In this document: positions 1 to 64,000 of the stretch, in pieces
Position numbering within the stretch: the stretch's first letter is position 1
Layout of the letters: each line of letters starts with the position of its first letter
Source: Escherichia virus TH41
Direction: 5' to 3' (one strand)
Length of the DNA: 64,000 bases
Sequence record: MT446412.1
Notes under the pieces: generated by a model
Database searches by the model: none
Seen by the model: only the letters and a program-made list of their open reading frames with translations
Told to the model about the DNA's origin: nothing
Made by a program: the position numbers and the translations under genes

Positions 1-111
1 ACAATTTATGTCGAAAGGCAAAAGATTCTCTTCCCAGAAAGTATGGAGAAATTCATAATCTATTATCGGTCAGTGTTATTGGTAAGGACAAAAGGTCTAG
101 AACCATTATAA
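1..111 (+). CDS. 3' end of an upstream gene (partial, starts before the window)
   Basis: Frame 1 is open from nt 1 to TAA at 109-111; no start codon in window. Confidence 0.3.
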   Translation, partial: TIYVERQKILFPESMEKFIIYYRSVLLVRTKGLEPL

Positions 112-143
112 CACTGATTGTTTTAAAGCAAACAAGGTGCACT

Positions 144-743
144 ATGTCAGGTTTATATAATCAAACTAACACGACTAACTTTATATTAGAGGTGAGCGAT
201 TCAAACCTCACACAGACCTTTAAACTCAACGTTCAAGACGTTACCCTCCCAGGAGTTCACATTCCTGTGACGGATGTTCCTGGCGGAACACAAGGTATAA
301 ATCGCTCCAGTCTTCCTGGTAGTACAATAGAATTCGACCCGCTGATTGTTAACTTTCTGTGTGACAAAGACCTAAGAGCGTGGCTTGACATCTATAAATG
401 GATGCTCTCGCTCAACAACTACATCACACACGAATCAAAAGCATGGCATCCGAAGGGTCGTCCCGAAGCGGTCACGCTTCATATCTTAGATAATAACAAG
501 GACAAAATTGTCATGTCAATCCATTACTATGGTGCATGGCCGTCCGACCTGTCAGAGATTCAGTATTCATATAAAGAAGATTCTGACCCGGCTATCAATG
601 CAACAGCAACTTTTAACTTTAAGTCTTTTGCTGTAGAAATTGATGGTATAATAATAGAAGGTAGACCACAGATTGATAGTAATGCAGCAATGCAACAGGA
701 AATCAGGTCTAAGTCAATGCATCCATCTATGAGAAACGTATGA
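144..743 (+). CDS. probable tail completion / sheath stabilizer protein (gp3-like, assigned by synteny only)
   Basis: 199-aa ORF, AAGGTG RBS 7 nt upstream, stop overlaps start of gene 1 (ATGA); T4 order 3-1-57A-57B. Confidence 0.45.
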   Translation: MSGLYNQTNTTNFILEVSDSNLTQTFKLNVQDVTLPGVHIPVTDVPGGTQGINRSSLPGSTIEFDPLIVNFLCDKDLRAWLDIYKWMLSLNNYITHESKAWHPKGRPEAVTLHILDNNKDKIVMSIHYYGAWPSDLSEIQYSYKEDSDPAINATATFNFKSFAVEIDGIIIEGRPQIDSNAAMQQEIRSKSMHPSMRNV

Positions 744-1416
744 AATTAATTGCGATTGTGGGTAAAAAACGCAGTGGTAAAGATACGACTGCTGATTATG
801 TTATTAGTCAAAATGGAACAAAGTGGCAGCTTGCAGGTCCGATTAAAGAAGCGCTTTATAACGCGTGGATTCGTCAAGACCTGCCACACAATTTGACCCT
901 GGAAAATTTTGATGGACAAGGTTACGACCGTGAAAAAACCTTAATAATGAACAACACCGAAGCTTATATTCTTCTGGTTGATGCTCTTGAATGGTTGAAA
1001 CAACAATACAATCTTGACCTTCCGAATCCGGATATGGTTCGTAAAATTATTGAATTTCACACACTAAATAATGTTGAGCCCTGGACAGTTAGACGTTTCA
1101 TGCAGACCCTTGGAACTGACATTGTTTGTACAGAGTTCGACAGCATGTTTTGGATTAAAACTTTTGCCTGCGACTATCTTGACAACCTCTATTCTGGATA
1201 TAAATATTACGTTGTCCCAGATGTTCGCCAAAAGAACGAACTTGATTCGCTTCGGGCGATGGGTGCTACAATAATCTTTGTAGAACGCGATGAAGCAAAT
1301 CATTCTACTGATACACACATTACGGAAGCTGGACTTCCACCACTAGCTAGTGACATTGTTATTAAAAACGATGGCACACTCGAAGAACTTTTTGATAAAA
1401 TTAATAAGGTAATATA

Positions 1417-1417
<1 letters not shown>
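740..1417 (+). CDS. 1: deoxynucleoside monophosphate kinase (gp1)
   Basis: N-terminal P-loop VGKKRSGKDTTADY and C-terminal THITEAGLP...NDGTLEELF closely match T4 gp1. Confidence 0.9.
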
Positions 1418-2108
<691 letters not shown>

Positions 2109-2168
2109 TGTACAAATGAGTGTAGGTGCAGTATTATGCTCCTACACCAACGAACAAACGGAGTTAAA

Positions 2169-2501
2169 ATGAACATCAAAACTTATAACGAGTTTTTAGC
2201 CGAATCCGCCATCAATGAGACCAAATCAATTGATGATAGTGAAGGCTCTCTGAAATTTGGTTTAACCAAAAACGCAGATGGTGTTTTCTTTCAGATTGGT
2301 AATGAACGTTTTCAAACGTCCAAATATTCCAAAGCTGCAGTTGAAGCTGTCCTAAAATCTGGTGGCAAGTGGAAAGGCAAAGAAGGTACTAAAGAAATTG
2401 GTATCGCTGTTGACGGTGGTATGGCTTATTTTAAAATTGGCGATGAACAATTTATTATGTCTGCTCGCGGACGTAAAGAACTGGCAAAACTTTATAAATA
2501 A
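2169..2501 (+). CDS. capsid-targeted internal protein (IPI-locus member)
   Basis: N-terminus MNIKTYNEFLAE resembles T4 capsid targeting sequence MKTYQEFIAE; located at ipI position next to 57B. Confidence 0.55.
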   Translation: MNIKTYNEFLAESAINETKSIDDSEGSLKFGLTKNADGVFFQIGNERFQTSKYSKAAVEAVLKSGGKWKGKEGTKEIGIAVDGGMAYFKIGDEQFIMSARGRKELAKLYK

Positions 2502-2509
2502 GGTTTCTT

Positions 2510-2782
2510 ATGAAAACTTTCAATGAATTTTTCAACGAGTCACAACTGAATGAAGAAGTAAAAATTAGTAAAGCAGTCAAATCTATGATTGACAATATCA
2601 ATCACCTGTATAGCATTGACTTGACTGACCATATAACAATTGGTAACAAACGCAACTTTTTCGCGTTTGACATTTCAGAACTTGACCAGAACCAAATTAA
2701 TAACATTGAGCGTTTTGCCAATGACAAGGGTCTCCGTCATGAGACAGCTGGTTATAAAAAATATGCAATTTATCTAAAATAG
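2510..2782 (+). CDS. capsid-targeted internal protein candidate
   Basis: N-terminus MKTFNEFFNE (CTS-like); RBS AAGG upstream. Confidence 0.5.
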   Translation: MKTFNEFFNESQLNEEVKISKAVKSMIDNINHLYSIDLTDHITIGNKRNFFAFDISELDQNQINNIERFANDKGLRHETAGYKKYAIYLK

Positions 2783-2790
2783 GATTTCAA

Positions 2791-3090
2791 ATGCAAACTT
2801 TTCATGAATTTTTGGTAGAAAACAATTACCTGGCAGAAGCAAAAACCTGGCCTCTGGGTCTTCAGAAGAAAAACACCTACAAATGGGTTGACTTCAAAGG
2901 TAAAGGCGACGCTGAAGACTTTGACCAGCTGCGTAAAAATGGTTATACCTTCCTTGACTCTAACTATAACAAAATTACCTCTTTTAGTCAGAAGTCAAGC
3001 ATTGCCTTCATTGAAACTGGTAAGAACTCTCCTAAAGATATCACTGACGACTTCACCGCTTATGGTGTAATTCGTGGTTCAAAAATGTAA
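2791..3090 (+). CDS. capsid-targeted internal protein candidate (paralog of 16952..17215)
   Basis: N-terminus MQTFHEFLVE; shares GDAEDF...RKNGY[TS]F...IAF..G with ORF 16952. Confidence 0.5.
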   Translation: MQTFHEFLVENNYLAEAKTWPLGLQKKNTYKWVDFKGKGDAEDFDQLRKNGYTFLDSNYNKITSFSQKSSIAFIETGKNSPKDITDDFTAYGVIRGSKM

Positions 3091-3145
3091 TGTACACGAT
3101 GGGATAGTTGCAGTATAATTATCCCATCAACTACTGGAGCTACTA

Positions 3146-3424
3146 ATGAAAACTTATCAAGAATTTATTAACGAATCAATTAGTCACCCGGATATGCTGG
3201 AAGACCTGAAAGGACATCTGATGGTTAAGGCCAAACCGGTTGATGGTGGCGCATTTGAGTTGTTTCTTGTTAAAGGCGAAAACGGTCCTGATAACAAGAA
3301 AGTTTCAGCAATGATGTTGACTAAAGGTTACAAAGTCAGTTCTTCCTGGAATGCTCCATTCACTTACGCGGTAAGCCCTCGTGAACTGAAAAAAGTTAAA
3401 GCTGGACAATATACAAAAATTTAG
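3146..3424 (+). CDS. capsid-targeted internal protein
   Basis: N-terminus MKTYQEFINE; preceded by promoter/stem-loop cassette and GGAG RBS. Confidence 0.65.
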   Translation: MKTYQEFINESISHPDMLEDLKGHLMVKAKPVDGGAFELFLVKGENGPDNKKVSAMMLTKGYKVSSSWNAPFTYAVSPRELKKVKAGQYTKI

Positions 3425-3478
3425 TGTACGTGATGGGATAACTGTAGTATGATTATCTCATCAACTACTGGAGACCAC

Positions 3479-3733
3479 ATGAAAACTTATCAAGAATTTA
3501 TTACTGAATCTGCAAATGCAAAAGTTGAGTTTGCTTATGTTGGTTCGCCGCGTGGCAGTTTTTCCAATGAGGAATTCCGTCGTTCACTGGACAATTTCAT
3601 GCAGTTAAGTGCTGAAGTATCGCATGATGGTCGTTATGACATCGTTACTATTAGCGGTTCTGAAGACCTTATCAAAAAGTGGCACAAGCAGAAAGATGTT
3701 GAGATGCGTTACTATCGTATCCCTAAAAAATAA
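3479..3733 (+). CDS. capsid-targeted internal protein
   Basis: N-terminus MKTYQEFITE; start chosen at RBS-supported ATG 3479 rather than upstream ATG 3449 that lies in the promoter. Confidence 0.65.
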   Translation: MKTYQEFITESANAKVEFAYVGSPRGSFSNEEFRRSLDNFMQLSAEVSHDGRYDIVTISGSEDLIKKWHKQKDVEMRYYRIPKK

Positions 3734-3790
3734 GTGTACTTTTAAATGGGATAGTGTATGATTATCCCATCAACTACTGAGGAGAATAAA

Positions 3791-3976
3791 ATGAAACGTT
3801 GCGAATTAATTAGAAATGTTACTGCCCTTGTTGCTGTTACCACTTTTGGTTTTAGCATGTTTGCTGGCTTTATGTTGAATATGCTTTCAACTTCTGAGAA
3901 TATAATCTCTTTAGTAGTTGCATTTTTAATTGGTTCAATCTCTTTCGTTATGGATAAAATCTCTAAAGGTGAGTAA
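3791..3976 (+). CDS. small hydrophobic membrane protein
   Basis: 61 aa, two predicted TM stretches; GAGGAG RBS; start 3791. Confidence 0.5.
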   Translation: MKRCELIRNVTALVAVTTFGFSMFAGFMLNMLSTSENIISLVVAFLIGSISFVMDKISKGE

Positions 3977-3977
3977 A

Positions 3978-4367
3978 ATGTATAAAGTGTATGCGGATTA
4001 TCAGGCAAATCCATCTGAAAAACCAGATTGTCAAATTGGGTGGGCGCATGACACCCTGCTTGAAGCGGTAGACGAAGCTCAAAAATTAGGGTATAGTTAT
4101 GTAGATATTGTTCAACCAAATGGAACAGTTATTACACTTGAAGAATTCAAGAATATCAAAACAAACTTTTTGCTTTTTGCAGGTGATAGCTATTATCCTC
4201 GTGGCGGTTATGCTGACTTAATCGCAAAGGCTGCGACTGAAGATGAACTGCGTGATATCATTAAAGAAAACGAGAAGAAGCCTTGTTATGGTTCCAACCG
4301 TTTTGACTGGTGGCAGATTGTTAATGCCAATACGCATACTATTGTTGATGAAGGAACATGCGAATGA
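3978..4367 (+). CDS. hypothetical protein
   Basis: 129-aa ORF starting 2 nt after upstream stop; stop overlaps next start. Confidence 0.5.
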   Translation: MYKVYADYQANPSEKPDCQIGWAHDTLLEAVDEAQKLGYSYVDIVQPNGTVITLEEFKNIKTNFLLFAGDSYYPRGGYADLIAKAATEDELRDIIKENEKKPCYGSNRFDWWQIVNANTHTIVDEGTCE

Positions 4368-4840
4368 ATATCAAATTTGGTCAGACCATCCCTAAAGGTT
4401 ATGTGATTGAAATTGAAACCTGGGAAAATGATGGTGACAACTATAAAACCCAAACGGTATTTGGCGTAGAAGAACAAGAAATCCAGCAGTACAAATATAT
4501 CCTGGAACTTTTCCATGGTTCGCATTGCAACAACCGCAACAAATGTGGTAATTCAGAATGGGATGTGGTTAAACACTTGGTTATCGCCCACATTGCATCT
4601 GGCGTAAAATCTGGCCAGTTGACTTATGAATTTTTGGATAAAGTTCTTGGTATCCAAGACTTAGAAGCCTTGCTGAATGATGATGAAGAAGCATACTATT
4701 TGAATGAAGCCCTTACTGAGCTCCTTGGTATGGCTTGCGAATATGATGGCGATTTCATGCGTGTAATTTCTTATGTTAAGCTATATATAATCGAAGAAGA
4801 AATCCGAATCCCATCTGTTAAAGGGCTTGATATGCTTTAA
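4364..4840 (+). CDS. hypothetical protein
   Basis: 158-aa ORF, ATGA overlap with upstream gene. Confidence 0.5.
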   Translation: MNIKFGQTIPKGYVIEIETWENDGDNYKTQTVFGVEEQEIQQYKYILELFHGSHCNNRNKCGNSEWDVVKHLVIAHIASGVKSGQLTYEFLDKVLGIQDLEALLNDDEEAYYLNEALTELLGMACEYDGDFMRVISYVKLYIIEEEIRIPSVKGLDML

Positions 4841-4961
4841 CAAAAACGCGTTATTATTAATAAGTACCCTCTATTACCAAAGGTTCTTCCCTCAAAGAAC
4901 CTTTCATAATAGCATGTGCTATTAATCAAACTTACTTTACTTAATTTTACTTGAGGTGCTT

Positions 4962-5231
4962 ATGTTAGTATTAAAATTAGCTTTTTACGACCCTAAAACA
5001 AAGACAACCACTACCAAACGTTGCTCTATTTCGTATGAGTGTCAATTTGGTGAAATTCAGCATCCAACAGGCGAAACCTTTATGTCAATTGGTTGTTCAA
5101 CATTCAATAAAGTCAAATTAATCCCGTTGGTTAATACGGCGGCTTATCTGGTTGCTCCAGAAGAAATGACTTATCATACAATTCAGCATATGGTTAAAGA
5201 TGATAATGCTCCTGCTGGATTTGTAATTTAA
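4962..5231 (+). CDS. hypothetical protein
   Basis: ATG at 4962 with GAGGTG RBS; ends 5 nt before tRNA. Confidence 0.4.
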   Translation: MLVLKLAFYDPKTKTTTTKRCSISYECQFGEIQHPTGETFMSIGCSTFNKVKLIPLVNTAAYLVAPEEMTYHTIQHMVKDDNAPAGFVI

Positions 5232-5236
5232 TTTTA

Positions 5237-5312
5237 GGCCCTGTAGCTCAATTGGTTAGAGCATCCGGCTCATAACTGGCAGGTTTCCGGTTCAAGTCCG
5301 GATGGGGCCACC
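5237..5312 (+). tRNA. tRNA with CAU anticodon (Met or lysidine-modified Ile)
   Basis: Cloverleaf by hand: acceptor GGCCCTG/TGGGGCC, D-arm GCTC..GAGC, anticodon loop CTCATAA, T-arm TCCGG-TTCAAGT-CCGGA; one mismatch in anticodon stem. Confidence 0.7.
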
Positions 5313-5389
5313 CGGGGTGTAGCTCAATTGTATAGAGCAACGGTCTTCTAAACCGTAGGTTGTGGGTTAGAATCCCACCACCCCGACCA
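5313..5389 (+). tRNA. tRNA-Arg (anticodon UCU)
   Basis: Acceptor CGGGGTG/CACCCCG, anticodon stem ACGGT/ACCGT, loop CTTCTAA, T-arm GTGGG-TTAGAAT-CCCAC, encoded CCA. Confidence 0.8.
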
Positions 5390-5404
5390 ATTACTGAGGA
5401 TATT

Positions 5405-5644
5405 ATGGTTATTAGTGAATCATATGCAGTTATGGATATAACCAGCAACGAGCTGGTTTATAGCTTTGATGAGTTTGACGAAAATGATAAACAAGTCCCA
5501 TGGTTTGCATTAACTGCTCCACCTGAACATAATAAATATCTAAGTTTCCCGACTCGCAGACTAGCAACAAATTTTATGGAATTCAATGACCTTGATTCCA
5601 ATTATAAGGTTGTTAAAGTCAAATTAGCTATTACAATTGAATGA
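5405..5644 (+). CDS. hypothetical protein (tRNA-region ORF)
   Basis: ATG 5405 with GAGGA RBS immediately after tRNA-Arg; 79 aa. Confidence 0.45.
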   Translation: MVISESYAVMDITSNELVYSFDEFDENDKQVPWFALTAPPEHNKYLSFPTRRLATNFMEFNDLDSNYKVVKVKLAITIE

Positions 5645-5649
5645 GAAGC

Positions 5650-5860
5650 CGGGTCGCTACCGGTAAGTCGTCGGGGCCTGTTCCCTGGGGTATTGTTCCT
5701 CCCACAGTTTTCTGTGTTCTGGTTCTTTACTATCACATCAGGCACGGCGCACCCTTTTACGGAGTTTTTCCAGAGCGGGCGGTGCGCCCGGTAGTATGAG
5801 AAATCCGAGCGGATGGTGCATCCGGTACTATGGAATATAAATATTAACAACAACCCTAAT
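5650..5860 (+). ncRNA. candidate structured small RNA(s), possibly analogous to T4 rnaC/rnaD
   Basis: GC-rich segment with no credible sense ORF, 8-bp inverted repeat GGCGCACC/GGTGCGCC and GGATG..CATCC hairpin; sits downstream of tRNA cluster. Confidence 0.35.
5836..5843 (+). promoter_or_regulatory. T4-type late promoter TATAAATA
   Basis: Exact TATAAATA about 30 nt upstream of ORF 5875. Confidence 0.5.
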
Positions 5861-5874
5861 AATGGAAAAACAAA

Positions 5875-6258
5875 ATGCTTACATATGCAGAATTTTTAAA
5901 TCGCAATACCATCACCGAATCCGTACTGACTGAAGCTGGCAAATTTTCTTTAGTGGCTCCAGAAAAAGCCGGCGTTTCAATTGGTGACCGTGTTATGTTC
6001 AAGAAACCAGTTAATGGCGTTTCTTGGGGTATCGTAACTGGGTTTGGTATCAAAGCTAAAGATGTTAAAAACGCCGCCGCGCCAGGTGCTAAACTAGCCG
6101 GTTCCAAAGTTTCAACTTATATGGTTCGTCCTAAACAGTCTCCAGGTAATGGTGCCGCTGACTGGGTTGGTGCTCCAATCGAAATCGCTCGTGATAAATT
6201 CTTGAACATCACTGACCGTGCCAACGAACGCGCTGCAATGGCATTCGCTCGCGGATAA
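5875..6258 (+). CDS. hypothetical protein with CTS-like N-terminus
   Basis: N-terminus MLTYAEFLNRNTITE; late promoter upstream; terminator downstream. Confidence 0.5.
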   Translation: MLTYAEFLNRNTITESVLTEAGKFSLVAPEKAGVSIGDRVMFKKPVNGVSWGIVTGFGIKAKDVKNAAAPGAKLAGSKVSTYMVRPKQSPGNGAADWVGAPIEIARDKFLNITDRANERAAMAFARG

Positions 6259-6295
6259 GAACACTTGCCTTGCAGGTGGAACCCCGACAAGGTAT

Positions 6296-6325
6296 AGCCC
6301 CTTCCGAAAGGTTGGGGCTTTTTTA
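6296..6325 (+). terminator. Rho-independent terminator
   Basis: AGCCCC-loop-GGGGCT followed by TTTTTT. Confidence 0.7.
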
Positions 6326-6347
6326 TAAATCAACTAAAGAGAAACGT

Positions 6348-6902
6348 ATGAAACTGTTAAAATATTTGAGTTGGATTCTGTTAGTTCCGCTGGATTTTAT
6401 CTCCATGATTCTGGCCGTTATCCTGGCTCCATTTGTAGTTCCGTTCCATAATAAAAAGACTGGTAAACTTCCGTTCGGGTTTGATTGGATGATGACTTAT
6501 GATAATCCGATTGATGGTGACCGTGGTCATATCAAACGTTGGTCAAAAATCCGAAAATGGCCATTAGGTGTTTACTTCCAACGAGTAGCCTGGCTCTGGC
6601 GAAACAAAGCATACAATTTTGCTTACCACAAGCTCGGTCGTGATTGCAATTCAGAATTCCATTATAAAGGTAATCCTGATGTTGAATCTGGTTCCCCAGA
6701 TAAAGCTCATCATGGATGGCTCTTTATGTGGACGGACAATGCCTGGGGTGTTTTTGCTTCTGTTCCTTATCTTAAGGTCGGTGGAATCACCTTTTATCTG
6801 CGTGTTTATTGTGGCTGGAAGCTCAAGAGCCTTCTGTCCCGACCCATCCCTAAGGCTATGCTCGCCTTTCATATAAATCCGTTCCGCTTTTATAAGAACT
6901 AA
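6348..6902 (+). CDS. membrane-anchored hypothetical protein
   Basis: N-terminal TM helix (WILLVPLDFISMILAVILAPFVVPF), 184 aa. Confidence 0.5.
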   Translation: MKLLKYLSWILLVPLDFISMILAVILAPFVVPFHNKKTGKLPFGFDWMMTYDNPIDGDRGHIKRWSKIRKWPLGVYFQRVAWLWRNKAYNFAYHKLGRDCNSEFHYKGNPDVESGSPDKAHHGWLFMWTDNAWGVFASVPYLKVGGITFYLRVYCGWKLKSLLSRPIPKAMLAFHINPFRFYKN

Positions 6903-6903
6903 C

Positions 6904-6926
6904 AGCCCGCATTGCGGGCTTTTTTA
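6904..6926 (+). terminator. Rho-independent terminator
   Basis: AGCCCGC-ATT-GCGGGCT plus T-run. Confidence 0.75.
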
Positions 6927-6963
6927 TACCCCGAATAAATTTGAAATTTTCTTCAAAAAGTAG

Positions 6964-6992
6964 TGTACATCCAAATTGTCTGGGTGCATAAT
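6964..6992 (+). promoter_or_regulatory. early sigma70-type promoter
   Basis: GTGTAC -35, 17-nt spacer, CATAAT -10. Confidence 0.5.
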
Positions 6993-7043
6993 GATTCCAT
7001 ACTGAGTTACACACTGAATCAAACAAAACTTTGGAGAAATAAA

Positions 7044-7469
7044 ATGAACTTTCTGACCCTGACCTCTGCATTCTCTGTTACCCGCATCACTAACAAAATG
7101 GTTGCTGACGAAGTATGTGAAATCTGCATTCGTGAAGATGCACTTATCCATCTGACTTCAACCCAGATTGTTGCCATTGCCAAGTCCCTTAATTCTGAAC
7201 TGAAGGTAAACACCAAACAGTCAAAAGAATCTATCATTGAATTAATCCAAGCTGAAATGATTGAATTCCCAATTGAAGAAGTTAAAGAAGAAAAAATCCA
7301 GTCCAAATCTGGTAACGCTCGTGACATTTGCTTCCAGGCATTTGCAGAAATTGATATGAATGATAATGCAGCTCGTCGCGCTCTGATTGATGTTCTGGTT
7401 ACCACCCATGATATCAAAAAGACTGTTGTTCAGTCATATGCATCCAACTTCCGCAAAGCTCAAAAATAA
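7044..7469 (+). CDS. hypothetical protein; paralog of 7553..7996 (shared C-terminal domain)
   Basis: C-terminus NAARRALID...VQSYASNFRK shared with next gene. Confidence 0.55.
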   Translation: MNFLTLTSAFSVTRITNKMVADEVCEICIREDALIHLTSTQIVAIAKSLNSELKVNTKQSKESIIELIQAEMIEFPIEEVKEEKIQSKSGNARDICFQAFAEIDMNDNAARRALIDVLVTTHDIKKTVVQSYASNFRKAQK

Positions 7470-7480
7470 TTGAGAAAAGT

Positions 7481-7510
7481 GTTTTACTTCCAGATGGGAT
7501 AGTGTATAAT
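7481..7510 (+). promoter_or_regulatory. early promoter with stem-loop
   Basis: TTTTAC -35, TATAAT -10 inside inverted repeat ATGGGATA/TATCCCAT. Confidence 0.5.
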
Positions 7511-7552
7511 TATCCCATACTGAGTTACCAAATAAACAAACGGGAAAATAAA

Positions 7553-7996
7553 ATGAAAACTTCAAAACTGGTTAAGTATGTTAAACTGGCATTAAACAAC
7601 TCTTCTGAAGCTGAAGCACAATCCGCAGCACGTATGTTCTTCAAACGTCTGACAGCTGAAGGTATTTCATTTAACCCGGCAGTATTTGGTATCACTCGTG
7701 GCGAAGCTGCTAAACTGGCAACTCTGGCAGGTAAAATTTTTAAAGGTCTGAATGATGGACAGGTTAAACCAGAAGTTAAACCTACTCCTAAAGCTGAACC
7801 AAAAGCTGAACGTAAGGCACCTAAACGCTCCGGTATGAGCAACAAAGATTTATGCTATGATATGTTCAAAACTGTTAATATGTCTAATGGTGCTGCTCGC
7901 AGAGCTGTTATTGATATGATTGTGCGTGAGTTTGGATTCAACAAAGCATCAGTTCAGTCTTATGCTTCCAACTTCCGCAAAGAATTTGAAATTTAA
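7553..7996 (+). CDS. hypothetical protein; paralog of 7044..7469
   Basis: C-terminus GAARRAVID...VQSYASNFRK; Lys/Pro/Glu-rich linker. Confidence 0.55.
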   Translation: MKTSKLVKYVKLALNNSSEAEAQSAARMFFKRLTAEGISFNPAVFGITRGEAAKLATLAGKIFKGLNDGQVKPEVKPTPKAEPKAERKAPKRSGMSNKDLCYDMFKTVNMSNGAARRAVIDMIVREFGFNKASVQSYASNFRKEFEI

Positions 7997-8078
7997 TTAA
8001 AAAGGGGGTATACAAGCCCCCTGCTTTAAGGCATAATGATTCCATACTGAGTTACACAATAAAACACTGGAGAATAAA

Positions 8079-8384
8079 ATGAAATTCATCATCAACCTGG
8101 CGCTTGTTGACTTTGATAAAACTGGTAATTTCGCATCTGCTGAAAATATGATTCGTAACACCAAGTTCAAAGTGCAAGTCCAACAGGCGGTAGCAAAAGA
8201 GTTCTTTACTGATAAATTAACTAACGTTGTTAATCACCTGAATGTGCAAGTTAAATTCACTCGTGAAGCGGAAACTACTGTTGCATTTGATTTTGACTGC
8301 CAATACCATGATGAATATGTTCGCCGCATCCTGGATATTGTGTCTGATGAACTTTATTATGGTGTGCAGGAAAACAAAATCTAA
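8079..8384 (+). CDS. hypothetical protein
   Basis: 101-aa ORF with GGAG RBS. Confidence 0.5.
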   Translation: MKFIINLALVDFDKTGNFASAENMIRNTKFKVQVQQAVAKEFFTDKLTNVVNHLNVQVKFTREAETTVAFDFDCQYHDEYVRRILDIVSDELYYGVQENKI

Positions 8385-8401
8385 ATTAGTGCTTTAATGG
8401 G

Positions 8402-8426
8402 AACATGATAGTATGTTCCCTGGATA
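8402..8426 (+). promoter_or_regulatory. candidate MotA-dependent middle promoter
   Basis: TGCTTTA box, about 12-nt spacer, TAGTAT -10 inside inverted repeat GGGAACAT/ATGTTCCC. Confidence 0.4.
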
Positions 8427-8456
8427 ATAAAACTTTAACCATCTGAAGGAAATACC

Positions 8457-9050
8457 ATGAATACTTTAAAGAAACTTGTTGAATTCATCCGCTCCAAACT
8501 GGGTACTGCAATGGCACAAAACCTGTCTATTGAAGACCAGTATACTAAAGCTGCTTCTACCCTGATTGATAAGATTACTGAGCTCCAGACTGCCCATGTT
8601 AAGTCTGTTAATGAAGAAAAACGCATTCGCGAGTTAGCGAATGAAAAAGACCAGCTCGCTTCTTCTAAAGAACGCGAAATTCGTAAACTGATTGCTGATG
8701 GCGCAGATGTCCAGGTCCATGCTAAACTGGGTCTCCTTTATCGTCGCACTGCTAAACAACTTCGTAAGAAGGCAGATGATTATGTTGAAATGCGTAATGA
8801 AATTAAATTGAAAGTTAAAGAGCTGGATGATTCTCGTCAGGAACTAGCTGTTAAACTGGAATATATCCGCGAAACCCGTAAGGTGTCTGCGCTGGGTATT
8901 GCAACCGCAGATGATGTTGTTGAAATCGCTGCATTGACTAAGATTGATATTGAAGACACTCTGATGCGTGTTGAAACCTTCAAAGGTCCACAGGTTGGTG
9001 TGGATACCACATCCGCTGACATTGAAGAATATATCAATTCACTTAAGTAA
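8457..9050 (+). CDS. coiled-coil hypothetical protein
   Basis: 197 aa, strongly helical heptad-rich sequence. Confidence 0.5.
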
Positions 9051-9094
9051 GATAAAAAGGGGGCTTTGCCCCCTAATTGGGAGAGGAGAATATT

Positions 9095-9649
9095 ATGAGC
9101 TTATATACTGACCTTCTATCAAATGTAGACTGGTTTGGTGGTAGTGGTCTTGCCACTGAAACTAACACAGTTCTTTATAGAATCCGCGGTGACCTAGGTT
9201 ATTCCAATGATTTCTTAAGAAGAACAACAAGTCGCGGCGATACTACAAAATTGCCTTTTATTTTTGCTTTAGCTGAAGACCTTTCTTTTGCAGATGCCTT
9301 GGAAATTATTGATGTAAATCTGGGTATTCAACGAGTGGAATTCGGCGGGCTGAGTTATTCCGTGTATGCATTAAACGACCCAAGCGATTATAAACAACTT
9401 ATTGATGCGGATGATTATGACCATTTGGTATGTTATTTGATGTTGGAAAATGGTGACCACTTTGGAATGGTTGACCGCCGCCCAACTTATACTGATATTA
9501 AAAATTATGATAAAGATGAGCTTCTTGATTTGGCGGCTGAGTACACATTAGAGAGTCGTAAACGGAAACGTAAGCTTAATCGTTTTATTGCTGAATGTCG
9601 TGAATATGCTAAAGGGGTTCAAAATGCGAACGTTATATCTGCCAAGTAA
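9095..9649 (+). CDS. hypothetical protein with basic RKRKRK segment and FIAEC motif
   Basis: ATG 9095 after GGAGG RBS; 3' end overlaps next gene. Confidence 0.5.
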   Translation: MSLYTDLLSNVDWFGGSGLATETNTVLYRIRGDLGYSNDFLRRTTSRGDTTKLPFIFALAEDLSFADALEIIDVNLGIQRVEFGGLSYSVYALNDPSDYKQLIDADDYDHLVCYLMLENGDHFGMVDRRPTYTDIKNYDKDELLDLAAEYTLESRKRKRKLNRFIAECREYAKGVQNANVISAK

Positions 9650-9983
9650 ACCAGAAAAATTTGTATACGCAGACAAGATTGATAAAGACCTTATGCCTCC
9701 ATTTGGAGCTTTGTCCATGTGCATCGTTGGGGTTATAATGATGGTGCTTTGTGGGGATATGAATATCATTAGTGTTGGAGTCGCCTGGTCACTAATAATT
9801 GCAGCACCTTTTATTACAGTCCTGAGCATGATATTGATAAATGTGTGGCATCAAAATCATATGAATAAAGGATATCGTGGGCGAGTTAAAGAGTGGGAAC
9901 AAAAATGCGTTTCCCTGCAAGAAGAGCACAAAATTAAATGTGCCGAAGAATTTATTAAGGAGGTTCGTAATGGAACGGCCTAG
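9624..9983 (+). CDS. small two-TM membrane protein (FIKE tail family)
   Basis: Two hydrophobic helices then basic segment and ...EEFIKEVRNGTA. Confidence 0.5.
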   Translation: MRTLYLPSKPEKFVYADKIDKDLMPPFGALSMCIVGVIMMVLCGDMNIISVGVAWSLIIAAPFITVLSMILINVWHQNHMNKGYRGRVKEWEQKCVSLQEEHKIKCAEEFIKEVRNGTA

Positions 9984-10323
9984 TCTTGCATCACATGTTT
10001 ATCAATTGGCTGAATATGATATTGGTGCCAATTTATTATTAGGGATTGTCACCGCCATGCTTGGTGGTTTGGTTGGTCTGGTAATGACCACGGTTATGGC
10101 TGCAATCGAGGGAGTCATGCCCATTGAGATGGGTTTCTTTATGATAATCGCTCCGGCTGTTGTGTCTTATTTTATCCCTGTTGTGTATGATATCTGTCAC
10201 ACAAATGCAGTGAATGCTCCTAGTCGGAAGAGATATGGTTCAGCAATGGCTGAGTATAATAAGTTCCTGAACAAAACAAAACGTAATGAACTTGAAACCT
10301 TTATTAAGGAATGTAAATCATGA
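9970..10323 (+). CDS. small two-TM membrane protein (FIKEC tail family)
   Basis: Two TM helices, C-terminus ...LETFIKECKS. Confidence 0.5.
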   Translation: MERPSLASHVYQLAEYDIGANLLLGIVTAMLGGLVGLVMTTVMAAIEGVMPIEMGFFMIIAPAVVSYFIPVVYDICHTNAVNAPSRKRYGSAMAEYNKFLNKTKRNELETFIKECKS

Positions 10324-10610
10324 ATAAAATTGAAATTGCTATCCCCAAGTATTATGATGAGAAATCTGCAGAAAAAGCTATCTATTCTCTTCTAAATAAG
10401 ACCTCTGAAATTGAAAAACACTGTGAAGAAATCGCAGATGAATATGGTATCGAATTCAGCACTGGTGATTACGGCACCGGCCGTACATATCACCCAGTCG
10501 GTTATGAATGTTCCGAATGGTTCGCTCACCATATTGAAAACAACGGCGGACAAGTTGAAAACGGCATTGTTACTGTTGGTGCCTGGGTTTCCTCTTCTGA
10601 GGTGTGCTAA
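10320..10610 (+). CDS. small protein, member 1 of C-terminal W-x-S-S-x-x-C tandem family
   Basis: Ends ...GAWVSSSEVC; ATGA overlap with upstream gene. Confidence 0.55.
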   Translation: MNKIEIAIPKYYDEKSAEKAIYSLLNKTSEIEKHCEEIADEYGIEFSTGDYGTGRTYHPVGYECSEWFAHHIENNGGQVENGIVTVGAWVSSSEVC

Positions 10611-10611
10611 T

Positions 10612-10893
10612 ATGATGAATGATTACCGTAAAAATAAAGAACTGGCTAACGCAGTAAATGACATCCATAAAGCTATTCGTCGTGCTGAGGAAATTGCAAA
10701 CAAATATGAGACTCATTTTAATATATACCCTGCTCGCGGTATGGGCGGTGACTATTATTCTCCTGGCGCCCTGAAAGCTGACCTTGCTCATTGGGAAGAA
10801 CATGGTCATCCTGAATGGGCTATTGTTAATACTCATGACTATACAACTGACCTGGAAAAAGGCGGTTGGGTGTCCTCCTCTTCTGAATGTTAA
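10612..10893 (+). CDS. small protein, member 2 of W-x-S-S-x-x-C tandem family
   Basis: Ends ...GGWVSSSSEC; ATG 1 nt after previous stop. Confidence 0.55.
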   Translation: MMNDYRKNKELANAVNDIHKAIRRAEEIANKYETHFNIYPARGMGGDYYSPGALKADLAHWEEHGHPEWAIVNTHDYTTDLEKGGWVSSSSEC

Positions 10894-10902
10894 GGAACTA
10901 TT

Positions 10903-11100
10903 ATGTCTCGTGAACTAGATTGTGCAATCCGTACTGCCGCGGCAGCTATTGAAAACGTTATCCAGATTTGTAAAGAAGAGCGTGAAGAAGCTGATATCTA
11001 TATCGATGGTGTTCGTGACCTAGAACGACATATCACGCTTTATAATGGTTGTATTACTATTAGTGGTACCTCTTGGGTGTCCTCCTCTTACGAATGCTAA
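10903..11100 (+). CDS. small protein, member 3 of W-x-S-S-x-x-C tandem family
   Basis: Ends ...TSWVSSSYEC; RBS TAAGGAA formed by previous stop. Confidence 0.55.
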   Translation: MSRELDCAIRTAAAAIENVIQICKEEREEADIYIDGVRDLERHITLYNGCITISGTSWVSSSYEC

Positions 11101-11109
11101 GGAAATAAA

Positions 11110-11328
11110 ATGACTGCTAAAACTGTTAAAGAAATTGAAGACCAAATCCGTGCACTAATCTGTGAAGGTGAACAACTGGCCGATAAAACCGGCGAACACT
11201 TCCGTAGCGGTGGCGAAGAATATATTCCAGCTTCTAGTCCGGAATATAACGATTATGAATGGGTTCGTGACGAATATTGTATTCCAGAAGGTGAAGGTTT
11301 CTGGTTTAACTCCTCTATGTCTTGCTAA
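11110..11328 (+). CDS. small protein, member 4 of W-x-S-S-x-x-C tandem family
   Basis: Ends ...GFWFNSSMSC; RBS TAAGGAA. Confidence 0.55.
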   Translation: MTAKTVKEIEDQIRALICEGEQLADKTGEHFRSGGEEYIPASSPEYNDYEWVRDEYCIPEGEGFWFNSSMSC

Positions 11329-11337
11329 GGTGATAAA

Positions 11338-11571
11338 ATGACTACTGCTGTTGAACATGCTGAATTAGAAAAAGCTGCCCTTGAACTGGCTGCACTGTAT
11401 AAGAAAGTAAAAGATATGGCTTTTGCTCAAGATTTCGGTGTTGAGCTTGATGATTATGACGGCGAAGTCCGTCTTGAAGACTGGTTGAACAGTTCTTGTT
11501 ATGGTGAAGAAGCTGGTCGTACCTTCGTTGCTCGTGCCGATGGTAAAATCTGGTACCCAAGTTCATGTTAA
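11338..11571 (+). CDS. small protein, member 5 of W-x-S-S-x-x-C tandem family
   Basis: Contains DWLNSSC and ends ...KIWYPSSC. Confidence 0.55.
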   Translation: MTTAVEHAELEKAALELAALYKKVKDMAFAQDFGVELDDYDGEVRLEDWLNSSCYGEEAGRTFVARADGKIWYPSSC

Positions 11572-11792
11572 AATTGAAAAAACGATACATTCGTAAAATA
11601 AATGGTCTTCGCGATTATGCCAAAGGTTGGCCATTAAATCTTATTATGGCTGATAGACATCCACGTTACAATACCGAGTTGACTTATTACAAAAAGTATG
11701 ATTCGTATTGTCGGTCTAAAGCGGGTCGTTTAGATGGTTCCTATGAAGAATATTTCGGTAAAAAACCTACTCGCATTTCGTTAGGAAAATAA
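11565..11792 (+). CDS. small basic hypothetical protein
   Basis: 75 aa, Lys/Arg/Tyr-rich; start overlaps previous stop. Confidence 0.45.
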   Translation: MLKLKKRYIRKINGLRDYAKGWPLNLIMADRHPRYNTELTYYKKYDSYCRSKAGRLDGSYEEYFGKKPTRISLGK

Positions 11793-11823
11793 TTTAATCA
11801 CAAGGATGTGATAGGAGGACTTT

Positions 11824-12153
11824 GTGCATAAAGATTCAGTATTCAAATATCTTTTGAAAACAGATAAAGAATTCTATATGAATGGGCAAGCTTTCTTGTT
11901 CGTTCGCGGTAAACGTGAGATGTTTTACAAATGCGACCTCTCAATGCATCATCATATGTATCATACCCACGGTGAGTTTATACTGGGGTTCTCTGGTGAC
12001 GAAACCAGACATATAGCTATGTACTACGACCATTTTAAGCTCAATGATTGCGGTGACAACGCTCTGGTCTGGAATCCATCTTGGCGTCGTTGGGATAAGG
12101 TAGACAACGATAAATTATTTTTAGAATATTGTAGAAGCAGTATACAAGTCTAA
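11824..12153 (+). CDS. His-rich hypothetical protein (GTG start)
   Basis: GTG start 7 nt after GGAGGA RBS; motif MHHHMYHTHGE. Confidence 0.45.
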   Translation: MHKDSVFKYLLKTDKEFYMNGQAFLFVRGKREMFYKCDLSMHHHMYHTHGEFILGFSGDETRHIAMYYDHFKLNDCGDNALVWNPSWRRWDKVDNDKLFLEYCRSSIQV

Positions 12154-12217
12154 AAAACTGTGTTACTATACTCCTATCAACTGATGACAATCACGTTATC
12201 AGAACAGGAGAATAAAA

Positions 12218-12418
12218 ATGTCTATCGCAAACGAATTAATCAAAGTTCTGAACGAAGCCAAAGTCAACCAACTGGAGGTTAATCTCCAGGAAGTTTCTGA
12301 TGGCATTAAAGTAACCATCAGTGGTGATTACGCAGGCGTCACAGAACGTGTTTGTGATTCTCTGGAAGAAGTAGTTTCCTGCATTAAAAGAGATATTTAC
12401 GCATACGGTATTATTTGA
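12218..12418 (+). CDS. hypothetical protein
   Basis: 66 aa, GGAG RBS. Confidence 0.45.
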   Translation: MSIANELIKVLNEAKVNQLEVNLQEVSDGIKVTISGDYAGVTERVCDSLEEVVSCIKRDIYAYGII

Positions 12419-12428
12419 GGAAAATATT

Positions 12429-12596
12429 ATGTATAATGTTCTTATTGTTTTTGTCACTCACCCGCAAGGTGGAGTAAGACAGAATACTTCTCAAGTGGTT
12501 CAATTTTCTTCACTAGAGGCCGCCAATCTTGCTGCCTCACGAATTGAAGCGAAAAAATCTGAACTAGGTAAATATGAAGTAACTCGTCTTTATTAA
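12429..12596 (+). CDS. small hypothetical protein
   Basis: 55-aa ORF (below the track cutoff) filling the gap before 12612; GAGGAAAA RBS. Confidence 0.35.
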   Translation: MYNVLIVFVTHPQGGVRQNTSQVVQFSSLEAANLAASRIEAKKSELGKYEVTRLY

Positions 12597-12611
12597 TCTG
12601 AGGAAAATATT

Positions 12612-13571
12612 ATGATGTTAGTTATTGGTTCTCGTGCATTGCATAACGCTGGTCTGATTGAAAGTCAGAAAATTGAAAATTCTGATTGGGACTTTATCGC
12701 TGACCAAGGTTCTTGGAACCACTTTAAAGCACGTATGTTCGGTGCTCATGTTCCTGTGGATAACCCTAACGTCCAAGCTTTTAAATGTATGTACAATGGC
12801 AAAGAAACCTATTTTGAAGCTTATATTGTCCGTGCCCTGACCAACGTACGAGAAATTACTGGTGAGCTTCAAGACGAAGATTTCACCTCAAGTTATCGTC
12901 TCCTGAAATATGCTGAAAATCATATTAAAAAAGATCGTCTTACAGGTTTTTACTGGGCAACTCCTGATATTTGTCTGGCAATTAAATTATCTCATCGTTA
13001 CCTGAAGAACAATCCATTCTTCCTGAAGACCATGAGTCATATTAATTACCTTCGCAATAAGGGTGTTGTTCTTAATGATGAACTGCAGAAAATCATGTTG
13101 CAGCGTCAGGCAGAAACACTGTCATACAGCCACCCTAAACTAGACGTGGGCAAGAAAACTTTCTTTAATGATACAATCTATACCCTTGACCATGACTCCA
13201 TCCACGAGGCTGTGGCGCTTGCTGATAAGCCTGCATATAAGTTCTATATGAAGGATGATTCAGAAGTCATGACCTCACGTGAAAAATTTGAAGCACTCCC
13301 TGATGTTATTAAACTGGCAGGGGTTTATGAAGAAGCATGTGTGCTTGCTCTGGAGCGTTCGCAGGTTCCAAATGAGTTCAATATCTCTCCATCCGTGAGC
13401 TTCCATATTGCGCTGGAAAAAGTCTGCACCTCCATTACTTCTGGATGGTTCCGTGAGTATGCCTGGGAACATTACCAGGAAGTGGTTAATATGTATAACA
13501 CTCTGGGGCGCGAAGACTATGTTAAACGCTTCAAGGCTAACCAACATTTAATTCGTCCTTTCACAAAATAA
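12612..13571 (+). CDS. hypothetical protein, possible nucleotidyltransferase-fold enzyme
   Basis: 319 aa; N-terminal VIGS(R)...17 aa...SDWDF resembles Pol-beta NTase hG[GS]...DxD, but the spacer is long. Confidence 0.5.
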   Translation: MMLVIGSRALHNAGLIESQKIENSDWDFIADQGSWNHFKARMFGAHVPVDNPNVQAFKCMYNGKETYFEAYIVRALTNVREITGELQDEDFTSSYRLLKYAENHIKKDRLTGFYWATPDICLAIKLSHRYLKNNPFFLKTMSHINYLRNKGVVLNDELQKIMLQRQAETLSYSHPKLDVGKKTFFNDTIYTLDHDSIHEAVALADKPAYKFYMKDDSEVMTSREKFEALPDVIKLAGVYEEACVLALERSQVPNEFNISPSVSFHIALEKVCTSITSGWFREYAWEHYQEVVNMYNTLGREDYVKRFKANQHLIRPFTK

Positions 13572-13630
13572 GTGTGTACATCCAAGTGGGACCATGACAC
13601 AATGGTCCCACAATCAATGAGGAAAATATT

Positions 13631-14317
13631 ATGAACAGTCCAAAAACTTTTAATTCTCAAGCTCGTGCAGTAGGCGGTTTCGCTGGTAAAATTTCTAATG
13701 ATAAAATCAAAAACGAAACTATGTTCTTCAACAGCTCATTGGCTTTCGCTTTTGACAATGGCGGTCCTATTACTCGCAGCTTTATCATGAACCTGCCGGA
13801 TGATTGGAACACTGACCAGGTTGTATTTGATTCTCGGGTTCATATGTTGATGCCTGGTTGGTATCCTGCTATCCCTGGGTATCACCATGATGATGTGCCA
13901 CGCCCGGATATTCCGGTTGGTCAACACTTTATTACTGCAGGGCAACCTGATTATGATAATCCTCGTTACCATTCTGAACATATTCTTGGTCTTGTTAACG
14001 CCGATGTGTGTCCTACTTATTTTGCAACCGGAACTGCGCAATTTAGTCAGATTCCTGAAGGCGAACTTATCTATCGCCAGTGGCATAAAGAAGTTCTGGA
14101 AAAAATTGAGTCCAATGAATTAACCAAGTGGGATGCTCCTGACCGCACGTTGCTCCAGTTTGATTGGCAGACATGGCATACAGGTTCTCGCGCAGTAAGT
14201 AATGGTTGGCGCTGGTTTGGTCGTGTGTCTCGTAATACCGACCGTGTTAAAAAGATTACAAATGAAATCCGCGTTAATGCTCAAGTATATCTGGAATTCC
14301 CTATGGAGGGCTGGTAA
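13631..14317 (+). CDS. hypothetical protein, possible 2OG-Fe(II)-oxygenase-like
   Basis: 228 aa with YHHDD and distal WHTGSR...R; weak motif evidence only. Confidence 0.45.
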   Translation: MNSPKTFNSQARAVGGFAGKISNDKIKNETMFFNSSLAFAFDNGGPITRSFIMNLPDDWNTDQVVFDSRVHMLMPGWYPAIPGYHHDDVPRPDIPVGQHFITAGQPDYDNPRYHSEHILGLVNADVCPTYFATGTAQFSQIPEGELIYRQWHKEVLEKIESNELTKWDAPDRTLLQFDWQTWHTGSRAVSNGWRWFGRVSRNTDRVKKITNEIRVNAQVYLEFPMEGW

Positions 14318-14904
14318 TGGCCCTTTATGAACCCGGTTGTATGGGTGTTGATGTAAACTTCATCCGCCGGGCAGAAAATGCAGGTATAATTGTATCAAGA
14401 GATGAATTTATGATTACCAAAAAATATTGGGCGAACCTTGATGATGGTGATGAAGGAATCAAGGTGGAAAATGTTGATTGGTCGCGATGCAATCGTCATG
14501 TGAAAGAGCTTTTAATTAAGGAATATAAAATGGGATACATCATTAACGGACATCAACCAGAACCACTCAAAGAACAGACACCCGACCCATTAATTTCTTA
14601 TAGCAAGAAATATGGATTTCGTACCTGGAGTGATGAATTTGATAAGTTAATTTGTTCCAGGTTTTATGCCTGGTCTGGAATCTTATTTTTACCATTCCTG
14701 TGGTTTTTCCTGACAGGTAAAAATGAAGCACCTGTAGCTGTAATGGGCGCGTGCTTTTCTACTGCTCTTGCTGGACTTATTGCATCATTTTTATGGACTA
14801 TGGTTATTGAAGTACCTTTTCGTATTTCTAAAGTTAAAAAGGTATATGACGATATCACTAAGAAAAATACATTGAACTCTTTTATTGAGGAATGCCGTAA
14901 ATGA
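14317..14904 (+). CDS. membrane protein with soluble N-domain (FIEEC tail family)
   Basis: C-terminal two hydrophobic helices and ...LNSFIEECRK. Confidence 0.5.
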   Translation: MALYEPGCMGVDVNFIRRAENAGIIVSRDEFMITKKYWANLDDGDEGIKVENVDWSRCNRHVKELLIKEYKMGYIINGHQPEPLKEQTPDPLISYSKKYGFRTWSDEFDKLICSRFYAWSGILFLPFLWFFLTGKNEAPVAVMGACFSTALAGLIASFLWTMVIEVPFRISKVKKVYDDITKKNTLNSFIEECRK

Positions 14905-15137
14905 GTATTGCAATTTATATTAAATCCGAGTCATGTGATTCTTATCTGTATTCCTATGACACTGGAACATCAGAAGAGAAAATAAAAGAAGATTTAGAAA
15001 CTGACTTGGATATGTTCCGACCAATTTCCGATTACATGATTCAAGTTTCTGATAGTGAAAGCCCTTCATTGGAAAATAGACTTGAATTTTTAATGAGCGA
15101 TATTTTTAACCAATCATGGAAACGAGACGATGAGTAG
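14901..15137 (+). CDS. small acidic hypothetical protein
   Basis: 78 aa, Asp/Glu/Ser-rich. Confidence 0.45.
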   Translation: MSIAIYIKSESCDSYLYSYDTGTSEEKIKEDLETDLDMFRPISDYMIQVSDSESPSLENRLEFLMSDIFNQSWKRDDE

Positions 15138-15588
15138 GAAAAACAAGGTGAAAGAATTATCTGCTGGCATTATTTTCATGACTGAAGATAAAGAGTTATT
15201 CATGGGTCGTGTGACCGGTTCTCGTAAACCAGGTATGCCTGCACACAAATGGGACATCCCTAAGGGTCATGTTGAAGCTGGTGAATCCCCGATTGAAGCG
15301 GCTATTCGTGAAACCGAAGAAGAAACTGGGTTTACCCAATACGACCCGGCATTCTTAAAAGACCTCGGTGAGTTCCGTTATTCAGATAATAAAAACCTTC
15401 ACCTGTTTTTGTATACGGTTCCTGTCGAGCATGAACAATTCAGGCACAGTAAATGCTCTGCCTATCATACCTTCCCGGATGGCAGTTCGGTCCCAGAGTT
15501 CGATGCATTTGCTCTGATTAAACCGAGTCAATGGCAGTACGTGATGGGTAAATCGATGTACAAGGTAATGACTCAAATTTTCGGATAA
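15130..15588 (+). CDS. nudE: Nudix hydrolase NudE
   Basis: Nudix box GHVEAGESPIEAAIRETEEETG; upstream of e as in T4. Confidence 0.85.
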   Translation: MSRKNKVKELSAGIIFMTEDKELFMGRVTGSRKPGMPAHKWDIPKGHVEAGESPIEAAIRETEEETGFTQYDPAFLKDLGEFRYSDNKNLHLFLYTVPVEHEQFRHSKCSAYHTFPDGSSVPEFDAFALIKPSQWQYVMGKSMYKVMTQIFG

Positions 15589-15614
15589 TAAATACCCCTA
15601 TATAAGGGGGTATT

Positions 15615-16103
15615 ATGAATATATTCGAAATGTTACGCATAGATGAAGGTTGTAAGTTGGATTTGTATAAAGATACAGAAGGCTTTTGGACCATCGGTAT
15701 CGGGCAACTGATAACTAAGAACCCATCGAAAGATGTAGCTCGCGCTGAGCTCGACAAGCTTATGGGTCGTGTTTGTAATGGTCGCATAACCCAGCACGAA
15801 GCTGAAACATTGTTTAATCGTTCGGTCGAAAAAGCTAAAGCCGGAATCTTGAGACACCCTGTCTTAAAACCTGTTTATGATGTACTGGATGAAGTTCGTC
15901 GTTGTGCGCTCATTAATATGGTATTCCAGATGGGTGTTGCTGGTGTTGCTGGTTTTCCTAAGGGTATGCGATTGTTGAAGGCTAAATCATGGGAAGCCGC
16001 CGCTAAGGAACTGGCCGACTCGAGATGGTATAAAGTCCAGACTCCGAACCGGGCTAAACGAGTTATCGAAACTTTCCGCACCGGAACTTTTGACGCATAT
16101 TAG
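15615..16103 (+). CDS. e: endolysin (T4 lysozyme e)
   Basis: [12 protein letters not shown]...[11 protein letters not shown] matches T4 lysozyme including catalytic Glu11/Asp20/Thr26 region. Confidence 0.95.
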
Positions 16104-16132
16104 TGTACATCTCCAAATGGTAGGGTTATAAT
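16104..16132 (+). promoter_or_regulatory. early promoter
   Basis: GTGTAC-17 nt-TATAAT, -10 flanked by inverted repeat TAGGG/CCCTA. Confidence 0.5.
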
Positions 16133-16158
16133 GGCCCTATCAACTACGGAGAACAAAC

Positions 16159-16575
16159 ATGACTCGCATTAATTTAACTCTGGTATCTGAACTTGCTGAC
16201 CAACATCTTATGGCTGAATATCGTGAGCTTCCTCGCGTGTTTGGTGCAGTTCGCAAACATATACAAAATGGTAAAAAGGTTTCTGACTTTAAAATTCCAT
16301 CATCTTTTCTTTTAGGAACTGGTCATGTCACCTTCTTTTATGATAAACTTTTGTTCCTTAAAAACCGTCATCAAGAACTTATTGCGGAATGTTTAAAGCG
16401 AGGGTTTAACATAAAAGATATTTCTACCCAAGATTTAAATGATATTCCTGATGAATGGAAGAATGATTATCAACCATCAATCTGGTCAATTGAAATCAGT
16501 CAAGCCAGACTGAATGAGAAAATTTCTCAAAAGCCTACCTGGTACAAATACTATGGGAAAGCTGTGTACGCTTAA
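16159..16575 (+). CDS. denV: endonuclease V (pyrimidine dimer DNA glycosylase, denV)
   Basis: [29 protein letters not shown]... near-identical to T4 denV. Confidence 0.95.
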
Positions 16576-16623
16576 CTAAAAAGGTTGTATAATGATTTTA
16601 TCAACCAAACAATGGAATATAAA

Positions 16624-16938
16624 ATGAAAACTTATCAAGAATTTATTACTGAATCTACCCAAAAACGTGTTGAAGGCGGTTATGTCTGGATTGAACAGTT
16701 AACCCCACCAAGTGAAACAAGCACAGGTTCATGGAAAATTACTGTTGATGGTCCTGGCGGCAAACGCAAGACTATTAAAGAAATTAAAGGCTATTATGAT
16801 GAAGCTAAATCATGGGCGGGTAGTCATGTAATGCAGATTAAAATTGCAAATCCGGATAACGTTCATGCAGCAAAAGCATTCCGTCGTATTGGTAATAAAC
16901 TTTATGATGCGTTTTTGCGCGATTTCCCTAAAGCTTAA
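16624..16938 (+). CDS. capsid-targeted internal protein (IPII/IPIII-locus member)
   Basis: MKTYQEFITE at RBS-consistent ATG 16624 (upstream in-frame ATGs lie in the promoter). Confidence 0.6.
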   Translation: MKTYQEFITESTQKRVEGGYVWIEQLTPPSETSTGSWKITVDGPGGKRKTIKEIKGYYDEAKSWAGSHVMQIKIANPDNVHAAKAFRRIGNKLYDAFLRDFPKA

Positions 16939-16951
16939 TTAAAGAGACATT

Positions 16952-17215
16952 ATGAAAACGTATCAAGAATTTATTACTGAATCTGCCAAAGCTCCTGCTG
17001 GTTCCTTTAAAGTCCGCGCCTTCGCTGGCGATGCTGAAGACTTTGGCACCATGAAGCGCAATGGTTATTCTTTCTTTGGTGGCGATGGTAAAGAAATTGT
17101 CACATATGCAAAACGTCGCGAAATCGCATTCGTGGTTGCTGGTAAGAAAGTTGATGCTGACGATATTGAATGGGACTTTGAGACCTTTGGTATTGTTTCT
17201 GGCGGTAAAGCATAA
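16952..17215 (+). CDS. capsid-targeted internal protein
   Basis: MKTYQEFITE; paralog of 2791..3090. Confidence 0.6.
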   Translation: MKTYQEFITESAKAPAGSFKVRAFAGDAEDFGTMKRNGYSFFGGDGKEIVTYAKRREIAFVVAGKKVDADDIEWDFETFGIVSGGKA

Positions 17216-17217
17216 CT

Positions 17218-17246
17218 GTTTACTTTATGATGGGATAGTGTATAAT
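17218..17246 (+). promoter_or_regulatory. early promoter with -10 inside stem-loop
   Basis: GTTTAC-17 nt-TATAAT; inverted repeat ATGGGATA/TATCCCAT brackets the -10; followed by GAGGAG RBS. Confidence 0.6.
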
Positions 17247-17274
17247 TATCCCATCAACTACTGAGGAGAATAAA

Positions 17275-17472
17275 ATGTTAACTTATAAAGAATTTATGAA
17301 AGAAGTTAAAAAACTTAAAAAGACTTCTGGCGATGTTAAAATTGAAATCCATGGTCAAAACGTAAATGTGGTAGCGGATGGCCAGGCATTAGTTCTTTAT
17401 AGTGATAAAGACCAAGAATTTCGTGAAGCACAAAAGAAAAAATTTACCGTATGGCTTAAAAAAGCTGTTTAA
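17275..17472 (+). CDS. small basic protein with CTS-like N-terminus
   Basis: MLTYKEFMKE...; 65 aa. Confidence 0.5.
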   Translation: MLTYKEFMKEVKKLKKTSGDVKIEIHGQNVNVVADGQALVLYSDKDQEFREAQKKKFTVWLKKAV

Positions 17473-17480
17473 GGACCAAT

Positions 17481-17780
17481 ATGAAAACGTATCAAGAATT
17501 TATCACAGAAGCCAAAGCTCCTAAAGCATTTCAAATCGGAGTCCAGGGCAATTTAGACCAACAATATGTTGATGCTATTGTCGCAAGCCTCGGTAAACAA
17601 GGTGTACAAGTGGATTTGGTTGATTTTACTAAAGGTAATACTTTTAATATTGTCGCATCTAAAGGTTCTTTAGCTAAAGTTAAAAAGGCCTTTGGCGTAG
17701 CACAAGCATATGAAATTGACCATTCTGAATTAGAAAATAAAGGTCGCCAGAACACAATTAAAGGCTCTGGTTCTTTTTAA
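17481..17780 (+). CDS. capsid-targeted internal protein
   Basis: MKTYQEFITEAKAP... Confidence 0.6.
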   Translation: MKTYQEFITEAKAPKAFQIGVQGNLDQQYVDAIVASLGKQGVQVDLVDFTKGNTFNIVASKGSLAKVKKAFGVAQAYEIDHSELENKGRQNTIKGSGSF

Positions 17781-17941
17781 TAAAGGCAAACCGACCCTCT
17801 CCTCATGAACTTCGTGTCCTCTGAGTGATGGACCTTTCCCTACCTGTAATAAGGTCGAGCCCGAGTGCGGTAAGGGGTTTACATTCGGATACATGGACGA
17901 ATTAATGTGCCAAGGAATGGCCCCACAACTAAGAGACAACT

Positions 17942-18469
17942 ATGAAATTTTTAACTCCCATTTATCTAACTTTAATGCACGCCTTCGCTGAACGCGCCAT
18001 TGAACGCTTAGATTCAGACCAATACACCTGGTATGAACCCGCTTCAAGAATGCAAGAGTTTGGTACCCTTAGACTTGACGGTGGAAGACAAACAGGTAAA
18101 ACAAGTGCCATTGCGCAGTTCGCGGCGGATTGGGTTTCTAAAGGTAATGATGTGATTGTTATGTCGAGTTCTTCGCATCGCTCACGAGAAATCTGTAATA
18201 TAATAAAGCGGGTGTCTAAGGCACAACCACATCTTAATGTTGAACGACCTGGATTCGTTGTCTATGATACTGTACGCAGTTTCCTTGATGAAGATAATTT
18301 TCATAAGTACCGTGGATTGCGTTTTACGCGTCTTTTAATCATTATTGAAGAACCTATTCGCCTCCCTGCAATGGATAAGTTCTATGAAGCTTATCAGGTA
18401 ATGATGAATAAATTTATGTGTCAAGGTGATAAGCCTTTGCCACTGTTCTTTGTGATAGGAATGCAATGA
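17942..18469 (+). CDS. small P-loop NTPase-like protein
   Basis: Walker A GGRQTGKTS and Walker B-like LLIIIEEP. Confidence 0.5.
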   Translation: MKFLTPIYLTLMHAFAERAIERLDSDQYTWYEPASRMQEFGTLRLDGGRQTGKTSAIAQFAADWVSKGNDVIVMSSSSHRSREICNIIKRVSKAQPHLNVERPGFVVYDTVRSFLDEDNFHKYRGLRFTRLLIIIEEPIRLPAMDKFYEAYQVMMNKFMCQGDKPLPLFFVIGMQ

Positions 18470-18765
18470 TGACCCATGAAGAGCTTTTTGACCAAATCTA
18501 TTTTATTCCAAAAGTTAGGTCTGAAGATTTCGTAAAGAATTTTGAAATCTTTAATAAAGCAAATTTCTTTGAGTATGTGTTTTTGTCTGGACCTTTTATT
18601 GGGTCCAGATTTCGTTGCACTGCTCCGAGTATTCGCTTGATGAAGTTGGTTCCTTACTTTACTCTGGAATTTATTTCTGGACCGTGTAAGGGTATTATCA
18701 CTCGTAGCCTCCTGACCTATGACCAGGATGTGCGATTAATTAGTGACTGGAAAAAATATGTCTAA
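18466..18765 (+). CDS. hypothetical protein
   Basis: 99 aa, ATGA overlap. Confidence 0.45.
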   Translation: MMTHEELFDQIYFIPKVRSEDFVKNFEIFNKANFFEYVFLSGPFIGSRFRCTAPSIRLMKLVPYFTLEFISGPCKGIITRSLLTYDQDVRLISDWKKYV

Positions 18766-18972
18766 ATTGACAATTGAAGGCTCTGATGAAGCTCTGAAAA
18801 GATTTGTTGAATGGTTTAATGGACCAGGTGAACAAGACTTTCTGGAAGTCTGGGATGGCGGTCGGTGGAATGGTAAAGAAATGATTTACCCGACTACCTA
18901 TATCTCCGTGCAAGGTTGGACTGAAGGCCTTCGTTTGGTAGAATATGATATCGCAACTGGCGAGGAAGTGAA

Positions 18973-18976
<4 letters not shown>
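18758..18976 (+). CDS. hypothetical protein
   Basis: 72 aa; start overlaps previous gene. Confidence 0.45.
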
Positions 18977-19556
<580 letters not shown>

Positions 19557-19612
19557 TGTACAAGCAGATTGAAATGAGTTATGATTATCCCATCAAACAA
19601 AAGGAGATAATC

Positions 19613-20071
19613 ATGACTACTATCGATTCAAGTGTTTACATTCGCCGCAATAAACTTCGTCGCATTTTTGAAACGGAGTTCCTCAAAATTAATAATGCTA
19701 TCAACAAGGCTTGTAAAGAAGCAGGCCTTGAGGCATTCTTCATTAAGTACAGTCCACATCTGTTGGACCGTGCAATCCAACGTGAAATTGATGAACAATA
19801 TGTTTTTGACTTGTTTGGAAAAATCACACCACATGTAAAAGAAATCGTTGAATTCTTGGAGATGAAACCGCTCCCGGAAGTTGAAGCACAAATTGACCCG
19901 AATATGAACTACCGTCCACTTCGTCTGGAAATTACAGACAAGAACCTGTGGTTAGGAATGACAGTTAACCCAGCTCTTCCTGGGAAGTCTCCGACCATGT
20001 GTTGTCGTATGGCGTTTGTTAACTCTAATCGTCTGGAAGGAAAAATTAGCACAAAAGTGATTTATATCTAA
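19613..20071 (+). CDS. regB: RegB site-specific endoribonuclease
   Basis: VYIRRNKLRR.FE.EF..INN...HLLDRAIQREIDE.YVF.LF...CRMA closely matches T4 RegB; AAGGAG RBS. Confidence 0.9.
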   Translation: MTTIDSSVYIRRNKLRRIFETEFLKINNAINKACKEAGLEAFFIKYSPHLLDRAIQREIDEQYVFDLFGKITPHVKEIVEFLEMKPLPEVEAQIDPNMNYRPLRLEITDKNLWLGMTVNPALPGKSPTMCCRMAFVNSNRLEGKISTKVIYI

Positions 20072-20081
20072 TGGGGAATTC

Positions 20082-20624
20082 ATGAAAAAAGTAATCGCCA
20101 CCTTACTATTGACAGTTAGTATGTCTGCCCATAGCGTAGAGCCTACTTTCAGTAATGAACAAATGGAAAACCTCCAATATGCTTATGCGTTTGGAGAACA
20201 GTTCCAGAAAAATGGTAAGTACAAAGAAAATCCGCACCAACATAATGGTTTGGGATATATCATGGCTGGTTTAACCTGGCAGGAGAGTTCTGCTGGGATT
20301 AATACTGGATTAAATAAAGATAAGCATCATGCATATGGTATATTCCAAAATTATCTTCCAACCGTGCGCGAACGTGTGAAACAGGTTGGGTGGACAATGA
20401 CAGATAAAGAAATAATCAAGATGATAAGCAAGAGAGAGAACAGTGCACGCTGGGCTTACATTGAGCTTTCATACTGGTTGAATATTCATAAGGGGGATAT
20501 AAGGAAAACACTATCATCATATAACGCAGGATGGAATGTGAAAGCTGGTAATACGTATGCTTCACAGGTCCTAGAAAAAGCTAACTACTTAAAATCACGA
20601 GGCCTATTAAAAACGGTGGATTAA
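20082..20624 (+). CDS. secreted lytic-transglycosylase-like protein
   Basis: Signal peptide; SLT-like WQESS...AYGIFQ motif. Confidence 0.5.
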   Translation: MKKVIATLLLTVSMSAHSVEPTFSNEQMENLQYAYAFGEQFQKNGKYKENPHQHNGLGYIMAGLTWQESSAGINTGLNKDKHHAYGIFQNYLPTVRERVKQVGWTMTDKEIIKMISKRENSARWAYIELSYWLNIHKGDIRKTLSSYNAGWNVKAGNTYASQVLEKANYLKSRGLLKTVD

Positions 20625-20626
20625 AA

Positions 20627-20986
20627 ATGGTAAGAGTTATAACTTTAGCCATAGGGTTAGTATTCAGCATGGGAGGAATAGCTTCAGTACAGAGCGACGA
20701 CAACAACAGCATCATAGAATATGCAACGAGGACGGCTAAAGATTATTGCGCCGCAAGCAATGTGGATTGTATAATCCAGTTCAGCGCCAAGCTCACCGCG
20801 GCATATAAAGATGGTCAAAATGATGTTGAACATACACTTTTGAAAAAGAATGTATTATCCAACAAATATGAAAAGAAATTATTTGAAATGGATTGCATTC
20901 TGTCAAGTGCAAAATATAAGGCGGCCTGCACCAGTATGGTTGACAGGTTAGTGGATTCATATAATAGAGGATTGAACTCTAAATGA
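20627..20986 (+). CDS. secreted hypothetical protein
   Basis: N-terminal signal-like hydrophobic segment; 119 aa. Confidence 0.45.
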   Translation: MVRVITLAIGLVFSMGGIASVQSDDNNSIIEYATRTAKDYCAASNVDCIIQFSAKLTAAYKDGQNDVEHTLLKKNVLSNKYEKKLFEMDCILSSAKYKAACTSMVDRLVDSYNRGLNSK

Positions 20987-21462
20987 TTACCCAGTATATT
21001 AAGGGCGATATCGTCGCCCTCTTTCTTCAAGGCAATATTATTGCACATGGTTGTAACTGCTTTCACACAATGGGTTCTGGTGTAGCTGGACAGTTGGCGA
21101 AGGCTTATCCAAAAGTTTTAGAAATAGATAAAACCACTACTGAATATGGTTCTCGTGATAAATTAGGCGATATGTCTATTGTTTTTAAACATAAGCCGAC
21201 AGGTTTTGGCATGTGCTATAACTTGTATACACAATACGAGCCAGGCCCTAATCTTGATTATGGCGCTTTAGTAAATTGTATGATAGAATTAAATCTACAA
21301 GCAGAAACCCTTTTGTTTAAACCGGTAATTTATATTCCACGTATTGGTTGTGGTATTGCAGGTGGAGATTGGGAAAAGGTTTCTAAATTAATCGACATGT
21401 TTACTCCTGATATTGATTTAATAGTGGTGGATTATGAAAGCACATTACCCACATCCGTTTGA
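20983..21462 (+). CDS. macro-domain protein (ADP-ribose binding/processing)
   Basis: GDIV...NIIAHGCNCF...GSGVAGQL and ...IPRIGCGIAGGDW resemble the macro-domain Gly-rich signature. Confidence 0.5.
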   Translation: MITQYIKGDIVALFLQGNIIAHGCNCFHTMGSGVAGQLAKAYPKVLEIDKTTTEYGSRDKLGDMSIVFKHKPTGFGMCYNLYTQYEPGPNLDYGALVNCMIELNLQAETLLFKPVIYIPRIGCGIAGGDWEKVSKLIDMFTPDIDLIVVDYESTLPTSV

Positions 21463-21646
21463 CCCTAAAAACAAAGCGGAAATTATTCGACGCTGGACCG
21501 AAACTCGAGTAACCAAATGTCCTATAAAAAGTCAACACAACACTGATAAATGGTATATCGGTGAATATGTTGAATATACTTTTATAGATAAAAATAAACG
21601 TAAACAGCACGTAGAAGAATATTGCCTAAAGGTACAATGGTTATGA
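21434..21646 (+). CDS. hypothetical protein
   Basis: 70 aa overlapping upstream gene end. Confidence 0.4.
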   Translation: MKAHYPHPFDPKNKAEIIRRWTETRVTKCPIKSQHNTDKWYIGEYVEYTFIDKNKRKQHVEEYCLKVQWL

Positions 21647-21849
21647 GCCAAGCCCGAATTCTTAAAACGGCCAAATGTGAAAAATGTGAATGGCCGGTAA
21701 TCGCAGCTTTGTGCAACGATGAAATGAATTGCGAATACGATTACTGGTGGTACTGTTCTAATAAAGGATGTTCTAATCATAAGGGTGAAGGTTTTCATTC
21801 TGGTTATTGCGAACATCCTAAATTTGTGCGATATGGGGAACCGAAATGA
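21643..21849 (+). CDS. Cys-rich small protein (putative zinc-binding)
   Basis: CEKCEW...CNDEMNCEYDYWWYCSNKGCSNH...C. Confidence 0.45.
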   Translation: MSQARILKTAKCEKCEWPVIAALCNDEMNCEYDYWWYCSNKGCSNHKGEGFHSGYCEHPKFVRYGEPK

Positions 21850-22031
21850 GTTTAAGCATTAGTCAGAAAAGTAGATTATTTGAGCTTATCCATGAGCTTT
21901 TGGATGAGCATACAGAAGCAAACGCCTTTTATGATGAATACGGCCCAATAGATGCCGAACATCAGGAAGAATTTGCCAATCGATTTGATGCGAAAGAAAA
22001 CGAATTAATAGCTTATGTGAATACGCTTTAA
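21846..22031 (+). CDS. small acidic hypothetical protein
   Basis: 61 aa. Confidence 0.4.
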   Translation: MSLSISQKSRLFELIHELLDEHTEANAFYDEYGPIDAEHQEEFANRFDAKENELIAYVNTL

Positions 22032-22040
22032 GAAGGTGAT

Positions 22041-22613
22041 ATGGCGAGTTTAATTTATCATTACGCAGCAATGAATGCAGGCAAAACAGCTTCATTGCTG
22101 ACTGCAGCTTATTCCTATAAAGAGCGTGGAATGAGTGTGCTTTTGCTAAAACCTGTTATTGATAATCGGGACTCGGAAGGCGAAATTAAATCACGCATCG
22201 GTATTAGCCAGGAAGCAAACCTGGTAACGGCCGACATGAACCTGTTTGAATTCTATAAATGGGCCGAGTCTCAAAAGGATATCCATTGTGTCCTGGTCGA
22301 TGAAGCTCAATTTTTGTTACCAGAGCAAATTGACCAGTTAGCTCAAGTGGTTGATAATTACAATATCCCCGTTATGTGTTACGGGTTAAGAACAGATTTT
22401 CGGGGTCAATTATTTCCCGGTTCGGCCAGACTTCTGGCTATTTCGGATAAACTGGTTGAATTAAAGGGCGTCTGTCATTGCGGCCGGAAAGCAACCATGA
22501 CCGCTCGAGTAATCGACGGTGCTGCTGTAAAGGACGGCGAGCAAGTATTGGTCGGTGGGAATGAATCGTACGTATCTTTGTGCAGAAAACATTGGCTCGA
22601 ATTAACAAGCTGA
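22041..22613 (+). CDS. tk: thymidine kinase
   Basis: MASLIYHYAAMNAGKTASLL...VDEAQF...CHCGRKA matches T4 Tk. Confidence 0.95.
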   Translation: MASLIYHYAAMNAGKTASLLTAAYSYKERGMSVLLLKPVIDNRDSEGEIKSRIGISQEANLVTADMNLFEFYKWAESQKDIHCVLVDEAQFLLPEQIDQLAQVVDNYNIPVMCYGLRTDFRGQLFPGSARLLAISDKLVELKGVCHCGRKATMTARVIDGAAVKDGEQVLVGGNESYVSLCRKHWLELTS

Positions 22614-22620
22614 GGTTCGC

Positions 22621-22896
22621 ATGGTATACAAGGTTTGGACGTATATCTCTATTTTGATATTCCTGGTTTTGGTTTTTGTTCCTATGCAACAGGACCAGGA
22701 AAGGTATGAGCGCGAAGTCGAAATCGTTGCAAGTACCTATCACTCGTTCAACAAAGAGTGCCCCAATAAAAACGGAATAAGCCTGCAACAAGCATACTAT
22801 TTGTCAACGGTCACCAGTCCAAAACAACGGGTCTGGGTTGAACGTAATTTTGCAGGTTTATTTTCAGAGTACTGCTTTAATTTTAAACGTCTATAA
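22621..22896 (+). CDS. small membrane protein
   Basis: N-terminal TM helix; 91 aa. Confidence 0.45.
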   Translation: MVYKVWTYISILIFLVLVFVPMQQDQERYEREVEIVASTYHSFNKECPNKNGISLQQAYYLSTVTSPKQRVWVERNFAGLFSEYCFNFKRL

Positions 22897-22899
22897 ATA
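22892..22899 (+). promoter_or_regulatory. late promoter TATAAATA (MotA-box TGCTTTA lies 12 nt upstream)
   Basis: Exact TATAAATA upstream of rI; TGCTTTAA at 22874-22881. Confidence 0.5.
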
Positions 22900-22968
22900 C
22901 AGTTACTAACTAGTATTCCGCTATGTTAAGGCTGCAAAGCGTAATCATGACCAACAATAGGAGTCCTT

Positions 22969-23262
22969 ATGGACCTTATTCGAGGACTTTCATTAAGTCT
23001 AATAATCCTGGGCTGTTTAGGTCCAAATCTGTCCTCTGCAACAGATGGGAAGTTTACCCAATATGCAGATAGTGCGATGAAGATTTATTCGCAATTCAAA
23101 GAACCAAGCGTGCACCAATCCGAACAGTTCTGGGCGTTTATCAAGACTGAATGGAACAACAAAAGCCAATGCGAAACTGAAATTACCTGCAAAAGCGATG
23201 GTAAAGCTGCGGCGAGAGAGTACGCTAAATTAATGAAGGTAAAATTGGAAGATGAAATTTGA
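22969..23262 (+). CDS. rI: lysis inhibition regulator RI (antiholin)
   Basis: 97 aa with N-terminal signal-anchor; SEQFWAFIK and AREYAKLMKVKLEDE match T4 RI; adjacent to tk. Confidence 0.75.
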   Translation: MDLIRGLSLSLIILGCLGPNLSSATDGKFTQYADSAMKIYSQFKEPSVHQSEQFWAFIKTEWNNKSQCETEITCKSDGKAAAREYAKLMKVKLEDEI

Positions 23263-23635
23263 TGATTTCGTAACGGGTCGTGGGTCTGAGGTGGATTCAT
23301 ATATTGGGTGGTTGTTAGTCTCTTTGGCTTATTTTAAGTCCGCCCATCTTGAAACCAAAAGTTACGCCCGCCATAAAGCTTATGATTTCTACTTCACAGA
23401 AATCCAAGGTCCACTCGACCAGTTCAGTGAGCAATGGTTAGGTTACAGCGGGAAACAATACAAAGCTGCATTACCGTCCGCCTCGGACTTGCCGAAAGAT
23501 ACAATTTTGTTTTTAGATGAAATGATTAAAAGCTCGGAAAGAGTCTATAAAGTTGTACCCAAGGCTATTCAATCGACTCTGGACGATATCGTTGGAGTTT
23601 TCTTTCAGACTAAGTATCTGTTAACATTAGAGTAA
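23252..23635 (+). CDS. hypothetical protein (rI.1 position)
   Basis: 127 aa. Confidence 0.45.
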   Translation: MKFDDFVTGRGSEVDSYIGWLLVSLAYFKSAHLETKSYARHKAYDFYFTEIQGPLDQFSEQWLGYSGKQYKAALPSASDLPKDTILFLDEMIKSSERVYKVVPKAIQSTLDDIVGVFFQTKYLLTLE

Positions 23636-23639
23636 TTCA

Positions 23640-23668
23640 AAAGGTCTGCCTTCGGGTGGACCTTTTTT
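23640..23668 (+). terminator. Rho-independent terminator
   Basis: AAGGTC-loop-GACCTT followed by TTTTTT. Confidence 0.65.
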
Positions 23669-23677
23669 CATTTAGGG

Positions 23678-23707
23678 GTTTACATCACCATAAAAAGGGT
23701 GTACTAT
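23678..23707 (+). promoter_or_regulatory. early promoter
   Basis: GTTTAC-18 nt-TACTAT followed by TATCCCATCAACTACTGAGGAG 5'UTR cassette. Confidence 0.5.
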
Positions 23708-23735
23708 TATCCCATCAACTACTGAGGAGAACACA

Positions 23736-23939
23736 ATGAGAATTAAAAATATCAAGATTGATGCAGTTAATACTGGTGATGAGGTTGTTATCTATCTTAA
23801 TGATTATGCAATCTTTATGGACAGTGCCACTGATGAAGAAGTGGTTGAACTCTTACAGAAAGCTCCATTTGAACTGTGTGAAGAAGATGCTACCCATCTT
23901 TCATCAGCAATTTTCTCATTATCATATGTGGTGGAATAA
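23736..23939 (+). CDS. small acidic hypothetical protein
   Basis: 67 aa. Confidence 0.45.
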   Translation: MRIKNIKIDAVNTGDEVVIYLNDYAIFMDSATDEEVVELLQKAPFELCEEDATHLSSAIFSLSYVVE

Positions 23940-24175
23940 TGAAACTTACAAATACCATGGTTTCATTGGAATATGAAACCAATAATCATATTCTTGAAAT
24001 TAAGATATTTGATGATGGAAGCATATTTGCTGATTACCGCGGATATAGAATCCGCCTGGAAAAGGATGAGCTCAAGGAACCATGGCTCCTTAAAGACACC
24101 TTAAAGGGCTGTGGGTGTAAACTGAAGACTACTCAAGTCCAAGAATTAATTTCTACCATCAAAAAATACTGGTGA
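23939..24175 (+). CDS. hypothetical protein
   Basis: 78 aa. Confidence 0.45.
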   Translation: MKLTNTMVSLEYETNNHILEIKIFDDGSIFADYRGYRIRLEKDELKEPWLLKDTLKGCGCKLKTTQVQELISTIKKYW

Positions 24176-24179
24176 TATT

Positions 24180-24362
24180 ATGTTAACTACTGAACAGATT
24201 GAACAAATCCTTAAACTCGCATGGCATATTGAAAATGCTGCTAATGACCTGGCTGTTGAATATTGTGAAGGTTATTCATATTCTGGAATAGAGCAGTGCA
24301 AGCGTGATTTGGCTAACTCTAAAGCAGCATTGGTTGGGTATCTGAATGAGTTGAAAGAATAA
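24180..24362 (+). CDS. hypothetical protein
   Basis: 60 aa. Confidence 0.4.
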   Translation: MLTTEQIEQILKLAWHIENAANDLAVEYCEGYSYSGIEQCKRDLANSKAALVGYLNELKE

Positions 24363-24619
24363 TGGCTGTTGGATTTGCAAAAGATGGTGCTGAACAGTTA
24401 GAGATGGAAGCGGTTGTCCAGGCCGCTATCACCCATGCGAGAGCACAAGTTGCAGTTGAAAGGGAGTCTGCTGAATTCTGTTTTGACTGCGACGAAAAAA
24501 TTCCTGAAGCGCGGAGACAAGCGATTAAAGGCGTGATATATTGTGTTGGTTGTCAATCAATGCATGATGAAATTTTTAAACGTGAGCCAAGAAACTGTTG
24601 GCATAGGAGCATGAGATGA
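24362..24619 (+). CDS. C4 zinc-finger protein (DksA/TraR-like)
   Basis: CFDCDEKIPEARRQAIKGVIYCVGCQ = CxxC-x17-CxxC. Confidence 0.55.
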   Translation: MAVGFAKDGAEQLEMEAVVQAAITHARAQVAVERESAEFCFDCDEKIPEARRQAIKGVIYCVGCQSMHDEIFKREPRNCWHRSMR

Positions 24620-24710
24620 TTTACTATCTTGAACCTTGGGCTTGGTTAACAATGGCTGTAGGGCCTGTTTTAATTGGTTTATTCTTTTCATGGTTAGCGA
24701 GGAAACTGTA

Positions 24711-24926
24711 ATGTTATATGACCCAAGTGGTAATTCTGAAAATGGTGTGATTGTTCTGGAGCCTGAGCATCCAGTTGGTGACGTATACCGCCCAGTTGAA
24801 GTGTGCGAATGTAATTTTGTTAAAGGTAATACTGGTGGGATTTCCATTGAGCAAGATGATGATGTTATTTACCTGGATGCAAGCCAAGTAGAAGCGCTTT
24901 ATAGTATTTTAAAACATAACCGTTGA
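24711..24926 (+). CDS. hypothetical protein
   Basis: ATG 24711 after GAGGAAA RBS; 71 aa. Confidence 0.4.
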   Translation: MLYDPSGNSENGVIVLEPEHPVGDVYRPVEVCECNFVKGNTGGISIEQDDDVIYLDASQVEALYSILKHNR

Positions 24927-24936
24927 GGAACAGAAA

Positions 24937-25497
24937 ATGATTATTGAAACAACTGAATTGTTTGGCGAACTGACCGCTGAAGTAGTTAATAACGCAATTG
25001 AGCTTTGTCAAGAAGACGATAAAATCGTACTAACTATCCAAGATATCAAACCACTTTACGATTTAAAGGTTTTGGACAGACACGATTATCTTAATGGTCG
25101 TGCTAGTGCTTCTGTTGATATCAATGATGATATGTATGCCTATATCTATAAAAATGAAAACGGGTTTAATCTGGAAAATGGTATTGAATGTCTGAGCATC
25201 AGCGATTCTGATAAATTCTTTGATTGTATTTTCAAACTCTTCCAGGAAGAATGCAAGCCGGAAGTTGAATGGAAAGTCCCGGGCCAGGATGCGGTGATTC
25301 GTTCTAGTGAAACCTTTGAGGGTGACGAAGAAGAACTGAATTATGATACCGAATTAACCGTGTATCAACATCAGGGTCGTGATTTGCTATCCTTGACCCA
25401 GACCCACGACGGTTTTAATGAAGTGGTATTTACTAAAGACGAGCTAAAAGTTTTAGTCTCTTATCTGAACTCTGTTATCCCAACTATGAACTCTTAA
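24937..25497 (+). CDS. acidic hypothetical protein
   Basis: 186 aa. Confidence 0.5.
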   Translation: MIIETTELFGELTAEVVNNAIELCQEDDKIVLTIQDIKPLYDLKVLDRHDYLNGRASASVDINDDMYAYIYKNENGFNLENGIECLSISDSDKFFDCIFKLFQEECKPEVEWKVPGQDAVIRSSETFEGDEEELNYDTELTVYQHQGRDLLSLTQTHDGFNEVVFTKDELKVLVSYLNSVIPTMNS

Positions 25498-25507
25498 GGA
25501 AAATATT

Positions 25508-25960
25508 ATGATTATCAATGCAAACTCTTGGCACGCTCGCTTCCATGACCGTTTTTATGACCGTCATTCTCGTCCACACTCATTGTGTGCTTACTTTTGG
25601 AAAATGGTTTGGGCTTGTTTTGTTTGTGCCATTTTTATCGGTAGTATGGTTTTTGGATTAACTGTCGCTGGGGCTGGTGTATTAGAGCATTTCTTTGTAT
25701 TAAGTACCCCGGTTGGTTTAGGTTTAGGGTTTATTTTAGGACTAGCTACACTGGCTCTTATTCTGGCGGTAGCATTTGGTTTAATGTATGGTCTAATGAA
25801 TTTATGGTCCTGGTATGATTTACGTAAAGAAGAAAAGGAATGGCAACGTATTCTAGCCAAACGTGAAGGAAAGGAAACTAAAGAAAACATCGTTATTCAA
25901 TACATTAAAGCTCGTAAATCTAAGATGTGTCCTGTAATCCACTTCGAGGACAAAAAATGA
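25508..25960 (+). CDS. membrane protein
   Basis: Two or three hydrophobic helices; 150 aa. Confidence 0.5.
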   Translation: MIINANSWHARFHDRFYDRHSRPHSLCAYFWKMVWACFVCAIFIGSMVFGLTVAGAGVLEHFFVLSTPVGLGLGFILGLATLALILAVAFGLMYGLMNLWSWYDLRKEEKEWQRILAKREGKETKENIVIQYIKARKSKMCPVIHFEDKK

Positions 25961-26967
25961 GAACAGTTATGAAAGGCTACTTCGGTAGCCACCTTTATGG
26001 AACAAGTACTCCTGAATCTGATGTTGATTTTAAAGAAATCTTTGTTCCTCATCCGCGAGATATCCTGCTCGGAACCGCGATGAACCATACCAACCTGAAC
26101 ACGAATAATACGGCTACCAAAAATACAAAAGATGATGTTGACCATGAACTTTATAGTCTGAAATATTTCTTTAAACTGGCGGCCGAAGGCGAAACCGTTG
26201 CTCTGGACATGATTCACACGCCGGCTGACCTGGTTGTCAAATCCGATTTACCAGATGTATGGAAGTTTATCCAGGATAACCGTTCACGGTTCTATACAAC
26301 TAACATGAAAGCCTATTTGGGGTATGTCCGTAAGCAAGCTTCCAAATATGGTGTTAAAGGTTCACGATTGGCCGCTCTACGTGGTGCACTGACAATCATT
26401 AACCAGATTCCTGAACAGTGGGTCGACTATCAAGAAGATGGTTCGACTAAGCAACGTCGAACTAAGGTAGAAGATATCAAACACCGGCTTCCAGAGAATG
26501 AATTCTGCGAATGGGTATTTCATAACCACGAGAAAACAGGTCCTCAAACGTTCTATACTGTTCTTGGACGTAAGTACCAAACAACGTTATCAATTACAGA
26601 GCTCAAGCAATCTCTGAATAAACTCGATGCCGAATATGGTGAACGTGCTCGTAAGGCAGAAGCCAATGAAGGTATTGACTGGAAAGCTCTGAGCCATGCT
26701 TATCGTGCTGGATACCAGTTGAAGGAAATCTATCAAACTGGTGACCTGGTTTATCCGCTCAAAAACGCTTCTATTATTAAAGCAATCAAAGCTGGCGATA
26801 TGCCTTTCAAAGTAGTCCAAGGCCTGTTGGAAAATACTGTCGATGAAGTCGAAGTCCTGGCTATCCAGGCCCATAAGAACGGTATGCCTGAGAAGGTAGA
26901 CATGAAGTTCTGGGACAAGTTCGTTGAAGAGGTATACCTTGACAACCACAATTCCTATTATCGTTAA
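25957..26967 (+). CDS. predicted nucleotidyltransferase (Pol-beta superfamily)
   Basis: YFGSHLYGTSTPESDVDF = hG[GS]-x9-13-DhD NTase signature; ATGA overlap start. Confidence 0.6.
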   Translation: MRTVMKGYFGSHLYGTSTPESDVDFKEIFVPHPRDILLGTAMNHTNLNTNNTATKNTKDDVDHELYSLKYFFKLAAEGETVALDMIHTPADLVVKSDLPDVWKFIQDNRSRFYTTNMKAYLGYVRKQASKYGVKGSRLAALRGALTIINQIPEQWVDYQEDGSTKQRRTKVEDIKHRLPENEFCEWVFHNHEKTGPQTFYTVLGRKYQTTLSITELKQSLNKLDAEYGERARKAEANEGIDWKALSHAYRAGYQLKEIYQTGDLVYPLKNASIIKAIKAGDMPFKVVQGLLENTVDEVEVLAIQAHKNGMPEKVDMKFWDKFVEEVYLDNHNSYYR

Positions 26968-26970
26968 ATT

Positions 26971-26999
26971 CTAAGGAACCCTTCGGGGTCCTTTTTTAT
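26971..26999 (+). terminator. Rho-independent terminator
   Basis: GGAACCC-TTCG-GGGTCC then TTTTTT. Confidence 0.65.
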
Positions 27000-27010
27000 T
27001 TTAAAAAGTA

Positions 27011-27040
27011 GTGTACAACCAGATGGTCATGAGGCATAAT
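27011..27040 (+). promoter_or_regulatory. early promoter
   Basis: GTGTAC-18 nt-CATAAT. Confidence 0.5.
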
Positions 27041-27081
27041 GATTCCATACTGAGTTAACAAATAAACAAACGGAGAATAAA

Positions 27082-27288
27082 ATGTTAGAATTAATCAAAG
27101 CTGCTGGTGAAAAAGGTCTGATGGTTAACACTCGTGACCCAGAACAACGTCAAGCATTTGGTGAGTTAAAAGCCAAAGGTCTGGTTAAAGCATCCCTTGG
27201 TATTGGTAATGCTTTGCGTGTGACTTTGACCCCTGCAGGTAAAGCAATGTTCTTCCCTAAACCATTACCAAAACGTCGTCGCAAGTGA
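27082..27288 (+). CDS. small basic protein, possible DNA-binding
   Basis: 68 aa with basic C-terminus PKRRRK. Confidence 0.45.
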   Translation: MLELIKAAGEKGLMVNTRDPEQRQAFGELKAKGLVKASLGIGNALRVTLTPAGKAMFFPKPLPKRRRK

Positions 27289-27294
27289 GGAATT

Positions 27295-27597
27295 ATGAAA
27301 AAGTATGAACTTGACATGATTGAGGCATGTCTGAAATCTGCTGACCATTTTAAGTTGAAAATGCACAAGTTAAGAGGAATGGTCAAAACTTCAGAAGAGA
27401 AGAAGCGATATGCTCTGAAGGAGAAATGTAAAGCTCTTATCATGATGGATAAGCTGCAAATGGTCGCCGCAGAAGCTCACAGGACACGTAAGGCTGAGGC
27501 CCTTGGTGTTTATATGGCAGAGCAGCTTCATCGTGCCCAGCAAGCCGTTAAGAGCGTCTGGTTCAGCGGTGAAAATACTGAAAGAACTTTTAATTAA
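27295..27597 (+). CDS. hypothetical protein
   Basis: 100 aa. Confidence 0.45.
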   Translation: MKKYELDMIEACLKSADHFKLKMHKLRGMVKTSEEKKRYALKEKCKALIMMDKLQMVAAEAHRTRKAEALGVYMAEQLHRAQQAVKSVWFSGENTERTFN

Positions 27598-27599
27598 AT

Positions 27600-27629
27600 G
27601 TGTACATAGTATGGGGATAGACGTATAAT
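27600..27629 (+). promoter_or_regulatory. early promoter
   Basis: GTGTAC-18 nt-TATAAT inside inverted repeat GGGGATAG/..TTCCCAT. Confidence 0.5.
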
Positions 27630-27665
27630 GTTCCCATACTGAGTTACCAAATACTGGAGAATAAA

Positions 27666-28190
27666 ATGGAAGCCAAATCAATCTTTAATCTGATTAATTA
27701 CAATAATGGTAATTTTAAATCAGAAGCACAAAGTAAGTTCTTTAATGATGTTGCTTGTGCAGGCGAGATTACAGTATCAGGTGGTCAGACTTATAAAAAC
27801 GCCTGGAACTGGATTGTGACTGTTGATTCAGTTGGTATTGTTGATGTGTATAAAAACACCAACAAAAACCGCTCTTTGTTCTGGTCAAGAGAGACTAATG
27901 CAGAATATCAAGCGGCAAGAGCAAAGAAAAATATGCCTACTGAATCTGATGTACAAAACATCAAATCAGATATCCAATATTATGATGGTCTGATTGCTGA
28001 ACAACAAGCAGTGCTTGATAAGTTCAATGAAATCAAAGCATGTAAAGAGATTCCTGAATTCATGCGGGAATCAGTTAATGAACAATACAATCTCACTTCA
28101 GAGCGTATTGAAACCTATACCAAACAAAGAGCAGAGCGCCAGGTACTCCTTCAGAAGTTTGAAGAGCGTTTAAAGACGGTTCTCGCATAA
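27666..28190 (+). CDS. hypothetical protein
   Basis: 174 aa. Confidence 0.5.
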   Translation: MEAKSIFNLINYNNGNFKSEAQSKFFNDVACAGEITVSGGQTYKNAWNWIVTVDSVGIVDVYKNTNKNRSLFWSRETNAEYQAARAKKNMPTESDVQNIKSDIQYYDGLIAEQQAVLDKFNEIKACKEIPEFMRESVNEQYNLTSERIETYTKQRAERQVLLQKFEERLKTVLA

Positions 28191-28192
28191 AC

Positions 28193-28216
28193 GCTTTATA
28201 CCAAGGATGGTATAAT
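28193..28216 (+). promoter_or_regulatory. candidate MotA-dependent middle promoter
   Basis: GCTTTATA box, 12-nt spacer, TATAAT. Confidence 0.45.
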
Positions 28217-28253
28217 GGTTCTGACCTTTGATTAATCTATTGAGGAAATTATT

Positions 28254-29105
28254 ATGTCACAAGCAATTAATGAAATTCGTTCTGAAGTTAAAAACGCTGT
28301 TAAATTCACAGGACGTATTCCAAGCACTAAAGATGTGGTTTTAAATGTTCTGTATATGATGTGGAATAAGTTCAATGTTTGTACTAATTCTGCTGAATTC
28401 ACTAAAATCTTTGAAAAGACCAAAGGCCTTCTTACATTAGAAGACCGAGTCATGAAATCTCTTCATCGTTCGGGTATGTTGTCTCGCGCTAATGCCAAAA
28501 TTATTCTTAAAAAATATAACAAAGGTTACGACCTTTATGGTCGTGCGATTAGCACCATGACGTTTGATGAAGTGGTTAAAGACCTTTGGAAGAACCAACG
28601 CCGTTTGCTGGCGCTTGGTGCGCGTCTTGCGAGTGGTCAAGATAAACAAATGACCTTTAAAACCAATAATTCTTTAGATTATAAACTATTTAATGTTATT
28701 AAAGGTCAAAATGAAGGTGAATACAGTATTTCTTCTTTTAGTGGATGTCAATACGAAAACTGGAAATTCCATCTTCGTTTGGCGTTGTCTGTACTGGAAT
28801 GTCATGGTGTTCTTACCTTTTATGATGTTCAAACTGGAGGCGTCCAGCGTATTAAATTATGTCAAATTAAAGACCAAGTTGAAGTCGAGAGTCCTTCAGA
28901 ACAAGCTCCTAAAATGGAACCTGTTCCAGTGCGAAGCAATGAAAAATATTCAGAGCAAATTGAGCTTTTCACTAAACAGATTGAAGAACTTAACATCACC
29001 ATCCAGCAACAAGATGATGAAATTTTCCGCCTGACAGGATTGAACAGTGCAGCGAAAGCTGAACGTCAGAAACTGATGAACGTTATTGAATTACTTAAGG
29101 ATTAA
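28254..29105 (+). CDS. hypothetical protein with C-terminal coiled coil
   Basis: 283 aa. Confidence 0.55.
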   Translation: MSQAINEIRSEVKNAVKFTGRIPSTKDVVLNVLYMMWNKFNVCTNSAEFTKIFEKTKGLLTLEDRVMKSLHRSGMLSRANAKIILKKYNKGYDLYGRAISTMTFDEVVKDLWKNQRRLLALGARLASGQDKQMTFKTNNSLDYKLFNVIKGQNEGEYSISSFSGCQYENWKFHLRLALSVLECHGVLTFYDVQTGGVQRIKLCQIKDQVEVESPSEQAPKMEPVPVRSNEKYSEQIELFTKQIEELNITIQQQDDEIFRLTGLNSAAKAERQKLMNVIELLKD

Positions 29106-29189
29106 TAATGGAATGGCTTGCTGTTCTTGGTTATGTAATTGCCGCCACAGGTATTCTGTGGCTTATATTCTCAAATATTGTAGGTTAAT

Positions 29190-29405
29190 ATGGAAATCGT
29201 AGGTTTTATTCTCCTTTACTTTGTGCTAGGATTCATGACGACCATTATCATTCATAAATCGGGTGATTGGAATCCAATCGAAATTGAATCAAGCTATGAC
29301 GCAGTATTCATTACACTAGTATGGCCTCTGCTTTGGTTTGTTTGGGCAATTATGATGGTGTTTTGGCCTATTGCTAAATTCTATGAAAAATTATTTGGAC
29401 TATGA
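29190..29405 (+). CDS. small membrane protein
   Basis: 71 aa, two TM helices. Confidence 0.45.
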   Translation: MEIVGFILLYFVLGFMTTIIIHKSGDWNPIEIESSYDAVFITLVWPLLWFVWAIMMVFWPIAKFYEKLFGL

Positions 29406-29406
29406 T

Positions 29407-30288
29407 ATGAAAATTAAAACACGTAAAGAATATTCTCGATTTGAACAGCGTGAAGGACGTGCAACCCGTCTTATCGCGATGAATTCTCTGGTTAACTTTG
29501 GCAAAATTAAATCAGGTTCTGCCACCCAGGGTTATGGCCAACGTATTGTAAGAATTAACTCTCTGAATGATTACTGCCGCCGCCCGGCGTTTTTGTTTGG
29601 TGCTACGGTTCGTAAGAGCATCAAGGAACTCCTGGCAGCTGGACTTCGTATTCGTAAAGCTCCGGTTAACATCAAGAACTATAATTTCAATTCCAGTAAC
29701 TTGATTATCAATATCAAGAATGATGGCGTGCAGATTAAGTTCAAGCCAACCACCAAGGGCGATGTTGCTCTTTGTGATACCTTTAAAGAGGTTATGGGTA
29801 TTGCACTGTTTTATATGCGTTATGCCGTTGAAGCATACACGTTTGAAGAAGATACAAATTATATCCATCAAACAGAAAAATTCCTTAAAACTATAGTCAT
29901 TGATATTAAATTAACTAAAGAATATCTTTTGTCTTATGCTCCTTATCAAGAGAAAAAGGAACCAGAAATGGCGGAACGTATCCCTACTGCATCATATGGT
30001 CCAGCATTTGCGGGTCAGTTTAAATCTTATGACCAGGCTAAAATTTCGCCACTGGACGTTAAAAACATGTACAAATGGAAAGTCCAACCATCCAGCTCTC
30101 TTGAAATCTTTAACCCACCAATGAAGCCTATTGAGAGCTATCATGCTGATGCTATCCAGGAATCAGTTAACCGCTTAAATGGTCTGATTGAAGATGAGAA
30201 AAAGGGTATCCAGGATGTCCTGAATCGCATCAAGAACATGGAAACGCAACGCAATAAATTGCAAGCTGCAATCAAAGCATTAAAATAA
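29407..30288 (+). CDS. hypothetical protein with C-terminal coiled coil
   Basis: 293 aa from ATG 29407. Confidence 0.5.
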   Translation: MKIKTRKEYSRFEQREGRATRLIAMNSLVNFGKIKSGSATQGYGQRIVRINSLNDYCRRPAFLFGATVRKSIKELLAAGLRIRKAPVNIKNYNFNSSNLIINIKNDGVQIKFKPTTKGDVALCDTFKEVMGIALFYMRYAVEAYTFEEDTNYIHQTEKFLKTIVIDIKLTKEYLLSYAPYQEKKEPEMAERIPTASYGPAFAGQFKSYDQAKISPLDVKNMYKWKVQPSSSLEIFNPPMKPIESYHADAIQESVNRLNGLIEDEKKGIQDVLNRIKNMETQRNKLQAAIKALK

Positions 30289-30289
30289 T

Positions 30290-30319
30290 GTTTACTTCCA
30301 AGGATGGAGGGAGTATAAT
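30290..30319 (+). promoter_or_regulatory. early promoter
   Basis: GTTTAC-18 nt-TATAAT. Confidence 0.5.
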
Positions 30320-30346
30320 GAATTCCTACTTTATGAGGAGAACACT

Positions 30347-31336
30347 ATGACACGTAACGAATATATCCAGGCCTTTAACGCAACTATCGACACAAAAGTA
30401 AAACCATTAATAGGCGAATTGGCTATCCTTTTAATTATCAATTATTGGTTAAATCAGATTGACTCGACGATTGTTGCATCTGGGCGCTTCAAGAAAGACA
30501 TTGCAACTATTGCGAGTCGTGCTGGTAACGATGATATCAAGAAAACTTTTAAAAGTTCCCGAGTCCTGGCATACCTGGTTAATAAAGACCTTCTTAATAA
30601 GTTTGGTGTTGAATCCAGGCGTGGTAAAGGTACAATTGGATATCATTGGTTTGGCGATGTTGAAAAATACTATCTTGATAAACAAGGCTATACTGCTTCT
30701 GAATTCGCAAATTGTTGGGCTCGTGAATTCAGAGATAACAAAATGTCTATCATCAAATCAGCGACAAAAATGATGGATGGTGATTACCGCACTATCTGCC
30801 ATTTGGCAGAGCACATGATAAATGTTAAAGAGTCTGGCGAAAACCAGGTAATTATTACAGTTAAGTATGAATTCTTTACGCCAGTGGCTACTCCAGAAAA
30901 TGTCAAAAAGTATCTTGATGCTGCGAGCGCGCTTACTTCACAGCTGCAGTGCGCCCTTAACTATATGCGCACTGTTGAAAAAATTAAAGTAGACCCTATC
31001 ACCAGTACTCATGGTTGGAAAGGTTGGAAAATTGTGGCGACATTGCGTGAAGTTAAATGTGCAAAACAACCAACTGTTGCAGAAATTTATAAAAAGAAAA
31101 GTGAGGAAATTATGAATGCACCACAAGAAACCACCCTTGAAGACCTGATTGATAATCTGAATAATGAGCCAGTGGAACAAAAAGCGCCTGAAATTGTTGC
31201 TCTGGAAATGGCGTATAATAAAGCTCTTGCTGTTAATAAAAAGGCAACTGAAGACTATACCAAAGCCAAGCGACTTTGGGAAGAATCAACTAATCGTCTG
31301 GATAAACTGGAACAGGCTCTGGAGCTGCTGAAATGA
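30347..31336 (+). CDS. hypothetical protein with C-terminal coiled coil
   Basis: 329 aa. Confidence 0.55.
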   Translation: MTRNEYIQAFNATIDTKVKPLIGELAILLIINYWLNQIDSTIVASGRFKKDIATIASRAGNDDIKKTFKSSRVLAYLVNKDLLNKFGVESRRGKGTIGYHWFGDVEKYYLDKQGYTASEFANCWAREFRDNKMSIIKSATKMMDGDYRTICHLAEHMINVKESGENQVIITVKYEFFTPVATPENVKKYLDAASALTSQLQCALNYMRTVEKIKVDPITSTHGWKGWKIVATLREVKCAKQPTVAEIYKKKSEEIMNAPQETTLEDLIDNLNNEPVEQKAPEIVALEMAYNKALAVNKKATEDYTKAKRLWEESTNRLDKLEQALELLK

Positions 31337-31650
31337 AACAACGTTTAGCTGAAGATATTGCTTCAGCATCTAATACAGGTTTATTGGAATTTATTAAAGA
31401 AGCCGACCTTGCTGAAGTTGAACTGAATGGTAAGATTCATGGCTGTGATGATTATAGCCAAGATATTCCTGATTGGAATGCTATTATTAAAATTGTCGAA
31501 CGTCGTGAAAAAGCTTCTAAGAACGTTCCGAACTGTCCTATGTGTGGAACCGAACAGGTCCAGTTGGTTCAATGGCGGCATAATCCGCTTCAATATAAAT
31601 GCAGACATTGTAAACACCGATTTGAGCGAGAAGAAAATGGCAAAGCGTAA
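31333..31650 (+). CDS. zinc-ribbon protein
   Basis: CPMCGTEQ...CRHCKHRF. Confidence 0.5.
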
Positions 31651-31879
31651 AGAATATGTTGAGACCGCTGAAAGAGTGGTCCGTGAATTAACTCTGGCTT
31701 ATTATAAAGAACACGGTAAACTTCCGGATAGTTATTCAGTATTGAAATCTGCTTTAACTCGTTCATATAATAATATGCGTTCAGAAGTTTATGGTATTAT
31801 GGTCAAACATAAAGAACAAACCGGTCAATACCCCGATTATACTGAGACCTTCAAACAAGTATTAGGAATTAAGGAATAA
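31637..31879 (+). CDS. hypothetical protein
   Basis: 81 aa. Confidence 0.45.
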
Positions 31880-31880
31880 T

Positions 31881-32144
31881 ATGTTTAAAGTATATGGTTA
31901 CGATTCATCTATCCATCGCTGTGTTTTCTGTGATAATGCAAAACGTTTACTTGACGTTAAAAAACAACCTTACGAATTCATTAACGTTATGCCTGAAAAA
32001 GGTGTGTTTGATGATGAGAAGATTGCTCAACTCCTGGTTGCGCTTGGTCGCGAATCCCAAATTGGTTTGACCATGCCGCAAGTATTTGCCCCTGATGGAA
32101 GTCATATTGGTGGCTTCGACCAACTGCGAGCTTATTTTAAATGA
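31881..32144 (+). CDS. nrdC: thioredoxin/glutaredoxin NrdC
   Basis: MFKVYGYDS.IH.CV.CDNAKRLL.VKKQP.EFIN.MPEKGVFDDEKIA.LL..LGR..QIGLTMPQVFAPDGSHIGGFDQLR.YFK, near-identical to T4 NrdC. Confidence 0.95.
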   Translation: MFKVYGYDSSIHRCVFCDNAKRLLDVKKQPYEFINVMPEKGVFDDEKIAQLLVALGRESQIGLTMPQVFAPDGSHIGGFDQLRAYFK

Positions 32145-32304
32145 TTGAATTATTGTTGGGTGTTTTGTATCTTATCATCGGTATTGGTTATGCTAAGACC
32201 CTAGCTAAATTAGATGATTTCGGTGCAGGTGACTTTTGTTGGTGGCTGACGTCTATGATTTGTTGGCCTTTATTTCTGGTTGGTGCTTCATTCTGGAACT
32301 TTAA

Positions 32305-32493
32305 ATGACCGAATTTGATATGGCTTATGAAACCTGCGCAAGAGAGTTCACAAGAGAGTTTGATACTCCTGCGCTTAGTAAAGAAACCGTATTGGCAAAT
32401 CTCCCGGATTGGTTAAAAGAAGAAGCCAACAAATGGGGTTGGACTGATACTTGTGTACGCGACCAGCTATTTGAATTTATGGTGGAATTATGA
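32305..32493 (+). CDS. hypothetical protein
   Basis: 62 aa. Confidence 0.4.
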   Translation: MTEFDMAYETCAREFTREFDTPALSKETVLANLPDWLKEEANKWGWTDTCVRDQLFEFMVEL

Positions 32494-32798
32494 GTGAATT
32501 AGACGGACAAACAATTTATCTGGGTGACGGTAAAGAAGACGACCTGGAATATAAACTCTATGAATATATGGTAGCCTTGGCGAAAGAAGAAGGTATTGAC
32601 TTTGCTGTGGCTAACCCGTATGGCGAGAACACTGTTGTAATCGGCGGCACTGCTTATGAAGTCCAATGGCAATATGTTGGACTTGAATCTGAAATATACG
32701 AAGAAGATAAGCATGGCGATTGGCATCCGGTTGGTCCTTGGTACTGGGACGACGGCGAGCCTGATTTTGAAGTATCAAGCTATTGGAGTGACCAATGA
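32490..32798 (+). CDS. acidic hypothetical protein
   Basis: 102 aa. Confidence 0.45.
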   Translation: MSELDGQTIYLGDGKEDDLEYKLYEYMVALAKEEGIDFAVANPYGENTVVIGGTAYEVQWQYVGLESEIYEEDKHGDWHPVGPWYWDDGEPDFEVSSYWSDQ

Positions 32799-33115
32799 CT
32801 ATTGAAAATGAATTAGATGTTGATGCTGTTTTAAGCGAAATCATTGAAGACCATGACGCGTTTACTGAATCATACGAGTTTGAATTTTCGGACTACCTGG
32901 TTCCGGTTGAATTAGGCGAATGGACACAAACCGGCAAATACCAATATCGCCAGGCAATTTATTTCAGCAAAAAACATAATGTGCATGTGGCTGTAAACGA
33001 AACTCGTACCGGCTCTTATCATACTGACTGGGACCATACGGTCCCGACTGTTGAACTGGTTAAGCTCCAAGAACGTGTCGTAACCCAAACTATCAGAGAA
33101 TGGATTACGCTATAA
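32795..33115 (+). CDS. hypothetical protein
   Basis: 106 aa. Confidence 0.45.
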   Translation: MTIENELDVDAVLSEIIEDHDAFTESYEFEFSDYLVPVELGEWTQTGKYQYRQAIYFSKKHNVHVAVNETRTGSYHTDWDHTVPTVELVKLQERVVTQTIREWITL

Positions 33116-33232
33116 AACCATGGTATACCGCTCGATGGGAAACTGTCGAGCCAGAGGAACCTGTTTACAACGATTCCGAAATAGATTATAATGAACCTTC
33201 AAACAATGATTTAATTGATATGGAGTTTGGAT

Positions 33233-33406
33233 ATGAGTACCAAAATTGAAGTTGGCCGTCATAAAGGCCGTCTGATTGAGCATTCGCTTTACGAATTGTC
33301 GGATTCTCGTAAGTTACCCGATGAAGAATCTGCTTTAATTTTTGCTGCAGCTGACTACATTCATTGGCTTGAAGCCCAACTCCGCTTTTCTGATGAGGCC
33401 TTTTAA
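33233..33406 (+). CDS. hypothetical protein
   Basis: about 57 aa from internal ATG. Confidence 0.35.
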   Translation: MSTKIEVGRHKGRLIEHSLYELSDSRKLPDEESALIFAAADYIHWLEAQLRFSDEAF

Positions 33407-33678
33407 TGTTTTTAGAAATTGTTAATATTCATGCTGCGGCTCAATCAGGTTTTATGAAAGAGCTTCAAGACGCAGGATTTAAAAATGGCGATGTTATCCA
33501 GGCGTTAAGACAACGTTTTGACCCTGATGTTGAATGTAATGTTTGGGACGTTGTTGAAACAGATGAATACCTTTTTGATACCATAGAAATTGAAGGGTCA
33601 TGGACCTGTATCACTGAGTATATGATAATTGATAATGGTAACGTTGACTGCCATTATCCTTGTTTTAGGATTGTTTAA
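33406..33678 (+). CDS. hypothetical protein
   Basis: 90 aa. Confidence 0.45.
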   Translation: MFLEIVNIHAAAQSGFMKELQDAGFKNGDVIQALRQRFDPDVECNVWDVVETDEYLFDTIEIEGSWTCITEYMIIDNGNVDCHYPCFRIV

Positions 33679-33983
33679 TGAAAACTGCATTAGTCTATAC
33701 CGAAAAGTTAAACGGTGACAAGGTCTGGAAACTTCTTATCAAAGGAAGTCCTACTGACCAGTTTATGGCCACCTGTGTGGGATTGTATACTCGTCCTACC
33801 AAAAAGATGATTCGTCAATTTAAACGGTTGCATCGTTCGTTCTATGGGGTCTGATATGGATGCTCTTATTACGGTATTTTGGGCCGGAGTTGCTTTATTC
33901 GGATTGTTGTTAGTGCTAAGTTGCACTGCTAAACTATTAGGATATTAATAAATACCCTTATCTAATAATGGTAAGGGTTTATT

Positions 33984-34457
33984 ATGTTGTTGACTGGCAA
34001 ATTATACAAAGAAGAAAAACAAAAACTTTATGATGCACAAGCTGGTAAGTGTCCAATTTGCCACCGTGATTTGGACTCCGATGTTCAGGCCAACCATCTT
34101 GACCATGACCACGAATTGAACGGGCCAAAAGCTGGTAAGGTTCGCGGGTTACTATGCAATCTGTGCAATGGAACAGAAGGACAAATGAAGCATAAGTTCA
34201 GCCGTTCGGGTCTAAAAGGTCGCAATGTTGACTACCTGGAATGGTTAGAGAGTTTGCTTGTCTATCTGAAATCTGATTATACCGAAAACAATATTCACCC
34301 TAATTTTGTGGCAGACAAAGCCAAAGAGTTCGGTCGTCTGGGGAAAGAAGAAATGATTCGGGAAATGCTTTTGAACGGTATGACTTATAATGAATCTGAC
34401 ACAAAAACACAATTAATGGCTTCATTTAAGAAGCAGCTTAGAAAGAGTTTAAAATGA
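33984..34457 (+). CDS. 49: endonuclease VII (Holliday junction resolvase gp49)
   Basis: MLLTGKLYKEEKQK.YDAQ.GKC.IC.R.L..DVQANHLDHDHELNGPKAGKVRGLLCNLCN closely matches T4 gp49. Confidence 0.95.
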   Translation: MLLTGKLYKEEKQKLYDAQAGKCPICHRDLDSDVQANHLDHDHELNGPKAGKVRGLLCNLCNGTEGQMKHKFSRSGLKGRNVDYLEWLESLLVYLKSDYTENNIHPNFVADKAKEFGRLGKEEMIREMLLNGMTYNESDTKTQLMASFKKQLRKSLK

Positions 34458-36271
34458 CAATTGAAAACGAAATTGAAGGATTGATTCATAAAACTAATAA
34501 AGACCTTTTAAACGAGAATGCTAATAAAGATTCTCGTGTTTTTCCAACTCAACGGGACCTTATGGCTGGTATTGTATCTAAACACATTGCCAAAAATATG
34601 GTCGCGTCTTTTATTATGAAAGCACATGAAAGCGGAATTATTCATTTCCATGATATTGATTATTCCCCTGCTCTTCCATTTACTAATTGCTGTTTAGTAG
34701 ATTTAAAAGGAATGCTTGAGAACGGGTTTAAGCTCGGTAATGCACAGATTGAAACTCCTAAATCAATCAGTGTTGCTACTGCAATTATGGCACAAATTAC
34801 TGCGCAGGTTGCTTCCCATCAATATGGCGGAACGACTTTTGCGAATGTAGATAAAGTACTTTCTCCTTATGTTAAACGTACCTATGCGAAACATATTGAG
34901 GACGCGGAAAAATGGCAAATCACTGATGCGTTGAATTATGCTCAATCTAAAACAGAAAAAGACGTATATGATGCATTCCAAGCTTATGAATATGAAGTAA
35001 ATACTCTCTTTAGTTCAAATGGTCAGACTCCTTTTGTGACAATTACATTTGGTACTGGAACTGACTGGACTGAACGAATGATTCAGAAAGCAATTCTGAA
35101 AAATCGTATTAAAGGTCTTGGTCGTGATGGGATAACTCCTATTTTCCCTAAACTTGTTATGTTTGTTGAAGAAGGTGTTAATCTTTATAAAGACGACCCG
35201 AACTATGATATTAAGCAGCTTGCTTTAGAGTGTGCAAGCAAAAGAATGTATCCTGATATCATTTCAGCTAAGAATAACAAAGCTATCACTGGTTCATTTA
35301 TTCCTGTTTCTCCAATGGGTTGCCGTAGTTTCTTGGGCGTATGGAAAGATTCGACTGGTAATGAAATTCTTGATGGACGTAATAATCTTGGTGTTGTAAC
35401 ACTGAATCTTCCTCGCATTGCATTAGATTCTTATATTGGAACACAGTTCAATGAACAGAAATTTACTGAATTGTTCAATGAGCGAATGGATTTATGTTTT
35501 GAAGCTTTGATGTGTAGAATTAGTTCCTTAAAAGGAGTTAAAGCGACTGTTGCTCCTATTCTTTATCAAGAAGGTGCATTCGGGGTTCGTCTTAAACCTG
35601 ATGACGATATAATTGAGTTATTTAAAAACGGTAGAAGTTCAGTATCCCTGGGATACATCGGTATTCACGAATTGAATATTCTTGTCGGTCGTGATATTGG
35701 GCAAGAAATTTTGACTAAAATGAATGCTCGTCTTAAGCAGTGGACTGAAAGAACCGGATTTGCTTTTAGCTTGTATTCTACACCTGCTGAAAACCTGTGT
35801 TATCGCTTCTGTAAACTCGATACCGAAAAATATGGAAGTGTAAAAGATGTTACTGATAAAGGCTGGTACACTAACAGTTTCCATGTTTCAGTAGAAGAAA
35901 ATATTACTCCGTTTGAAAAGATTTCTCGTGAAGCCCCATATCATTTCATTGCGACAGGCGGTCACATTTCTTATGTTGAACTTCCTGATATGAAAAATAA
36001 CTTAAAAGGTCTTGAGGCTGTATGGGATTATGCTGCACAGCATTTAGATTATTTTGGTGTTAATATGCCAGTGGATAAATGTTTTACATGTGGAAGTACC
36101 CATGAAATGACTCCTACTGAAAACGGATTTGTTTGTTCTATTTGTGGAGAAACTGACCCTAAAAAGATGAACACAATAAGAAGAACATGCGGCTATTTGG
36201 GAAATCCGAACGAACGCGGATTTAATCTCGGCAAAAATAAAGAAATCATGCATAGGGTTAAACACCAATGA
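34454..36271 (+). CDS. nrdD: anaerobic ribonucleoside-triphosphate reductase NrdD
   Basis: 605 aa with C-terminal glycyl-radical motif RTCGYLG and zinc ribbon CxxC..CxxC; uninterrupted. Confidence 0.95.
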   Translation: MTIENEIEGLIHKTNKDLLNENANKDSRVFPTQRDLMAGIVSKHIAKNMVASFIMKAHESGIIHFHDIDYSPALPFTNCCLVDLKGMLENGFKLGNAQIETPKSISVATAIMAQITAQVASHQYGGTTFANVDKVLSPYVKRTYAKHIEDAEKWQITDALNYAQSKTEKDVYDAFQAYEYEVNTLFSSNGQTPFVTITFGTGTDWTERMIQKAILKNRIKGLGRDGITPIFPKLVMFVEEGVNLYKDDPNYDIKQLALECASKRMYPDIISAKNNKAITGSFIPVSPMGCRSFLGVWKDSTGNEILDGRNNLGVVTLNLPRIALDSYIGTQFNEQKFTELFNERMDLCFEALMCRISSLKGVKATVAPILYQEGAFGVRLKPDDDIIELFKNGRSSVSLGYIGIHELNILVGRDIGQEILTKMNARLKQWTERTGFAFSLYSTPAENLCYRFCKLDTEKYGSVKDVTDKGWYTNSFHVSVEENITPFEKISREAPYHFIATGGHISYVELPDMKNNLKGLEAVWDYAAQHLDYFGVNMPVDKCFTCGSTHEMTPTENGFVCSICGETDPKKMNTIRRTCGYLGNPNERGFNLGKNKEIMHRVKHQ

Positions 36272-36738
36272 ATTATGATAGAATTTATCCTTGCGATTTT
36301 GTGAATGGCCCTGGTTGTAGGGTCGTTCTTTTCGTTACAGGTTGTTTGCATAAATGCGAAGGGTGTTATAATAAATCAACATGGAATGCTAGAAATGGTG
36401 TTCCATTCACTGGTGAAACACTAGAACAATTAATTGAATGTTTGAATAATGATTATATAGAAGGATTAACTATAACCGGAGGAGACCCTCTCTATCCTGA
36501 TAACCGAGATGTTATTCACTCTGTGGTTCAAACTATTAAAAATCTTTATCCCAATAAAAGCATTTGGATGTGGACAGGATATAAGTTTGAAGATATTAAA
36601 CAACTAGAAATGCTTAAATATGTTGATGTTATTATTGATGGGAAGTATGAGAAAAATCTTCCGACCAAAAAACTGTGGCGAGGGTCAGATAATCAGCGAC
36701 TTTGGTCAAATACCGATGGGGTGTGGAAACATGATTAA
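36268..36738 (+). CDS. nrdG: anaerobic RNR activating protein NrdG (radical SAM)
   Basis: CLHKCEGC radical-SAM cluster motif; downstream of nrdD. Confidence 0.9.
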   Translation: MNYDRIYPCDFVNGPGCRVVLFVTGCLHKCEGCYNKSTWNARNGVPFTGETLEQLIECLNNDYIEGLTITGGDPLYPDNRDVIHSVVQTIKNLYPNKSIWMWTGYKFEDIKQLEMLKYVDVIIDGKYEKNLPTKKLWRGSDNQRLWSNTDGVWKHD

Positions 36739-36852
36739 ATTGAATTACATTATGGGTACTATAAATGATATGATTTTTCATTTTGGTCCAGAATTTTATT
36801 CGCAGTATAGTTTAGTGCTTATCAATGCTTGGTTAATCAATTAAGGGTAAAT

Positions 36853-37068
36853 ATGGATAAATTTCGTAATGCTGCAGCAGATATTCTGGCAAACATAACG
36901 CTTGTGTTGTTCATCGTTTGCCTGCTTATTCTGGCTATTCCGTTTGGTTTGCTGTTTGTTATCATCGGTTGGTTAAGTACCAATCCTGGCCTCGAAAGCT
37001 CTGAATTCAACAAACGAATCCAGGCTATCCATAATACCATCGCAAAAATGATGAAGGTGAAAGAATGA
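36853..37068 (+). CDS. small membrane protein
   Basis: TM helix LVLFIVCLLILAIPFGLLFVIIGWL. Confidence 0.45.
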   Translation: MDKFRNAAADILANITLVLFIVCLLILAIPFGLLFVIIGWLSTNPGLESSEFNKRIQAIHNTIAKMMKVKE

Positions 37069-37364
37069 AACGTTTTGAAGAATATGTAACTACTAATTGG
37101 ACCGCGTGGGACAAGTTCGGTGATGAATGGTACTTCCACGACTGTGACCTGAACCCGGAATTCTTTGTCGATAAGGAAGAAGACCTTAAAGACATCTATG
37201 CTCTATCAGAGATTCACGGAATCAAACCGACGGTTTATTTCAGCTTCGACGATACCAGATTTCTTATTCGGATTTATGTTCCATACGAAACCGTTGATGA
37301 TGAAGAAGATATTACAACCTGGGACTACCAAGGAGTGATTTCCTGTGGACCAAAAGTTAACTAA
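37065..37364 (+). CDS. acidic hypothetical protein
   Basis: 99 aa. Confidence 0.45.
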   Translation: MKRFEEYVTTNWTAWDKFGDEWYFHDCDLNPEFFVDKEEDLKDIYALSEIHGIKPTVYFSFDDTRFLIRIYVPYETVDDEEDITTWDYQGVISCGPKVN

Positions 37365-37662
37365 GATTGAAATCTATGGTATCCCCGAAGAAGTCGGTCG
37401 ATGCCCCGGTTGTATGCACGTCAGGAGCCTTCTGGGCTCCTTAAACCTTCCTTATACATTCTATTCAGTCCTTAACAAACAAGGCTCTGAAATCGCTTAT
37501 GACAGGCCTTTAATCGTGTCTTTGGCTAAGCGTGCTGGATATCCTACCCTTAACATTCGTTACCCAGTGATTTTTGTCAATGATGAAAAAATGACCAATA
37601 TTCCTGCCTTTAAAACAAAACTGATATCCCTGGGGTATGACCAGGACTTAATTGAAGATTAA
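37345..37662 (+). CDS. nrdH: glutaredoxin-like redoxin (NrdH position)
   Basis: CPGC redox motif near N-terminus; syntenic with T4 nrdH. Confidence 0.6.
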   Translation: MDQKLTKIEIYGIPEEVGRCPGCMHVRSLLGSLNLPYTFYSVLNKQGSEIAYDRPLIVSLAKRAGYPTLNIRYPVIFVNDEKMTNIPAFKTKLISLGYDQDLIED

Positions 37663-37902
37663 AAAGGGGTGTACAAGCCCCTTTGAATGATGTATCATTA
37701 TCCCATCAACTACTGATGAGGAGAACATTATGACTATCCAAGATAAAGAAATTAAAGTCAACCAGTATTATTCAATCAACGGCAAAGCTGTTCTAGTAAC
37801 TGAAATATCTAGCCTGGATGTGTGGTATACCATAATTGACCTTAATATTAAAATGATTTGTGACCGTGGTGTATTTTGCTCGATAGCTAAGGAAATTAAA
37901 TT

Positions 37903-38157
37903 ATGAGCCTGAAATTACATTCAATGAAAAATGTCGCCACCCTTAATCTGGATGATGAGCGCCTAATTTTTATCACCGTCACTGATAAGAATATTGAAAT
38001 TGCAAATGGTCCTAAGACTTATTGTTGTCCAGTGAAGAATTGGAAACATGTAACCTTTTTGACCCTGGGTGACCGTCTGAAAGACCTTAAGTTGGATTTG
38101 GATGTCAAAGATATCCAGTACATTAAAAATCTTATTGGATACAAACTGCTGAGGTAA
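37903..38157 (+). CDS. hypothetical protein
   Basis: 84 aa. Confidence 0.45.
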   Translation: MSLKLHSMKNVATLNLDDERLIFITVTDKNIEIANGPKTYCCPVKNWKHVTFLTLGDRLKDLKLDLDVKDIQYIKNLIGYKLLR

Positions 38158-38159
38158 CT

Positions 38160-38453
38160 ATGGGTAAAACTATTCGTCGCAAAGAATTGTCTGTAAAAGA
38201 TTTTTATTATTCAGGGCGTCGTCAGGCGCCTGATGGTGTAAGTCAAGAACAAGTTGAAGAAAATATCTTCCGTTCAGACAAATGGAAGCGTATGCGTGGC
38301 GTTGATTCAGAAGTCAAGAATGAGATGAATCGTCAACTGCGTAAAGAAGTTCGTCAGTTGAAAAAAGATGTATACGTTGAGGATGATTTGGATTATAATA
38401 CTTCTCATCGTGTTGCAAAACGTAAATCAAACGAGTGTTATCGTTACAGCTGA
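38160..38453 (+). CDS. basic hypothetical protein
   Basis: 97 aa Arg/Lys-rich. Confidence 0.45.
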   Translation: MGKTIRRKELSVKDFYYSGRRQAPDGVSQEQVEENIFRSDKWKRMRGVDSEVKNEMNRQLRKEVRQLKKDVYVEDDLDYNTSHRVAKRKSNECYRYS

Positions 38454-38460
38454 GGAAAAT

Positions 38461-38658
38461 ATGAATCCACAATCTAAATTATCACAGCGAATTGCTGAAT
38501 CTCGTCGTCAGTTCTTTGAAAATATGATAGCTCAAGGTATTGATGACGAAGTTTTTCTAAACTGGTTTTGGAATCTCTATTATTCAAAATGTGCAGGAGC
38601 AATATTAATTTCTGCCGCGATGATGTATGAAGGTTGGAAAGGCGCAAAAGCGCAGTAA
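38461..38658 (+). CDS. hypothetical protein
   Basis: ATG 38461 after GAGGAAAA RBS; 65 aa. Confidence 0.45.
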   Translation: MNPQSKLSQRIAESRRQFFENMIAQGIDDEVFLNWFWNLYYSKCAGAILISAAMMYEGWKGAKAQ

Positions 38659-38730
38659 AAACCAGCGGGGTCATGGTATAATGACCCCAGGATAATAAAA
38701 TTTTAATTTAATGAGACTGAGGAATATATC

Positions 38731-39057
38731 ATGACTGCATCTATCACTAACACCATCGCTAATTTCGCATTTGCTAAAGTTAACACTCTGATGAAATCTG
38801 GTTTCGTTACCCCTGAGATTCTGGACCAGTGGGAAGGCGATGTACAGAAGCTGATTATTGCAGAAGGTCAGACAATGGGTAAAGCGCGTATTCGTGAAAG
38901 CCTTGTTCAGTATATCCTGAATGAATTTGATGTAGTAGCGTTTGGTCTGCCGCTTCCACGCGAAAACAAAGAAGTTTCTGACAAAGCCATCAAGCGCATG
39001 AACTCCCAACGTAAGAAAGGTTTTGTTGACCTGAAAATTATTAAGGGTGCGAAATGA
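38731..39057 (+). CDS. hypothetical protein
   Basis: 108 aa. Confidence 0.5.
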   Translation: MTASITNTIANFAFAKVNTLMKSGFVTPEILDQWEGDVQKLIIAEGQTMGKARIRESLVQYILNEFDVVAFGLPLPRENKEVSDKAIKRMNSQRKKGFVDLKIIKGAK

Positions 39058-39317
39058 TGTGTCCTGCTATTGAATTACCTGAAGGTGTTGCGGTAATAGT
39101 ATCATACAAACATACGTATGCTAATGGAATTCGCCGAGCTCATAAAATTAGTCAAGGTTACTATTTACAAAGGACTTTAAATTATTTCATTTCAATGGGA
39201 TATGAATTCAGAATCTATCCTATGTGTACTAAAACCAAGTACACTAAAATCGATGCTTGGGAAGCTTGGGCGGAAGGCATGACATTAGACGAATTCCTGG
39301 ACTACTTAAATGATTAA
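39054..39317 (+). CDS. hypothetical protein
   Basis: 87 aa. Confidence 0.45.
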   Translation: MMCPAIELPEGVAVIVSYKHTYANGIRRAHKISQGYYLQRTLNYFISMGYEFRIYPMCTKTKYTKIDAWEAWAEGMTLDEFLDYLND

Positions 39318-39576
39318 AATAAAACTCTCTAATTACGATAAAAACTTGGAAATGATTACTATGAAAGAAGAACTCCTGAATGATGTTCGCTTTACGGGTT
39401 ATGCAGTTCAATTTAATGGTGATGGGGTTCTCCAGATTGAAGGTGACCACTTTATTATTGAATATGAATTCCACCAATATTGGTTGTATGCTAAAGATGA
39501 AGTTGGTGGGATTGATTATATTGACCAGTTTGATAAGCTTGATGATGTTTTAGAAGCTGCTCAATTGGTGTACTGA
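39310..39576 (+). CDS. hypothetical protein
   Basis: 88 aa. Confidence 0.45.
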   Translation: MIKIKLSNYDKNLEMITMKEELLNDVRFTGYAVQFNGDGVLQIEGDHFIIEYEFHQYWLYAKDEVGGIDYIDQFDKLDDVLEAAQLVY

Positions 39577-39842
39577 TGCACATCAATCATACAATGATAT
39601 CTATCCAGGACCTGGGAACGTTTTGGGTGGATGAATTCATGAAAATAACATTCTTCCCACACGCAGAAGGGTATGGCTCTTGGGAGTCTCATATCGGCAT
39701 GTTGAATGAAGGACAATACCGCAACGAGCATGACCGTCTGATGGAATTCATTAGTGATGCCGAGGTTATCCCTTATATTGACATCCATGAATTTAAGGCA
39801 ATTATGGAGAAGGTCTTCCAGGCTTACTGTTTACTTCGCTAA
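39576..39842 (+). CDS. hypothetical protein
   Basis: 88 aa. Confidence 0.45.
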   Translation: MHINHTMISIQDLGTFWVDEFMKITFFPHAEGYGSWESHIGMLNEGQYRNEHDRLMEFISDAEVIPYIDIHEFKAIMEKVFQAYCLLR

Positions 39843-39867
39843 TGCTTTGTATCAAGGATGATATAAT
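39843..39867 (+). promoter_or_regulatory. candidate MotA-dependent middle promoter
   Basis: TGCTTTG box, 12-nt spacer, TATAAT; upstream of gene 55. Confidence 0.45.
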
Positions 39868-39890
39868 ATTCATATACTAAGTGAGGCGAT

Positions 39891-40448
39891 ATGAACGAAA
39901 TTAAATTAACCAAGAATAACTATGTAAATAATAAAGAGCTTTTGAAAGCTATTTCGGAGTGGAAACAGAAGCTGAATGCGAACACCGACCCGAACAAAAT
40001 TATTCGCCAGAACGATGTTATTGGTCTGGCGATTATGCTTATAGCCGAAGGTCTTAGCAAACGTTTCAACTTCTCCGGATATACCCAATCCTGGAAGCAA
40101 GAAATGATTGCTGACGGTATTGAGGCCGCAATAAAAGGTCTTCACAACTTCGACGAAACAAAATACGATAATCCACATGCTTACATAACAATGGCTTGCT
40201 TCAATGCTTTCGTTCAGCGTATCAAAAAAGAACGTAAAGAAATGGCAAAGAAATATAGCTACTTCGTCCATAACGTATATGATTCACGTGACGACGATAT
40301 GGTGGCTCTGGCTGATGAAACATTTATCCAGGACATCTATGACAAAATGACACAGTACGAATCCTCTTTAGTTAAAGCGCCAGGGTCTGATAAGAGCGCC
40401 AAAGATAAAGAAGGTGATTTGGATTTTTTATATGGAACATCAATTTGA
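39891..40448 (+). CDS. 55: late-transcription sigma factor gp55
   Basis: [13 protein letters not shown].....[45 protein letters not shown], near-identical to T4 gp55. Confidence 0.95.
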
Positions 40449-40665
40449 TATTACCGATTTTTTAGATAAAATCGAGGAAGACTTTACGGCTCTCCCATAT
40501 TTCATTAAACTTTATCTGCGAGACATAAAAGGTCTTCCAATTGATATCGACCCTTTAAACGTCCGGAATCTGGAATTTACTTCTCCGGACAATAACGTTG
40601 ATTACCGTTATCATGTGGATAATGCTAATCTATATTTTACAATTGAGTTAACTCCCAAGGATTAA
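40432..40665 (+). CDS. hypothetical protein
   Basis: ORF overlapping end of gene 55; start uncertain. Confidence 0.4.
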
Positions 40666-40666
40666 T

Positions 40667-40978
40667 ATGCAAGCTCCAGATATTTCTCAACTGACCGATA
40701 AGCAGATTGAAGAAGCACAGGAACGTCTCGAAGAAGCGAACGCACTCGAAGCAACCAGTCAAGCAGCGAAGATTCTGAAAAAGAATGCTCGTGAAATTGC
40801 ACGACTGAATAAGCATGCTCAAGGCGCAGTGCTGGAAAACAATTTTGAAGCATACAAATACGCTTTAGTTAAACTGCGTGGGATTTACCGCCAACCCGTT
40901 ACGGAAGACCTGATTAAGTTGATGTGGGATTCTACTCGCAAACAAATTTGGGAAATCGTAAATGGCATTAGTAAATAA
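40667..40978 (+). CDS. hypothetical protein
   Basis: 103 aa helical. Confidence 0.45.
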   Translation: MQAPDISQLTDKQIEEAQERLEEANALEATSQAAKILKKNAREIARLNKHAQGAVLENNFEAYKYALVKLRGIYRQPVTEDLIKLMWDSTRKQIWEIVNGISK

Positions 40979-41162
40979 ACCCTTTAAACGGCTTCTTATT
41001 GGAGCCGCTTTCAGACTTCGCTCATATGGTAATATCTGTATCAAGCAGACCGAAACCGAATACAAAATGATGGGCCAATATTCTGATGGTATTTTTAAGA
41101 TTGAGCCTGTAGCCAAGGTTTGGGTAGATTCTCATCAACTTAAGAAATGGTGGCAACGATGA
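40962..41162 (+). CDS. hypothetical protein
   Basis: 66 aa. Confidence 0.4.
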   Translation: MALVNKPFKRLLIGAAFRLRSYGNICIKQTETEYKMMGQYSDGIFKIEPVAKVWVDSHQLKKWWQR

Positions 41163-41384
41163 TAACATGGACAGGTGGCTAATGAACGACGAACATCCAG
41201 ATTTTTAAGAGGTCATATGAATGACGAATTCGACGGATTTTGATAAGATTAAATCTGACAAAAACGAGATGATTCTTCAATTTGAAGCTGCTCGTATTAA
41301 AGCAGAAAATGAAGGTACTATTACCTATAAGCCTATCAAGTTCAGGTCTTCTCACGAACCTCTGTACGGTGTATTAATTGGAAA

Positions 41385-41407
41385 GGAAGCCTAGTGCTTC
41401 CTTTTTT
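41385..41407 (+). terminator. Rho-independent terminator
   Basis: GGAAGC-CTAGT-GCTTCC then TTTTTT. Confidence 0.7.
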
Positions 41408-41591
41408 GCTTTATATTCGGGATGATAAAATGAACCAACTGAGGAGAGTATATGGAATTATTTTTAGGATATGTCGTGTTATTCATGGCATTCTACACAT
41501 TCACAAGAGCTTGTTGGATAGGATTCTTTTCTACTCCTGACGGGTTCATTTCAGTAATTTTATTTTGCATTGCAATAACGGTGCTTGGCTT

Positions 41592-42611
41592 ATGAAAATT
41601 TTAAATTTAGGTGATTGGCACTTAGGTGTCAAAGCTGACGACCCATGGGCTCAAAACATTCAACGCGATGGTATTTTACAGGCGATTGCATATTCCAAAG
41701 CGAATGGGATTAAAGTCTGGATTCAATATGGTGATATTTTTGACGTCCGTAAGGCCGTAACGCATAAGACGATGGAATTCAGCCGTGAGATTATGGAACT
41801 CCTTCGTGAAGCAGGAATTACTATGCACACGATAGTCGGGAACCATGACATGAATCTGAAGAATAAGATTCATCCTAATGCTATCACTGAGCTCCTGAAT
41901 AAGTATGACCATGTTAAAATCTATGATAAGCCAACGACTGTTGATTTTGACGGTTGTCAGATTGATATGATTCCATGGATGTGCGACGAGAACGCAACTG
42001 ACATTCATCAACACATCAAAACTTCTGGGGCTGAATATTGCATCGGTCACTGGGAATTAACCGGGTTTTATTTCTATAAAGGATTGAAATCCCACGGACT
42101 TGAGCCTGATTTCCTTAAGAAGTACAAGCAAGTTTGGTCTGGTCACTTTCACACAATTTCAGAAGCTGCAAACGTTAAGTACATCGGGACCCCATGGACA
42201 TTAACAGCAGGTGATGAGAACGACCCACGCGGGTTCTGGGAATTTGATACCGAAACCGAAGAGATGAAATTTATTCCGAATGAAACCACCTGGCATCGGA
42301 AGATTTTTTATCCAAACGAAACTATTAACTACGACGACTTCAAAGACTTATCAGTCCGTGTTATTGTAGAAAAAGTCGATAAAGACCTGACCAAGTTCGA
42401 ATCTGAATTAGAAAAGCGTGTACATGAATTGCGTGTTGTCAATAAGGTTGATAACAGTGTTGATACGACTGACTCCGAAGAAGAGTTAGACATAAAACGC
42501 TTAACTGATATGATGGCAGAATATATTGATGCATTACCTGACACCAATGAGAAAGAATCAAAAGCTCTTAAAGCATTGGCCAACAAATTATATCTTGAGG
42601 TGCAACCGTGA
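41592..42611 (+). CDS. 47: recombination endonuclease subunit gp47 (Mre11-like)
   Basis: MKILNLGDWHLGVKADD...GNHD phosphoesterase motifs; matches T4 gp47 start. Confidence 0.9.
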   Translation: MKILNLGDWHLGVKADDPWAQNIQRDGILQAIAYSKANGIKVWIQYGDIFDVRKAVTHKTMEFSREIMELLREAGITMHTIVGNHDMNLKNKIHPNAITELLNKYDHVKIYDKPTTVDFDGCQIDMIPWMCDENATDIHQHIKTSGAEYCIGHWELTGFYFYKGLKSHGLEPDFLKKYKQVWSGHFHTISEAANVKYIGTPWTLTAGDENDPRGFWEFDTETEEMKFIPNETTWHRKIFYPNETINYDDFKDLSVRVIVEKVDKDLTKFESELEKRVHELRVVNKVDNSVDTTDSEEELDIKRLTDMMAEYIDALPDTNEKESKALKALANKLYLEVQP

Positions 42612-42871
42612 GACTTTATGATTTTAATGAAGCGGGGCTTGAACATATCCGCGAATGTGATGTGGTTGACGACGATAATCAACCGAATACTATTAAGTAT
42701 TGGTTTGAAGCTATCACTGACCGGGAAACTGGTCAACTTATCAAAGTCTATGTAGTCACCGATTGGGCCGTAGAATTTAGCTTTAATGTAATGGAAGATG
42801 ATACTCCAGAGACATTAATCCATATGGCTGAATCATGTATCAAGGATGCTTATTATGATGAAAATGTATAA
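42608..42871 (+). CDS. hypothetical protein
   Basis: 87 aa between 47 and 46. Confidence 0.45.
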   Translation: MRLYDFNEAGLEHIRECDVVDDDNQPNTIKYWFEAITDRETGQLIKVYVVTDWAVEFSFNVMEDDTPETLIHMAESCIKDAYYDENV

Positions 42872-43070
42872 ACATGATTTTCATATTGGCGATGGCTGGT
42901 TCGGTAATGTAGAATGGGACGTGGATGGTTCTTGGTATACCGGAACTATGTATGTCACTTCTGAATATTCTGAAGGTGTTTCATGGGCCATGGAACTTGA
43001 CGACGTGTTTGCTTCTTCCGAAGAAATGCTAGAATATGCTGAACAAACAATTCGTGAGAACAATACATGA
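42846..43070 (+). CDS. hypothetical protein
   Basis: 74 aa. Confidence 0.4.
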   Translation: MLIMMKMYKHDFHIGDGWFGNVEWDVDGSWYTGTMYVTSEYSEGVSWAMELDDVFASSEEMLEYAEQTIRENNT

Positions 43071-44749
43071 AAACGTTTAAGTTAAAGAAAGTAACGTATA
43101 AAAATATTATGTCGGTAGGCCAGCAACCTATTACAATCCAACTTGATAAGGTCCAAAAGACCTTAGTCACCGGTAAAAATGGCGCTGGGAAATCTACGTT
43201 CCTTGAAGCTGTTACATTTGCTCTGTTTGGTAAGCCTTTTCGTGATGTTAAGAAAGGGCAATTAATTAACTCAAGTAACAAGAAAGACCTTTTGGTCGAA
43301 CTGTGGATGGAATATGATGGAAAAGAATACTATATCAAACGCGGGCAAAAACCCAATGTTTTTGAAATCTCTTGTGGCGGTAAACGTCTTGATGAATCTG
43401 CCAGCAGTAAAGACTTCCAAGCGGAATTTGAACAGCTCATCGGAATGTCCTATGCAAGCTTCAAACAAATTGTCGTACTCGGCACAGCTGGATATACCCC
43501 TTTTATGGGCCTATCCACTCCTGCAAGAAGAAAACTCGTCGAAGACCTTTTAGAGGTTTCTGTACTGGCCGATATGGATAAGCTGAACAAATCTCTTATC
43601 CGCGAAGTCAATAGTCAAATCCAGGTGCTGGATGTGCAGCATGATGGTATTGTTCAACAGATTAAAATCTATCAGGACAACGAAGACCGTCAAAGAAAAT
43701 TATCAGGTGATAATCTGTTGCGGCTGCAAACGATGTATGATGAACTTGCCACAGAAGCACGTGGAATCAAAACGACTATCGAAGAAGCAACGACAAGACT
43801 GACCGAGATAATCTTGGGAGAAGACCCTGAGCATGAACTCACGAAGTTAAAGCAAGAATCATTCCTGATTAAGTCGAAGATAGACGATTACCGAAAGGTT
43901 GTTGGTCTGTACGAGAAAGGTGGTTGTTGTCAGACTTGTGCCAGCCAGTTGCATCCAGGAGACCCTATTGTCGCCAGGATTGAGTCAAAGATTGAAGAAT
44001 GTAATGTATCAGCTGATAACCATAAAGCTCGCCAGAACGCTGTTCAGGAGCAATTTGATGCGTATTCTGCTGCAAGACAAAAACAACGTACAATAGCTCA
44101 AGACATTCAAACTAAGAAACAAACCTTAGTTCAGACTGTCGAAAAAGCTAAAAAGGTTAAAGCATTAATCGAGCAAGCTAAGTCAGAATTCATTGACCAT
44201 GCGGCAGACATTAAAATGCTTCAAGACCAGCTTGATAAAATAGTCAAACAGAAATCCGACCTTGTGATGGAAAAATATCAACGTGGTATCCTAACGGATA
44301 TGTTGAAAGATTCCGGTATCAAAGGTGCGATTATTAAGAAATATATTCCTATCTTTAATAAGCAGATAAATGCTTACCTTAAAGTTATGGAAGCTGATTA
44401 TAGTTTTACGTTAGATGAAGAGTTCAACGAAACGATTAAATCTCGTGGACGTGAAGACTTCAGCTATGCATCATTTAGCCAGGGTGAAAAAGCTCGTATC
44501 GATATTGCATTGCTGTTTACATGGCGTGATATTGCTGCGAAAGTATCTGGTGTTAATATTAACACCTTGATTCTGGACGAAGTTTTCGATTCAGCTACTG
44601 ATGTAGAGGGGGTTAAAGCAATTGCTACCATCCTGAACAAATTGGAAGACACCAACATCTTTATTATCAGTCACCGAGACCATGACCCGGAAGCATACGG
44701 GCAACATCTCCAGATGAAAAAAGTTGGTCGATTCACTGTTATGGAATAA
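43067..44749 (+). CDS. 46: recombination endonuclease subunit gp46 (Rad50/SbcC-like ATPase)
   Basis: Walker A GKNGAGKST, long coiled coil, C-terminal LILDEVFD; 560 aa. Confidence 0.9.
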   Translation: MKTFKLKKVTYKNIMSVGQQPITIQLDKVQKTLVTGKNGAGKSTFLEAVTFALFGKPFRDVKKGQLINSSNKKDLLVELWMEYDGKEYYIKRGQKPNVFEISCGGKRLDESASSKDFQAEFEQLIGMSYASFKQIVVLGTAGYTPFMGLSTPARRKLVEDLLEVSVLADMDKLNKSLIREVNSQIQVLDVQHDGIVQQIKIYQDNEDRQRKLSGDNLLRLQTMYDELATEARGIKTTIEEATTRLTEIILGEDPEHELTKLKQESFLIKSKIDDYRKVVGLYEKGGCCQTCASQLHPGDPIVARIESKIEECNVSADNHKARQNAVQEQFDAYSAARQKQRTIAQDIQTKKQTLVQTVEKAKKVKALIEQAKSEFIDHAADIKMLQDQLDKIVKQKSDLVMEKYQRGILTDMLKDSGIKGAIIKKYIPIFNKQINAYLKVMEADYSFTLDEEFNETIKSRGREDFSYASFSQGEKARIDIALLFTWRDIAAKVSGVNINTLILDEVFDSATDVEGVKAIATILNKLEDTNIFIISHRDHDPEAYGQHLQMKKVGRFTVME

Positions 44750-44773
44750 TGCTTTAAACAAGGATGTTATAAT
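44750..44773 (+). promoter_or_regulatory. candidate MotA-dependent middle promoter
   Basis: TGCTTTA box, about 11-nt spacer, TATAAT. Confidence 0.45.
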
Positions 44774-44783
44774 AGAGGCTATT

Positions 44784-44975
44784 ATGGCTGACTTCTTAAC
44801 CGGGCAGCATTTACTGGCTGTCCCTGAAATTAAACGGTATGTGTTAGTTAATACCTTTTCGAAAGATGAACACCTTGTTACTGAACGTGACTTACAAAAC
44901 GCTTTCGGTGAAGAATATGTTAAAATAATCGCGAACAGACACAAAGCCTGGTTCGCATATGAATACTTTGATTAA
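44784..44975 (+). CDS. hypothetical protein
   Basis: 63 aa. Confidence 0.4.
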   Translation: MADFLTGQHLLAVPEIKRYVLVNTFSKDEHLVTERDLQNAFGEEYVKIIANRHKAWFAYEYFD

Positions 44976-44999
44976 TTGATAATGAATAGAGAGAATATT

Positions 45000-45407
45000 A
45001 TGAACAACGTAACTGCTAAAGATATCCAAGTTAAAACCATCCGCACCGACGCCAACCCACATAACCAAAACCGCATCCGCAAATCCTGGGTCCTGGCATG
45101 TGATGAAGCATCTGCTACCCGTCTGCAGTCTCTGCCGCAAGAAATTAAATTCATGCTGTACGGTGTGATTGATACTGATGTATCTGATAAGTGGATTGAA
45201 CTGATGCGTAATCACTACAACGATTCACTGGCTGCTGGTGCTAAACTGGTTATCGACCGTGACGGTTCCGAACGTCTTGAAGATGATTATTGTGTTAACT
45301 CTGACGACCATCTGGTGCAAGCTGGTTCTATTATTGCTGCGCAACTTCCAGAGTATATTGAATCTCTTCCGGAAGCTATCCGCAAACAAATGGCAGTTGT
45401 TGCTTAA
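45000..45407 (+). CDS. hypothetical protein (RpbA position)
   Basis: 135 aa from ATG 45000 with GAGAG RBS; between 46 and 45. Confidence 0.45.
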   Translation: MNNVTAKDIQVKTIRTDANPHNQNRIRKSWVLACDEASATRLQSLPQEIKFMLYGVIDTDVSDKWIELMRNHYNDSLAAGAKLVIDRDGSERLEDDYCVNSDDHLVQAGSIIAAQLPEYIESLPEAIRKQMAVVA

Positions 45408-45434
45408 TTTTTGATTTGAATAAAAGGTAATTAA

Positions 45435-46130
45435 ATGAAATTCTCTAAAGACACTATCGCAGTTCTGAAAAACTTCACCTCCATTTACTCTGGCATTATG
45501 CTTAAGCCGGGTAATACCATCCTGACTCGTTCTGTAACCGGAGCGTCATATGGTGAATCTGAAATCAATGATACAATCGACTTTGAAGCTGCAATTTATG
45601 ACCTGAACGGCTTCTTAAGTATCCTGGGTCTGGTAACTGACCAAGCTGAAGTATCTCTGGCTGAAGATGCATCGAATATCATTATCAAAGACCAACGTTC
45701 AACGATTCACTGGCCTGCAGCTGACCCGAGCACTATCGTGTTCCCTGCTAAGAAGATTCCTTTCCCGGTAGCTAAGGTTATCTTCGACCTGAAAGGTAGT
45801 GACCTGCAGCAGCTTCTGCGTGTGGCTGGTGGGTTGTCTCTGGATACTTTTGCAATCACCAACAAAGACGGTAAGATTGTTATCCATGGTTATAACCAGC
45901 TCGAAGATAAAGAATTAGCACGCCCATTGTATTCCCTGGTGTGTGGCGATTACGAAGGCGATGCAGCGTTTAAATTTATCATTAACAAACTGAACATGAA
46001 AATGATTCCGGCTGATTACCGTGTTATGCTTTGGGCGAAAGATGATAAATTTGCTACGAAGTTTGAAGGCACACAAGCAAGCTATGTGATTGCAATGGAA
46101 CAAGGCTCTAGCCACGAATTCCAAGATTAA
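45435..46130 (+). CDS. 45: sliding clamp gp45
   Basis: MKFSKDTIAVLKNF..I.SGIMLK...IYDLNGFL.IL.LV...E.S...D..I.I.D.RSTI.WPAADPST closely matches T4 gp45. Confidence 0.95.
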   Translation: MKFSKDTIAVLKNFTSIYSGIMLKPGNTILTRSVTGASYGESEINDTIDFEAAIYDLNGFLSILGLVTDQAEVSLAEDASNIIIKDQRSTIHWPAADPSTIVFPAKKIPFPVAKVIFDLKGSDLQQLLRVAGGLSLDTFAITNKDGKIVIHGYNQLEDKELARPLYSLVCGDYEGDAAFKFIINKLNMKMIPADYRVMLWAKDDKFATKFEGTQASYVIAMEQGSSHEFQD

Positions 46131-46188
46131 TAAATGGGGCTTCGGCCCCATGGAGTACAAAGTAGAAACTAATATGAGGAAAATAATA

Positions 46189-47166
46189 ATGGCAACAGTA
46201 ATTAACGGTTTGACAGTCAACGAATCCGACTTCATGTGGGAACAAAAATACCGCCCAGGTACATTATCAGAGTGTATTCTCCCGGCCCATGATAAAGAAA
46301 CATTAGAGGCGATTGTTAAAAAAGGTTTGATTCCTAACTTGATTCTGGTCAGTAGTTCCCCTGGTACTGGTAAGACAACAGTTGCAAAAGCTATGTGTGC
46401 AGATACGAATTCTGATATGCTGTTTGTTAACGGCTCCGATTGCCGAATTGACTTTGTGCGTAATGAATTGACTCGCTTTGCATCATCCAAATCAATCGAA
46501 GGTCGCCGCAAGGTAATCGTTATCGATGAGTTTGACCGTGCAGGTCTGGCTGAATCACAACGGCACCTCCGTAGCTTTATGGAAGCTTATTCGAGTAACT
46601 GTTCAATCATTATGACCGCGAACAATATTGATGGCATCATCACTCCGTTGCAGTCTCGTTGTCGCGTCATTAAGTTCGGTGAAGCAACTCCGGCTGACCA
46701 GACTACCATGATGAAAGAGATGATTCATCGTGCAGTTGCGGTATGTAAAAATGAAGGCGTTGAAATCGAAGACCTGAAAGTTGTTGCTGCTCTGGTTAAG
46801 CATAACTTCCCGGACCTGCGTAAGACAATTAACGAGCTTGACCGTTACTCTGCAAAGGGTGTTATCGATTCTGGTATTCTGAGTATCGTGACAAACAATC
46901 GCACGCCAATTGATGATGTGATTGATGCCCTTAAGGACCGTAATTTTAAAGTTCTCCGTGGTCTGGCTCCTAAGCATGCAAATGATTATTCAAGCTTCAT
47001 TGCAAAGCTGGCTGATGAAATGTATGGCAAACTGACTGGTGCAAGTATCATCCGCATGTATGAGATTGTAGGTGAGAATAATCAGTATCATGGCATTGCG
47101 GCCAATACCGAAGTTCACTTGACTTATCTGTTTGCTCAACTGGCTGGGGAAATGAAATGGCTGTAA
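46189..47166 (+). CDS. 44: clamp loader large subunit gp44
   Basis: EQKYRP....CILPA.DKET...I..KG.IP..IL.S.SPGTGKTTVAKA.C.D.N.DM.FVNGSDC.IDFVR...FAS; start at RBS-supported ATG 46189. Confidence 0.9.
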   Translation: MATVINGLTVNESDFMWEQKYRPGTLSECILPAHDKETLEAIVKKGLIPNLILVSSSPGTGKTTVAKAMCADTNSDMLFVNGSDCRIDFVRNELTRFASSKSIEGRRKVIVIDEFDRAGLAESQRHLRSFMEAYSSNCSIIMTANNIDGIITPLQSRCRVIKFGEATPADQTTMMKEMIHRAVAVCKNEGVEIEDLKVVAALVKHNFPDLRKTINELDRYSAKGVIDSGILSIVTNNRTPIDDVIDALKDRNFKVLRGLAPKHANDYSSFIAKLADEMYGKLTGASIIRMYEIVGENNQYHGIAANTEVHLTYLFAQLAGEMKWL

Positions 47167-47735
47167 GTCTCTTTGATGATGACGTTCAATTAAACGAACA
47201 TGAGGTTGCGTGGAAATCACGCGACTTTAACAAAATTCAGGAATTGTCCGATTCATACAAAGAGAAAGCAGAAAATGAATTGTTCGCGATTCTTAACGAC
47301 ATAACCGTTAGCAAAAAACCACGGAACCTGATTCAATCGGAAAACTACAATAAATTCTGGCTGGATAACGCATTGAGTCAACATGTTGATTGCATCATGC
47401 AGGTGAACGTGATGAACTTAATCGGTTCCGGGTTAACAGACCAGCAGCATTATAATTATTTGCTGCATGCAGTTCCGCAAGGTAAGCGTTACGGCAAATG
47501 GGCGAAGGCTGAACCGGATGTAGTCAACGTCCAGCTTGTGCTCAAGCTTTTAATGAAATATTATACAATTAATGCAGATGATGCTTTGATGTATATGGAA
47601 ACATTGAAAGTCAAAGGTAGTCTTAAAGATGTTTTGAAAAAGACAAAAGGTCTGGTAACGGATGAATTCTTAAAGACCGTTACCAGTAATGTGAAAGAAC
47701 AAAAAGAAATTAAAAAACAAATATTGGAATGGTAA
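47157..47735 (+). CDS. 62: clamp loader small subunit gp62
   Basis: DD.QLNEH.VAW.S.D...KRYGKWAK...KGLVTD.FLK.VT.NVKEQK..KK..LEW matches T4 gp62. Confidence 0.9.
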   Translation: MAVSLFDDDVQLNEHEVAWKSRDFNKIQELSDSYKEKAENELFAILNDITVSKKPRNLIQSENYNKFWLDNALSQHVDCIMQVNVMNLIGSGLTDQQHYNYLLHAVPQGKRYGKWAKAEPDVVNVQLVLKLLMKYYTINADDALMYMETLKVKGSLKDVLKKTKGLVTDEFLKTVTSNVKEQKEIKKQILEW

Positions 47736-47736
47736 A

Positions 47737-48105
47737 ATGATTGAAATTACATTAAAGCAACCTGAAGACTTCCTGAAAGTTAAAGAAACTCTGACCCGTA
47801 TGGGCATCGCAAATAATAAAGACCGTGTGCTGTACCAGAGCTGCCACATCCTCCAAAAGCAAGGTCGTTATTATATTGTTCACTTCAAAGAAATGCTGCG
47901 CATGGATGGTCGTCAGGTTGATATTGACGGTGAAGACTATCAGCGCCGTGATTCCATCGCCCAACTGCTTGAAGACTGGGGCTTAATCGCTATCAAAGAA
48001 GAAGAGCATAATGAATTGTTCGCAGTAACAAATAACTTCCGTGTTATTTCATTCAAACAAAAAGACGACTGGAAGCTCGTAGCCAAATATACAATTGGTA
48101 ATTGA
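47737..48105 (+). CDS. regA: translational repressor RegA
   Basis: MIEITLK.PEDFLKVKETLTRMGIANNKD.VLYQSCHILQK.G.YYIVHFKEMLRMDGRQV near-identical to T4 RegA. Confidence 0.95.
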   Translation: MIEITLKQPEDFLKVKETLTRMGIANNKDRVLYQSCHILQKQGRYYIVHFKEMLRMDGRQVDIDGEDYQRRDSIAQLLEDWGLIAIKEEEHNELFAVTNNFRVISFKQKDDWKLVAKYTIGN

Positions 48106-48106
48106 T

Positions 48107-48322
48107 ATGAAGCATGAAATTGAAACATGTGAACGCCTTAAAGAAGTATATGGACTTTCCCCAACTCAAACTATTTTTGACCTTTCCGAAGAACTTCAAA
48201 TAGAATTTCAAAAGGAACTCAATAAATTATTGCATCCTGGACAGAGAGTCTTCCAGGCTATGGTTAGAACTAAAGATGAAAATGGTAATCCGACCATCGA
48301 ACGTCGTACAATAGAAATTTAA
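48107..48322 (+). CDS. hypothetical protein
   Basis: 71 aa between regA and 43. Confidence 0.45.
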   Translation: MKHEIETCERLKEVYGLSPTQTIFDLSEELQIEFQKELNKLLHPGQRVFQAMVRTKDENGNPTIERRTIEI

Positions 48323-48326
48323 AGCA

Positions 48327-48347
48327 AAGGGACTTCGGTCCCTTTTG
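48327..48347 (+). terminator. stem-loop terminator
   Basis: AAGGGAC-TTCG-GTCCCTT then TTTG. Confidence 0.55.
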
Positions 48348-48407
48348 TAGTATAATAGCGTCAAGTCATAAAACAAAAGTCAATCACTCGACTATAAAGG
48401 AAATCAA

Positions 48408-51122
48408 ATGCAAGAATTTTATTTAACTATCGAACAAATCGGTGACAACCTACTCGAACGATATATTGACAAGAATGGTCATGAACGTGTTCGTGAAATC
48501 CCTTATGCTCCATGCTTGTTTATGCACGCCCGCGAAGACCAAGCTGCAAAGTATACAGACATCTATAATAAAGGTTGTGTGAAAAAAGAATTCGATTCCA
48601 TGCGTGATGCATCCCAGTGGATGAAGCGAATGAATGACATGGGTCTCGAAGCTATGGGTATGGACGACTTTAAACTCGCATACTTGTCCGACCGTTACCC
48701 ACACGAAATCAAATATGATTCAAGTAAAATCCGTGTTGCTAACTTCGATATCGAGGTGACATCTCCTGATGGGTTCCCTGAACCGTCTGAAGCACGTCAC
48801 CCTATTGACGCCCTGACGCACTATGATTCGGTAGACGATAAATTCTATGTCTTTGACCTTTTGGGCTCACCATACGCCACTGTGGAGCAATGGTCTATTG
48901 ATATTGCTGCTAAGCTGCAGGAAGACGGTGGTGATGAAGTCCCGGAAGAAATCCTGGAAAAAATTGTTTATATGGCTTTCGATTCAGAAGAAGAAATGCT
49001 CCAGCAGTATTTGGTATTCTGGAACGAGAAAACTCCGGTTATGTTAACTGGTTGGAACATCGAGAAGTTTGATATTCCATATATCTACAACCGCCTTAAA
49101 AATGTATTTGGTGAAGCTACAGCAAAACGTCTGAGCCCACATCGTCGTACAAAAGTTAAGGTCATTAACAACGGCTTTGGCGAAGAACAAGAAATCATTC
49201 AGATTCTGGGTATCTCTGTTCTGGATTATCTGGACCTGTATAAAAAGTTCAGCTTCACAAACCAACCGTCTTATTCGTTGGATTATGTTGCGGAATCTGA
49301 ACTGGGTGTTGGTAAACTCCCGTATGATGGCCCGATTTCTAAACTGCGCGAATCAAATCACCAGCGGTATATTTCTTATAACATCATCGACGTTTATCGT
49401 GTTGTGCAGATTGACCGTAAGCGACAGTTTATTAACCTGAGTCAGTCAATGGGTTATTACGCAAAAATGCAGATTCAGTCTGTATTCAGCCCAATCAAAA
49501 CTTGGGATGCGATTATCTTTAACAGCTTGAAGACTCAAAACAAAGTTATTCCGGAAACCAAATCGCATGTTCGCCAATCGTTCCCTGGTGCATTTGTTAA
49601 GGAACCTATTCCGAACGCATACAAATATGTAATGAGCTGTGACTTAACATCTCTGTATCCGAGCATCATCCGACAGATTAACATCAGTCCAGAAACGATT
49701 GCCGGGTCATTTGCGCCAGCCCAGATGTATGAATACATCGCAGGAACTGCTGACCGTCCATCTGATACATTTAGTTGTGCTCCAAATGGTATGATGTATT
49801 TTAAAGATGTTGCGGGTATTATTCCGACAGAAGTCACCAAGGTGTTTAATCAGCGTAAAGAGCACAAAGGCTATATGCTTGCGGCTCAACGTAATGGTGA
49901 ACTGATTAAGGAAGCTCTGCGTAATCCAGGAACTGGCACAACCGAACCAGAAGTTGATTATCGTCATGACTTTGATGACAATATGAAAACGGCCCTGCAT
50001 GGTCTGAATCAAACAGTCCTAAATGGTATGCTGTACAAAGCGCAGATGGAAGAAGTTGCAGGCATGACCGCACAGATTAACCGTAAACTGCTTATCAACA
50101 GTTGTTATGGCGCTCTGGGTAATATCTGGTTCCGTTACTTTGACCTGCGAAATGCAACCGCGATTACATCTTTCGGACAACTTGCACTGCAGTGGATTGA
50201 GCGTAAAGTTAACGAATACTTCGATAGTGTTTGTGGTACAAGCGGTGAAACTTATGTGTTCTATGGCGATACTGACTCCATTTATATCCAGTGCGATAAC
50301 CTGATTAAAAAGGTTGGTGGCGAATCTAAATTCCGCGATACAAACCACCTGGTTGACTTCATGGACAAGTTTGCGAAAGACCGTCTGGAACCGGCAATCG
50401 ATAAAGCTTTCCGTGAGCTGGCTGAATACATGAACAACAAACAGCACCTTATGTTTATGGACCGTGAGGCGATTGCATGTCCTCCGCTGGGTTCGAAGGG
50501 TGTGGGTGGATTCTGGACGGCGAAGAAGCGTTATGCGTTGAACGTGTACGATATGGAAGGCACACGTTATGCTGTTCCAAAATTGAAAATCATGGGTCTG
50601 GAAACTCAAAAGTCGAGTACTCCAAAGGCATGTCAGAAAGCTCTGAAAGAATGCATCCGCCGTATGCTGCAAGAAGGTGAAGAATCTCTGCAGACATACT
50701 TCAAGGAATTCAATAAGGAATTTAATGAGCTTAACTACATGACCATCGCAGGGGTATCATCGGTTAACAACATCCAGAAATATAATGAAGGTGGTTTCCC
50801 TGGATTTAAGTGCCCGGCTCATATCAAAGGTGTGCTTGCATATATGCGTGCAACTAAAGGTCTGAAGACTGTTCCGCAAATCATGGAAGGGGAAAAGGTG
50901 TATGTACTTCCTCTTAAAGTCGGCAACCCATTTGGTGAAACCGTGATTGCATGGCCATCAGGGATTGAACTCCCGATTGAAATTCGTGACCAAGTCTTGC
51001 AGTGGATGGACTACAACACACTGTTCCAGAAGACTTTTGTCAAACCGTTAACAGGTTTCTCTGAAGCTGCAAAGGTTGATTACGAAAAGAAAGCAACTCT
51101 TTTTGATATGTTTGACTTTTAA
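48408..51122 (+). CDS. 43: DNA polymerase gp43 (family B)
   Basis: 904 aa; exo motifs (FDIE, YNIIDV), polymerase motifs (DLTSLYPSII, YGDTDS) and long colinear similarity to T4 gp43. Confidence 0.97.
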   Translation: MQEFYLTIEQIGDNLLERYIDKNGHERVREIPYAPCLFMHAREDQAAKYTDIYNKGCVKKEFDSMRDASQWMKRMNDMGLEAMGMDDFKLAYLSDRYPHEIKYDSSKIRVANFDIEVTSPDGFPEPSEARHPIDALTHYDSVDDKFYVFDLLGSPYATVEQWSIDIAAKLQEDGGDEVPEEILEKIVYMAFDSEEEMLQQYLVFWNEKTPVMLTGWNIEKFDIPYIYNRLKNVFGEATAKRLSPHRRTKVKVINNGFGEEQEIIQILGISVLDYLDLYKKFSFTNQPSYSLDYVAESELGVGKLPYDGPISKLRESNHQRYISYNIIDVYRVVQIDRKRQFINLSQSMGYYAKMQIQSVFSPIKTWDAIIFNSLKTQNKVIPETKSHVRQSFPGAFVKEPIPNAYKYVMSCDLTSLYPSIIRQINISPETIAGSFAPAQMYEYIAGTADRPSDTFSCAPNGMMYFKDVAGIIPTEVTKVFNQRKEHKGYMLAAQRNGELIKEALRNPGTGTTEPEVDYRHDFDDNMKTALHGLNQTVLNGMLYKAQMEEVAGMTAQINRKLLINSCYGALGNIWFRYFDLRNATAITSFGQLALQWIERKVNEYFDSVCGTSGETYVFYGDTDSIYIQCDNLIKKVGGESKFRDTNHLVDFMDKFAKDRLEPAIDKAFRELAEYMNNKQHLMFMDREAIACPPLGSKGVGGFWTAKKRYALNVYDMEGTRYAVPKLKIMGLETQKSSTPKACQKALKECIRRMLQEGEESLQTYFKEFNKEFNELNYMTIAGVSSVNNIQKYNEGGFPGFKCPAHIKGVLAYMRATKGLKTVPQIMEGEKVYVLPLKVGNPFGETVIAWPSGIELPIEIRDQVLQWMDYNTLFQKTFVKPLTGFSEAAKVDYEKKATLFDMFDF

Positions 51123-51124
51123 GT

Positions 51125-51154
51125 GTTTACAACGGCAATGGATTGCCGTATGAT
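51125..51154 (+). promoter_or_regulatory. early promoter
   Basis: GTTTAC-18 nt-TATGAT with inverted repeat CGGCAAT/ATTGCCG in spacer. Confidence 0.5.
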
Positions 51155-51191
51155 TACCCCATCAACTGATGAATAACTTGAGGATATTAAA

Positions 51192-51434
51192 ATGGAAACA
51201 TTAATTGCGGGTACTGTTGTTCTTGGTGCAGGTTCTTTCTTCCTGGCTGCACTGGCATATTTTCTGCCGTGGATTATCGCGCTACTGCGTGGAACCAAAA
51301 GTAATTGCGGAATCTTCTTTGTTAACCTCCTGTTAGGTTGGACAATGGTCGGATGGTTTATTGCATTTATCTGGGCACTCGTTGCTGAACGTAAATCAAA
51401 CGCACAAGTAATTATCATCAAGGAATCAAAATGA
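51192..51434 (+). CDS. small two-TM membrane protein (Imm-like by position)
   Basis: 80 aa, two TM helices; adjacent to gene 43 as T4 imm. Confidence 0.45.
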   Translation: METLIAGTVVLGAGSFFLAALAYFLPWIIALLRGTKSNCGIFFVNLLLGWTMVGWFIAFIWALVAERKSNAQVIIIKESK

Positions 51435-51582
51435 AGATAATTACAATTATTGTATTGATTGCATTTTTTAGTATGTCAATCTATTGGGCAATAATGACTC
51501 CACATATGATTCCAACTTTAATTTTGGGTTGGGTATTTTTGGGGCTCCAAGCCCGCTATGAATGTTTTAATTAGGAAGCAAA

Positions 51583-52086
51583 ATGAAAAAGTTAGCTATC
51601 GCAGCTGTTATGCTGCTATCTGGTTGTGCTTACCAGGGTGATGTTGTTAATGCCAACGAGATTGGTAAAGCGCGAATTGCTGCAGACCGTCAGGTGCATA
51701 ATGGTTCCTTTGATTTCAAAGGTGGTACTGGACTTATCTACAAACGCGACAACAATCAATGTGGAAACAACTGCGCGAAATATGCTCAACAAGAAATTGA
51801 GTACAAACGCGAGCAAGCTGCGAAGCATGACGAAATCATTGCCAAGCTGGAAGCAGAAACCAAGCGACAAAATGACCTGGACACTGTTAACCAGATTTCA
51901 CAGGTCTGCATGTCATACATCAATATGCAGATAAACATCATGCGCGCAGAAGCTTATCAGGCAGCGGAGATGGGTTCTCCAAAAGCTAATGAGTACCGCG
52001 ATATGTATCAGCGTTCTGCTCAAAACCGTCTGAGCTATATTAATAAATGTGTAGCTAAAGAGAAAGCACGCCAAGGTATTAACTGA
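51583..52086 (+). CDS. lipoprotein
   Basis: Signal peptide with lipobox LLSGC; 167 aa. Confidence 0.55.
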   Translation: MKKLAIAAVMLLSGCAYQGDVVNANEIGKARIAADRQVHNGSFDFKGGTGLIYKRDNNQCGNNCAKYAQQEIEYKREQAAKHDEIIAKLEAETKRQNDLDTVNQISQVCMSYINMQINIMRAEAYQAAEMGSPKANEYRDMYQRSAQNRLSYINKCVAKEKARQGIN

Positions 52087-52277
52087 TGTTATTATTACTT
52101 CTGATTGTTGTAACAGTAATTGGTTTGCTGCTATTAGAAAAGCGTAATAAGCATTTGGCTGAAGAAAACTGGAAATGTGGTAACGTTTACTGAGTTAATT
52201 GCTCTAAAAATACAGTGATATAATTATCCTATCTTAAACCTGTGAGAAAAATATAATGGTGCCTATGGAAAAAATGA

Positions 52278-53456
52278 ATGTCTATTGCAGATTTGAAATC
52301 CCGTTTGATTAAAGCTTCTACATCCAAAATGACTGCGACTCTTACCAAGTCCAAGTTCTTTAATGATAAAGATGTAGTTCGTACAAAAATCCCGATGCTG
52401 AACATTGCAATCAGCGGTGCACTAGATGGTGGTATGCAGTCAGGTTTGACTATTTTTGCTGGTCCGTCAAAACACTTTAAATCCAATATGGGTTTAACGA
52501 TGGTCTCTGCATATATGAACAAATACCCCGATGCAATCTGTTTGTTCTATGATTCAGAATTTGGTATCACAGAAGCATATCTTCGTGCAATGAAAGTTGA
52601 CCCGGAACGTGTTATCCATACACCAATCCAGTCGGTTGAACAATTGAAAGTTGATATGGTTAACCAGCTTGAAGCAATTGAGCGTGGTGAAAAAGTCATT
52701 ATCTTTATTGACTCAATCGGTAACATGGCGTCGAAAAAAGAAACAGAAGATGCGATGAACGAAAAAGTTGTTGGCGATATGACTCGTGCTAAATCCCTGA
52801 AATCTCTGTTCCGTATTGTTACCCCATATTTTAGTATCAAGGATATTCCTTGTGTCGCGGTTAACCATACAATTGAGACGATTGAGATGTACAGCAAAAC
52901 CGTTATGACCGGTGGCACAGGTGTTATGTATTCCGCAGACACCGTATTCATTATCGGCAAACGCCAGATTAAAGAAACTGGTAAAGAACTTGAAGGCTTC
53001 CAATTTGTTCTGAACGCCGAAAAATCTCGTATGGTCAAAGAGAAAAGTAAATTCTTCATTGATGTAAAATTCGATGGGGGTATTGACCCGTATTCTGGCC
53101 TGCTTGATATGGCAATGGAAATCGGATTTGTGGTGAAACCAAAAGTTGGTTGGTATAACCGTGAATATCTTGATGTTGAGACCGGCGAAATGGTCCGCGA
53201 AGAAAAATCATGGCGCGCAAAAGATACTAACTGCACCGAATTCTGGGGTCCGCTGTTCAAGCACGAACCTTTCCGTGATGCAATTAAACGCCATTACCAA
53301 CTGGGTGCAATCGATAGCAATGCTGTTGTTGATGCTGAAGTTGATGCGCTTATTGCCTCCAAGGTTGAAAAATACTCTGCTCCTGAAGGTAAGACAAAAC
53401 CGTCCGCTGCAGATATCGAAAACGATTTAGATATGATGGAAGACCTTGATGAATGA
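52278..53456 (+). CDS. uvsX: recombinase UvsX (RecA-like)
   Basis: LKSRLIKASTSK.TA.LT.SKFFN.KDVVRTKIPM.NIA.SG...GGMQSGL.I.AGPSK.FKSN.GLTMVS near-identical to T4 UvsX. Confidence 0.97.
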   Translation: MSIADLKSRLIKASTSKMTATLTKSKFFNDKDVVRTKIPMLNIAISGALDGGMQSGLTIFAGPSKHFKSNMGLTMVSAYMNKYPDAICLFYDSEFGITEAYLRAMKVDPERVIHTPIQSVEQLKVDMVNQLEAIERGEKVIIFIDSIGNMASKKETEDAMNEKVVGDMTRAKSLKSLFRIVTPYFSIKDIPCVAVNHTIETIEMYSKTVMTGGTGVMYSADTVFIIGKRQIKETGKELEGFQFVLNAEKSRMVKEKSKFFIDVKFDGGIDPYSGLLDMAMEIGFVVKPKVGWYNREYLDVETGEMVREEKSWRAKDTNCTEFWGPLFKHEPFRDAIKRHYQLGAIDSNAVVDAEVDALIASKVEKYSAPEGKTKPSAADIENDLDMMEDLDE

Positions 53457-53790
53457 TATCGATTTATCTGATTTAGATAATTTCGAGAAAGATGCGGAGG
53501 GAGCTAAGGCTCCTTCTGTACCTTACTACGAAAAAAGTTTGGAGATTATCCGGCAATCCATGGGAACCGTACGACAGGAAATTCTGTTATCACTCCCTGA
53601 TGGGTCCAGTCACATTGTGTACGTAACCGGAATTAAAATTGAACCATCTGGAAAAGTTTCAGTTGATTTCGGCACCCCTTCTGAAGACCGCAAAGCGGAG
53701 CTTGCAGTGCATGTAGAAAAGTGTGTTACAATGCAAATACAAGATGAAATTGATAAGATTAAAATGAAAAAGAGGTGGTGGAAGTGGTAG
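53446..53790 (+). CDS. hypothetical protein (gene 40 position)
   Basis: 114 aa between uvsX and 41, same length as T4 gp40; identity not verified. Confidence 0.45.
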   Translation: MMNDIDLSDLDNFEKDAEGAKAPSVPYYEKSLEIIRQSMGTVRQEILLSLPDGSSHIVYVTGIKIEPSGKVSVDFGTPSEDRKAELAVHVEKCVTMQIQDEIDKIKMKKRWWKW

Positions 53791-55214
53791 AAACTATTTT
53801 ATCCCAGCTACTCTTTAACAAGGAATATTTTGTTAAAGTCTGGCCATATCTGAATAACACATATTTTGAAAAGGGTCCAGCAAAGACCCTTTTTAATACG
53901 ATTAACGAACACGTAAAAGAATATCAAGCGGTACCAACTAAGACTGCACTTGATATCGCGCTCGACAGTTCTGACCTTTCTGAAGTCGAATATGAAGGCA
54001 CAAAGAAACTCTTAGGAGTCCTGGCCGATACTCCAGAAGACCAGGAATGGTTGGTTAAAGAAACCGAGAAGTATGTACAGAAGTCTGCGATGTTCAATGC
54101 CACATCCAGGATTATCGAAATCCAGAGCAATGCCGAACTTCCGAAAGATAAACGTGATAAACGAATCCCGGATATTGGTGCTATCCCTGACATCATGCGC
54201 GATGCATTGTCTATCTGTTTTGACTCTGCTCTGGGCCATGACTGGTTAAACGATTACGAAGCTCGATTCCAGACTTATCTGAACAAATCGAAGAAGGTTC
54301 CGTTCCGTATTAACATCCTGAATAAAATCACGAAGGGCGGGGTTGAGTACGGTACAGAGAACGTTTTACTGGCCGGGACGAACGTCGGCAAATCCCTTGG
54401 ACTTTGTTCGCTGGCGGCTGACTATCTTCAGACTGGTCATAATGTGCTTTATATAAGCATGGAAATGGCTGAAGAAGTATGTGCCAAACGTATTGATGCC
54501 AACTTGCTGGATGTGTCTCTGGATGATATTGATGAAGGTCATGTGTCATGGGCGGAATACAAAAGTAAGATGGAAAAATGGCGTGCAGCCGGGACCCTTG
54601 GGACTCTGAAGATAAAACAATATCCAACTGGCGGTGCTCATGCGGATACCTTCCGTGCATTGCTGAATGAATACAAACTGAAGCAAGGGTTTGTGCCGGA
54701 TGTGATTATTGTTGACTACCTGGCAATCTGTGCAAGCTCAAGACTGAAAACGTTTACCGAAAACAGTTACGGCCTGATTAAGATGGTTGCAGAAGAACTT
54801 CGTGGTCTGGCGGTCGAGAAAAATGTGGTCCTGTGGACTGCAGCGCAGACAACCAGGGGTGCGAACGTTGCAGCTGAGATTGATATGGCTGACATCGCTG
54901 AATCTTTTGGTATTGCTCACACGGCCGACTTTATGTTGGGTGTTGTTGAGACCGAAGAATTCGCTCAAATGGGACTACAGTTAATCAAACAGCTTAAGTC
55001 TCGTTACGGCGATAAGAACTACTATAATAAATTCAAGATGGGTGTTAAGAAAGGTAATCAGCGCTGGTACGAGGTTGATGATGATTCAGCTCCTAAACAA
55101 GGCCCTACGGTTAAAGAAGCCACTGGTGAGATGAATCGCCAGGCTGAAATGAATAGACAAACCAGGGTCAACAGGAGCGACCTGGACGACCTTGCTGCTC
55201 AAATGAAATTCTAA
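53775..55214 (+). CDS. 41: replicative DNA helicase gp41 (DnaB-like)
   Basis: 479 aa; VWPY...YFE.GPAK and Walker A GTNVGKSLGLCSLAADYLQ.GHNVLYISMEMAEEV match T4 gp41. Confidence 0.95.
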   Translation: MVEVVETILSQLLFNKEYFVKVWPYLNNTYFEKGPAKTLFNTINEHVKEYQAVPTKTALDIALDSSDLSEVEYEGTKKLLGVLADTPEDQEWLVKETEKYVQKSAMFNATSRIIEIQSNAELPKDKRDKRIPDIGAIPDIMRDALSICFDSALGHDWLNDYEARFQTYLNKSKKVPFRINILNKITKGGVEYGTENVLLAGTNVGKSLGLCSLAADYLQTGHNVLYISMEMAEEVCAKRIDANLLDVSLDDIDEGHVSWAEYKSKMEKWRAAGTLGTLKIKQYPTGGAHADTFRALLNEYKLKQGFVPDVIIVDYLAICASSRLKTFTENSYGLIKMVAEELRGLAVEKNVVLWTAAQTTRGANVAAEIDMADIAESFGIAHTADFMLGVVETEEFAQMGLQLIKQLKSRYGDKNYYNKFKMGVKKGNQRWYEVDDDSAPKQGPTVKEATGEMNRQAEMNRQTRVNRSDLDDLAAQMKF

Positions 55215-55233
55215 AGACCTTCGGGTCTTTTTC
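55214..55233 (+). terminator. Rho-independent terminator
   Basis: AAGACC-TTCG-GGTCTT then TTTTT. Confidence 0.7.
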
Positions 55234-55241
55234 ATTTAGAG

Positions 55242-55271
55242 GTTTACAACACCATAAAAAGGGTGTACTAT
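55242..55271 (+). promoter_or_regulatory. early promoter
   Basis: GTTTAC-18 nt-TACTAT; near-identical copy of the cassette at 23678. Confidence 0.5.
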
Positions 55272-55302
55272 TATCCCATCAACTACTGATGAGGATAATA
55301 AA

Positions 55303-55551
55303 ATGTTATTAGTTAATGTGCAGTACCAGTTCAAATCTGAAGAAGCTCTCCAAAAGTATGCTGATATTTGTGAGCATAATAAAAGAACAGCTGCCATTGT
55401 TGGTCTGAAGCCTTTTAAAATTTTGGATTGCTCCTTGAACAGAGCAAGACGCTGGTGTAGTGTTGCCTGTCATGCTTCAGTTGAAGGGAATGATTATTTT
55501 TTCATTACTTTCAATGCACAAGATTTTCATTTAATTAATGAATTAAAATAG
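55303..55551 (+). CDS. hypothetical protein
   Basis: 82 aa. Confidence 0.45.
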   Translation: MLLVNVQYQFKSEEALQKYADICEHNKRTAAIVGLKPFKILDCSLNRARRWCSVACHASVEGNDYFFITFNAQDFHLINELK

Positions 55552-55629
55552 TGTACAAGCCCCTTGTCTTAGGACATAATGATTCCATACTGAGTTACAC
55601 AATAAACCAACTGTTAAAAGGAAAACCAT

Positions 55630-55932
55630 ATGTTTAATCAAACCGATATGAACCGTTACTATTTTGGTCAGTTCGCTCGCCGTGATGAAAACTGTGCTGC
55701 TCTTATCGCATCAGGCATTCAAACTGGTAAATTAATAAAGCTCAAAAGCGATGTTCAACCTTCATCTGTTCGCAGCTCTCTTCGTGAGTATCTGCTTGCA
55801 GGCGGGGCAGTATATGTTATCGCTGAACCTTTTGTTAACGTGTGCGACGATTACACAATTAGTGTGACTGTTATGCACCCAACTACTGGGAAAATTCGTT
55901 GTCTGACTATGCACAACTATGAGTTGGCGTAA
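55630..55932 (+). CDS. hypothetical protein
   Basis: 100 aa. Confidence 0.45.
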   Translation: MFNQTDMNRYYFGQFARRDENCAALIASGIQTGKLIKLKSDVQPSSVRSSLREYLLAGGAVYVIAEPFVNVCDDYTISVTVMHPTTGKIRCLTMHNYELA

Positions 55933-55938
55933 GTGAAT

Positions 55939-55962
55939 AAAGGGGCTTACAGCCCCTTTTTC
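55939..55962 (+). terminator. Rho-independent terminator
   Basis: AAAGGGGC-TTACA-GCCCCTTT then TTC. Confidence 0.65.
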
Positions 55963-56000
55963 TTATGTTATAATGACTCTATCAACTACTGGAGAATAAA

Positions 56001-56318
56001 ATGAAAACCATTGATTGCAAGGCAGAATACAAAGTTTATTATCATGGGTCAAGTTCTAATGCTGGAATCCAAAATATGCTTTGTCCTCCTGATGCAACTG
56101 GTGTTCTGTCAGAAGTTGGGCGTAAGAAAAATTTAGGGCGTGTGTTTTTTACTGAAGATATTGGTTTGGCGCGTATCTATGCAGGAAGAGCAGCTCGCTC
56201 ATATGGAGGAGAACCCCGTCTTTATCGTGTGATTGCACCTGTTGACGTGGTTTGTTTAAATGATACTAAAGGCGCAACAGTTTATCACGCTGACTGGGCC
56301 TTCTGTGAGGAAATCTAA
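56001..56318 (+). CDS. hypothetical protein
   Basis: 105 aa; C-terminus ...AFCEEI shares junction with dmd-like gene. Confidence 0.45.
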   Translation: MKTIDCKAEYKVYYHGSSSNAGIQNMLCPPDATGVLSEVGRKKNLGRVFFTEDIGLARIYAGRAARSYGGEPRLYRVIAPVDVVCLNDTKGATVYHADWAFCEEI

Positions 56319-56522
56319 ATGTATAAATTAGAGAACGTAGTATTTATTGGTTGGTTTGAAAATGGTAATATGTTTACCAAAGAAACCGCGCTGGATGTCA
56401 GTGACAAAAATATGATTGAATGGGTTACAGTGCAGTATGCGGAAGTGAATAATGCGCTGGTTAAAGCCTTTGTTAATGACAATAAAGTTTTTGAATATGA
56501 TGCCCGCATTGAGGAAATCTAA
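56319..56522 (+). CDS. dmd: Dmd-like antitoxin (inhibitor of RnlA/LsoA-type RNases)
   Basis: VVF.GWF.N..MFTKE......D....W.T.QYAEVN.ALVKAF..D.KV resembles T4 Dmd as recalled; located between 41 and 61 as in T4. Confidence 0.6.
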   Translation: MYKLENVVFIGWFENGNMFTKETALDVSDKNMIEWVTVQYAEVNNALVKAFVNDNKVFEYDARIEEI

Positions 56523-56864
56523 ATGACTTTTAATCCAGAAGACCGCGTAAAAGTAACAATCAAAGTGAGTGCCGTTGGCGTTCCATCTTTTGAGCGCTCA
56601 AGTATGTTCCATCCCGCAGGTATTCACTGGTATGTTCAGAAGACTGCTGATAACTATAATGCGCTTGTTGAAGCTTTTGTTGATGGCGAGCTAATCCATA
56701 AAGTAGACATGCGTAAGGGCACTGCATTGCGTAATCTTATCTTGACCGTTGAAGCTCAACTGGTAAATGAAGAAATCTGCCTTACTGATATTGAAGCAGC
56801 TCTTCATATTGCACGTGCTGAATATTACAAATTGACTGGTTTTTCAGTTGAAGGTGAAAAATAA
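56523..56864 (+). CDS. Dmd paralog with N-terminal extension
   Basis: HWYVQKTADNYNALVEAFVDGELIHKVDMRKG parallels the Dmd core; tandem to dmd-like gene. Confidence 0.45.
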   Translation: MTFNPEDRVKVTIKVSAVGVPSFERSSMFHPAGIHWYVQKTADNYNALVEAFVDGELIHKVDMRKGTALRNLILTVEAQLVNEEICLTDIEAALHIARAEYYKLTGFSVEGEK

Positions 56865-56894
56865 GTGTACATCAAAGGGGTAATGCAGTATATT
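56865..56894 (+). promoter_or_regulatory. early promoter
   Basis: GTGTAC-18 nt-TATATT followed by CCCTATCAACTACTGAGGAG cassette. Confidence 0.45.
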
Positions 56895-56922
56895 ATCCCT
56901 ATCAACTACTGAGGAGATTGAA

Positions 56923-57216
56923 ATGAAAAAGTTATTAATCGCAGCAATTCTTACCGTAGCATCATGTGGTACAGCCCCAGTTACTGCTGGGCTTGATAAA
57001 GACCTTTGTGAGTGGTCCATGACTGCGGACCAGACTGATGTTGAACACCAGATTTATGCTGACATCATGAACATTACTAAACGTGACCACCCAGATATGG
57101 TTAAAGAAGTATCTGACCAACTGGCTTCTGGTGACGTTATGCAGTATAACTATGTTCTGTATTGCGATGCTTCATTTGACAACAGCAAGATTGTTCAATG
57201 GGTTACAGGTGAATAA
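56923..57216 (+). CDS. sp: Spackle (periplasmic lysozyme inhibitor / superinfection exclusion)
   Basis: 97 aa, signal peptide, DKDLCEWSMTADQT.VE.QI.ADIMNI.KRD.P.M...V...L.SG.VMQYNYVLYCD matches T4 Sp. Confidence 0.75.
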   Translation: MKKLLIAAILTVASCGTAPVTAGLDKDLCEWSMTADQTDVEHQIYADIMNITKRDHPDMVKEVSDQLASGDVMQYNYVLYCDASFDNSKIVQWVTGE

Positions 57217-57217
57217 A

Positions 57218-57658
57218 ATGATTAACAGAAATTTAGTTATCAAAAAACTTCGTTGTAAAAATCAAAATGCACAAGCATACAGGATGTTTTGGAGCGACGA
57301 ACCCATTCAATACCTGGGTTATTTTCTTGTTGATAGTGATAATAGAATTACGTTTGCTCATAAACTTCTTAACAAAGAATTAAACCATTGGCAAGAACTT
57401 ATTGCGGTCAAGTCTAAATTATTTTCGCGCAATACAATGCACCAATTGGTTTATTTTTTCGCTGACGGTATTCCTGACAAGGTTGAGTTTGATGGGTTTG
57501 AATTTAAAGACATCACCCCTGATAATGAATTGAATGACAGTATTGTTAATATGGGTATCCCGGGTAAGTACATCAAAAACAGTCTTTTGAAACTTCTGGA
57601 AACCCCTGTATATTCAGTTGACGACCAGATTTTTAATGCCTTCATGAAGCGAGATTAG
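57218..57658 (+). CDS. hypothetical protein (DDQIFNAFMKR tail)
   Basis: 146 aa; C-terminal 11 residues identical to next gene. Confidence 0.45.
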   Translation: MINRNLVIKKLRCKNQNAQAYRMFWSDEPIQYLGYFLVDSDNRITFAHKLLNKELNHWQELIAVKSKLFSRNTMHQLVYFFADGIPDKVEFDGFEFKDITPDNELNDSIVNMGIPGKYIKNSLLKLLETPVYSVDDQIFNAFMKRD

Positions 57659-57659
57659 T

Positions 57660-58019
57660 ATGAGTTATTATAATTTTCTGAATTTTGAACTGGCGAGCAA
57701 TAATGATGGTAATGCTCATTATGAATTTCGTGAGCCACGGTTTAATCAAGCGATTGGTTATATTATCGTCAAAGATGATGTTATCATAAAGGCTCGCTCA
57801 TTTATGGTAATGAATGGACCTTATGAAGATACTCGCGGCTATCCATTTGATAAAAAGAATGTGCGCGATTGTGCAGCATGGATAACCGGAAACCCCGAAA
57901 TTGGGGTCATGATATCTACTGAAGCGAATGACATTCTGGAAGGGGTTTGGGCCAAAGCTCAAGAATCGTCTATTGCTATTGACGACCAGATTTTTAATGC
58001 CTTCATGAAACGAGGTTAA
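57660..58019 (+). CDS. hypothetical protein (DDQIFNAFMKR tail)
   Basis: 119 aa; same C-terminal tail. Confidence 0.45.
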   Translation: MSYYNFLNFELASNNDGNAHYEFREPRFNQAIGYIIVKDDVIIKARSFMVMNGPYEDTRGYPFDKKNVRDCAAWITGNPEIGVMISTEANDILEGVWAKAQESSIAIDDQIFNAFMKRG

Positions 58020-58020
58020 T

Positions 58021-58242
58021 ATGTTTGTTTTAACTCAATTTTCTAAAGCAACATATAGCTACTCTTGTCAATGGGAAGTCTTCATTGATACACCGTCTCC
58101 CAAGTATGGAGTTTTCGGACGAGTAACTACACAAGCTTATGTTGCGCGACCAACCAAACGTCAGATTCGTAAGCTTAAAAAGGCGCATCGCCAACTGATT
58201 AAAAGAAGGGAACAATATGAGTGCAATGTGTACGGGCTCTAA
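58021..58242 (+). CDS. small basic hypothetical protein
   Basis: 73 aa. Confidence 0.4.
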   Translation: MFVLTQFSKATYSYSCQWEVFIDTPSPKYGVFGRVTTQAYVARPTKRQIRKLKKAHRQLIKRREQYECNVYGL

Positions 58243-58408
58243 GATTTCCGTATTCGAGATTTTTGAAGAATATGAAATCGTGTCGCAAGACCAAGAAGCA
58301 ATCCATGTTATCGCTGATGATGGTGTTACCTGGATTATTCCGTTGTATCATGAAGACACTTATGAAGTGACTGATGCAAATGGTGATAAAGCTGTCTTCG
58401 TTGTATAA
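58217..58408 (+). CDS. small acidic hypothetical protein
   Basis: 63 aa. Confidence 0.4.
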   Translation: MSAMCTGSKISVFEIFEEYEIVSQDQEAIHVIADDGVTWIIPLYHEDTYEVTDANGDKAVFVV

Positions 58409-58411
58409 ATA
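58404..58411 (+). promoter_or_regulatory. late promoter TATAAATA
   Basis: Exact TATAAATA 17 nt upstream of CTS-like ORF 58428. Confidence 0.45.
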
Positions 58412-58427
58412 GCGGAAAGGGGGTGTT

Positions 58428-58595
58428 ATGAAAACATTCAAAGATTTTATCAACGAAAATATGGTTGCCGGTGATGCAGGTGGAAATCCAACTAATATCG
58501 CAACAGGTACCACTTCCGGGGCAGTTGTCAATAAAGGCCCTGAACAAATCCCATCAAAAAAGCGTAAGAACAAAGACGATAAACCTACAGTATAA
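58428..58595 (+). CDS. small protein with CTS-like N-terminus
   Basis: MKTFKDFINE...; 55 aa, Gly/Thr-rich, basic C-terminus. Confidence 0.4.
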   Translation: MKTFKDFINENMVAGDAGGNPTNIATGTTSGAVVNKGPEQIPSKKRKNKDDKPTV

Positions 58596-58627
58596 TGGTC
58601 CTCCGGGGCCATTGAAATGAGGAAACT

Positions 58628-59656
58628 ATGTCATATATTGATAAAGAATTTGCGGTTAGAGCTTTATCGTATCAACCACGTTATAGAGAAGTCACCGGGA
58701 GCACATTTAAAGCAAACTGTCGTTGCAAGGTTTGTGGGGACTCCCAGAAAGATTCACACAAGGCTCGATTCTGGGCGTATACTAATCCGGCTGATGGCGC
58801 GGTTTACGTGAAATGTTTTAACTGTGACTACTCCACGCATATAAGCAAATACATAAAAGAGTTTGAGCCGGATTTACACTGGGAATATATGGTTGAGAAG
58901 TATAAGGAGAATGCCTTTGGCAGACAACGTAATGAAGTTGCCGAAACTCCGAAAGAACCAGAAAAAACTCCGGTTATCGAAGAGCTTGCTTTTTGTGAAA
59001 GACTCGATACTTTACCAGAAGCGCATCCTATAATTAAGTATGTAAAAAGTCGGTGTATTCCTAGCAATGTTTGGAACCGGTTATGGTTTACAAACAAATG
59101 GCCTGCATTAGTTAACTCCGTTAATCCTGGGACGTATAAGAATGAAACGAATGAACCACGCTTGGTTATTCCTATCTTCAACGGCAAAAAAGAAATCGAA
59201 TCTTTCCAAGGACGAGCTCTTCGCAAAGATGCACCACAAAAATATATCACAATCAAAGCTCACCCAGAAGCTTCCAAAGTCTATGGTGTAGACAAGATTG
59301 ATGAGCGCAAGCGCGTGTGGGTAATGGAAGGTCCGATTGATAGTTTGTTTATCCCTAACAGCATTGCGATAACTGGTGGAACATTGTCATTGGAAGCCGT
59401 TCCTTATCCAGAAACCAGAGTATGGGTAATGGACAACGAACCAAGACATCCGGATACGATTAAACGTATGAAGAAGCTCGTTGAAGCTGGCGAAGCTGTT
59501 ATGTTCTGGGACAATGCACCATGGCATACGAAAGACATAAATGAGATGGTTAAATCAGAAGGAGCAACCCCTGAACAAATCGAATCATATATGGCTGATA
59601 ACGTTGCCCAAGGATTGATGGCGAGAATGCGACTTTCGAAGTACGCAAAAGTTTAG
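58628..59656 (+). CDS. 61: DNA primase gp61
   Basis: Zinc ribbon C.C.VCGDS..D..KAR.W.Y and C-terminal GPIDSLFI.N.IAITGG...VW..DNEPRHPDTIKRM.KLV.AGE.VMFWD match T4 gp61. Confidence 0.95.
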   Translation: MSYIDKEFAVRALSYQPRYREVTGSTFKANCRCKVCGDSQKDSHKARFWAYTNPADGAVYVKCFNCDYSTHISKYIKEFEPDLHWEYMVEKYKENAFGRQRNEVAETPKEPEKTPVIEELAFCERLDTLPEAHPIIKYVKSRCIPSNVWNRLWFTNKWPALVNSVNPGTYKNETNEPRLVIPIFNGKKEIESFQGRALRKDAPQKYITIKAHPEASKVYGVDKIDERKRVWVMEGPIDSLFIPNSIAITGGTLSLEAVPYPETRVWVMDNEPRHPDTIKRMKKLVEAGEAVMFWDNAPWHTKDINEMVKSEGATPEQIESYMADNVAQGLMARMRLSKYAKV

Positions 59657-59853
59657 GAAGGGATTCCGGTAAAGTAACCAATAATAGAATGGATATGTTC
59701 CATTGTGACCTGAGGTAAGTGCACCCCTTGTGTTGCGGCGATGGGTACAACCAGTAAGTTCCACAGGAAAACATCAAGAGCTAAAAAGCCCATGATGAGC
59801 TTCTTGTCTTTCTTACTGGTTAATTTCCAAATCTGATAGAATAATGTTCCCAT
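59653..59853 (-). CDS. small membrane protein (antisense to neighbours)
   Basis: 66 aa, hydrophobic core LALDVFLWNLLVVPIAATQGV; GGTGG RBS on minus strand. Confidence 0.5.
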   Translation of the reverse strand: MGTLFYQIWKLTSKKDKKLIMGFLALDVFLWNLLVVPIAATQGVHLPQVTMEHIHSIIGYFTGIPS

Positions 59854-59861
59854 AGTTCCAC

Positions 59862-60059
59862 CTATATAAGGCCGATTAATGCCAGTGAAACATCTACAAC
59901 TGATTCGAGCGCGACGACTGGTAATATAACACCATGTGCCAATGCAATAGGGGCAACAATGAAATTCCAGAGTAGAACTAAACAGAGTACCGAAAGGACC
60001 AGAATCGTTCGCTTACGACTGCCTTTGATGGCTTGAATTAGACTAGATAGTTTTAGCAT
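59862..60059 (-). CDS. small membrane protein, paralog of 59653..59853
   Basis: 65 aa; LVLLWNFIVAPIALAHGV; AAGGAGG RBS 5 nt upstream on minus strand. Confidence 0.55.
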   Translation of the reverse strand: MLKLSSLIQAIKGSRKRTILVLSVLCLVLLWNFIVAPIALAHGVILPVVALESVVDVSLALIGLI

Positions 60060-60081
60060 ACATCCTCCTTTCTTGTATTTA

Positions 60082-60106
60082 TGCTTTAAACCAATACGAT
60101 ATAATT
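60082..60106 (+). promoter_or_regulatory. candidate MotA-dependent middle promoter for gene 56
   Basis: TGCTTTA box, 12-nt spacer, TATAAT. Confidence 0.45.
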
Positions 60107-60143
60107 AACATACAAACAACATGAATTGATAAGGAAAAATATA

Positions 60144-60662
60144 ATGGCACATTTTAACGAATGTTCTCAACTGATTGCTGGTGTTGATAAAGCTCAAGGC
60201 GCTTATGATAATGCAATTTTTGAAGGCACTGACCCACTGCAAATTATGCTTGATATGCAGAAATCGTTGCAGGTTCGTCTGGCTAAAGAAAAACCAGAAT
60301 ATAACGAACATCCTGATAACCTGGCGACTGCTGGTGAAGTTGTTACCTGGCTCCGCAACCAGAAAGATTATATTGATGATGAATTCCGTGAACTGATTAC
60401 TGCATTAGGTGGCATGTCCAATGGCGAGAAAGCTGCCTCGGCCGTATGGAAGCCTTGGAAAGCACAACATGGCGAAATGCAGCAAACCCTAATTAATGAT
60501 TTATCTCCTGAAGACCAGCTCGAAATTAAATTTGAGATGATTGATATCCTGCACTTTGTTCTGAATATGTTCCATGGCCTTGGACTGACTGCAGAAGAAA
60601 TCTTTAAATTGTATTACCTGAAAAATGCTGAGAACTTTGCTCGTCAAGACCGAGGTTATTAA
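60144..60662 (+). CDS. 56: dCTPase/dUTPase gp56
   Basis: MAHFNEC..LI.GVDKAQ...DPLQ.MLDMQ..LQ.RLA...IDDEFREL...SPEDQLEIKFE..DI.HFVLNMF.GLG..AEEIFKLYYLKN.ENFARQD.GY matches T4 gp56. Confidence 0.9.
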   Translation: MAHFNECSQLIAGVDKAQGAYDNAIFEGTDPLQIMLDMQKSLQVRLAKEKPEYNEHPDNLATAGEVVTWLRNQKDYIDDEFRELITALGGMSNGEKAASAVWKPWKAQHGEMQQTLINDLSPEDQLEIKFEMIDILHFVLNMFHGLGLTAEEIFKLYYLKNAENFARQDRGY

Positions 60663-60943
60663 TGGCTCGTTTAAATAAACGTCAGCTTAAGAAAGCTCGC
60701 AAGAAATATATTAACGATATAATTGAAAATGTTAATACCGAAATCTTCGTAGAACTCTTATCTAATCAACTAAAACATTTATCTAAACATGAAATTGATA
60801 TGAATACTGAAAATGCTAAAAATGTAATTGAAACTCATAATGCTTTTGCTAATGCAACAGCAGAATGGATGGCGAATCCTACTGCTGAAAATCTAGCTAA
60901 AATGACTGAAGCCAATAAAGCAGTTCAAGCCATCAAATTGTAA
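60662..60943 (+). CDS. hypothetical protein
   Basis: 93 aa. Confidence 0.45.
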   Translation: MARLNKRQLKKARKKYINDIIENVNTEIFVELLSNQLKHLSKHEIDMNTENAKNVIETHNAFANATAEWMANPTAENLAKMTEANKAVQAIKL

Positions 60944-60945
60944 GT

Positions 60946-60953
60946 TATAAATA
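60946..60953 (+). promoter_or_regulatory. late promoter TATAAATA for soc
   Basis: Exact TATAAATA about 30 nt upstream of soc start. Confidence 0.55.
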
Positions 60954-60984
60954 CACCTGTAATTAAACAACAAAGGAGTTAATT

Positions 60985-61218
60985 ATGGGTGGTTTCGTTA
61001 ATATCAAAACCTTTACGCATCCAGCTGGTGAAGGTAAAGAAGTTAAAGGTGTTGAAGTATCTGTTCCGTTTGAAATCTATTCAAATGAGCACCGTATTGC
61101 CAATGCTCATTATCAGACTTTTCCTTCCGAAAAGGCCGCTTATGTCACCGTAGCGTCTAGTGCAGCTGATTGGCGAACTAAGAACGCGGCGATGTTTACG
61201 CCTACCCCAGTAGTTTAA
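60985..61218 (+). CDS. soc: small outer capsid protein Soc
   Basis: VNIKTF...HYQTFPSEKAAY.TV matches T4 Soc. Confidence 0.8.
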   Translation: MGGFVNIKTFTHPAGEGKEVKGVEVSVPFEIYSNEHRIANAHYQTFPSEKAAYVTVASSAADWRTKNAAMFTPTPVV

Positions 61219-61222
61219 TTAT

Positions 61223-61247
61223 AGGGAACCTTCGGGTTCCCTTTTTG
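61223..61247 (+). terminator. Rho-independent terminator
   Basis: GGGAACC-TTCG-GGTTCCC then TTTTT. Confidence 0.75.
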
Positions 61248-61294
61248 CTTTTAATAGAAGCGGTATAATTATTTCAATTACAGAGGAGAATACT

Positions 61295-61492
61295 ATGTTA
61301 AACCGTTGGATTAAACCAAATAAAACTTTAGATGAAGTTATTGCCCATGATGTCCATTTTAAGTATGGTCTGGGTGTGTTTGATGAGGTTGTCGTACATT
61401 CATTCATGATGCACGATGATGATTCTTTAGAATTCAATATTGAAATCCGTTGTGATGATGGTAAAGTTGAATTTAAACGAGGTTTTCTATGA
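61295..61492 (+). CDS. hypothetical protein
   Basis: 65 aa. Confidence 0.4.
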   Translation: MLNRWIKPNKTLDEVIAHDVHFKYGLGVFDEVVVHSFMMHDDDSLEFNIEIRCDDGKVEFKRGFL

Positions 61493-61830
61493 TTAGTTGG
61501 CTCAAGAATTTATTCAAGACCAAACCGAATGAAGGTGTGGTTCCCGTTAGCCTACCGGATGTTAAGCTAAGAGAATATGTTTACATGGGCGATGGCATGA
61601 TGGAAGAAGTGGTCAAATCAAAATCAAAAGACCTATATTCTACAATGTCAGAAGAAGACTTACAAAAACGTTTAACTCGACTGCAAGAACAAAGAGCTCA
61701 AGCCCAAAGCAGTATCGATACTACTTCGATTGTGGTTACCGCTGCTGCAGTTAGTTCGTGGACTGGTGATTCGTCTTATTCCTCCTATGATTCAGGAAGC
61801 TGCGATTCGTCTTCCAGCTCGTGTGATTAA
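61489..61830 (+). CDS. hypothetical protein with Ser-rich C-terminal low-complexity tail
   Basis: ...SSWTGDSSYSSYDSGSCDSSSSSCD. Confidence 0.45.
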   Translation: MISWLKNLFKTKPNEGVVPVSLPDVKLREYVYMGDGMMEEVVKSKSKDLYSTMSEEDLQKRLTRLQEQRAQAQSSIDTTSIVVTAAAVSSWTGDSSYSSYDSGSCDSSSSSCD

Positions 61831-62025
61831 ATGAGAATTACAAGTTGGCTTAAAGATTGGTTGGTTACTCCAGGGATTGATGATTCCTGGGTGGCCAGAG
61901 CCGAGGAAGAAATGCAGCGCGAAGCTGAAGAATGGGCTGCTACAGGGCTTAAAGCTATGCAGGAAAAGAAGACCGAACGAGCTGCGCTTAAACTGATGCG
62001 TGATATCTACGGAGATAAATCATGA
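61831..62025 (+). CDS. hypothetical protein
   Basis: 64 aa. Confidence 0.4.
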
Positions 62026-62167
62026 CACAAGAAGAAGCTGAACGCCGGGCAAAAGAAGCACTGGATTTGCTTTTGAAAATTGGCAGTAAAATGATGGAAG
62101 AAAATGAAAAGTACATCAAGGAAAATAAAGTTCCTGATGGTCCATTAGTTGGTAAGAGGAAAACATT

Positions 62168-62656
62168 ATGAAAGTATATGAATTAGAATTCTATGTCCGT
62201 GATTCTGCTGGGCAAACACGACCTTACGATGCAACAGCCTGTCTTATCTTTGCATATAATGGCATGGATTCGGTTACTGAGTTGGAAACAAAATTAATGA
62301 ACCTGACGATGCCAGAAAACGTTATGCTGAAGGTATTTCATAGAAAAAACGTTAATGTGGCTGAAGGGTGTCCGTTTACTGTTTCCGAAGCTCTGCATAT
62401 CAAAGGCTATCGTCACCCGGACCCATATGCAGAAGGTACTGCGGATATTTTCTATAAAGATAGAGATAAAATGGCCACTGAACGTCTCCAAGGTCGCACA
62501 TATCTGATTTCCACTACCGACGACCTTGCTGAAGTTGAACGTCAGATTTGGAAGCACTTTGATATCGGCTTGCGCTTTACTTTAACAGAAGAAGCTATTC
62601 AAGATACTAAAATGCGTGCTCGTATGTATGGTTACGGTCCTATCGGTGGCTACTAA
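62168..62656 (+). CDS. hypothetical protein
   Basis: 162 aa. Confidence 0.5.
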
Positions 62657-62831
62657 TGGATTTATTTGAACTTTTTGAAGAGCCTAAAGCTCCTACGGAA
62701 GCCCGTGTGGACCTAGTTGACGAACTTGATGCGATTATACAGAAGCATGGTTTTAGTCTCCCAATGGAAGTTCTACGCGACCTGGCCTCATATTACGACG
62801 ACCCACCTCCATGGGCACCATGGGTGAAACG

Positions 62832-63065
62832 ATGAACTGGTTAACAAATATCCCCACATCGGCGCTGGATATCGACCGTAAACACGCTCATAAGGAAATT
62901 GAGCAACAAAAAATTAATCGCTTACAAAGGATTAAGACTGAATCCAAGACAATTAAAGCCGAACGCCCGACAGAATCGAAAAGTTCTTACTCATCATATC
63001 AATCTCCGATTGGCATGGCCGCAGACATTGCAGTCTTTGGCGTCCCACTTGGAGTATTTAAGTAG
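62832..63065 (+). CDS. hypothetical protein
   Basis: 77 aa from ATG overlapping upstream stop. Confidence 0.4.
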   Translation: MNWLTNIPTSALDIDRKHAHKEIEQQKINRLQRIKTESKTIKAERPTESKSSYSSYQSPIGMAADIAVFGVPLGVFK

Positions 63066-63121
63066 TTTACTTACTCCCCTCCTAATGACATAATGGTCTT
63101 TCTTACAACAGAGAGGCCATT

Positions 63122-63682
63122 ATGAACATCATCAAATCTGATACCGAACCCAACCAGTTAAAATTTAATGAAATGGAGATAGCTTCATTATTTGAATGCC
63201 GCGCATCAAAGGTTGATAAGACCTTACATTCAAACATCAACTCAATCATCAAGTCAAGGTTGTCTATACCTGATACAGTCTTGTATCGTGGGGTAACCCA
63301 GCAAGAGATTGATTTGTTAGATGAAGCAAAAGAATCAATGCAACCTTTTGAATTTGGAAGGATAACCTCCTTTACAGAAGACTATGGTATTGCCAGGGAT
63401 TTTGCTGCAATGGAATATGTGTCAAGGACTATCATCAGATTGAATCATACAAAAGCTTTTTGTTATCATGATGCGATGCGCAAAATCGCGCTTGACGTTC
63501 CACTGGAATTCTTCAATACAGCCTCTGGTTCCGAACAGGCAGCAACGTTAAGGCGTGAAGAATACATGGACATGATTGATTCTGAGCTTGAATGGTTTGT
63601 TCCAGTTGACCAGAAATTCGTGATAGTTGATGCTGGATTTGTTGATGATTATTATGTTCTTGACTGTGTACAAGAGCAATAA
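63122..63682 (+). CDS. ADP-ribosyltransferase (ModA/ModB-like)
   Basis: R-S-E type motifs: LYRGV, ITSFTED, SELEWFVP; position matches T4 mod locus. Confidence 0.55.
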   Translation: MNIIKSDTEPNQLKFNEMEIASLFECRASKVDKTLHSNINSIIKSRLSIPDTVLYRGVTQQEIDLLDEAKESMQPFEFGRITSFTEDYGIARDFAAMEYVSRTIIRLNHTKAFCYHDAMRKIALDVPLEFFNTASGSEQAATLRREEYMDMIDSELEWFVPVDQKFVIVDAGFVDDYYVLDCVQEQ

Positions 63683-63726
63683 GACACGTTAAGATGTTCC
63701 TATCAACTACTGATGAGGATAATAAA

Positions 63727-64000
63727 ATGCTGTACACTGATGACGTTTTGAATGGAATTATTGACATTGCCGCTTCTAGTGAGTCTTTTCGTAACCAATG
63801 TCAAGCGGAGATTGATGCTCTTTATACAGATAATGAACAATCAGTACTCTGGCAGTGTATGGAAAATAAACCCGACCTGATTCAAGAAGACTTAACCAGG
63901 ATTATCCGCAACAATCTGAATACTGCACCACCTGCGGCATTGTTCCGTGGTATATCAAAGAAAACTATGGAATACCTGGAAGATTTCAGATATGTTGGTG
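63727..64000 (+). CDS. ADP-ribosyltransferase paralog (partial, runs off window end)
   Basis: LFRGIS Arg motif; ORF open to end of window. Confidence 0.4.
   Translation, partial: MLYTDDVLNGIIDIAASSESFRNQCQAEIDALYTDNEQSVLWQCMENKPDLIQEDLTRIIRNNLNTAPPAALFRGISKKTMEYLEDFRYVG

Follow-up and report, generated by a model that had tools for sequence, protein, structure and literature searches.

The interval between gene 43 and uvsX in Escherichia virus TH41 raises the question of how, and by which enzyme, a T4-like phage would modify its cytosines when the site that in T4 holds gene 42 and beta-gt carries neither. We addressed this question in a 64,000-nucleotide stretch of the genome (MT446412.1), hereafter the window. 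The window belongs to a Gaprivervirus and is approximately 99% identical to phage UPEC01. It represents about 38% of a genome of roughly 170 kb, and whole-genome searches were run on UPEC01 (169,801 bp). Furthermore, the window reads straight on from the last nucleotide of the UPEC01 record to its first (13132 corresponding to 169801 and 13133 to 1). Because it crosses from record end to record start seamlessly, the UPEC01 "partial genome" is a complete circular permutation, and genome-wide negative results obtained with it are therefore sound.

Four open reading frames of 80, 47, 167 (lipobox LLSGC) and 35 amino acids occupy the slot on the + strand, which confirms the content and positions given by the initial annotation (Table 1). 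The product of gene 43, at the upstream border, is 60% identical to T4 gp43. The 80-aa protein matches Pfam PF14373 (Imm_superinfect) at 1e-17 with 64.2 bits (cut-off 27.9) and phrog_1039 at 1.9e-30, is 52% identical to T4 Imm and contains two Kyte-Doolittle hydrophobic stretches, with AGGA 5' of its ATG. Judged by these matches, this two-TM slot protein is Imm, the ortholog of T4 Imm. The initial description of the slot as holding only membrane and lipoprotein genes was correct as to content and overlooked this identity. The T4 content of the slot is hence lacking only in part, namely gene 42 and beta-gt.

Table 1. Position and character of the features discussed, in window coordinates.
Feature	Position	Strand	Description
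Gene 1 dNMP kinase	740..1417	+	Pfam DNMK 5e-77; 100% identity to UPEC01 gp1
55-47 interval	40414..41595	+	Small ORFs only (a-gt.2 to a-gt.5 type)
Gene 43 DNA polymerase	48408..51122	+	904-aa ORF; upstream slot border; UPEC01 and VR7 annotation
imm (superinfection immunity protein)	51192..51434	+	80 aa, two hydrophobic segments
47-aa membrane peptide after imm	51431..51574	+	"42.1" in VR7 annotation; conserved
Predicted lipoprotein, 167 aa	51583..52086	+	Signal peptide and lipobox LLSGC
Hydrophobic ORF, 35 aa	52086..52193	+	Strain-specific; annotated in UPEC01; coding status uncertain
uvsX-upstream segment	52194..52277	+	Conserved; promoter-like GTGATATAAT; Dhakavirus cassette ends here
uvsX recombinase	52278..53456	+	392-aa ORF; downstream slot border; 79% identity to T4 UvsX
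Gene 56 dCTPase/dUTPase	60144..60662	+	Pfam dUTPase_2 and PRA-PH

The 47-aa peptide, which matches phrog_3610 over its full length (7.6e-27), is found 3' of imm in VR7 (98% identity), Mosigvirus (57%), Tegunavirus (60%) and Dhakavirus (51-56%), and has a counterpart in the T4 imm-42 spacer (57% over 30 aa). The N-terminus of the 167-aa protein, MKKLAIAAVMLLSGC, reads directly as a signal peptide followed by a lipobox of the form L-[AS]-[GA]-C, and on these two features the protein is predicted to be a bacterial-type lipoprotein. It matches phrog_1754 at 4.7e-47 and has orthologs in VR7 (98%) and Dhakavirus (48-50%). Its gene adjoins the orthologous imm, as imm.1 does in T4, with the order 43-imm.1-imm in T4 and 43-imm-47aa-lipoprotein in this phage. 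The likeness to T4 Imm.1 is confined to the N-terminal 28 residues (50%, pairwise E=3e-6), an alignment that extends about 12 residues beyond the signal peptide, and orthology to Imm.1 is not established. Matches to the PHROGs "Cor" and "lipoprotein" and to Pfam FerB and DUF553 were discarded as signal-peptide-driven or sub-threshold. For the 35-aa ORF, no PHROG or Pfam family scored above threshold and nothing significant was found in VR7, VR5 or T4; VR7 has a longer, different sequence at this position. The uvsX-upstream segment is nearly identical between the window and VR7 and, in VR5, is kept 3' of a 297-aa cassette gene. A simple sigma-70 scan of this segment gave nothing above chance, and a scan for promoters and terminators across the slot gave nothing exceeding the shuffled expectation. 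An Rfam scan of the window returned two tRNAs only. As a whole, the slot keeps a membrane module only, consisting of imm, the 47-aa peptide, the lipoprotein gene and a strain-specific small ORF.

The claim that the slot is free of any hydroxymethylase or glycosyltransferase held up in tblastn and phmmer --max searches. T4 gp42, beta-gt and alpha-gt reached a best tblastn E-value of 3.9 in the window and complete UPEC01. When T4 gp42 and three RB69-type homologs (the SHSML-52-1, UGJNEcP3 and fHe-Yen9-01 proteins) were searched with phmmer --max against all six-frame ORFs, Td alone was matched, and weakly so by the RB69-type queries. The 557-aa, SIS, kinase, 297-aa, API and 386-aa cassette proteins gave no match at E<0.1. 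The window and UPEC01 are without an RB69/Dhakavirus-type 5-hydroxy-dCMP synthase, a glycosylation cassette, sugar-activation genes and a DNA glycosyltransferase. The 55-47 interval, flanked by gp55 (39891-40448) and gp47 (ending at 42611), lacks alpha-gt, as had been proposed: its largest ORF encodes 103 aa, the 400-aa T4 alpha-gt has no tblastn match there, and the corresponding ORFs of VR5 are annotated as A-gt.2 to A-gt.5. The initial annotation left two explanations, namely that the modification genes lie elsewhere in the genome or that the chemistry differs. The former fails, with tblastn and phmmer finding no such genes in the whole of the near-identical UPEC01; the dCMP deaminase homolog, Cd, is present there.

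The cassette-less slot occurs in 32 phage records. The absence of gene 42 and of transferases in Gaprivervirus is a genus-level trait already described in the literature as an unsolved problem (Nikulin & Zimin 2021, 2025), and what we add is an Asp-type td as candidate for the source of the modified cytosine. The sister genus Dhakavirus has the same flanks, with 43, imm, the 47-aa ORF, the lipoprotein gene and the uvsX promoter, but carries a 4-kb cassette inside. This cassette follows imm and the lipoprotein gene in VR5, UGJNEcP3 and JS98, and Mosigvirus and Tegunavirus also carry a slot cassette. The 5-hydroxy-dCMP and arabinosylation cassette of RB69, Mosigvirus and Dhakavirus (NAR 2026, PMC13326640) is absent in Gaprivervirus. 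More specifically, the 557-aa, SIS-like, kinase-like, thymidylate synthase (TS)-like (E143 T147 N169 D177) and 297-aa genes are wanting, so that the RB69-type route to arabinosyl-5hoC has neither a D169N TS in the slot (Td keeps D169) nor sugar genes. No cassette relics were found at the slot junction, and even the window and VR7 have dissimilar spacers between the lipoprotein gene and uvsX. The VR5 cassette is flanked by similar GTG(A)TATAAT motifs, which resemble the early-promoter consensus, not recombination scars. We conclude that this Gaprivervirus has, between 43 and uvsX, the T4-like cytosine-modification site in its "empty" state.

Compared with the glucosyl-hmC system of T4, Gaprivervirus shares the gene order 45-44-62-regA-43-imm-...-uvsX-40-41 and the proteins gp56, gp1, Cd, DenA, DenB, Alc and Ndd, all retained in UPEC01 as a set for the exclusion and destruction of dC-DNA. 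In contrast, gp42, alpha-gt and beta-gt are missing from UPEC01 genome-wide, which leaves the T4-type pathway with gp56 and gp1 and with Alc and DenB, and td is predicted to have taken over the modification of dCMP. Pfam matches were obtained for Alc (1e-48), Ndd (8.5e-69) and DenA (GIY-YIG). Identity to the T4 counterparts is below 50% for DenB (46%) and gp1 and reaches 56% for Alc; the genes for DenB and Alc lie outside the window and are present in UPEC01. Identity of gp1 among Gaprivervirus, Dhakavirus and T4 is 46-51%, and it ranks as the seventh lowest among 123 UPEC01-VR5 proteins compared. The dCTPase gp56 is 67% identical to T4 and 85% to VR5. Its presence had been rightly noted and taken as pointing to hmC-containing DNA. 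This premise is weak, since gene 56 is found in nearly all T4-related phages, gene-42-less ones included (Petrov 2010, Table 4), and gene 56 alone is therefore no marker of hmC-DNA. The distribution of Alc and DenB, however, tracks gene 42, and arn is reported in T-even-type phages and CC31 only (Petrov 2010). The true paradox stems from Alc and DenB, not from gene 56.

The only TS-fold gene of Gaprivervirus is td, which is located outside the window. The closest solved structure to its product is T4 Td (1TIS, 5.7e-128), colinear throughout, and the protein is 65% identical to Td of Tequatrovirus RB33. In E. coli ThyA numbering, alignment assigns L143 H147 D169 D177 to Gaprivervirus Td, whereas bona fide Td and ThyA have N177, T4 gp42 has D143 T147 D169 D177, and 5-hydroxy-dCMP synthases have E143 T147 N169 D177. 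In UPEC01 Td, the segments MALPPCH and QRSVDVF conserve L143, C146, H147, R166, S167 and D169, and LGLPFDIGSY, shared by 4/4 Gaprivervirus-type clusters, places Asp at the position of ThyA Asn177. Among the best 120 Td homologs from 5.8 billion proteins, GLPFDIGSY occurs in the 4 Gaprivervirus-type clusters and GLPFNIASY in 114 others. At 24 columns whose conservation outside the clade is at least 97%, the clade has changes of its own, those near the active site including A179G, A182G, F149L and Q162L. The Asp-type Td segment is found in 32 phage records, the same number as for the cassette-less slot, and 30/30 listed slot records reappear among the Asp-type Td records; the td state of the window's own genome is deduced from 32/32 relatives.

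These residues have a published reading. One source (PMC8670742), which cites primary work, states that N177D turns TS towards dCMP with 5mdCMP as the product, and the same single substitution engineered into the E. coli (N177D) and L. casei (N229D) enzymes, whose TS active site is otherwise canonical, is there reported to yield a dCMP methylase. Compared with these engineered enzymes, Gaprivervirus Td is natural and has 23 further clade-specific changes, which may tune its activity. A methyl product is associated with Leu143 and a hydroxymethyl product with Asp or Glu143, while D169N is the mark of 5-hydroxy-dCMP synthases (PMC13326640). When TS homologs predicted from residue 177 were expressed in E. 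coli with T4 gp1, five of seven made 5mdCMP, with the XP12 enzyme as control, and a deaminase supplies dTTP in such phages; the other two gave no 5mdCMP, and the code is correlative, with exceptions (bioRxiv 10.1101/2024.12.05.627091). The combination of L143, D169 and D177 with H147 is what the literature gives as the mark of a dCMP methylase and predicts 5-methyl-dCMP as the putative product of Gaprivervirus Td. Since the sole TS gene of the relatives carries the dCMP-retargeting residue change, the DNA probably contains 5-methylcytosine.

We therefore favor, with a probability of roughly 60%, a reading of the alignments in which td carries the cytosine modification: Td would methylate dCMP, and virion DNA would contain 5mC without sugars. 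Of the two initial explanations, it is the one of a different chemistry that the evidence supports. In the proposed pathway, gp56 would provide dCMP while draining the dCTP pool, and the td product, with its T4-Td scaffold and Asp177, would convert dCMP to 5-methyl-dCMP. A modified dCMP must be phosphorylated by gp1, which would carry 5-methyl-dCMP towards 5-methyl-dCTP, and the polymerase would incorporate the latter, so that sugar-free 5-methylcytosine replaces cytosine in the virion. The source of dTMP and dTTP could be host ThyA, residual dUMP activity of Td, or deamination of the methylated pool by a dCMP-deaminase homolog, as in phage XP12. Counting against the 5mC proposal, 5mC DNA is a substrate of McrBC-type restriction. 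Xanthomonas phage XP12, compared by description only, has the same predicted dCMP methylation and Asp at ThyA position 177; there, 5mC fully replaces C through a single enzyme, and thymidine nucleotides can come from a deaminase. Unlike XP12, Gaprivervirus would use a T4-type Td scaffold in a myovirus with the T-even dC-exclusion apparatus, and its product is a predicted one.

DNA analyses bear on this proposal. In a BREX study and its supplement (PMC6326788), the Gaprivervirus phage VR7 is credited with "modified cytosines" and unglycosylated DNA on the basis of restriction analysis, while VR5 DNA is glycosylated. The same supplement, in which a T4 beta-glucosyltransferase test was run, calls T4147 "hydroxymethylated" and says of VR7 only that it "has modified cytosines". 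From this wording we infer that the VR7 base is other than hmC.

A second lineage shows the same pattern. Td of Acinetobacter phage 133 is only 45% identical, yet also has L143 H147 D169 D177, and no other TS-fold ORF was found in 150 of its 160 kb. The phage is described as having DenB and Alc and no known modification enzyme (Nikulin & Zimin 2021). By its sequence, phage 133 is an independent gene-42-less lineage with the Asp-type Td signature. In conflict with the 2021 survey, Petrov 2010 lists gene 42 alleles in JS98-type phages and in all four Acinetobacter phages. The statement on JS98 is explained by the RB69-type gene that JS98 carries, and an allele in phage 133 is contradicted by our searches, which covered 150 of its 160 kb.

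Divergence from T4 was compared between Gaprivervirus and Dhakavirus. Identities are 65 versus 80% for Td, 46 versus 72% for DenB and 65 versus 74% for Frd, while the controls are balanced (gp43 60 versus 61, gp41 65 versus 65, Ndd 61 versus 61, gp56 67 versus 69). This asymmetry of Td appears only in the three-taxon comparison with T4; on plain Gaprivervirus-Dhakavirus identity, Td (67%) is unremarkable against a genome median of 75%. Cd and UvsX show the opposite asymmetry, and because T4-like genomes are mosaic in this way, part of the Td rate signal may be gene exchange. We hold it about evenly balanced whether a wider scenario applies, in which Gaprivervirus, phage 133 (independently) and an uncultured T4-like lineage would be T-even phages with 5mC in place of C that lost the slot dCMP hydroxymethylase or hydroxylase, turned TS into a dCMP methylase by N177D and further tuning, and saw gp1, DenB and Alc co-diverge.

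Other explanations have to be weighed against methylation by Td. Nikulin & Zimin suggested an unrecognised enzyme or a new non-canonical base, in which case the Asp in Td would be incidental or serve another purpose. About 12% of the UPEC01 genome lies outside ORFs with a VR5 homolog, and the Krischvirus phage SAP, with modified cytosines and no TS homolog to account for them, is a comparable unsolved case. A swapped-in, genus-specific enzyme was nevertheless not found: UPEC01 ORFs without a VR5 counterpart are all at most 191 aa, except for the large nrdD and nrdG, which are present in UPEC01 and lost in VR5, and the ten largest of the remainder have no enzymatic Pfam domain. This explanation would also leave unaccounted for the pairing of the Asp-type Td with the empty slot, at 32 records each, and the reappearance of this Td type in phage 133, and we consider it unlikely. 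Slightly less probable still is that the Asp-type Td is a dCMP hydroxymethylase and the DNA contains unglycosylated 5-hydroxymethylcytosine, like T4 alpha-gt/beta-gt mutants. Asp177 is indeed common to Td and T4 gp42, the T4-type Alc, DenB and gp56 evolved around hmC, and VR7 resembles unglycosylated T4147 towards BREX (PMC6326788). Td, however, has the Leu143 of methylating enzymes rather than the Asp or Glu of hydroxymethylases, its His147 and remaining active site are intact, and the BREX supplement reserves "hydroxymethylated" for T4147 despite the glucosyltransferase test.

That the DNA contains ordinary cytosine, with gp56, Alc and DenB either drifted in specificity or acting on host DNA only through timing or compartment, appears improbable. 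The occurrence of gene 56 in many dC-DNA relatives of T4 (Petrov 2010) and the strong divergence of DenB and Alc would fit this explanation, but the restriction analysis of VR7 (PMC6326788) reports modified cytosines, and Alc and DenB track gene 42 (Petrov 2010). It would also leave unexplained why the only TS conserves Asp177, a change by which dTMP synthesis would be crippled. An artefact, in which assembly dropped gene 42 and the transferases or they lie beyond the 64 kb of the window, is hardly credible. The window covers only part of the genome and UPEC01 is labelled partial, but its record ends are bridged, all 169,801 bp were searched, 32 independent records have the same slot, and two published surveys agree. 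An artefact is already refuted for the relatives, and for the window's own genome the remaining room is about 106 kb.

The modification puzzle kept Nikulin & Zimin from rating Gaprivervirus phages for therapy. VR7 has been shown to be fully restricted by BREX (PMC6326788). If methylation by Td is true, these therapeutic candidates are predicted to be sensitive to BREX as well as to McrBC and further type IV systems that depend on 5mC, and annotators would do well to check residue 177 of a "td" before naming it a thymidylate synthase. Genomes with all cytosines as 5mC do not respond like ordinary DNA to many restriction enzymes or in bisulfite, EM-seq and nanopore workflows. Methylation by Td would furthermore repeat in nature the classic N177D engineering experiment and be a third Tevenvirinae cytosine chemistry, after glucosyl-hmC and arabinosyl-5hoC, and it would mean that a modification enzyme can be replaced by a retooled housekeeping paralog at another locus.

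The window comes from a member of Gaprivervirus, a genus of T4-like phages (Tevenvirinae) whose species in the NCBI taxonomy are vr7, vr20, vr25, vr26, sp18 and arezed. A 2.5-kb query across the interval between genes 43 and uvsX (51123-52277, here called the slot) matched phage UPEC01 (MW233709) at 99.9% and SP18, VR7, VR20, VR26 and RZ at 94-98%. Relative to T4, the window's plus strand is the minus strand, and its genes run in the order 45, 44, 62, regA, 43, slot, uvsX, 40, 41. Because the window bridges the end and start of the 169,801-bp UPEC01 record without a gap, this "partial genome" is a complete circular permutation, and UPEC01 stands in for the approximately 106 kb outside the window. 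Window positions 11797-25052 are just 88-92% identical to UPEC01, the remainder about 99%; the source phage is a mosaic relative of UPEC01 and not the same isolate. The UPEC01 record is unreliably annotated, and its product names are untrustworthy: it calls NrdC.x-type ORFs of 280-330 aa "thioredoxin", gives Cd as "tRNA-specific adenosine deaminase" and enters small ORFs as "molybdenum ABC transporter". Several window segments of 58-120 nt recur at second UPEC01 sites with 84-98% identity, and these dispersed repeats are possibly promoter or regulatory elements. The sole Rfam matches in the window are two neighbouring tRNA genes, annotated as tRNA-Arg and tRNA-Met in the matching region of the Dhakavirus VR5.

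The four slot ORFs listed in the initial annotation agree exactly with our ORF calls. The 80-aa two-TM protein was correctly placed, but its identity as Imm had been overlooked (Pfam Imm_superinfect, 1e-17; phrog_1039, 1.9e-30; 52% identity to T4 Imm). A 47-aa ORF 3' of imm (phrog_3610, 7.6e-27) is found in Gaprivervirus, Dhakavirus, Mosigvirus and Tegunavirus, with a partial match in the T4 imm-42 spacer, and is a genuine, conserved small membrane protein. The 167-aa predicted lipoprotein, with a textbook lipobox LLSGC (phrog_1754, 4.7e-47), is shared with Dhakavirus at 48-50% identity; its likeness to the T4 Imm.1 lipoprotein is confined to the first 28 residues. For the 35-aa ORF, neither the family searches nor any compared locus gave a significant match, and the VR7 sequence differs at this position. 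The genes left in the slot are an ordinary membrane module centred on imm.

T4 gp42, beta-gt and alpha-gt had no match in the window or UPEC01, and the ORFs in the 55-47 interval, said to lack alpha-gt, are all 103 aa or shorter. The observation in the initial annotation holds up. That neither gene 42 nor the transferases are present is real and no artefact; this absence is also genus-wide and already published. Nikulin and Zimin (2021) described Gaprivervirus as devoid of all known enzymes for non-canonical bases, yet carrying DenA, DenB, Alc and dCTPase, and proposed that an unknown protein is responsible. The dCTPase gene 56, which had been used to argue for modified DNA, is indeed present, but alone it is weak evidence, since nearly all T4 relatives carry it (Petrov et al. 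2010).

Other genera fill the same slot with modification genes. T4-type gene 42 occupies it in Tequatrovirus and several other genera (55-100% identity to T4), while Mosigvirus, Tegunavirus and Dhakavirus carry a 4-6-kb cassette instead, encoding a ~557-aa protein, SIS-type isomerase-like, kinase-like and TS-like proteins, and a ~300-aa protein. In Dhakavirus, the sister genus of Gaprivervirus, the cassette is flanked directly by the lipoprotein gene on one side and by the conserved segment upstream of uvsX on the other. The TS-like protein is a 5-hydroxy-dCMP synthase and no hydroxymethylase, and the cassette arabinosylates its product (2026 NAR paper, PMC13326640); the JS98 "gene 42 allele" of Petrov et al. 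(2010) is this synthase gene. The two VR5 cassette borders resemble each other in a promoter-like motif, GTG(A)TATAAT..CCTA, which probably represents the early-promoter consensus but could instead mark the site of cassette gain or loss. Neither the window nor UPEC01 encodes homologs of the cassette proteins, so the window carries the empty form of the site; the slot holds no relics of cassette genes. Of the two alternatives raised by the initial annotation, modification genes elsewhere in the genome find no support in UPEC01, and a different chemistry is the better one.

A swapped-in enzyme was sought among UPEC01 ORFs without a counterpart in the complete VR5 genome. These are all at most 191 aa except nrdD and nrdG (anaerobic ribonucleotide reductase), which VR5 has lost, and the ten largest beyond this pair contain no enzymatic domain. 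The genome's only TS-fold gene is annotated td. In UPEC01 Td the motif is LGLPFDIGSY, against LGLPFNIASY in both E. coli ThyA and VR5 Td, so the residue aligned with ThyA Asn177 is Asp. According to PMC8670742, which cites Hardy & Nalivaika (1992) and Liu & Santi (1992), Asn177 to Asp moves a canonical TS from dUMP to dCMP, giving 5-methyl-dCMP. Leu143 shuts out water and is associated with a methyl product, Asp or Glu143 with hydroxymethyl, and D169N is the mark of 5-hydroxy-dCMP synthases (PMC13326640). Our alignment reproduced this code for the known enzymes: residues 143, 147, 169 and 177 are L-H-D-N in Td and ThyA, D-T-D-D in T4 gp42 and E-T-N-D in 5-hydroxy-dCMP synthases. The Gaprivervirus "Td" forms a fourth class, L-H-D-D, the predicted signature of a dCMP methylase. 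It is otherwise a T4-type Td, with 1TIS as its best structural relative by sequence (5.7e-128, colinear end to end).

Coordinates of features in the window, UPEC01 (L003), VR5 (L011), phage 133 (L019) and an uncultured T4-like contig (L018)
Feature	Window	Other record	Remark
td, UPEC01		UPEC01 88218-89078	outside window
td, phage 133		L019:30517-31464	L143 H147 D169 D177, GKPFDIASY
td, P0070		L018:3953-4831	Logan contig SRR24146912_91236; order frd.2-frd.1-frd-td
denB		L003:13428-14021	outside window
alc		L003:45270-45839	outside window
gp1 dNMP kinase	740-1417		
nrdD, nrdG	~34450-36740	UPEC01 20515-22799	no VR5 counterpart
tRNA genes	5237-5310, 5313-5386		
Cassette borders, VR5		L011:22411-22489, L011:26663-26724	
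Dispersed repeat	23664-23729	UPEC01 41288-41353	
Dispersed repeat	8031-8088	UPEC01 102327-102384	
Dispersed repeat	26974-27086	UPEC01 68533-68653	

Acinetobacter phage 133 provided an independent comparison, as it has DenB, Alc and dCTPase and no known modification enzyme (Nikulin & Zimin 2021). Besides imm, its slot (43B-uvsX) contains a homing endonuclease and small ORFs, with no modification gene, and phmmer over 150 of its 160 kb found one TS-fold ORF only. This Td is just 45% identical to the Gaprivervirus protein and has the same four residues; the Gaprivervirus-derived prediction thus holds in a second, distant lineage. The phage 133 data contradict the gene 42 allele listed for it by Petrov et al. 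(2010).

Among the best 120 Td homologs from a 5.8-billion-protein database, the Asp form occurs in all four Gaprivervirus-type clusters and Asn in 114 other Tevenvirinae Td. One more Asp-type protein, P0070 (GLPFDIASY), is 69% identical to the SP18-type protein and represents a third Asp-type lineage. In the phage collection, the Asp-type Td segment and the cassette-less slot each occur in 32 records, and all 30 listed records with the cassette-less slot are also among those with Asp-type Td.

The Gaprivervirus Td clade carries 24 private substitutions in columns at least 97% conserved elsewhere, including A179G, A182G, F149L and Q162L. By housekeeping genes, Gaprivervirus and Dhakavirus are sisters equally far from T4 (% identity to T4, respectively: gp43 60/61, gp41 65/65, Ndd 61/61, gp56 67/69). 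For Td (65/80), DenB (46/72) and Frd (65/74), the Gaprivervirus copy is a long branch. This rate argument is supporting evidence only, because the genomes are mosaic; in a plain two-genus comparison Td, at 67% versus a median of 75%, is no outlier. A modified dCMP must be phosphorylated by gp1, whose identity is 46-51% in the Gaprivervirus, Dhakavirus and T4 pairings, far below the replication genes. Such near-equal distances would fit three different modified-dCMP substrates.

DenB and Alc tell modified from unmodified cytosine. The dC-directed set was verified in UPEC01, which encodes Alc (1e-48), gp1 DNMK (5e-77), Ndd (8.5e-69), a DenA with a GIY-YIG match, a DenB 46% identical to that of T4, and gp56 and Cd with family matches as well; Alc stays below 57% identity in all three pairings of Gaprivervirus, Dhakavirus and T4. 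Gordeeva et al. (2018; PMC6326788) treated phage DNA with restriction enzymes, with and without T4 beta-glucosyltransferase, and concluded that T4 and VR5 DNA is glycosylated, T4147 DNA hydroxymethylated, and VR7 DNA unglycosylated with "modified cytosines". A parallel puzzle is the Krischvirus phage SAP, with fully modified cytosines, no homolog of a 5hm- or 5ho-dCMP synthase and no glucosyltransferase detected (PMC13390438).

A 2024 preprint (bioRxiv 10.1101/2024.12.05.627091) reported that five of seven TS homologs predicted from residue 177 made 5-methyl-dCMP in E. coli with T4 gp1 co-expressed; the XP12 enzyme served as the positive control. Hence 5-methyl-dCMP can enter the dNTP pool by way of a dNMP kinase of the T4 type. 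Cd is present in Gaprivervirus, and other thymidylate could come from host ThyA or from residual dUMP activity of the Asp-type Td. Our search, with most subscription journals outside its scope, found no published link of Gaprivervirus to Asp-type Td or 5mC. We consider 5-methylcytosine DNA, made by a Td turned dCMP methylase, the likeliest mechanism, with a probability of roughly 60%. If true, this would place XP12-type chemistry within a T-even-type framework.

Follow-up and report, generated by a model that had tools for sequence, protein, structure and literature searches.

Which protein is encoded directly downstream of the antitoxin gene dmd in this phage, and is it simply a second Dmd? 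The 64,000-nt stretch of DNA analysed here (the window) represents a T4-like phage, a Gaprivervirus (Straboviridae, Tevenvirinae). The region around dmd is 99% identical to Escherichia phage UPEC01 across 2.9 kb and 95-96% identical to vB_EcoM_VR20 and its relatives, and it corresponds to the interval between gene 41 and gene 61 of T4-type phages (Table 1). This interval is known to contain dmd (61.5, directed against RnlA and LsoA), tifA (61.4, against ToxN) and adfA (61.2, against DarT) (PMC9391042). The gene in question, ORF2, lies within this known anti-toxin island, in the company of dmd, a tifA-like gene and ORFs with a 61.2/adfA-like tail. We propose that it encodes a diverged paralogue of Dmd fused to a foreign C-terminal module, a reading to which we assign a probability of roughly 0.85-0.9.

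Table 1. Features of the gene 41 to gene 61 interval, in positions of the window
Feature	Position	Strand	Remarks
gp41 helicase	53775-55214	+	
goF-like ORF	55303-55551	+	
Hypothetical ORF	55630-55932	+	
Terminator-like hairpin	55939-55959	+	overlaps the promoter-like site
Promoter-like site CTTACA-17-TATAAT	55946-55974	+	
105-aa ORF, phrog_2110, function not assigned	56001-56318	+	opens the three-gene unit; C-terminus ...CEEI
Junction copy 1, TGAGGAAATCTAAATG	56306-56321	+	Shine-Dalgarno GAGG, upstream stop codon, dmd ATG
dmd (ORF1), 67 aa	56319-56522	+	Pfam, phrog and PDB matches
30-nt patch in dmd	56449-56478	+	26/30 match to 56656-56685
Junction copy 2, identical 16 nt	56510-56525	+	dmd stop codon, ORF2 ATG
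ORF2, 113 aa	56523-56864	+	
ORF2 residues 1-65, diverged Dmd-like domain	56523-56717	+	predicted beta-beta-alpha-beta-beta; Dmd HMM, hhalign
Partner 30-nt patch in ORF2	56656-56685	+	26/30 match to 56449-56478
ORF2 residues 66-113 and stop codon, two-helix C-module	56718-56864	+	helices H67-82 and H88-105 predicted
Promoter-like site and 5´UTR cassette of spackle unit	56866-56926	+	3´ limit of the dmd unit
spackle	56923-57216	+	Pfam T4_Spackle, E 2.5e-43
Two ORFs with tail shared with gp61.2 (61.2/adfA-like)	57218-57658, 57660-58019	+	
gp61.4/TifA-like ORF	58021-58242	+	

Judged by its sequence, ORF1 is a genuine and ordinary member of the Dmd family, as the original prediction had supposed from its resemblance to T4 Dmd. 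It matches the Pfam family PF17587 (Dmd) with 74.1 bits (E 1.1e-20, cutoff 27) over profile positions 3-59 of 60, and phrog_2102 with E 1.1e-33. The two solved structures are matched over their full length, RB69 Dmd (5i8j_A) with E 9e-22 over residues 1-63 and T4 Dmd (5hy3_B) with E 4.6e-17. Its location, inside the gene 41-61 interval and 5´ of sp, is the one expected of Dmd. In the annotations of UPEC01, VR20 and SP18 the counterpart of ORF1 is named dmd.

The 105-aa ORF, dmd and ORF2 abut one another, with the stop codon of one gene and the ATG of the next held inside one junction sequence; between dmd and ORF2 this reads TAA ATG. Because promoter-like sites lie 5´ of these genes and again before spackle, the three of them look like a single early, translation-coupled unit, whose start is probably marked by the hairpin and promoter-like site at 55939-55974. 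The cassette of -10 box and 5´UTR, TATAATGACTCTATCAACTACTG, occurs again at 55266-55288 and 56889-56911. An ORF of phrog_2110 is also found 5´ of dmd in SP18, VR20 and ESCO10. The ORFs in the same place in VR7 and IME08 are, by annotation only, similar to RB69 ORF040c.

Library searches put the likeness between ORF2 and Dmd at the border of detection. Against the Pfam Dmd profile ORF2 scores 12.5 bits (E 0.19), below the gathering threshold of 27, and only profile positions 29-59 are aligned. The match of ORF2 to phrog_2102 has E 3.3e-4, and that of Dmd to the family of ORF2 itself, phrog_23762, has E 0.065. A search of 1.84 billion protein representatives with ORF2 returned no Dmd representative at E 0.001, and a word-indexed protein search returned its own cluster only. 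Compared directly by BLASTP, Dmd and ORF2 are 29% identical over 58 aa (E 2e-5). The repetition of a core motif in ORF2 (DNYNALVEAFV at aa 43-53, corresponding to YAEVNNALVKAFV at aa 40-52 of Dmd), from which the original prediction derived the duplication, forms part of a similarity that is beyond chance.

The comparison was extended with a Dmd HMM of our own, built from 29 distinct Dmd sequences including the T6, RB69, Dhakavirus and Krischvirus types, and searched, with its filters disabled, against every six-frame ORF of the window that has 40 aa or more (699 in total). (T6 Dmd equals T4 Dmd over the stretch compared.) The dmd product scored 137 bits and ORF2 19.6 bits (E 2.5e-5 for 699 ORFs), while the next ORF had 4.8 bits and shuffling ORF2 5,000 times gave 9.9 bits at best. 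For P0001, a close homologue of ORF2, the score was 24.7 bits, and for the VR7-type orthologue it was 14.2 bits. Alignment of the ORF2 family with the Dmd family by hhalign gave a probability of 90% (E 1.7e-6) and paired residues 33-66 of ORF2 with residues 32-65 of Dmd. In the reverse direction, the profile of the ORF2 family found three matches among 177,635 PDB sequences, the first of them T4 Dmd (E 0.14) and the third RB69 Dmd (E 0.27); neither value is significant alone, and these two are the sole solved Dmd proteins. The statistically supported alignment is limited to residues ~33-66 of ORF2, whereas for the N-terminal hairpin the agreement is confined to length and predicted secondary structure.

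Likeness extends to the DNA itself. Patches of 30 nt in dmd and in ORF2 agree at 26 positions (23/26 by blastn-short, E 2e-4). The spacing is 207 nt for the patches and 204 nt for the junctions, which puts dmd and ORF2 in register with each other, counted from their start codons. We read this patch as a DNA-level remnant of the duplication, and the comparisons taken so far indicate that ORF2 is a true but remote homologue of Dmd. The predicted tandem duplication is supported to that extent by the HMM, hhalign and the DNA patch, together with a fold model; ORF2 is, however, no simple copy of Dmd, since it carries a C-terminal fusion.

How old the duplication is can be read in two ways. The N-terminal domain of ORF2 is 20-34% identical to every Dmd type, whereas the most distant pair of Dmd proteins is still 37% identical. 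An identity below the minimum within the Dmd family fits fast divergence after duplication; if the duplication is old, it would need to be explained why ORF2 is so narrowly distributed. Because ORF2 is equidistant from all Dmd types, the identities cannot separate the two histories. ORF2 should not be filed as a Dmd: it stays below the Pfam threshold and departs from the single-domain architecture and from about half of the conserved positions.

Predicted structure adds to this picture with some reservation. An AlphaFold2 model of ORF2 from single sequence had pLDDT of 46.5, and the Foldseek matches of that model (ion channels, VP39) were discarded as noise. With an MSA made of the ORF2 family together with Dmd sequences, mean pLDDT rose to 81, with ~90 at residues 10-60. 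Strands and helices are predicted at E9-17, E23-29, H31-45, E47-53, E56-62, H67-82 and H88-105. The N-terminal domain of this model superimposes on T4 Dmd from the LsoA complex (5hy3_B) with TM 0.92 and rmsd 0.9 A and on RB69 Dmd with TM 0.85, a match that is partly circular because the MSA held Dmd sequences. The BFVD model of the VR25 orthologue, built apart from our own alignment, agrees with our model with TM 0.70 over 110 columns, which may be taken as a partial independent check on the predicted fold. In the same structure search, the small beta-beta-alpha-beta-beta fold turned out to be common among uncharacterised phage proteins. For this reason the case for homology rests on sequence and DNA, not on the fold.

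With 113 aa, ORF2 is considerably longer than the single-domain Dmd proteins of ~60-70 aa, and the position of the surplus matters. The original prediction placed a novel extension at the N-terminus of ORF2. The core motif is equally far from the ATG in both genes, which means that there is no such extension; what was taken for it is the diverged N-terminal beta-hairpin of Dmd. In an L-INS-i alignment, residues ~5-65 of ORF2 span the whole of T4-type Dmd without internal gap and with an N-terminal offset of ~5 residues, and the offset against the neighbouring dmd is one codon. The real addition, which had been overlooked, is a C-terminal module of ~47 aa with the pattern LIL.VE..L..EEIC.SDIE.A...AR.EYY.LTG.SVEGEK.

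This C-module is met elsewhere in a free form. In Dhakavirus ESCO10 it makes up a 50-aa ORF (ESCO10_00268) located between a 46-aa Zn-ribbon ORF and spackle, and three further proteins (P0003, P0004 and P0008) are ORFs of 50-55 aa consisting of the module alone; two of these three are encoded on contigs of 135 kb and 142 kb, in arrays of small genes mostly without Pfam matches. It also forms the C-terminus of two longer proteins, P0034 (99 aa) and P0035 (174 aa), and is present in phrog_27940. These other modules are 45-69% identical to residues 68-113 of ORF2 and have the same SVEGEK end. The joint of the fusion is visible as well: the ORF2 segment "...VDMRKGTALRNLIL" overlaps both the end of Dmd (D-x-R) and the start of P0004, "MSKATALCSLKNLIL", so that DMRKGTAL of ORF2 aligns with the MSKATAL start of the stand-alone protein. 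Because the module stands alone elsewhere and the joint can be seen, we interpret ORF2 as a copy of dmd fused to a small independent gene. No match to the C-module was found among solved structures. Pfam was searched with ORF2, the C-module proteins and the orthologue from VR7, and PADLOC with ORF2 and the adjacent genes; neither gave a match above threshold.

The identical junction in front of dmd and ORF2 calls for a separate explanation. At the start of each gene the 16-mer TGAGGAAATCTAAATG is present without mismatch, as originally noted, and its two copies form direct repeats whose spacing, 204 nt, equals the length of dmd. It has no third site in the 64 kb window with two mismatches allowed, and in a control with the 15-mer, two matches occurred in 0/100 shuffles. 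The 15-mer core, GAGGAAATCTAAATG, combines Shine-Dalgarno sequence, stop and start codon and encodes an ...EEI tail. It lies on both sides of dmd in VR20, IME08 and ESCO10, and what follows the second copy in the last two of these is an unrelated 46-aa Zn-ribbon ORF (phrog_13952). The junction was considered as a mark of dmd duplication and was ruled out in this role, since the same 15-mer surrounds dmd in these two phages, where the Dmd-like domain of ORF2 is missing. Because it flanks dmd also in phages without ORF2, we regard the junction as a portable linker for translational coupling and not as a scar.

Such linkers might nevertheless have provided the means of duplication. We suggest that unequal crossover through the microhomology of the 15-16-nt linkers would give rise to a tandem duplication of dmd. 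A crossover of this kind would be precise and would leave each copy of dmd with its own ribosome site. In T4, tandem amplifications of dmd-tifA arise by microhomology recombination within a few passages (PMC9391042). In our reading, the second copy of dmd has diverged strongly and has been joined in frame to a downstream small gene, that of the ~47-aa two-helix module. Loss is also to be seen at this locus. The phage SP18 is devoid of ORF2, and its dmd ends with ...SNEK and the stop codon, after which GAAAAATAAgtgtaca follows; this context is that of the end of ORF2 (...EGEK and stop codon) and its 3´ flank. Because SP18 dmd carries the last codons and the 3´ flank of ORF2, SP18 is a deletion derivative from which ORF2 was lost.

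ORF2 is a real gene under purifying selection, kept in a small set of Gaprivervirus phages. The ORF2 sequences of the window and VR20 differ at 16 synonymous and 4 nonsynonymous sites (dN/dS 0.06). In the comparison with VR7, where dS is saturated, dN/dS is 0.15 and constraint is seen in each half of the gene, with pN 0.30 versus pS 0.80 in the N-terminal domain and dN/dS 0.18 in the C-module. The comparison value for dmd is ~0.10. An exhaustive HMMER search of the 1.84 billion representatives yielded two full-length clusters, the window type and the VR7/VR25 type (62-63% identity), the three short proteins with the C-module and four long ones. These last (P0005-7 and P0009), in which multiple short stretches were matched, were treated as compositional noise. 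By tblastn, a full-length copy of ORF2 was found in 14 phage records. Database records call it hypothetical throughout. ORF2 is absent from the majority of Dmd-encoding phages, such as T4, RB69 and SP18; the family is tiny and may represent a transient, dispensable variant.

What could a diverged Dmd be used for? Conservation of at least 90% among Dmd sequences is seen at 25 positions; ORF2 keeps 12 of these and replaces the other 13. Besides the start methionine, the kept residues are (in T4 numbering) F18, W31, A37, A42, L43, V44, A46, F47, V48, D57 and R59; these are mostly hydrophobic and are taken to be the core of the fold. The replaced residues are F8, G10, G15, K20, D28 (by G), T33, Q35 (by K), E38 (by D), N40 (by Y or H), D50 (by G), V53, F54 and E55 (by K), and at D28, Q35, E38, D50, F54 and E55 the replacement is identical in both subtypes of ORF2. 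Dmd docks in a groove of LsoA between the NRD/TBP2 and HEPN domains (PMC8266594). According to a preprint on lambda Ea22 versus Dmd, itself a second-hand source for these contacts and partly inconsistent in its other numbering, D28 and Q35 contact R243 and R305 of LsoA. Because ORF2 has a lysine in place of Q35, opposite an arginine, the same mode of docking is disfavoured.

We hypothesize that ORF2 would act in the manner of Dmd, as an early-made, stoichiometric protein inhibitor, whose target would be some host factor and not the RnlA/LsoA surface bound by Dmd. A divergent HEPN RNase toxin of the RnlA/LsoA type or another defence protein would be candidates, and the C-module would supply a second surface for binding or oligomerisation. 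An anti-defence role of ORF2, as an inhibitor of a target other than that of Dmd, is a possibility to which we give somewhat less than even odds. The full sequence of events, in which the duplicate with its changed surface and captured small gene has come to neutralise a toxin or defence factor of the host that is beyond the reach of Dmd, is offered tentatively, with the odds leaning against it. For the whole explanation, fused paralogue and function together, we see the chances as evenly balanced. Broadened anti-toxin specificity, as originally predicted for the gene pair, would be plausible. The purifying selection on ORF2 and its place in the anti-toxin island speak in its favour, and the 13 replaced positions, D28 and Q35 among them, speak against simple redundancy with Dmd.

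Several other explanations have to be considered. The likeness could be due to chance or to convergence on a common small fold, with ORF2 unrelated to Dmd. Its score below the Pfam threshold, the failure of database-wide searches to recover Dmd and the many unrelated small phage proteins of like fold speak for this, but ORF2 is the sole other ORF of the 699 to match the Dmd HMM, far above its shuffles, hhalign gives 90%, and the reverse profile returns both solved Dmds among only three matches. Chance would also have to place the genes next to each other, in register and with a DNA patch of 26/30 nt, and we find it very improbable. Granting the homology, ORF2 might be a redundant or dosage copy that binds RnlA/LsoA-type toxins just as Dmd does, perhaps against alleles escaping Dmd. 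It shares an operon with its Dmd homologue and retains the fold core, and T4 answers stronger toxin expression by amplification of this very locus (PMC9391042). A copy kept for dosage alone would have no need of a fused extra module, though, nor would it be expected to fall to 20-34% identity with any Dmd, where Dmds share at least 37%, or to have replaced 13 of 25 conserved positions, with D28 to G, Q35 to K and E55 to K in both subtypes. We regard such a role as unlikely.

Another view would assign the function to the C-module and treat the Dmd-like part as a passive remnant of an accidental fusion. The module is indeed conserved and widespread as a 50-55-aa ORF, and ESCO10 retains it without any Dmd-like domain. 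A passive remnant is nonetheless hard to reconcile with only 4 nonsynonymous sites over the whole ORF2 in comparison with VR20 (dN/dS 0.06), with pN 0.30 against pS 0.80 in the N-terminal domain versus VR7 and with the Dmd core residues retained in both subtypes, so we consider this view doubtful too. ORF2 might finally work through Dmd, its Dmd-like domain pairing with Dmd in order to modulate, stabilise or localise it, while the C-module adds some other function. RB69 Dmd (5i8j) has two chains and is described as dimeric, translational coupling would match the amounts of the two proteins, and the fold core is conserved. Yet nothing indicates that Dmd requires a partner, most Dmd phages (T4, RB69 and SP18 among them) do without ORF2, and the C-module stands alone in other phages that show no adjacent Dmd; a role of this sort appears improbable to us.

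Among the closest known systems is T4 Dmd itself (gp61.5; PF17587; 5HY3 chain B, with RB69 5I8J; inhibitor of RnlA and LsoA), to which ORF1 belongs. ORF2 resembles it in length of the N-terminal domain, predicted topology, core residues, genomic place and early operon. It differs in its 113 aa, in the added helical module, in its score below the Pfam cutoff and in the replacement of D28, T33, Q35, E38, N40, D50 and E55. In the order of genes, ORF2 fills the slot that in T4, T2, T6 and RB69 is occupied after dmd by tifA, coding for the ToxN inhibitor gp61.4. The idea that ORF2 is a TifA homologue was rejected: no BLASTP match at E <= 1 was obtained to gp61.4 of T4, T6, IME08 or VR7, whereas the gp61.4 homologues match one another and the ORF at 58021-58242. 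The free C-module ORFs (ESCO10_00268, P0003, P0004 and P0008), like the C-termini of P0034, P0035 and phrog_27940, belong to other phage groups and are without the Dmd-like domain.

A parallel for the history of ORF2 is the amplification of dmd-tifA in T4 under toxIN (Srikant, Guegler and Laub 2022, PMC9391042), where the same locus forms tandem repeats through short homologies under pressure of a host defence. Those laboratory amplifications are multi-copy, identical and selected for TifA dosage, whereas the window has one extra dmd only, diverged and fused. By analogy, the window appears to hold a natural outcome of dmd-locus amplification that has become fixed and has diverged. Throughout the literature searched, Dmd is described as a protein with one domain, encoded by one gene copy, and we found no mention of a Dmd paralogue or of the ORF2 family, in a search that was partly obscured by papers on Duchenne "DMD".

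Dmd is a classic phage antitoxin, and its locus is an anti-toxin island that is amplified under selection. If ORF2 only duplicates the function of Dmd, or has none, it would be an ordinary accessory gene of a hyperplastic region. As a fixed, diverged and fused paralogue, it would show the natural fate of such amplifications, that is neofunctionalisation together with domain capture, and it presents a concrete 113-aa candidate for a new pair of toxin and inhibitor. If our assumptions are true, then the Dmd fold would be an inhibitor scaffold that can be re-targeted, and the 15-nt linkers around dmd would represent a built-in device by which these phages duplicate and shuffle their anti-defence cassettes.

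In Shigella phage SP18, ORF2 is absent (L002, the SP18 locus, 2780-2840 compared with window 56480-56880), and the 3´ end of SP18 dmd is made up of the final ORF2 codons and the ORF2 3´ flank (GAAAAATAAgtgtaca). The tail of SP18 Dmd (...SNEK) is therefore a hybrid, the remnant of a deletion. In Dhakaviruses, dmd is followed by the same EEI junction and then by a Zn-ribbon ORF, which has no annotation in the IME08 record.

On the 5´ side, dmd is preceded in the window by an ORF for which Pfam gives no match and whose product carries "YYHGS" close to its N-terminus. The same gene is also located upstream of dmd in SP18, VR20 and ESCO10. In VR7 and IME08, the annotation describes the ORF at the corresponding position as RB69 ORF040c-like; T6 lacks a gene of this kind upstream of dmd. 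We regard the window ORF as a candidate for a further anti-defence gene. The TifA/gp61.4-like gene, whose product contains a basic cluster (RPTKRQIR), lies about 1.2 kb 3´ of dmd, beyond spackle and two ORFs with the gp61.2-type tail, whereas in T4 the gp61.4/TifA gene adjoins dmd. VR7 harbors a second gp61.4-like gene, ORF041c, immediately after its ORF2.

Public annotations of ESCO10 (OM386655) and T6 (NC_054907) are unreliable at the genes considered here. The ESCO10 record names Dmd "zinc ribbon domain-containing protein", lists the C-module ORF as "modifier of suppressor tRNAs" and gives spackle as "modifier of transcription"; in the T6 record, the TifA homologue is named "DNA primase/helicase".

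Features around dmd
Feature	Location	Context
Promoter -10/5´UTR cassette	window 55266-55303	upstream of goF-like ORF
Promoter -10/5´UTR cassette	window 55969-56006	upstream of 56001-ORF
Promoter -10/5´UTR cassette	window 56889-56926	upstream of spackle
105-aa ORF, phrog_2110	window 56001-56318	immediately 5´ of dmd, coupled to it
Shared 45-nt tail, copy 1	window 57618-57662	end of ORF 57218-57658
Shared 45-nt tail, copy 2	window 57979-58023	end of ORF 57660-58019
TifA/gp61.4-like gene	window 58021-58242	39% identity to T6 gp61.4 over 49 aa
46-aa CxxC...CxxC Zn-ribbon ORF, phrog_13952	ESCO10 L004 1849-1989	downstream of dmd
46-aa CxxC...CxxC Zn-ribbon ORF, phrog_13952	IME08 L006 1678-1818	downstream of dmd

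Structure matches in BFVD reveal the Dmd-like beta-beta-alpha-beta-beta fold in many uncharacterised proteins of phages, 60-70 aa in length (for example the 63-aa X2KMG5 from Escherichia phage Bp4, TM 0.78, rmsd 1.1 A), for which no sequence similarity is detectable. The fold may be a common scaffold for small inhibitors. Further, phrog_24669 (145 aa) weakly matches Dmd residues 29-54 (E 0.0087), on the same helix region, and may represent another family with a Dmd-like segment.

The adjoining ORFs that end in the shared tail (93% identical) belong to phrog_8539 and phrog_4122, respectively, and are otherwise unrelated. The tail encodes ...DDQIFNAFMKR(D/G) together with the start codon of the next gene, and T6 gp61.2 (AdfA family) also ends in this tail. 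It looks like a further portable gene-end linker, comparable to the EEI junction around dmd. The three copies of TAT(A/T)(A/T)T...C(T)ATCAACTACTG...ATG, a promoter -10/5´UTR repeat, are probably early-promoter cassettes; such cassettes are thought to mediate the shuffling of modules.

Follow-up and report, generated by a model that had tools for sequence, protein, structure and literature searches.

The analysed window is a 64,000-nt stretch of the Escherichia virus TH41 genome (MT446412.1). Its segment 55950–58450 shares 98.4% identity with Escherichia phage UPEC01 and ~96% with vB_EcoM_VR20 (Tevenvirinae, Gaprivervirus), and on this sequence identity the window is assigned to a Gaprivervirus-like T-even phage. 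The order of genes on the + strand is 41, two small ORFs, dmd, a 113-aa ORF, sp, P6, P7, a tifA-like gene, a 63-aa ORF, 61.1 and 61. Helicase gp41 is encoded at 53775–55214 and primase gp61 at 58628–59656, both on the + strand. The interval between them (55.6–58.6 kb), containing dmd, tifA-like and adfA-like genes, is identified by its gene content as an anti-TA island. The genes of anti-TA islands are small and block host toxin-antitoxin defences. The name was given to the equivalent interval of T4, which carries dmd (anti-RnlA), tifA (61.4, anti-ToxN) and adfA (61.2, anti-DarT) (PMC9391042).

All genes of the island described here are located on the + strand. Gene dmd (56319–56522; Pfam PF17587, E = 1.1e-20) encodes the anti-RnlA antitoxin. 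The variable slot after dmd is occupied by the 113-aa gene (56523–56864), whose product is a remote Dmd paralog (matched to Dmd by BLASTP at E = 2e-5 and to the Dmd family of PHROG at E = 3.3e-4). The next gene, sp (spackle, 56923–57216; PF25676, E = 2.5e-43), is the left neighbour of AdfA-family cassettes in all loci examined. Directly downstream of spackle lies P6 (57218–57658; 146 aa; phrog_8539, E = 3.5e-91), ending in ...SVDDQIFNAFMKRD, the orthologue of which is annotated as a CDS in VR20. It is followed by P7 (57660–58019; 119 aa; phrog_4122, E = 4.5e-53), ending in ...AIDDQIFNAFMKRG, and by the tifA-like gene (58021–58242; T4 61.4-like, DUF7279; PF23945, E = 2.7e-20, and VR20 annotation).

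The 3' ends of P6 and P7 form a direct repeat (57618–57662 and 57979–58023), identical at 42 of 45 positions, with a perfect run of 31 nt. The first copy of this block encodes V-D-D-Q-I-F-N-A-F-M (57617–57646, + strand), followed by K-R-D, TAG, one base and the ATG of P7 (57647–57662). The second copy encodes I-D-D-Q-I-F-N-A-F-M (57978–58007, + strand), followed by K-R-G, TAA, one base and the ATG of the tifA-like gene (58008–58023). Both copies continue into the next start codon, as ...GAGATTAGTATG and ...GAGGTTAATATG, respectively.

To place this repeat among the other gene ends of the window, 144 ORF ends (from crude ORF calls) were compared all-against-all, anchored at the stop codon, each as a 63-nt segment made up of 45 nt of coding end, the stop codon and the 15 nt after it. 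The P6/P7 pair scored 48/63, followed by genes of the W-S-S-C family with 40 and 38, while random in-frame internal segments of the same genes reached a maximum of 33/63. The ending DDQIFNAFMKR, which the initial annotation had reported as common to ORFs 57218 and 57660, is thus a genuine shared tail. The window has ~55 tight junctions, and DNA is shared beyond chance only in the P6/P7 and W-S-S-C families. Since these two families exceed the controls and the other ends do not, shared junction DNA is real but not genome-wide.

The adjacency of the two genes and the direct orientation of the repeat would also be expected of a recent, still undiverged tandem duplication. However, outside the block P6 and P7 are unalignable as DNA, BLASTP of P6 against P7 covers the 13 tail residues only, and the tail recurs in several genera, attached to no fewer than four types of body. 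A chance likeness of AT-rich gene ends would have to account for a score of 48/63 against controls not exceeding 33/63. Either origin is barely credible, and both were rejected on the BLASTP result, the stop-anchored controls and the spread of the tail over body types.

Comparative analysis indicates that P6 and P7 are tandem, highly diverged single-domain relatives of AdfA, the anti-DarT factor A, which is gp61.2 of T4 (LeRoux et al., 2022, as cited in PMC11257639 and PMC9391042). Their common 11-residue ending is best explained by the membership of both in the AdfA family, whose C-terminal peptide is strongly conserved. The three readings offered earlier for such tails recognized the sharing and passed over the tandem paralogy of the genes. 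The AdfA profile of Pfam (PF23813) aligns residues 101–119 of P7 with profile positions 193–211 of 211, at 23 bits, under the gathering cut-off of 27, and P6 has no match in Pfam. According to precomputed tables, the 118-aa P7 homologues of Tequatrovirus carry PF23813. The 48-nt block also ends T4 gene 61.2 (adfA), with 87.5% identity, and turns up in 556 phage records, in many of which it is duplicated.

Relatedness of the protein bodies is suggested at several levels. P7 of the Tequatrovirus Pinarejo is 36% identical over 89 aa (E = 3e-9) to the C-terminal half of the AdfA of the same phage. A nine-sequence alignment is colinear across the domain, with invariant G33, V37, I42, E88 and nine tail residues, and the bodies of AdfA and P6/P7 have the motifs Y..F and G..V.D..I in common. 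Comparison by hhalign of tail-stripped profiles, deepened with database matches, linked P7 to the C-half of AdfA (E = 4e-5, probability 70%) and to its N-half (E = 6e-4). In the same comparison a fourth body type (type 4) was linked to P6 (E = 1e-18) and to AdfA (E = 2e-4), and P6 to P7 (E = 4e-3). The direct match of P6 to AdfA was weak and not significant (E = 0.07–0.17), so the body homology of these two proteins rests on the chain via type 4 and P7.

Structural models are consistent with this assignment. In AF2 predictions (mean pLDDT 84.7 for P7 and 70.2 for P6) the two proteins share a core of the order strand-strand-strand-strand-helix-strand. P6 is modelled as a beta-rich domain (residues 1–100), followed by a stretch with pLDDT <50 that ends in a short tail helix (134–143), and in the P7 model the tail lies at the end of helix 87–116, with pLDDT ~62. 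Foldseek searches of BFVD matched the P7 model to a 212-aa protein and to the P6 homologue of VR25, and both the P6 and P7 models to one 157-aa protein of Yersinia phage fPS-65; the cross-matches among the family had E = 7e-4 to 3e-3. Among PDB entries, phmmer of T4 gp61.2 against the sequences found no solved relatives, and Foldseek of the P7 model returned nothing at E ≤ 0.001.

A protein search with P7 only retrieved eight close relatives, and a profile built from a mixed alignment was used for the wider search. Among 5.8 billion proteins it found 71 clusters of 64–216 aa, and those of the 71 that are named or could be placed on contigs belong to T-even-type phages of enterobacteria. Family members comprise the AdfA type (208–216 aa), the P7 type (116–125 aa), the P6 type (144–148 aa), the fourth type (143–144 aa) and a divergent form of 120 aa. 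The tail is present in all 19 clusters whose complete sequence was inspected, and none of them has more than one substitution in it. In every readable locus the family gene immediately follows spackle; since a pattern scan of viral contigs gave 14 loci of uneven length, the census was drawn from GenBank phages and contig look-ups. Binding and neutralisation of DarT1 are known for AdfA(R164H) of RB69 only, from a bacterial two-hybrid assay (PMC11257639), and an anti-DarT activity of P6 and P7 would be an extrapolation only.

The tail peptide [I/V]DDQIFNAFM is nearly invariant across the family. P6, P7, T4 gp61.2 and Pinarejo AdfA were identical in an ending of the form IDDQIFNAFM(N/K)(R/K)(G/D), and substitutions among the 19 clusters were rare. 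Variation among 27 distinct block sequences affects 7 of 9 third positions of the DDQIFNAFM codons and 0 of 18 first and second positions (Fisher p = 4e-5), a count that omits one frameshifted copy with an M-to-L change. Between the window and T4 the block is identical at 42 of 48 nt, as against 62–69% DNA identity for flanking orthologues, so that it is better conserved than its neighbours, the opposite of the outcome that the initial annotation named as refuting its idea. This surplus identity is due entirely to the invariance of the amino acids: the same codon is used at 4 of 8 degenerate residues of the block, and the background in flanking genes is 0.42. More distant loci use the codons ATC, AAC and GCA and keep the peptide. 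Variation confined to third positions, together with synonymous divergence at the background level, means that the excess conservation reflects selection on the peptide and not on DNA or RNA. The codon pattern thereby establishes that purifying selection acts on the protein to keep the tail peptide.

The same data bear on a purely recombinational origin, under which the tail would be a functionless scar, namely the conserved right homology arm of the slot, passively inherited by incoming genes. Such an origin would account for all cassette types ending in the tail, for their location in the slot after sp, and for breakpoints falling inside the block. A constraint acting on DNA only would not, however, limit change to third positions (7/9 versus 0/18), and between genera the synonymous sites have diverged as far as the background with the peptide unchanged, including at the loci with ATC, AAC and GCA. 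A tail without function is therefore improbable.

Of the earlier suggestion that the shared endings are functional C-terminal tags, selection on the peptide is thus borne out by the same contrast of codon positions and by its retention despite diverged third positions. The linker before the tail is variable in length and sequence and often contains proline. The pLDDT of linker and tail is ~62 in P7 and <50 in P6, compared with 80–95 in the body. With such a variable linker and low pLDDT, the tail looks in the models like an appended short helix. It is probably a constant module, a helix through which the proteins would dock to, or assemble with, a conserved partner.

Downstream of the tail the constraint changes in kind. 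In the codons after the tail Met (K/N, R/K, G/D), the stop and the spacer, the protein varies and a purine-rich GAGG, GAGA or AAGG is kept. Judged by this pattern, the ribosome-binding stretch of whichever gene comes next is made up of the final three codons, the stop and the single base after it. At the junctions, a GAGG or GAGA Shine-Dalgarno sequence lies 5–6 nt before the ATG and inside the upstream ORF, and a single nucleotide separates stop and start. A Shine-Dalgarno sequence within the upstream ORF and a stop and start a few nucleotides apart are the sequence features of a translational coupling junction.

This arrangement is what would favour regarding the whole ~45-nt block as a translational control element, acting by coupling or RNA structure on the downstream gene. 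Against it, RNA folding revealed no stable structure in the block copies (z = 0.01 and -0.49) or in the -EEI junctions around dmd (+1.55 and +1.06), and no Rfam family matched the block at E ≤ 1. The downstream genes also differ (P7, tifA-like, 61.1 and others), and the 30 peptide-coding nt are free at synonymous sites, with the purine motif located in the last 12–15 nt only. A control function of the entire block is accordingly very unlikely. The coupling element suggested in the initial annotation is preserved in reduced form: the last 12–15 nt, and these only, appear to serve downstream translation, and the 30 peptide-coding nt, with their free synonymous change and lack of RNA structure, are excluded from it.

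The -EEI junctions are an example of ribosome-binding DNA read as protein. The 15-mer GAGGAAATCTAAATG occurs in the window exactly twice, flanking dmd on the + strand, at 56307–56321 (GAGGAAATCTAA plus ATG), between the phrog_2110 gene and dmd, and at 56511–56525, between dmd and the next gene. The repeat pair earlier placed at 56300–56322 and 56508–56525 is therefore exact over 15 nt. The 15-mer consists of a Shine-Dalgarno sequence, spacer, stop and start. The residues -EEI of Dmd are read from the junction block and extend beyond the end of T4 Dmd (...VDCRG), and the -EEI tail is simply what results when a shared sequence of Shine-Dalgarno, spacer and stop is translated in frame.

Of the two further families named in the initial annotation, W-S-S-C proved to be larger than claimed. 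It forms a tandem array of five W-x-x-S-S-(x-x)-C genes on the + strand (10320–10610, 10612–10893, 10903–11100, 11110–11328 and 11338–11571; whole array 10320–11571), in which the junction blocks 10866–10908 and 11073–11115 are 84% identical and the stop-anchored scores are 40/63 and 38/63. For FIKEC, the tails of the genes ending at 10323 and 14904 are weakly alike as peptides (8 of 14 residues; BLASTP E = 0.001 for this single pair), and the claim is confirmed only in part, the DNA identity of 31/63 being within the control range and at chance level. The K/E-E residues of these tails are forced by an in-frame AAGGAA or GAGGAA Shine-Dalgarno sequence.

Related phages differ in whole cassettes at these junctions. 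After spackle, T4 carries adfA alone, Pinarejo, ESh36, JY01 and wV7 carry adfA and P7, and slur07 and L033 carry only P7. In RB5 no cassette is present and TTAGAGGCTAATATG alone is kept before 61.1. The window, VR20, VR7, P479 and MN01 carry P6 and P7, and E33 has only P6, its single block being fused to the tifA-like start. A megablast search with the T4 interval gave 630 records, among which length classes matching these arrangements are seen. MN01 lacks the tifA-like gene after P7, with breakpoints at 58023/58214 and AATATG microhomology, and has a tifA-like gene after dmd instead. P479 lacks the 113-aa gene after dmd, and MN01 has another gene in its place. Three different genes come after the dmd-side 15-mer in relatives, which have it unaltered or, in one case, with a single C-to-T change.

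The same is seen in the W-S-S-C array. Gene 3 is missing from phage 212, where the two matching window segments share one chimeric block (...GGWVSSS|YEC) as their overlap. In phage RZ it is gene 4 that is missing, and the breakpoints are located in repeated TAAGGnnATAAAATGACT start regions. Overall, the breakpoints of whole-cassette differences fall inside the block or in 6–15-nt repeats of the start region, which contain the ribosome-binding sequence. In E33, 212, RZ, MN01 and the set RB5/slur07/ESh36, the repeats flank the segment that is extra in one phage, and one copy, chimeric, remains in the other. T4 amplifies and deletes DNA at the dmd-tifA locus via 6–10 bp microhomology (Srikant et al., 2022, eLife, PMC9391042), which makes repeats of 15–45 nt plausible substrates at this locus. 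The literature on join-copy or short-homology transfer yielded nothing usable.

Repeats at gene boundaries of T4-type phages are also known as PeSLs, intergenic elements with an early promoter and a stem-loop that were proposed as sites where homologous recombination inserts or excises ORFs (Arbiol et al., 2010, PMC2839356; Comeau et al., 2014, PMC4122927). The window has many PeSL-like repeats (D1–D11, including 55226–55305, 55939–56008 and 56855–56925), and the right-hand limit of the slot after dmd is formed by one of these (breakpoints 56856–56858), so the block might be thought part of a PeSL-type mobile regulatory cassette. However, whereas a PeSL is intergenic and combines an early sigma-70 promoter with a stem-loop, the block is coding and has no hairpin, and no promoter-like site is common to its two copies, the one at 57587–57614 preceding copy 1 only. 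Membership of the block in such a cassette is highly improbable.

The peptide-coding DNA is the sole long stretch of identity between neighbouring cassettes, and the copies within one genome are unusually alike. Those of the window agree in codon at every one of the eight degenerate residues, and minor codons account for five of these (GAC, GAC, CAG, GCC and TTC); the chance of such a match, estimated from codon usage in the window, is ~0.003. The P7 block of Gaprivervirus shows no differences from that of its P6 neighbour and four from that of Tequatrovirus P7, although the P7 bodies of the two genera are orthologous (45% identity) and the neighbouring genes are not. In Tequatrovirus, the block copies of P7 and AdfA are identical, and in P479 both copies have a derived GAT at the first Asp codon. 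The mean number of block differences is 1.45 within a genome versus 2.76 between genomes (permutation P = 0.002, 11 two-copy configurations, an optimistic value since the two-copy genomes are phylogenetically related).

In these comparisons the states of the block track the genome rather than the gene family. Such likeness is suggestive of gene conversion within the block, or of repeated exchange there. Homogenisation is not universal, since in the divergent phage L022, where P7 is frameshifted, the copies differ at 6 of 30 positions. The proposal that the blocks act as sites of modular gene shuffling is thus supported by breakpoints at three loci and by within-genome homogenisation, and these natural variants would reflect recombination at the block.

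Considered as a whole, the observations are best explained by AdfA-family cassettes that combine a selected tail, gain and loss of cassettes mediated by the block, and the ribosome-binding stretch of the next gene; we regard this combined explanation as likely. In each protein of the family the body is beta-rich and evolves fast, the linker varies, and the C-terminal peptide hardly changes. The T4 recombination machinery could act at the repeats by unequal crossing-over and gene conversion, and such exchange would add, remove or swap cassettes in frame. The body may decide which toxin is recognised, with the tail remaining constant. The W-S-S-C array and the -EEI junctions around dmd fit the same scheme. 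On the other hand, ordinary crossovers in conserved flanks, with selection for products broken at gene boundaries, could give the same cassette differences.

A more far-reaching version, which we put forward tentatively and consider rather unlikely, is that the tail is a docking motif tying a fast-diversifying anti-toxin family to one conserved partner, with its DNA being an attC-like crossover site and the slot after spackle working, in a lytic phage, as an array of anti-defence cassettes that needs no integrase. Candidate docking partners could be the sliding clamp of the replisome or a host factor present at the fork, where DarT acts on single-stranded DNA.

To our knowledge, AdfA is among the few phage inhibitors of DarT described so far. 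It belongs to a wider family with at least four body types, always encoded next to spackle and having hypervariable bodies and one invariant C-terminal peptide. The invariant tail, together with P6 and P7, provides a handle for experiments on the action of the family, and the three loci may serve as natural examples of in-frame reshuffling of small anti-defence genes in T-even phages. Reshuffling via motif-coding DNA and ribosome-binding stretches would complement the laboratory evidence on microhomology and the PeSL model.

AdfA-family members and shuffling by short homology or PeSLs are already known, and the case described here is a variant of these. P6 and P7 resemble AdfA in the slot after sp, the C-terminal IDDQIFNAFM, the body motifs, and profile and fold similarity; the AdfA primer sequence of RB69, too, ends in ...IFNAFMNRG (PMC11257639). 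They differ in having one domain (146 and 119 aa), while AdfA has ~210 aa and apparently two domains. A folded body, a divergent variable linker and a short conserved hydrophobic/acidic C-terminal epitope are also features of gp43, gp55 and gp33, proteins not related in other respects, whose C-termini bind the T4 sliding clamp gp45 (T4 motif SLDFL[FY]; PMC2988020). Gp43 of the window ends in ATLFDMFDF, and QIFNAFM of the tail has the same [LI]-F-[DN]-x-F spacing, although the match is loose only. Unlike the clamp motifs, which differ between T4-type and RB69-type phages, the AdfA tail is identical in both, and three further residues follow it. The promoterless array of cassettes in one slot, each with a recombination-prone 3' repeat, may be likened, as an analogy only, to integron gene cassettes (attC); here there is neither an integrase nor an imperfect-palindrome attC, and recombination would be driven by homology.

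PeSLs share with the block a length of ~40–60 nt and a position at gene boundaries in hyperplastic regions of T4-type phages. A PeSL, however, is intergenic and lies on the 5' side of a cassette, whereas the block comprises a coding 3' end and the next ribosome-binding stretch, with no promoter or hairpin. The microhomology events at T4 dmd-tifA (PMC9391042) concern the same region, and there too entire genes are gained or lost between short repeats in direct orientation, of which one copy stays behind. There the repeats are fortuitous 6–10 bp matches that came to light in laboratory evolution, while here they are 15–45 nt long, conserved across genera and partly coding, and are deduced from natural variants.

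The junction block, a repeat of about 45 nt coding for the [I/V]DDQIFNAFM tail and the next start codon, is adjoined on the upstream side of its first copy (57617-57662) by a sigma-70-like site at 57587-57614 (TTGAAA and TATATT separated by 16 nt, 10/12 matches); the region upstream of the second copy (57978-58023) lacks this site. In the divergent relative L022 (3937-4294), a frameshift divides the gene for P7, the second of the tandem AdfA-superfamily genes, into two ORFs, and the tail is altered by an M to L replacement and an extra Glu. Such drift fits the expectation that inactivation of the gene would release the constraint on the peptide.

A weak third copy of the block, coding for VEHQIYADIMNITKRD, lies inside the spackle gene sp at 57041-57085 (62% over 45 nt). 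Spackle adjoins the AdfA-family genes, and the VEHQIYADIMNITKRD region is kept at the protein level in the distant spackle gene of L022. The resemblance of this segment to the block is probably due to chance.

The 5' counterpart to the shared C-terminal tails is the common N-terminus MKTYQEFI(T/N)E, found in small genes at 3146, 3479, 16624, 16952, 17481, and 58428 that are near-identical there at the DNA level. The 61.1 homologue, with the N-terminus MKTFKDFINE, belongs to this family. Its length is about 54 aa in the window and in T4, and in two divergent relatives (L022, 4509-4976; L027, 4113-4577) it forms the C-terminal portion of a 154-155-aa protein.

The variable slot after dmd is occupied by a 113-aa gene (56523-56864) that encodes a remote paralog of Dmd, extended at its C-terminus (E=2e-5 against Dmd in BLASTP; E=3.3e-4 against the Dmd family of PHROG). 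In relatives the slot contains a tifA-like gene or a small Cys-rich ORF (MEEVECVVCG...), or is empty. Its right edge is one of the PeSL-like repeats, which comprise GTGTACA..., a stem-loop, a TATAAT-like box, and CCCATCAACTACTGAGGAG, followed by ATG, and are located upstream of early genes at 55226-55305, 55535-55624, 55939-56008, 56855-56925, and about 20 other sites.

Elsewhere in the window, one pair of tRNA-like direct repeats (TGTAGCTCAATTGG...) at 5242-5375 presumably represents the phage tRNA cluster. An 87-aa ORF (39054-39317) ends in ...TLDEFLDYLND, similar to the sliding-clamp-binding end of T4 gp55, SLDFLYEAND.
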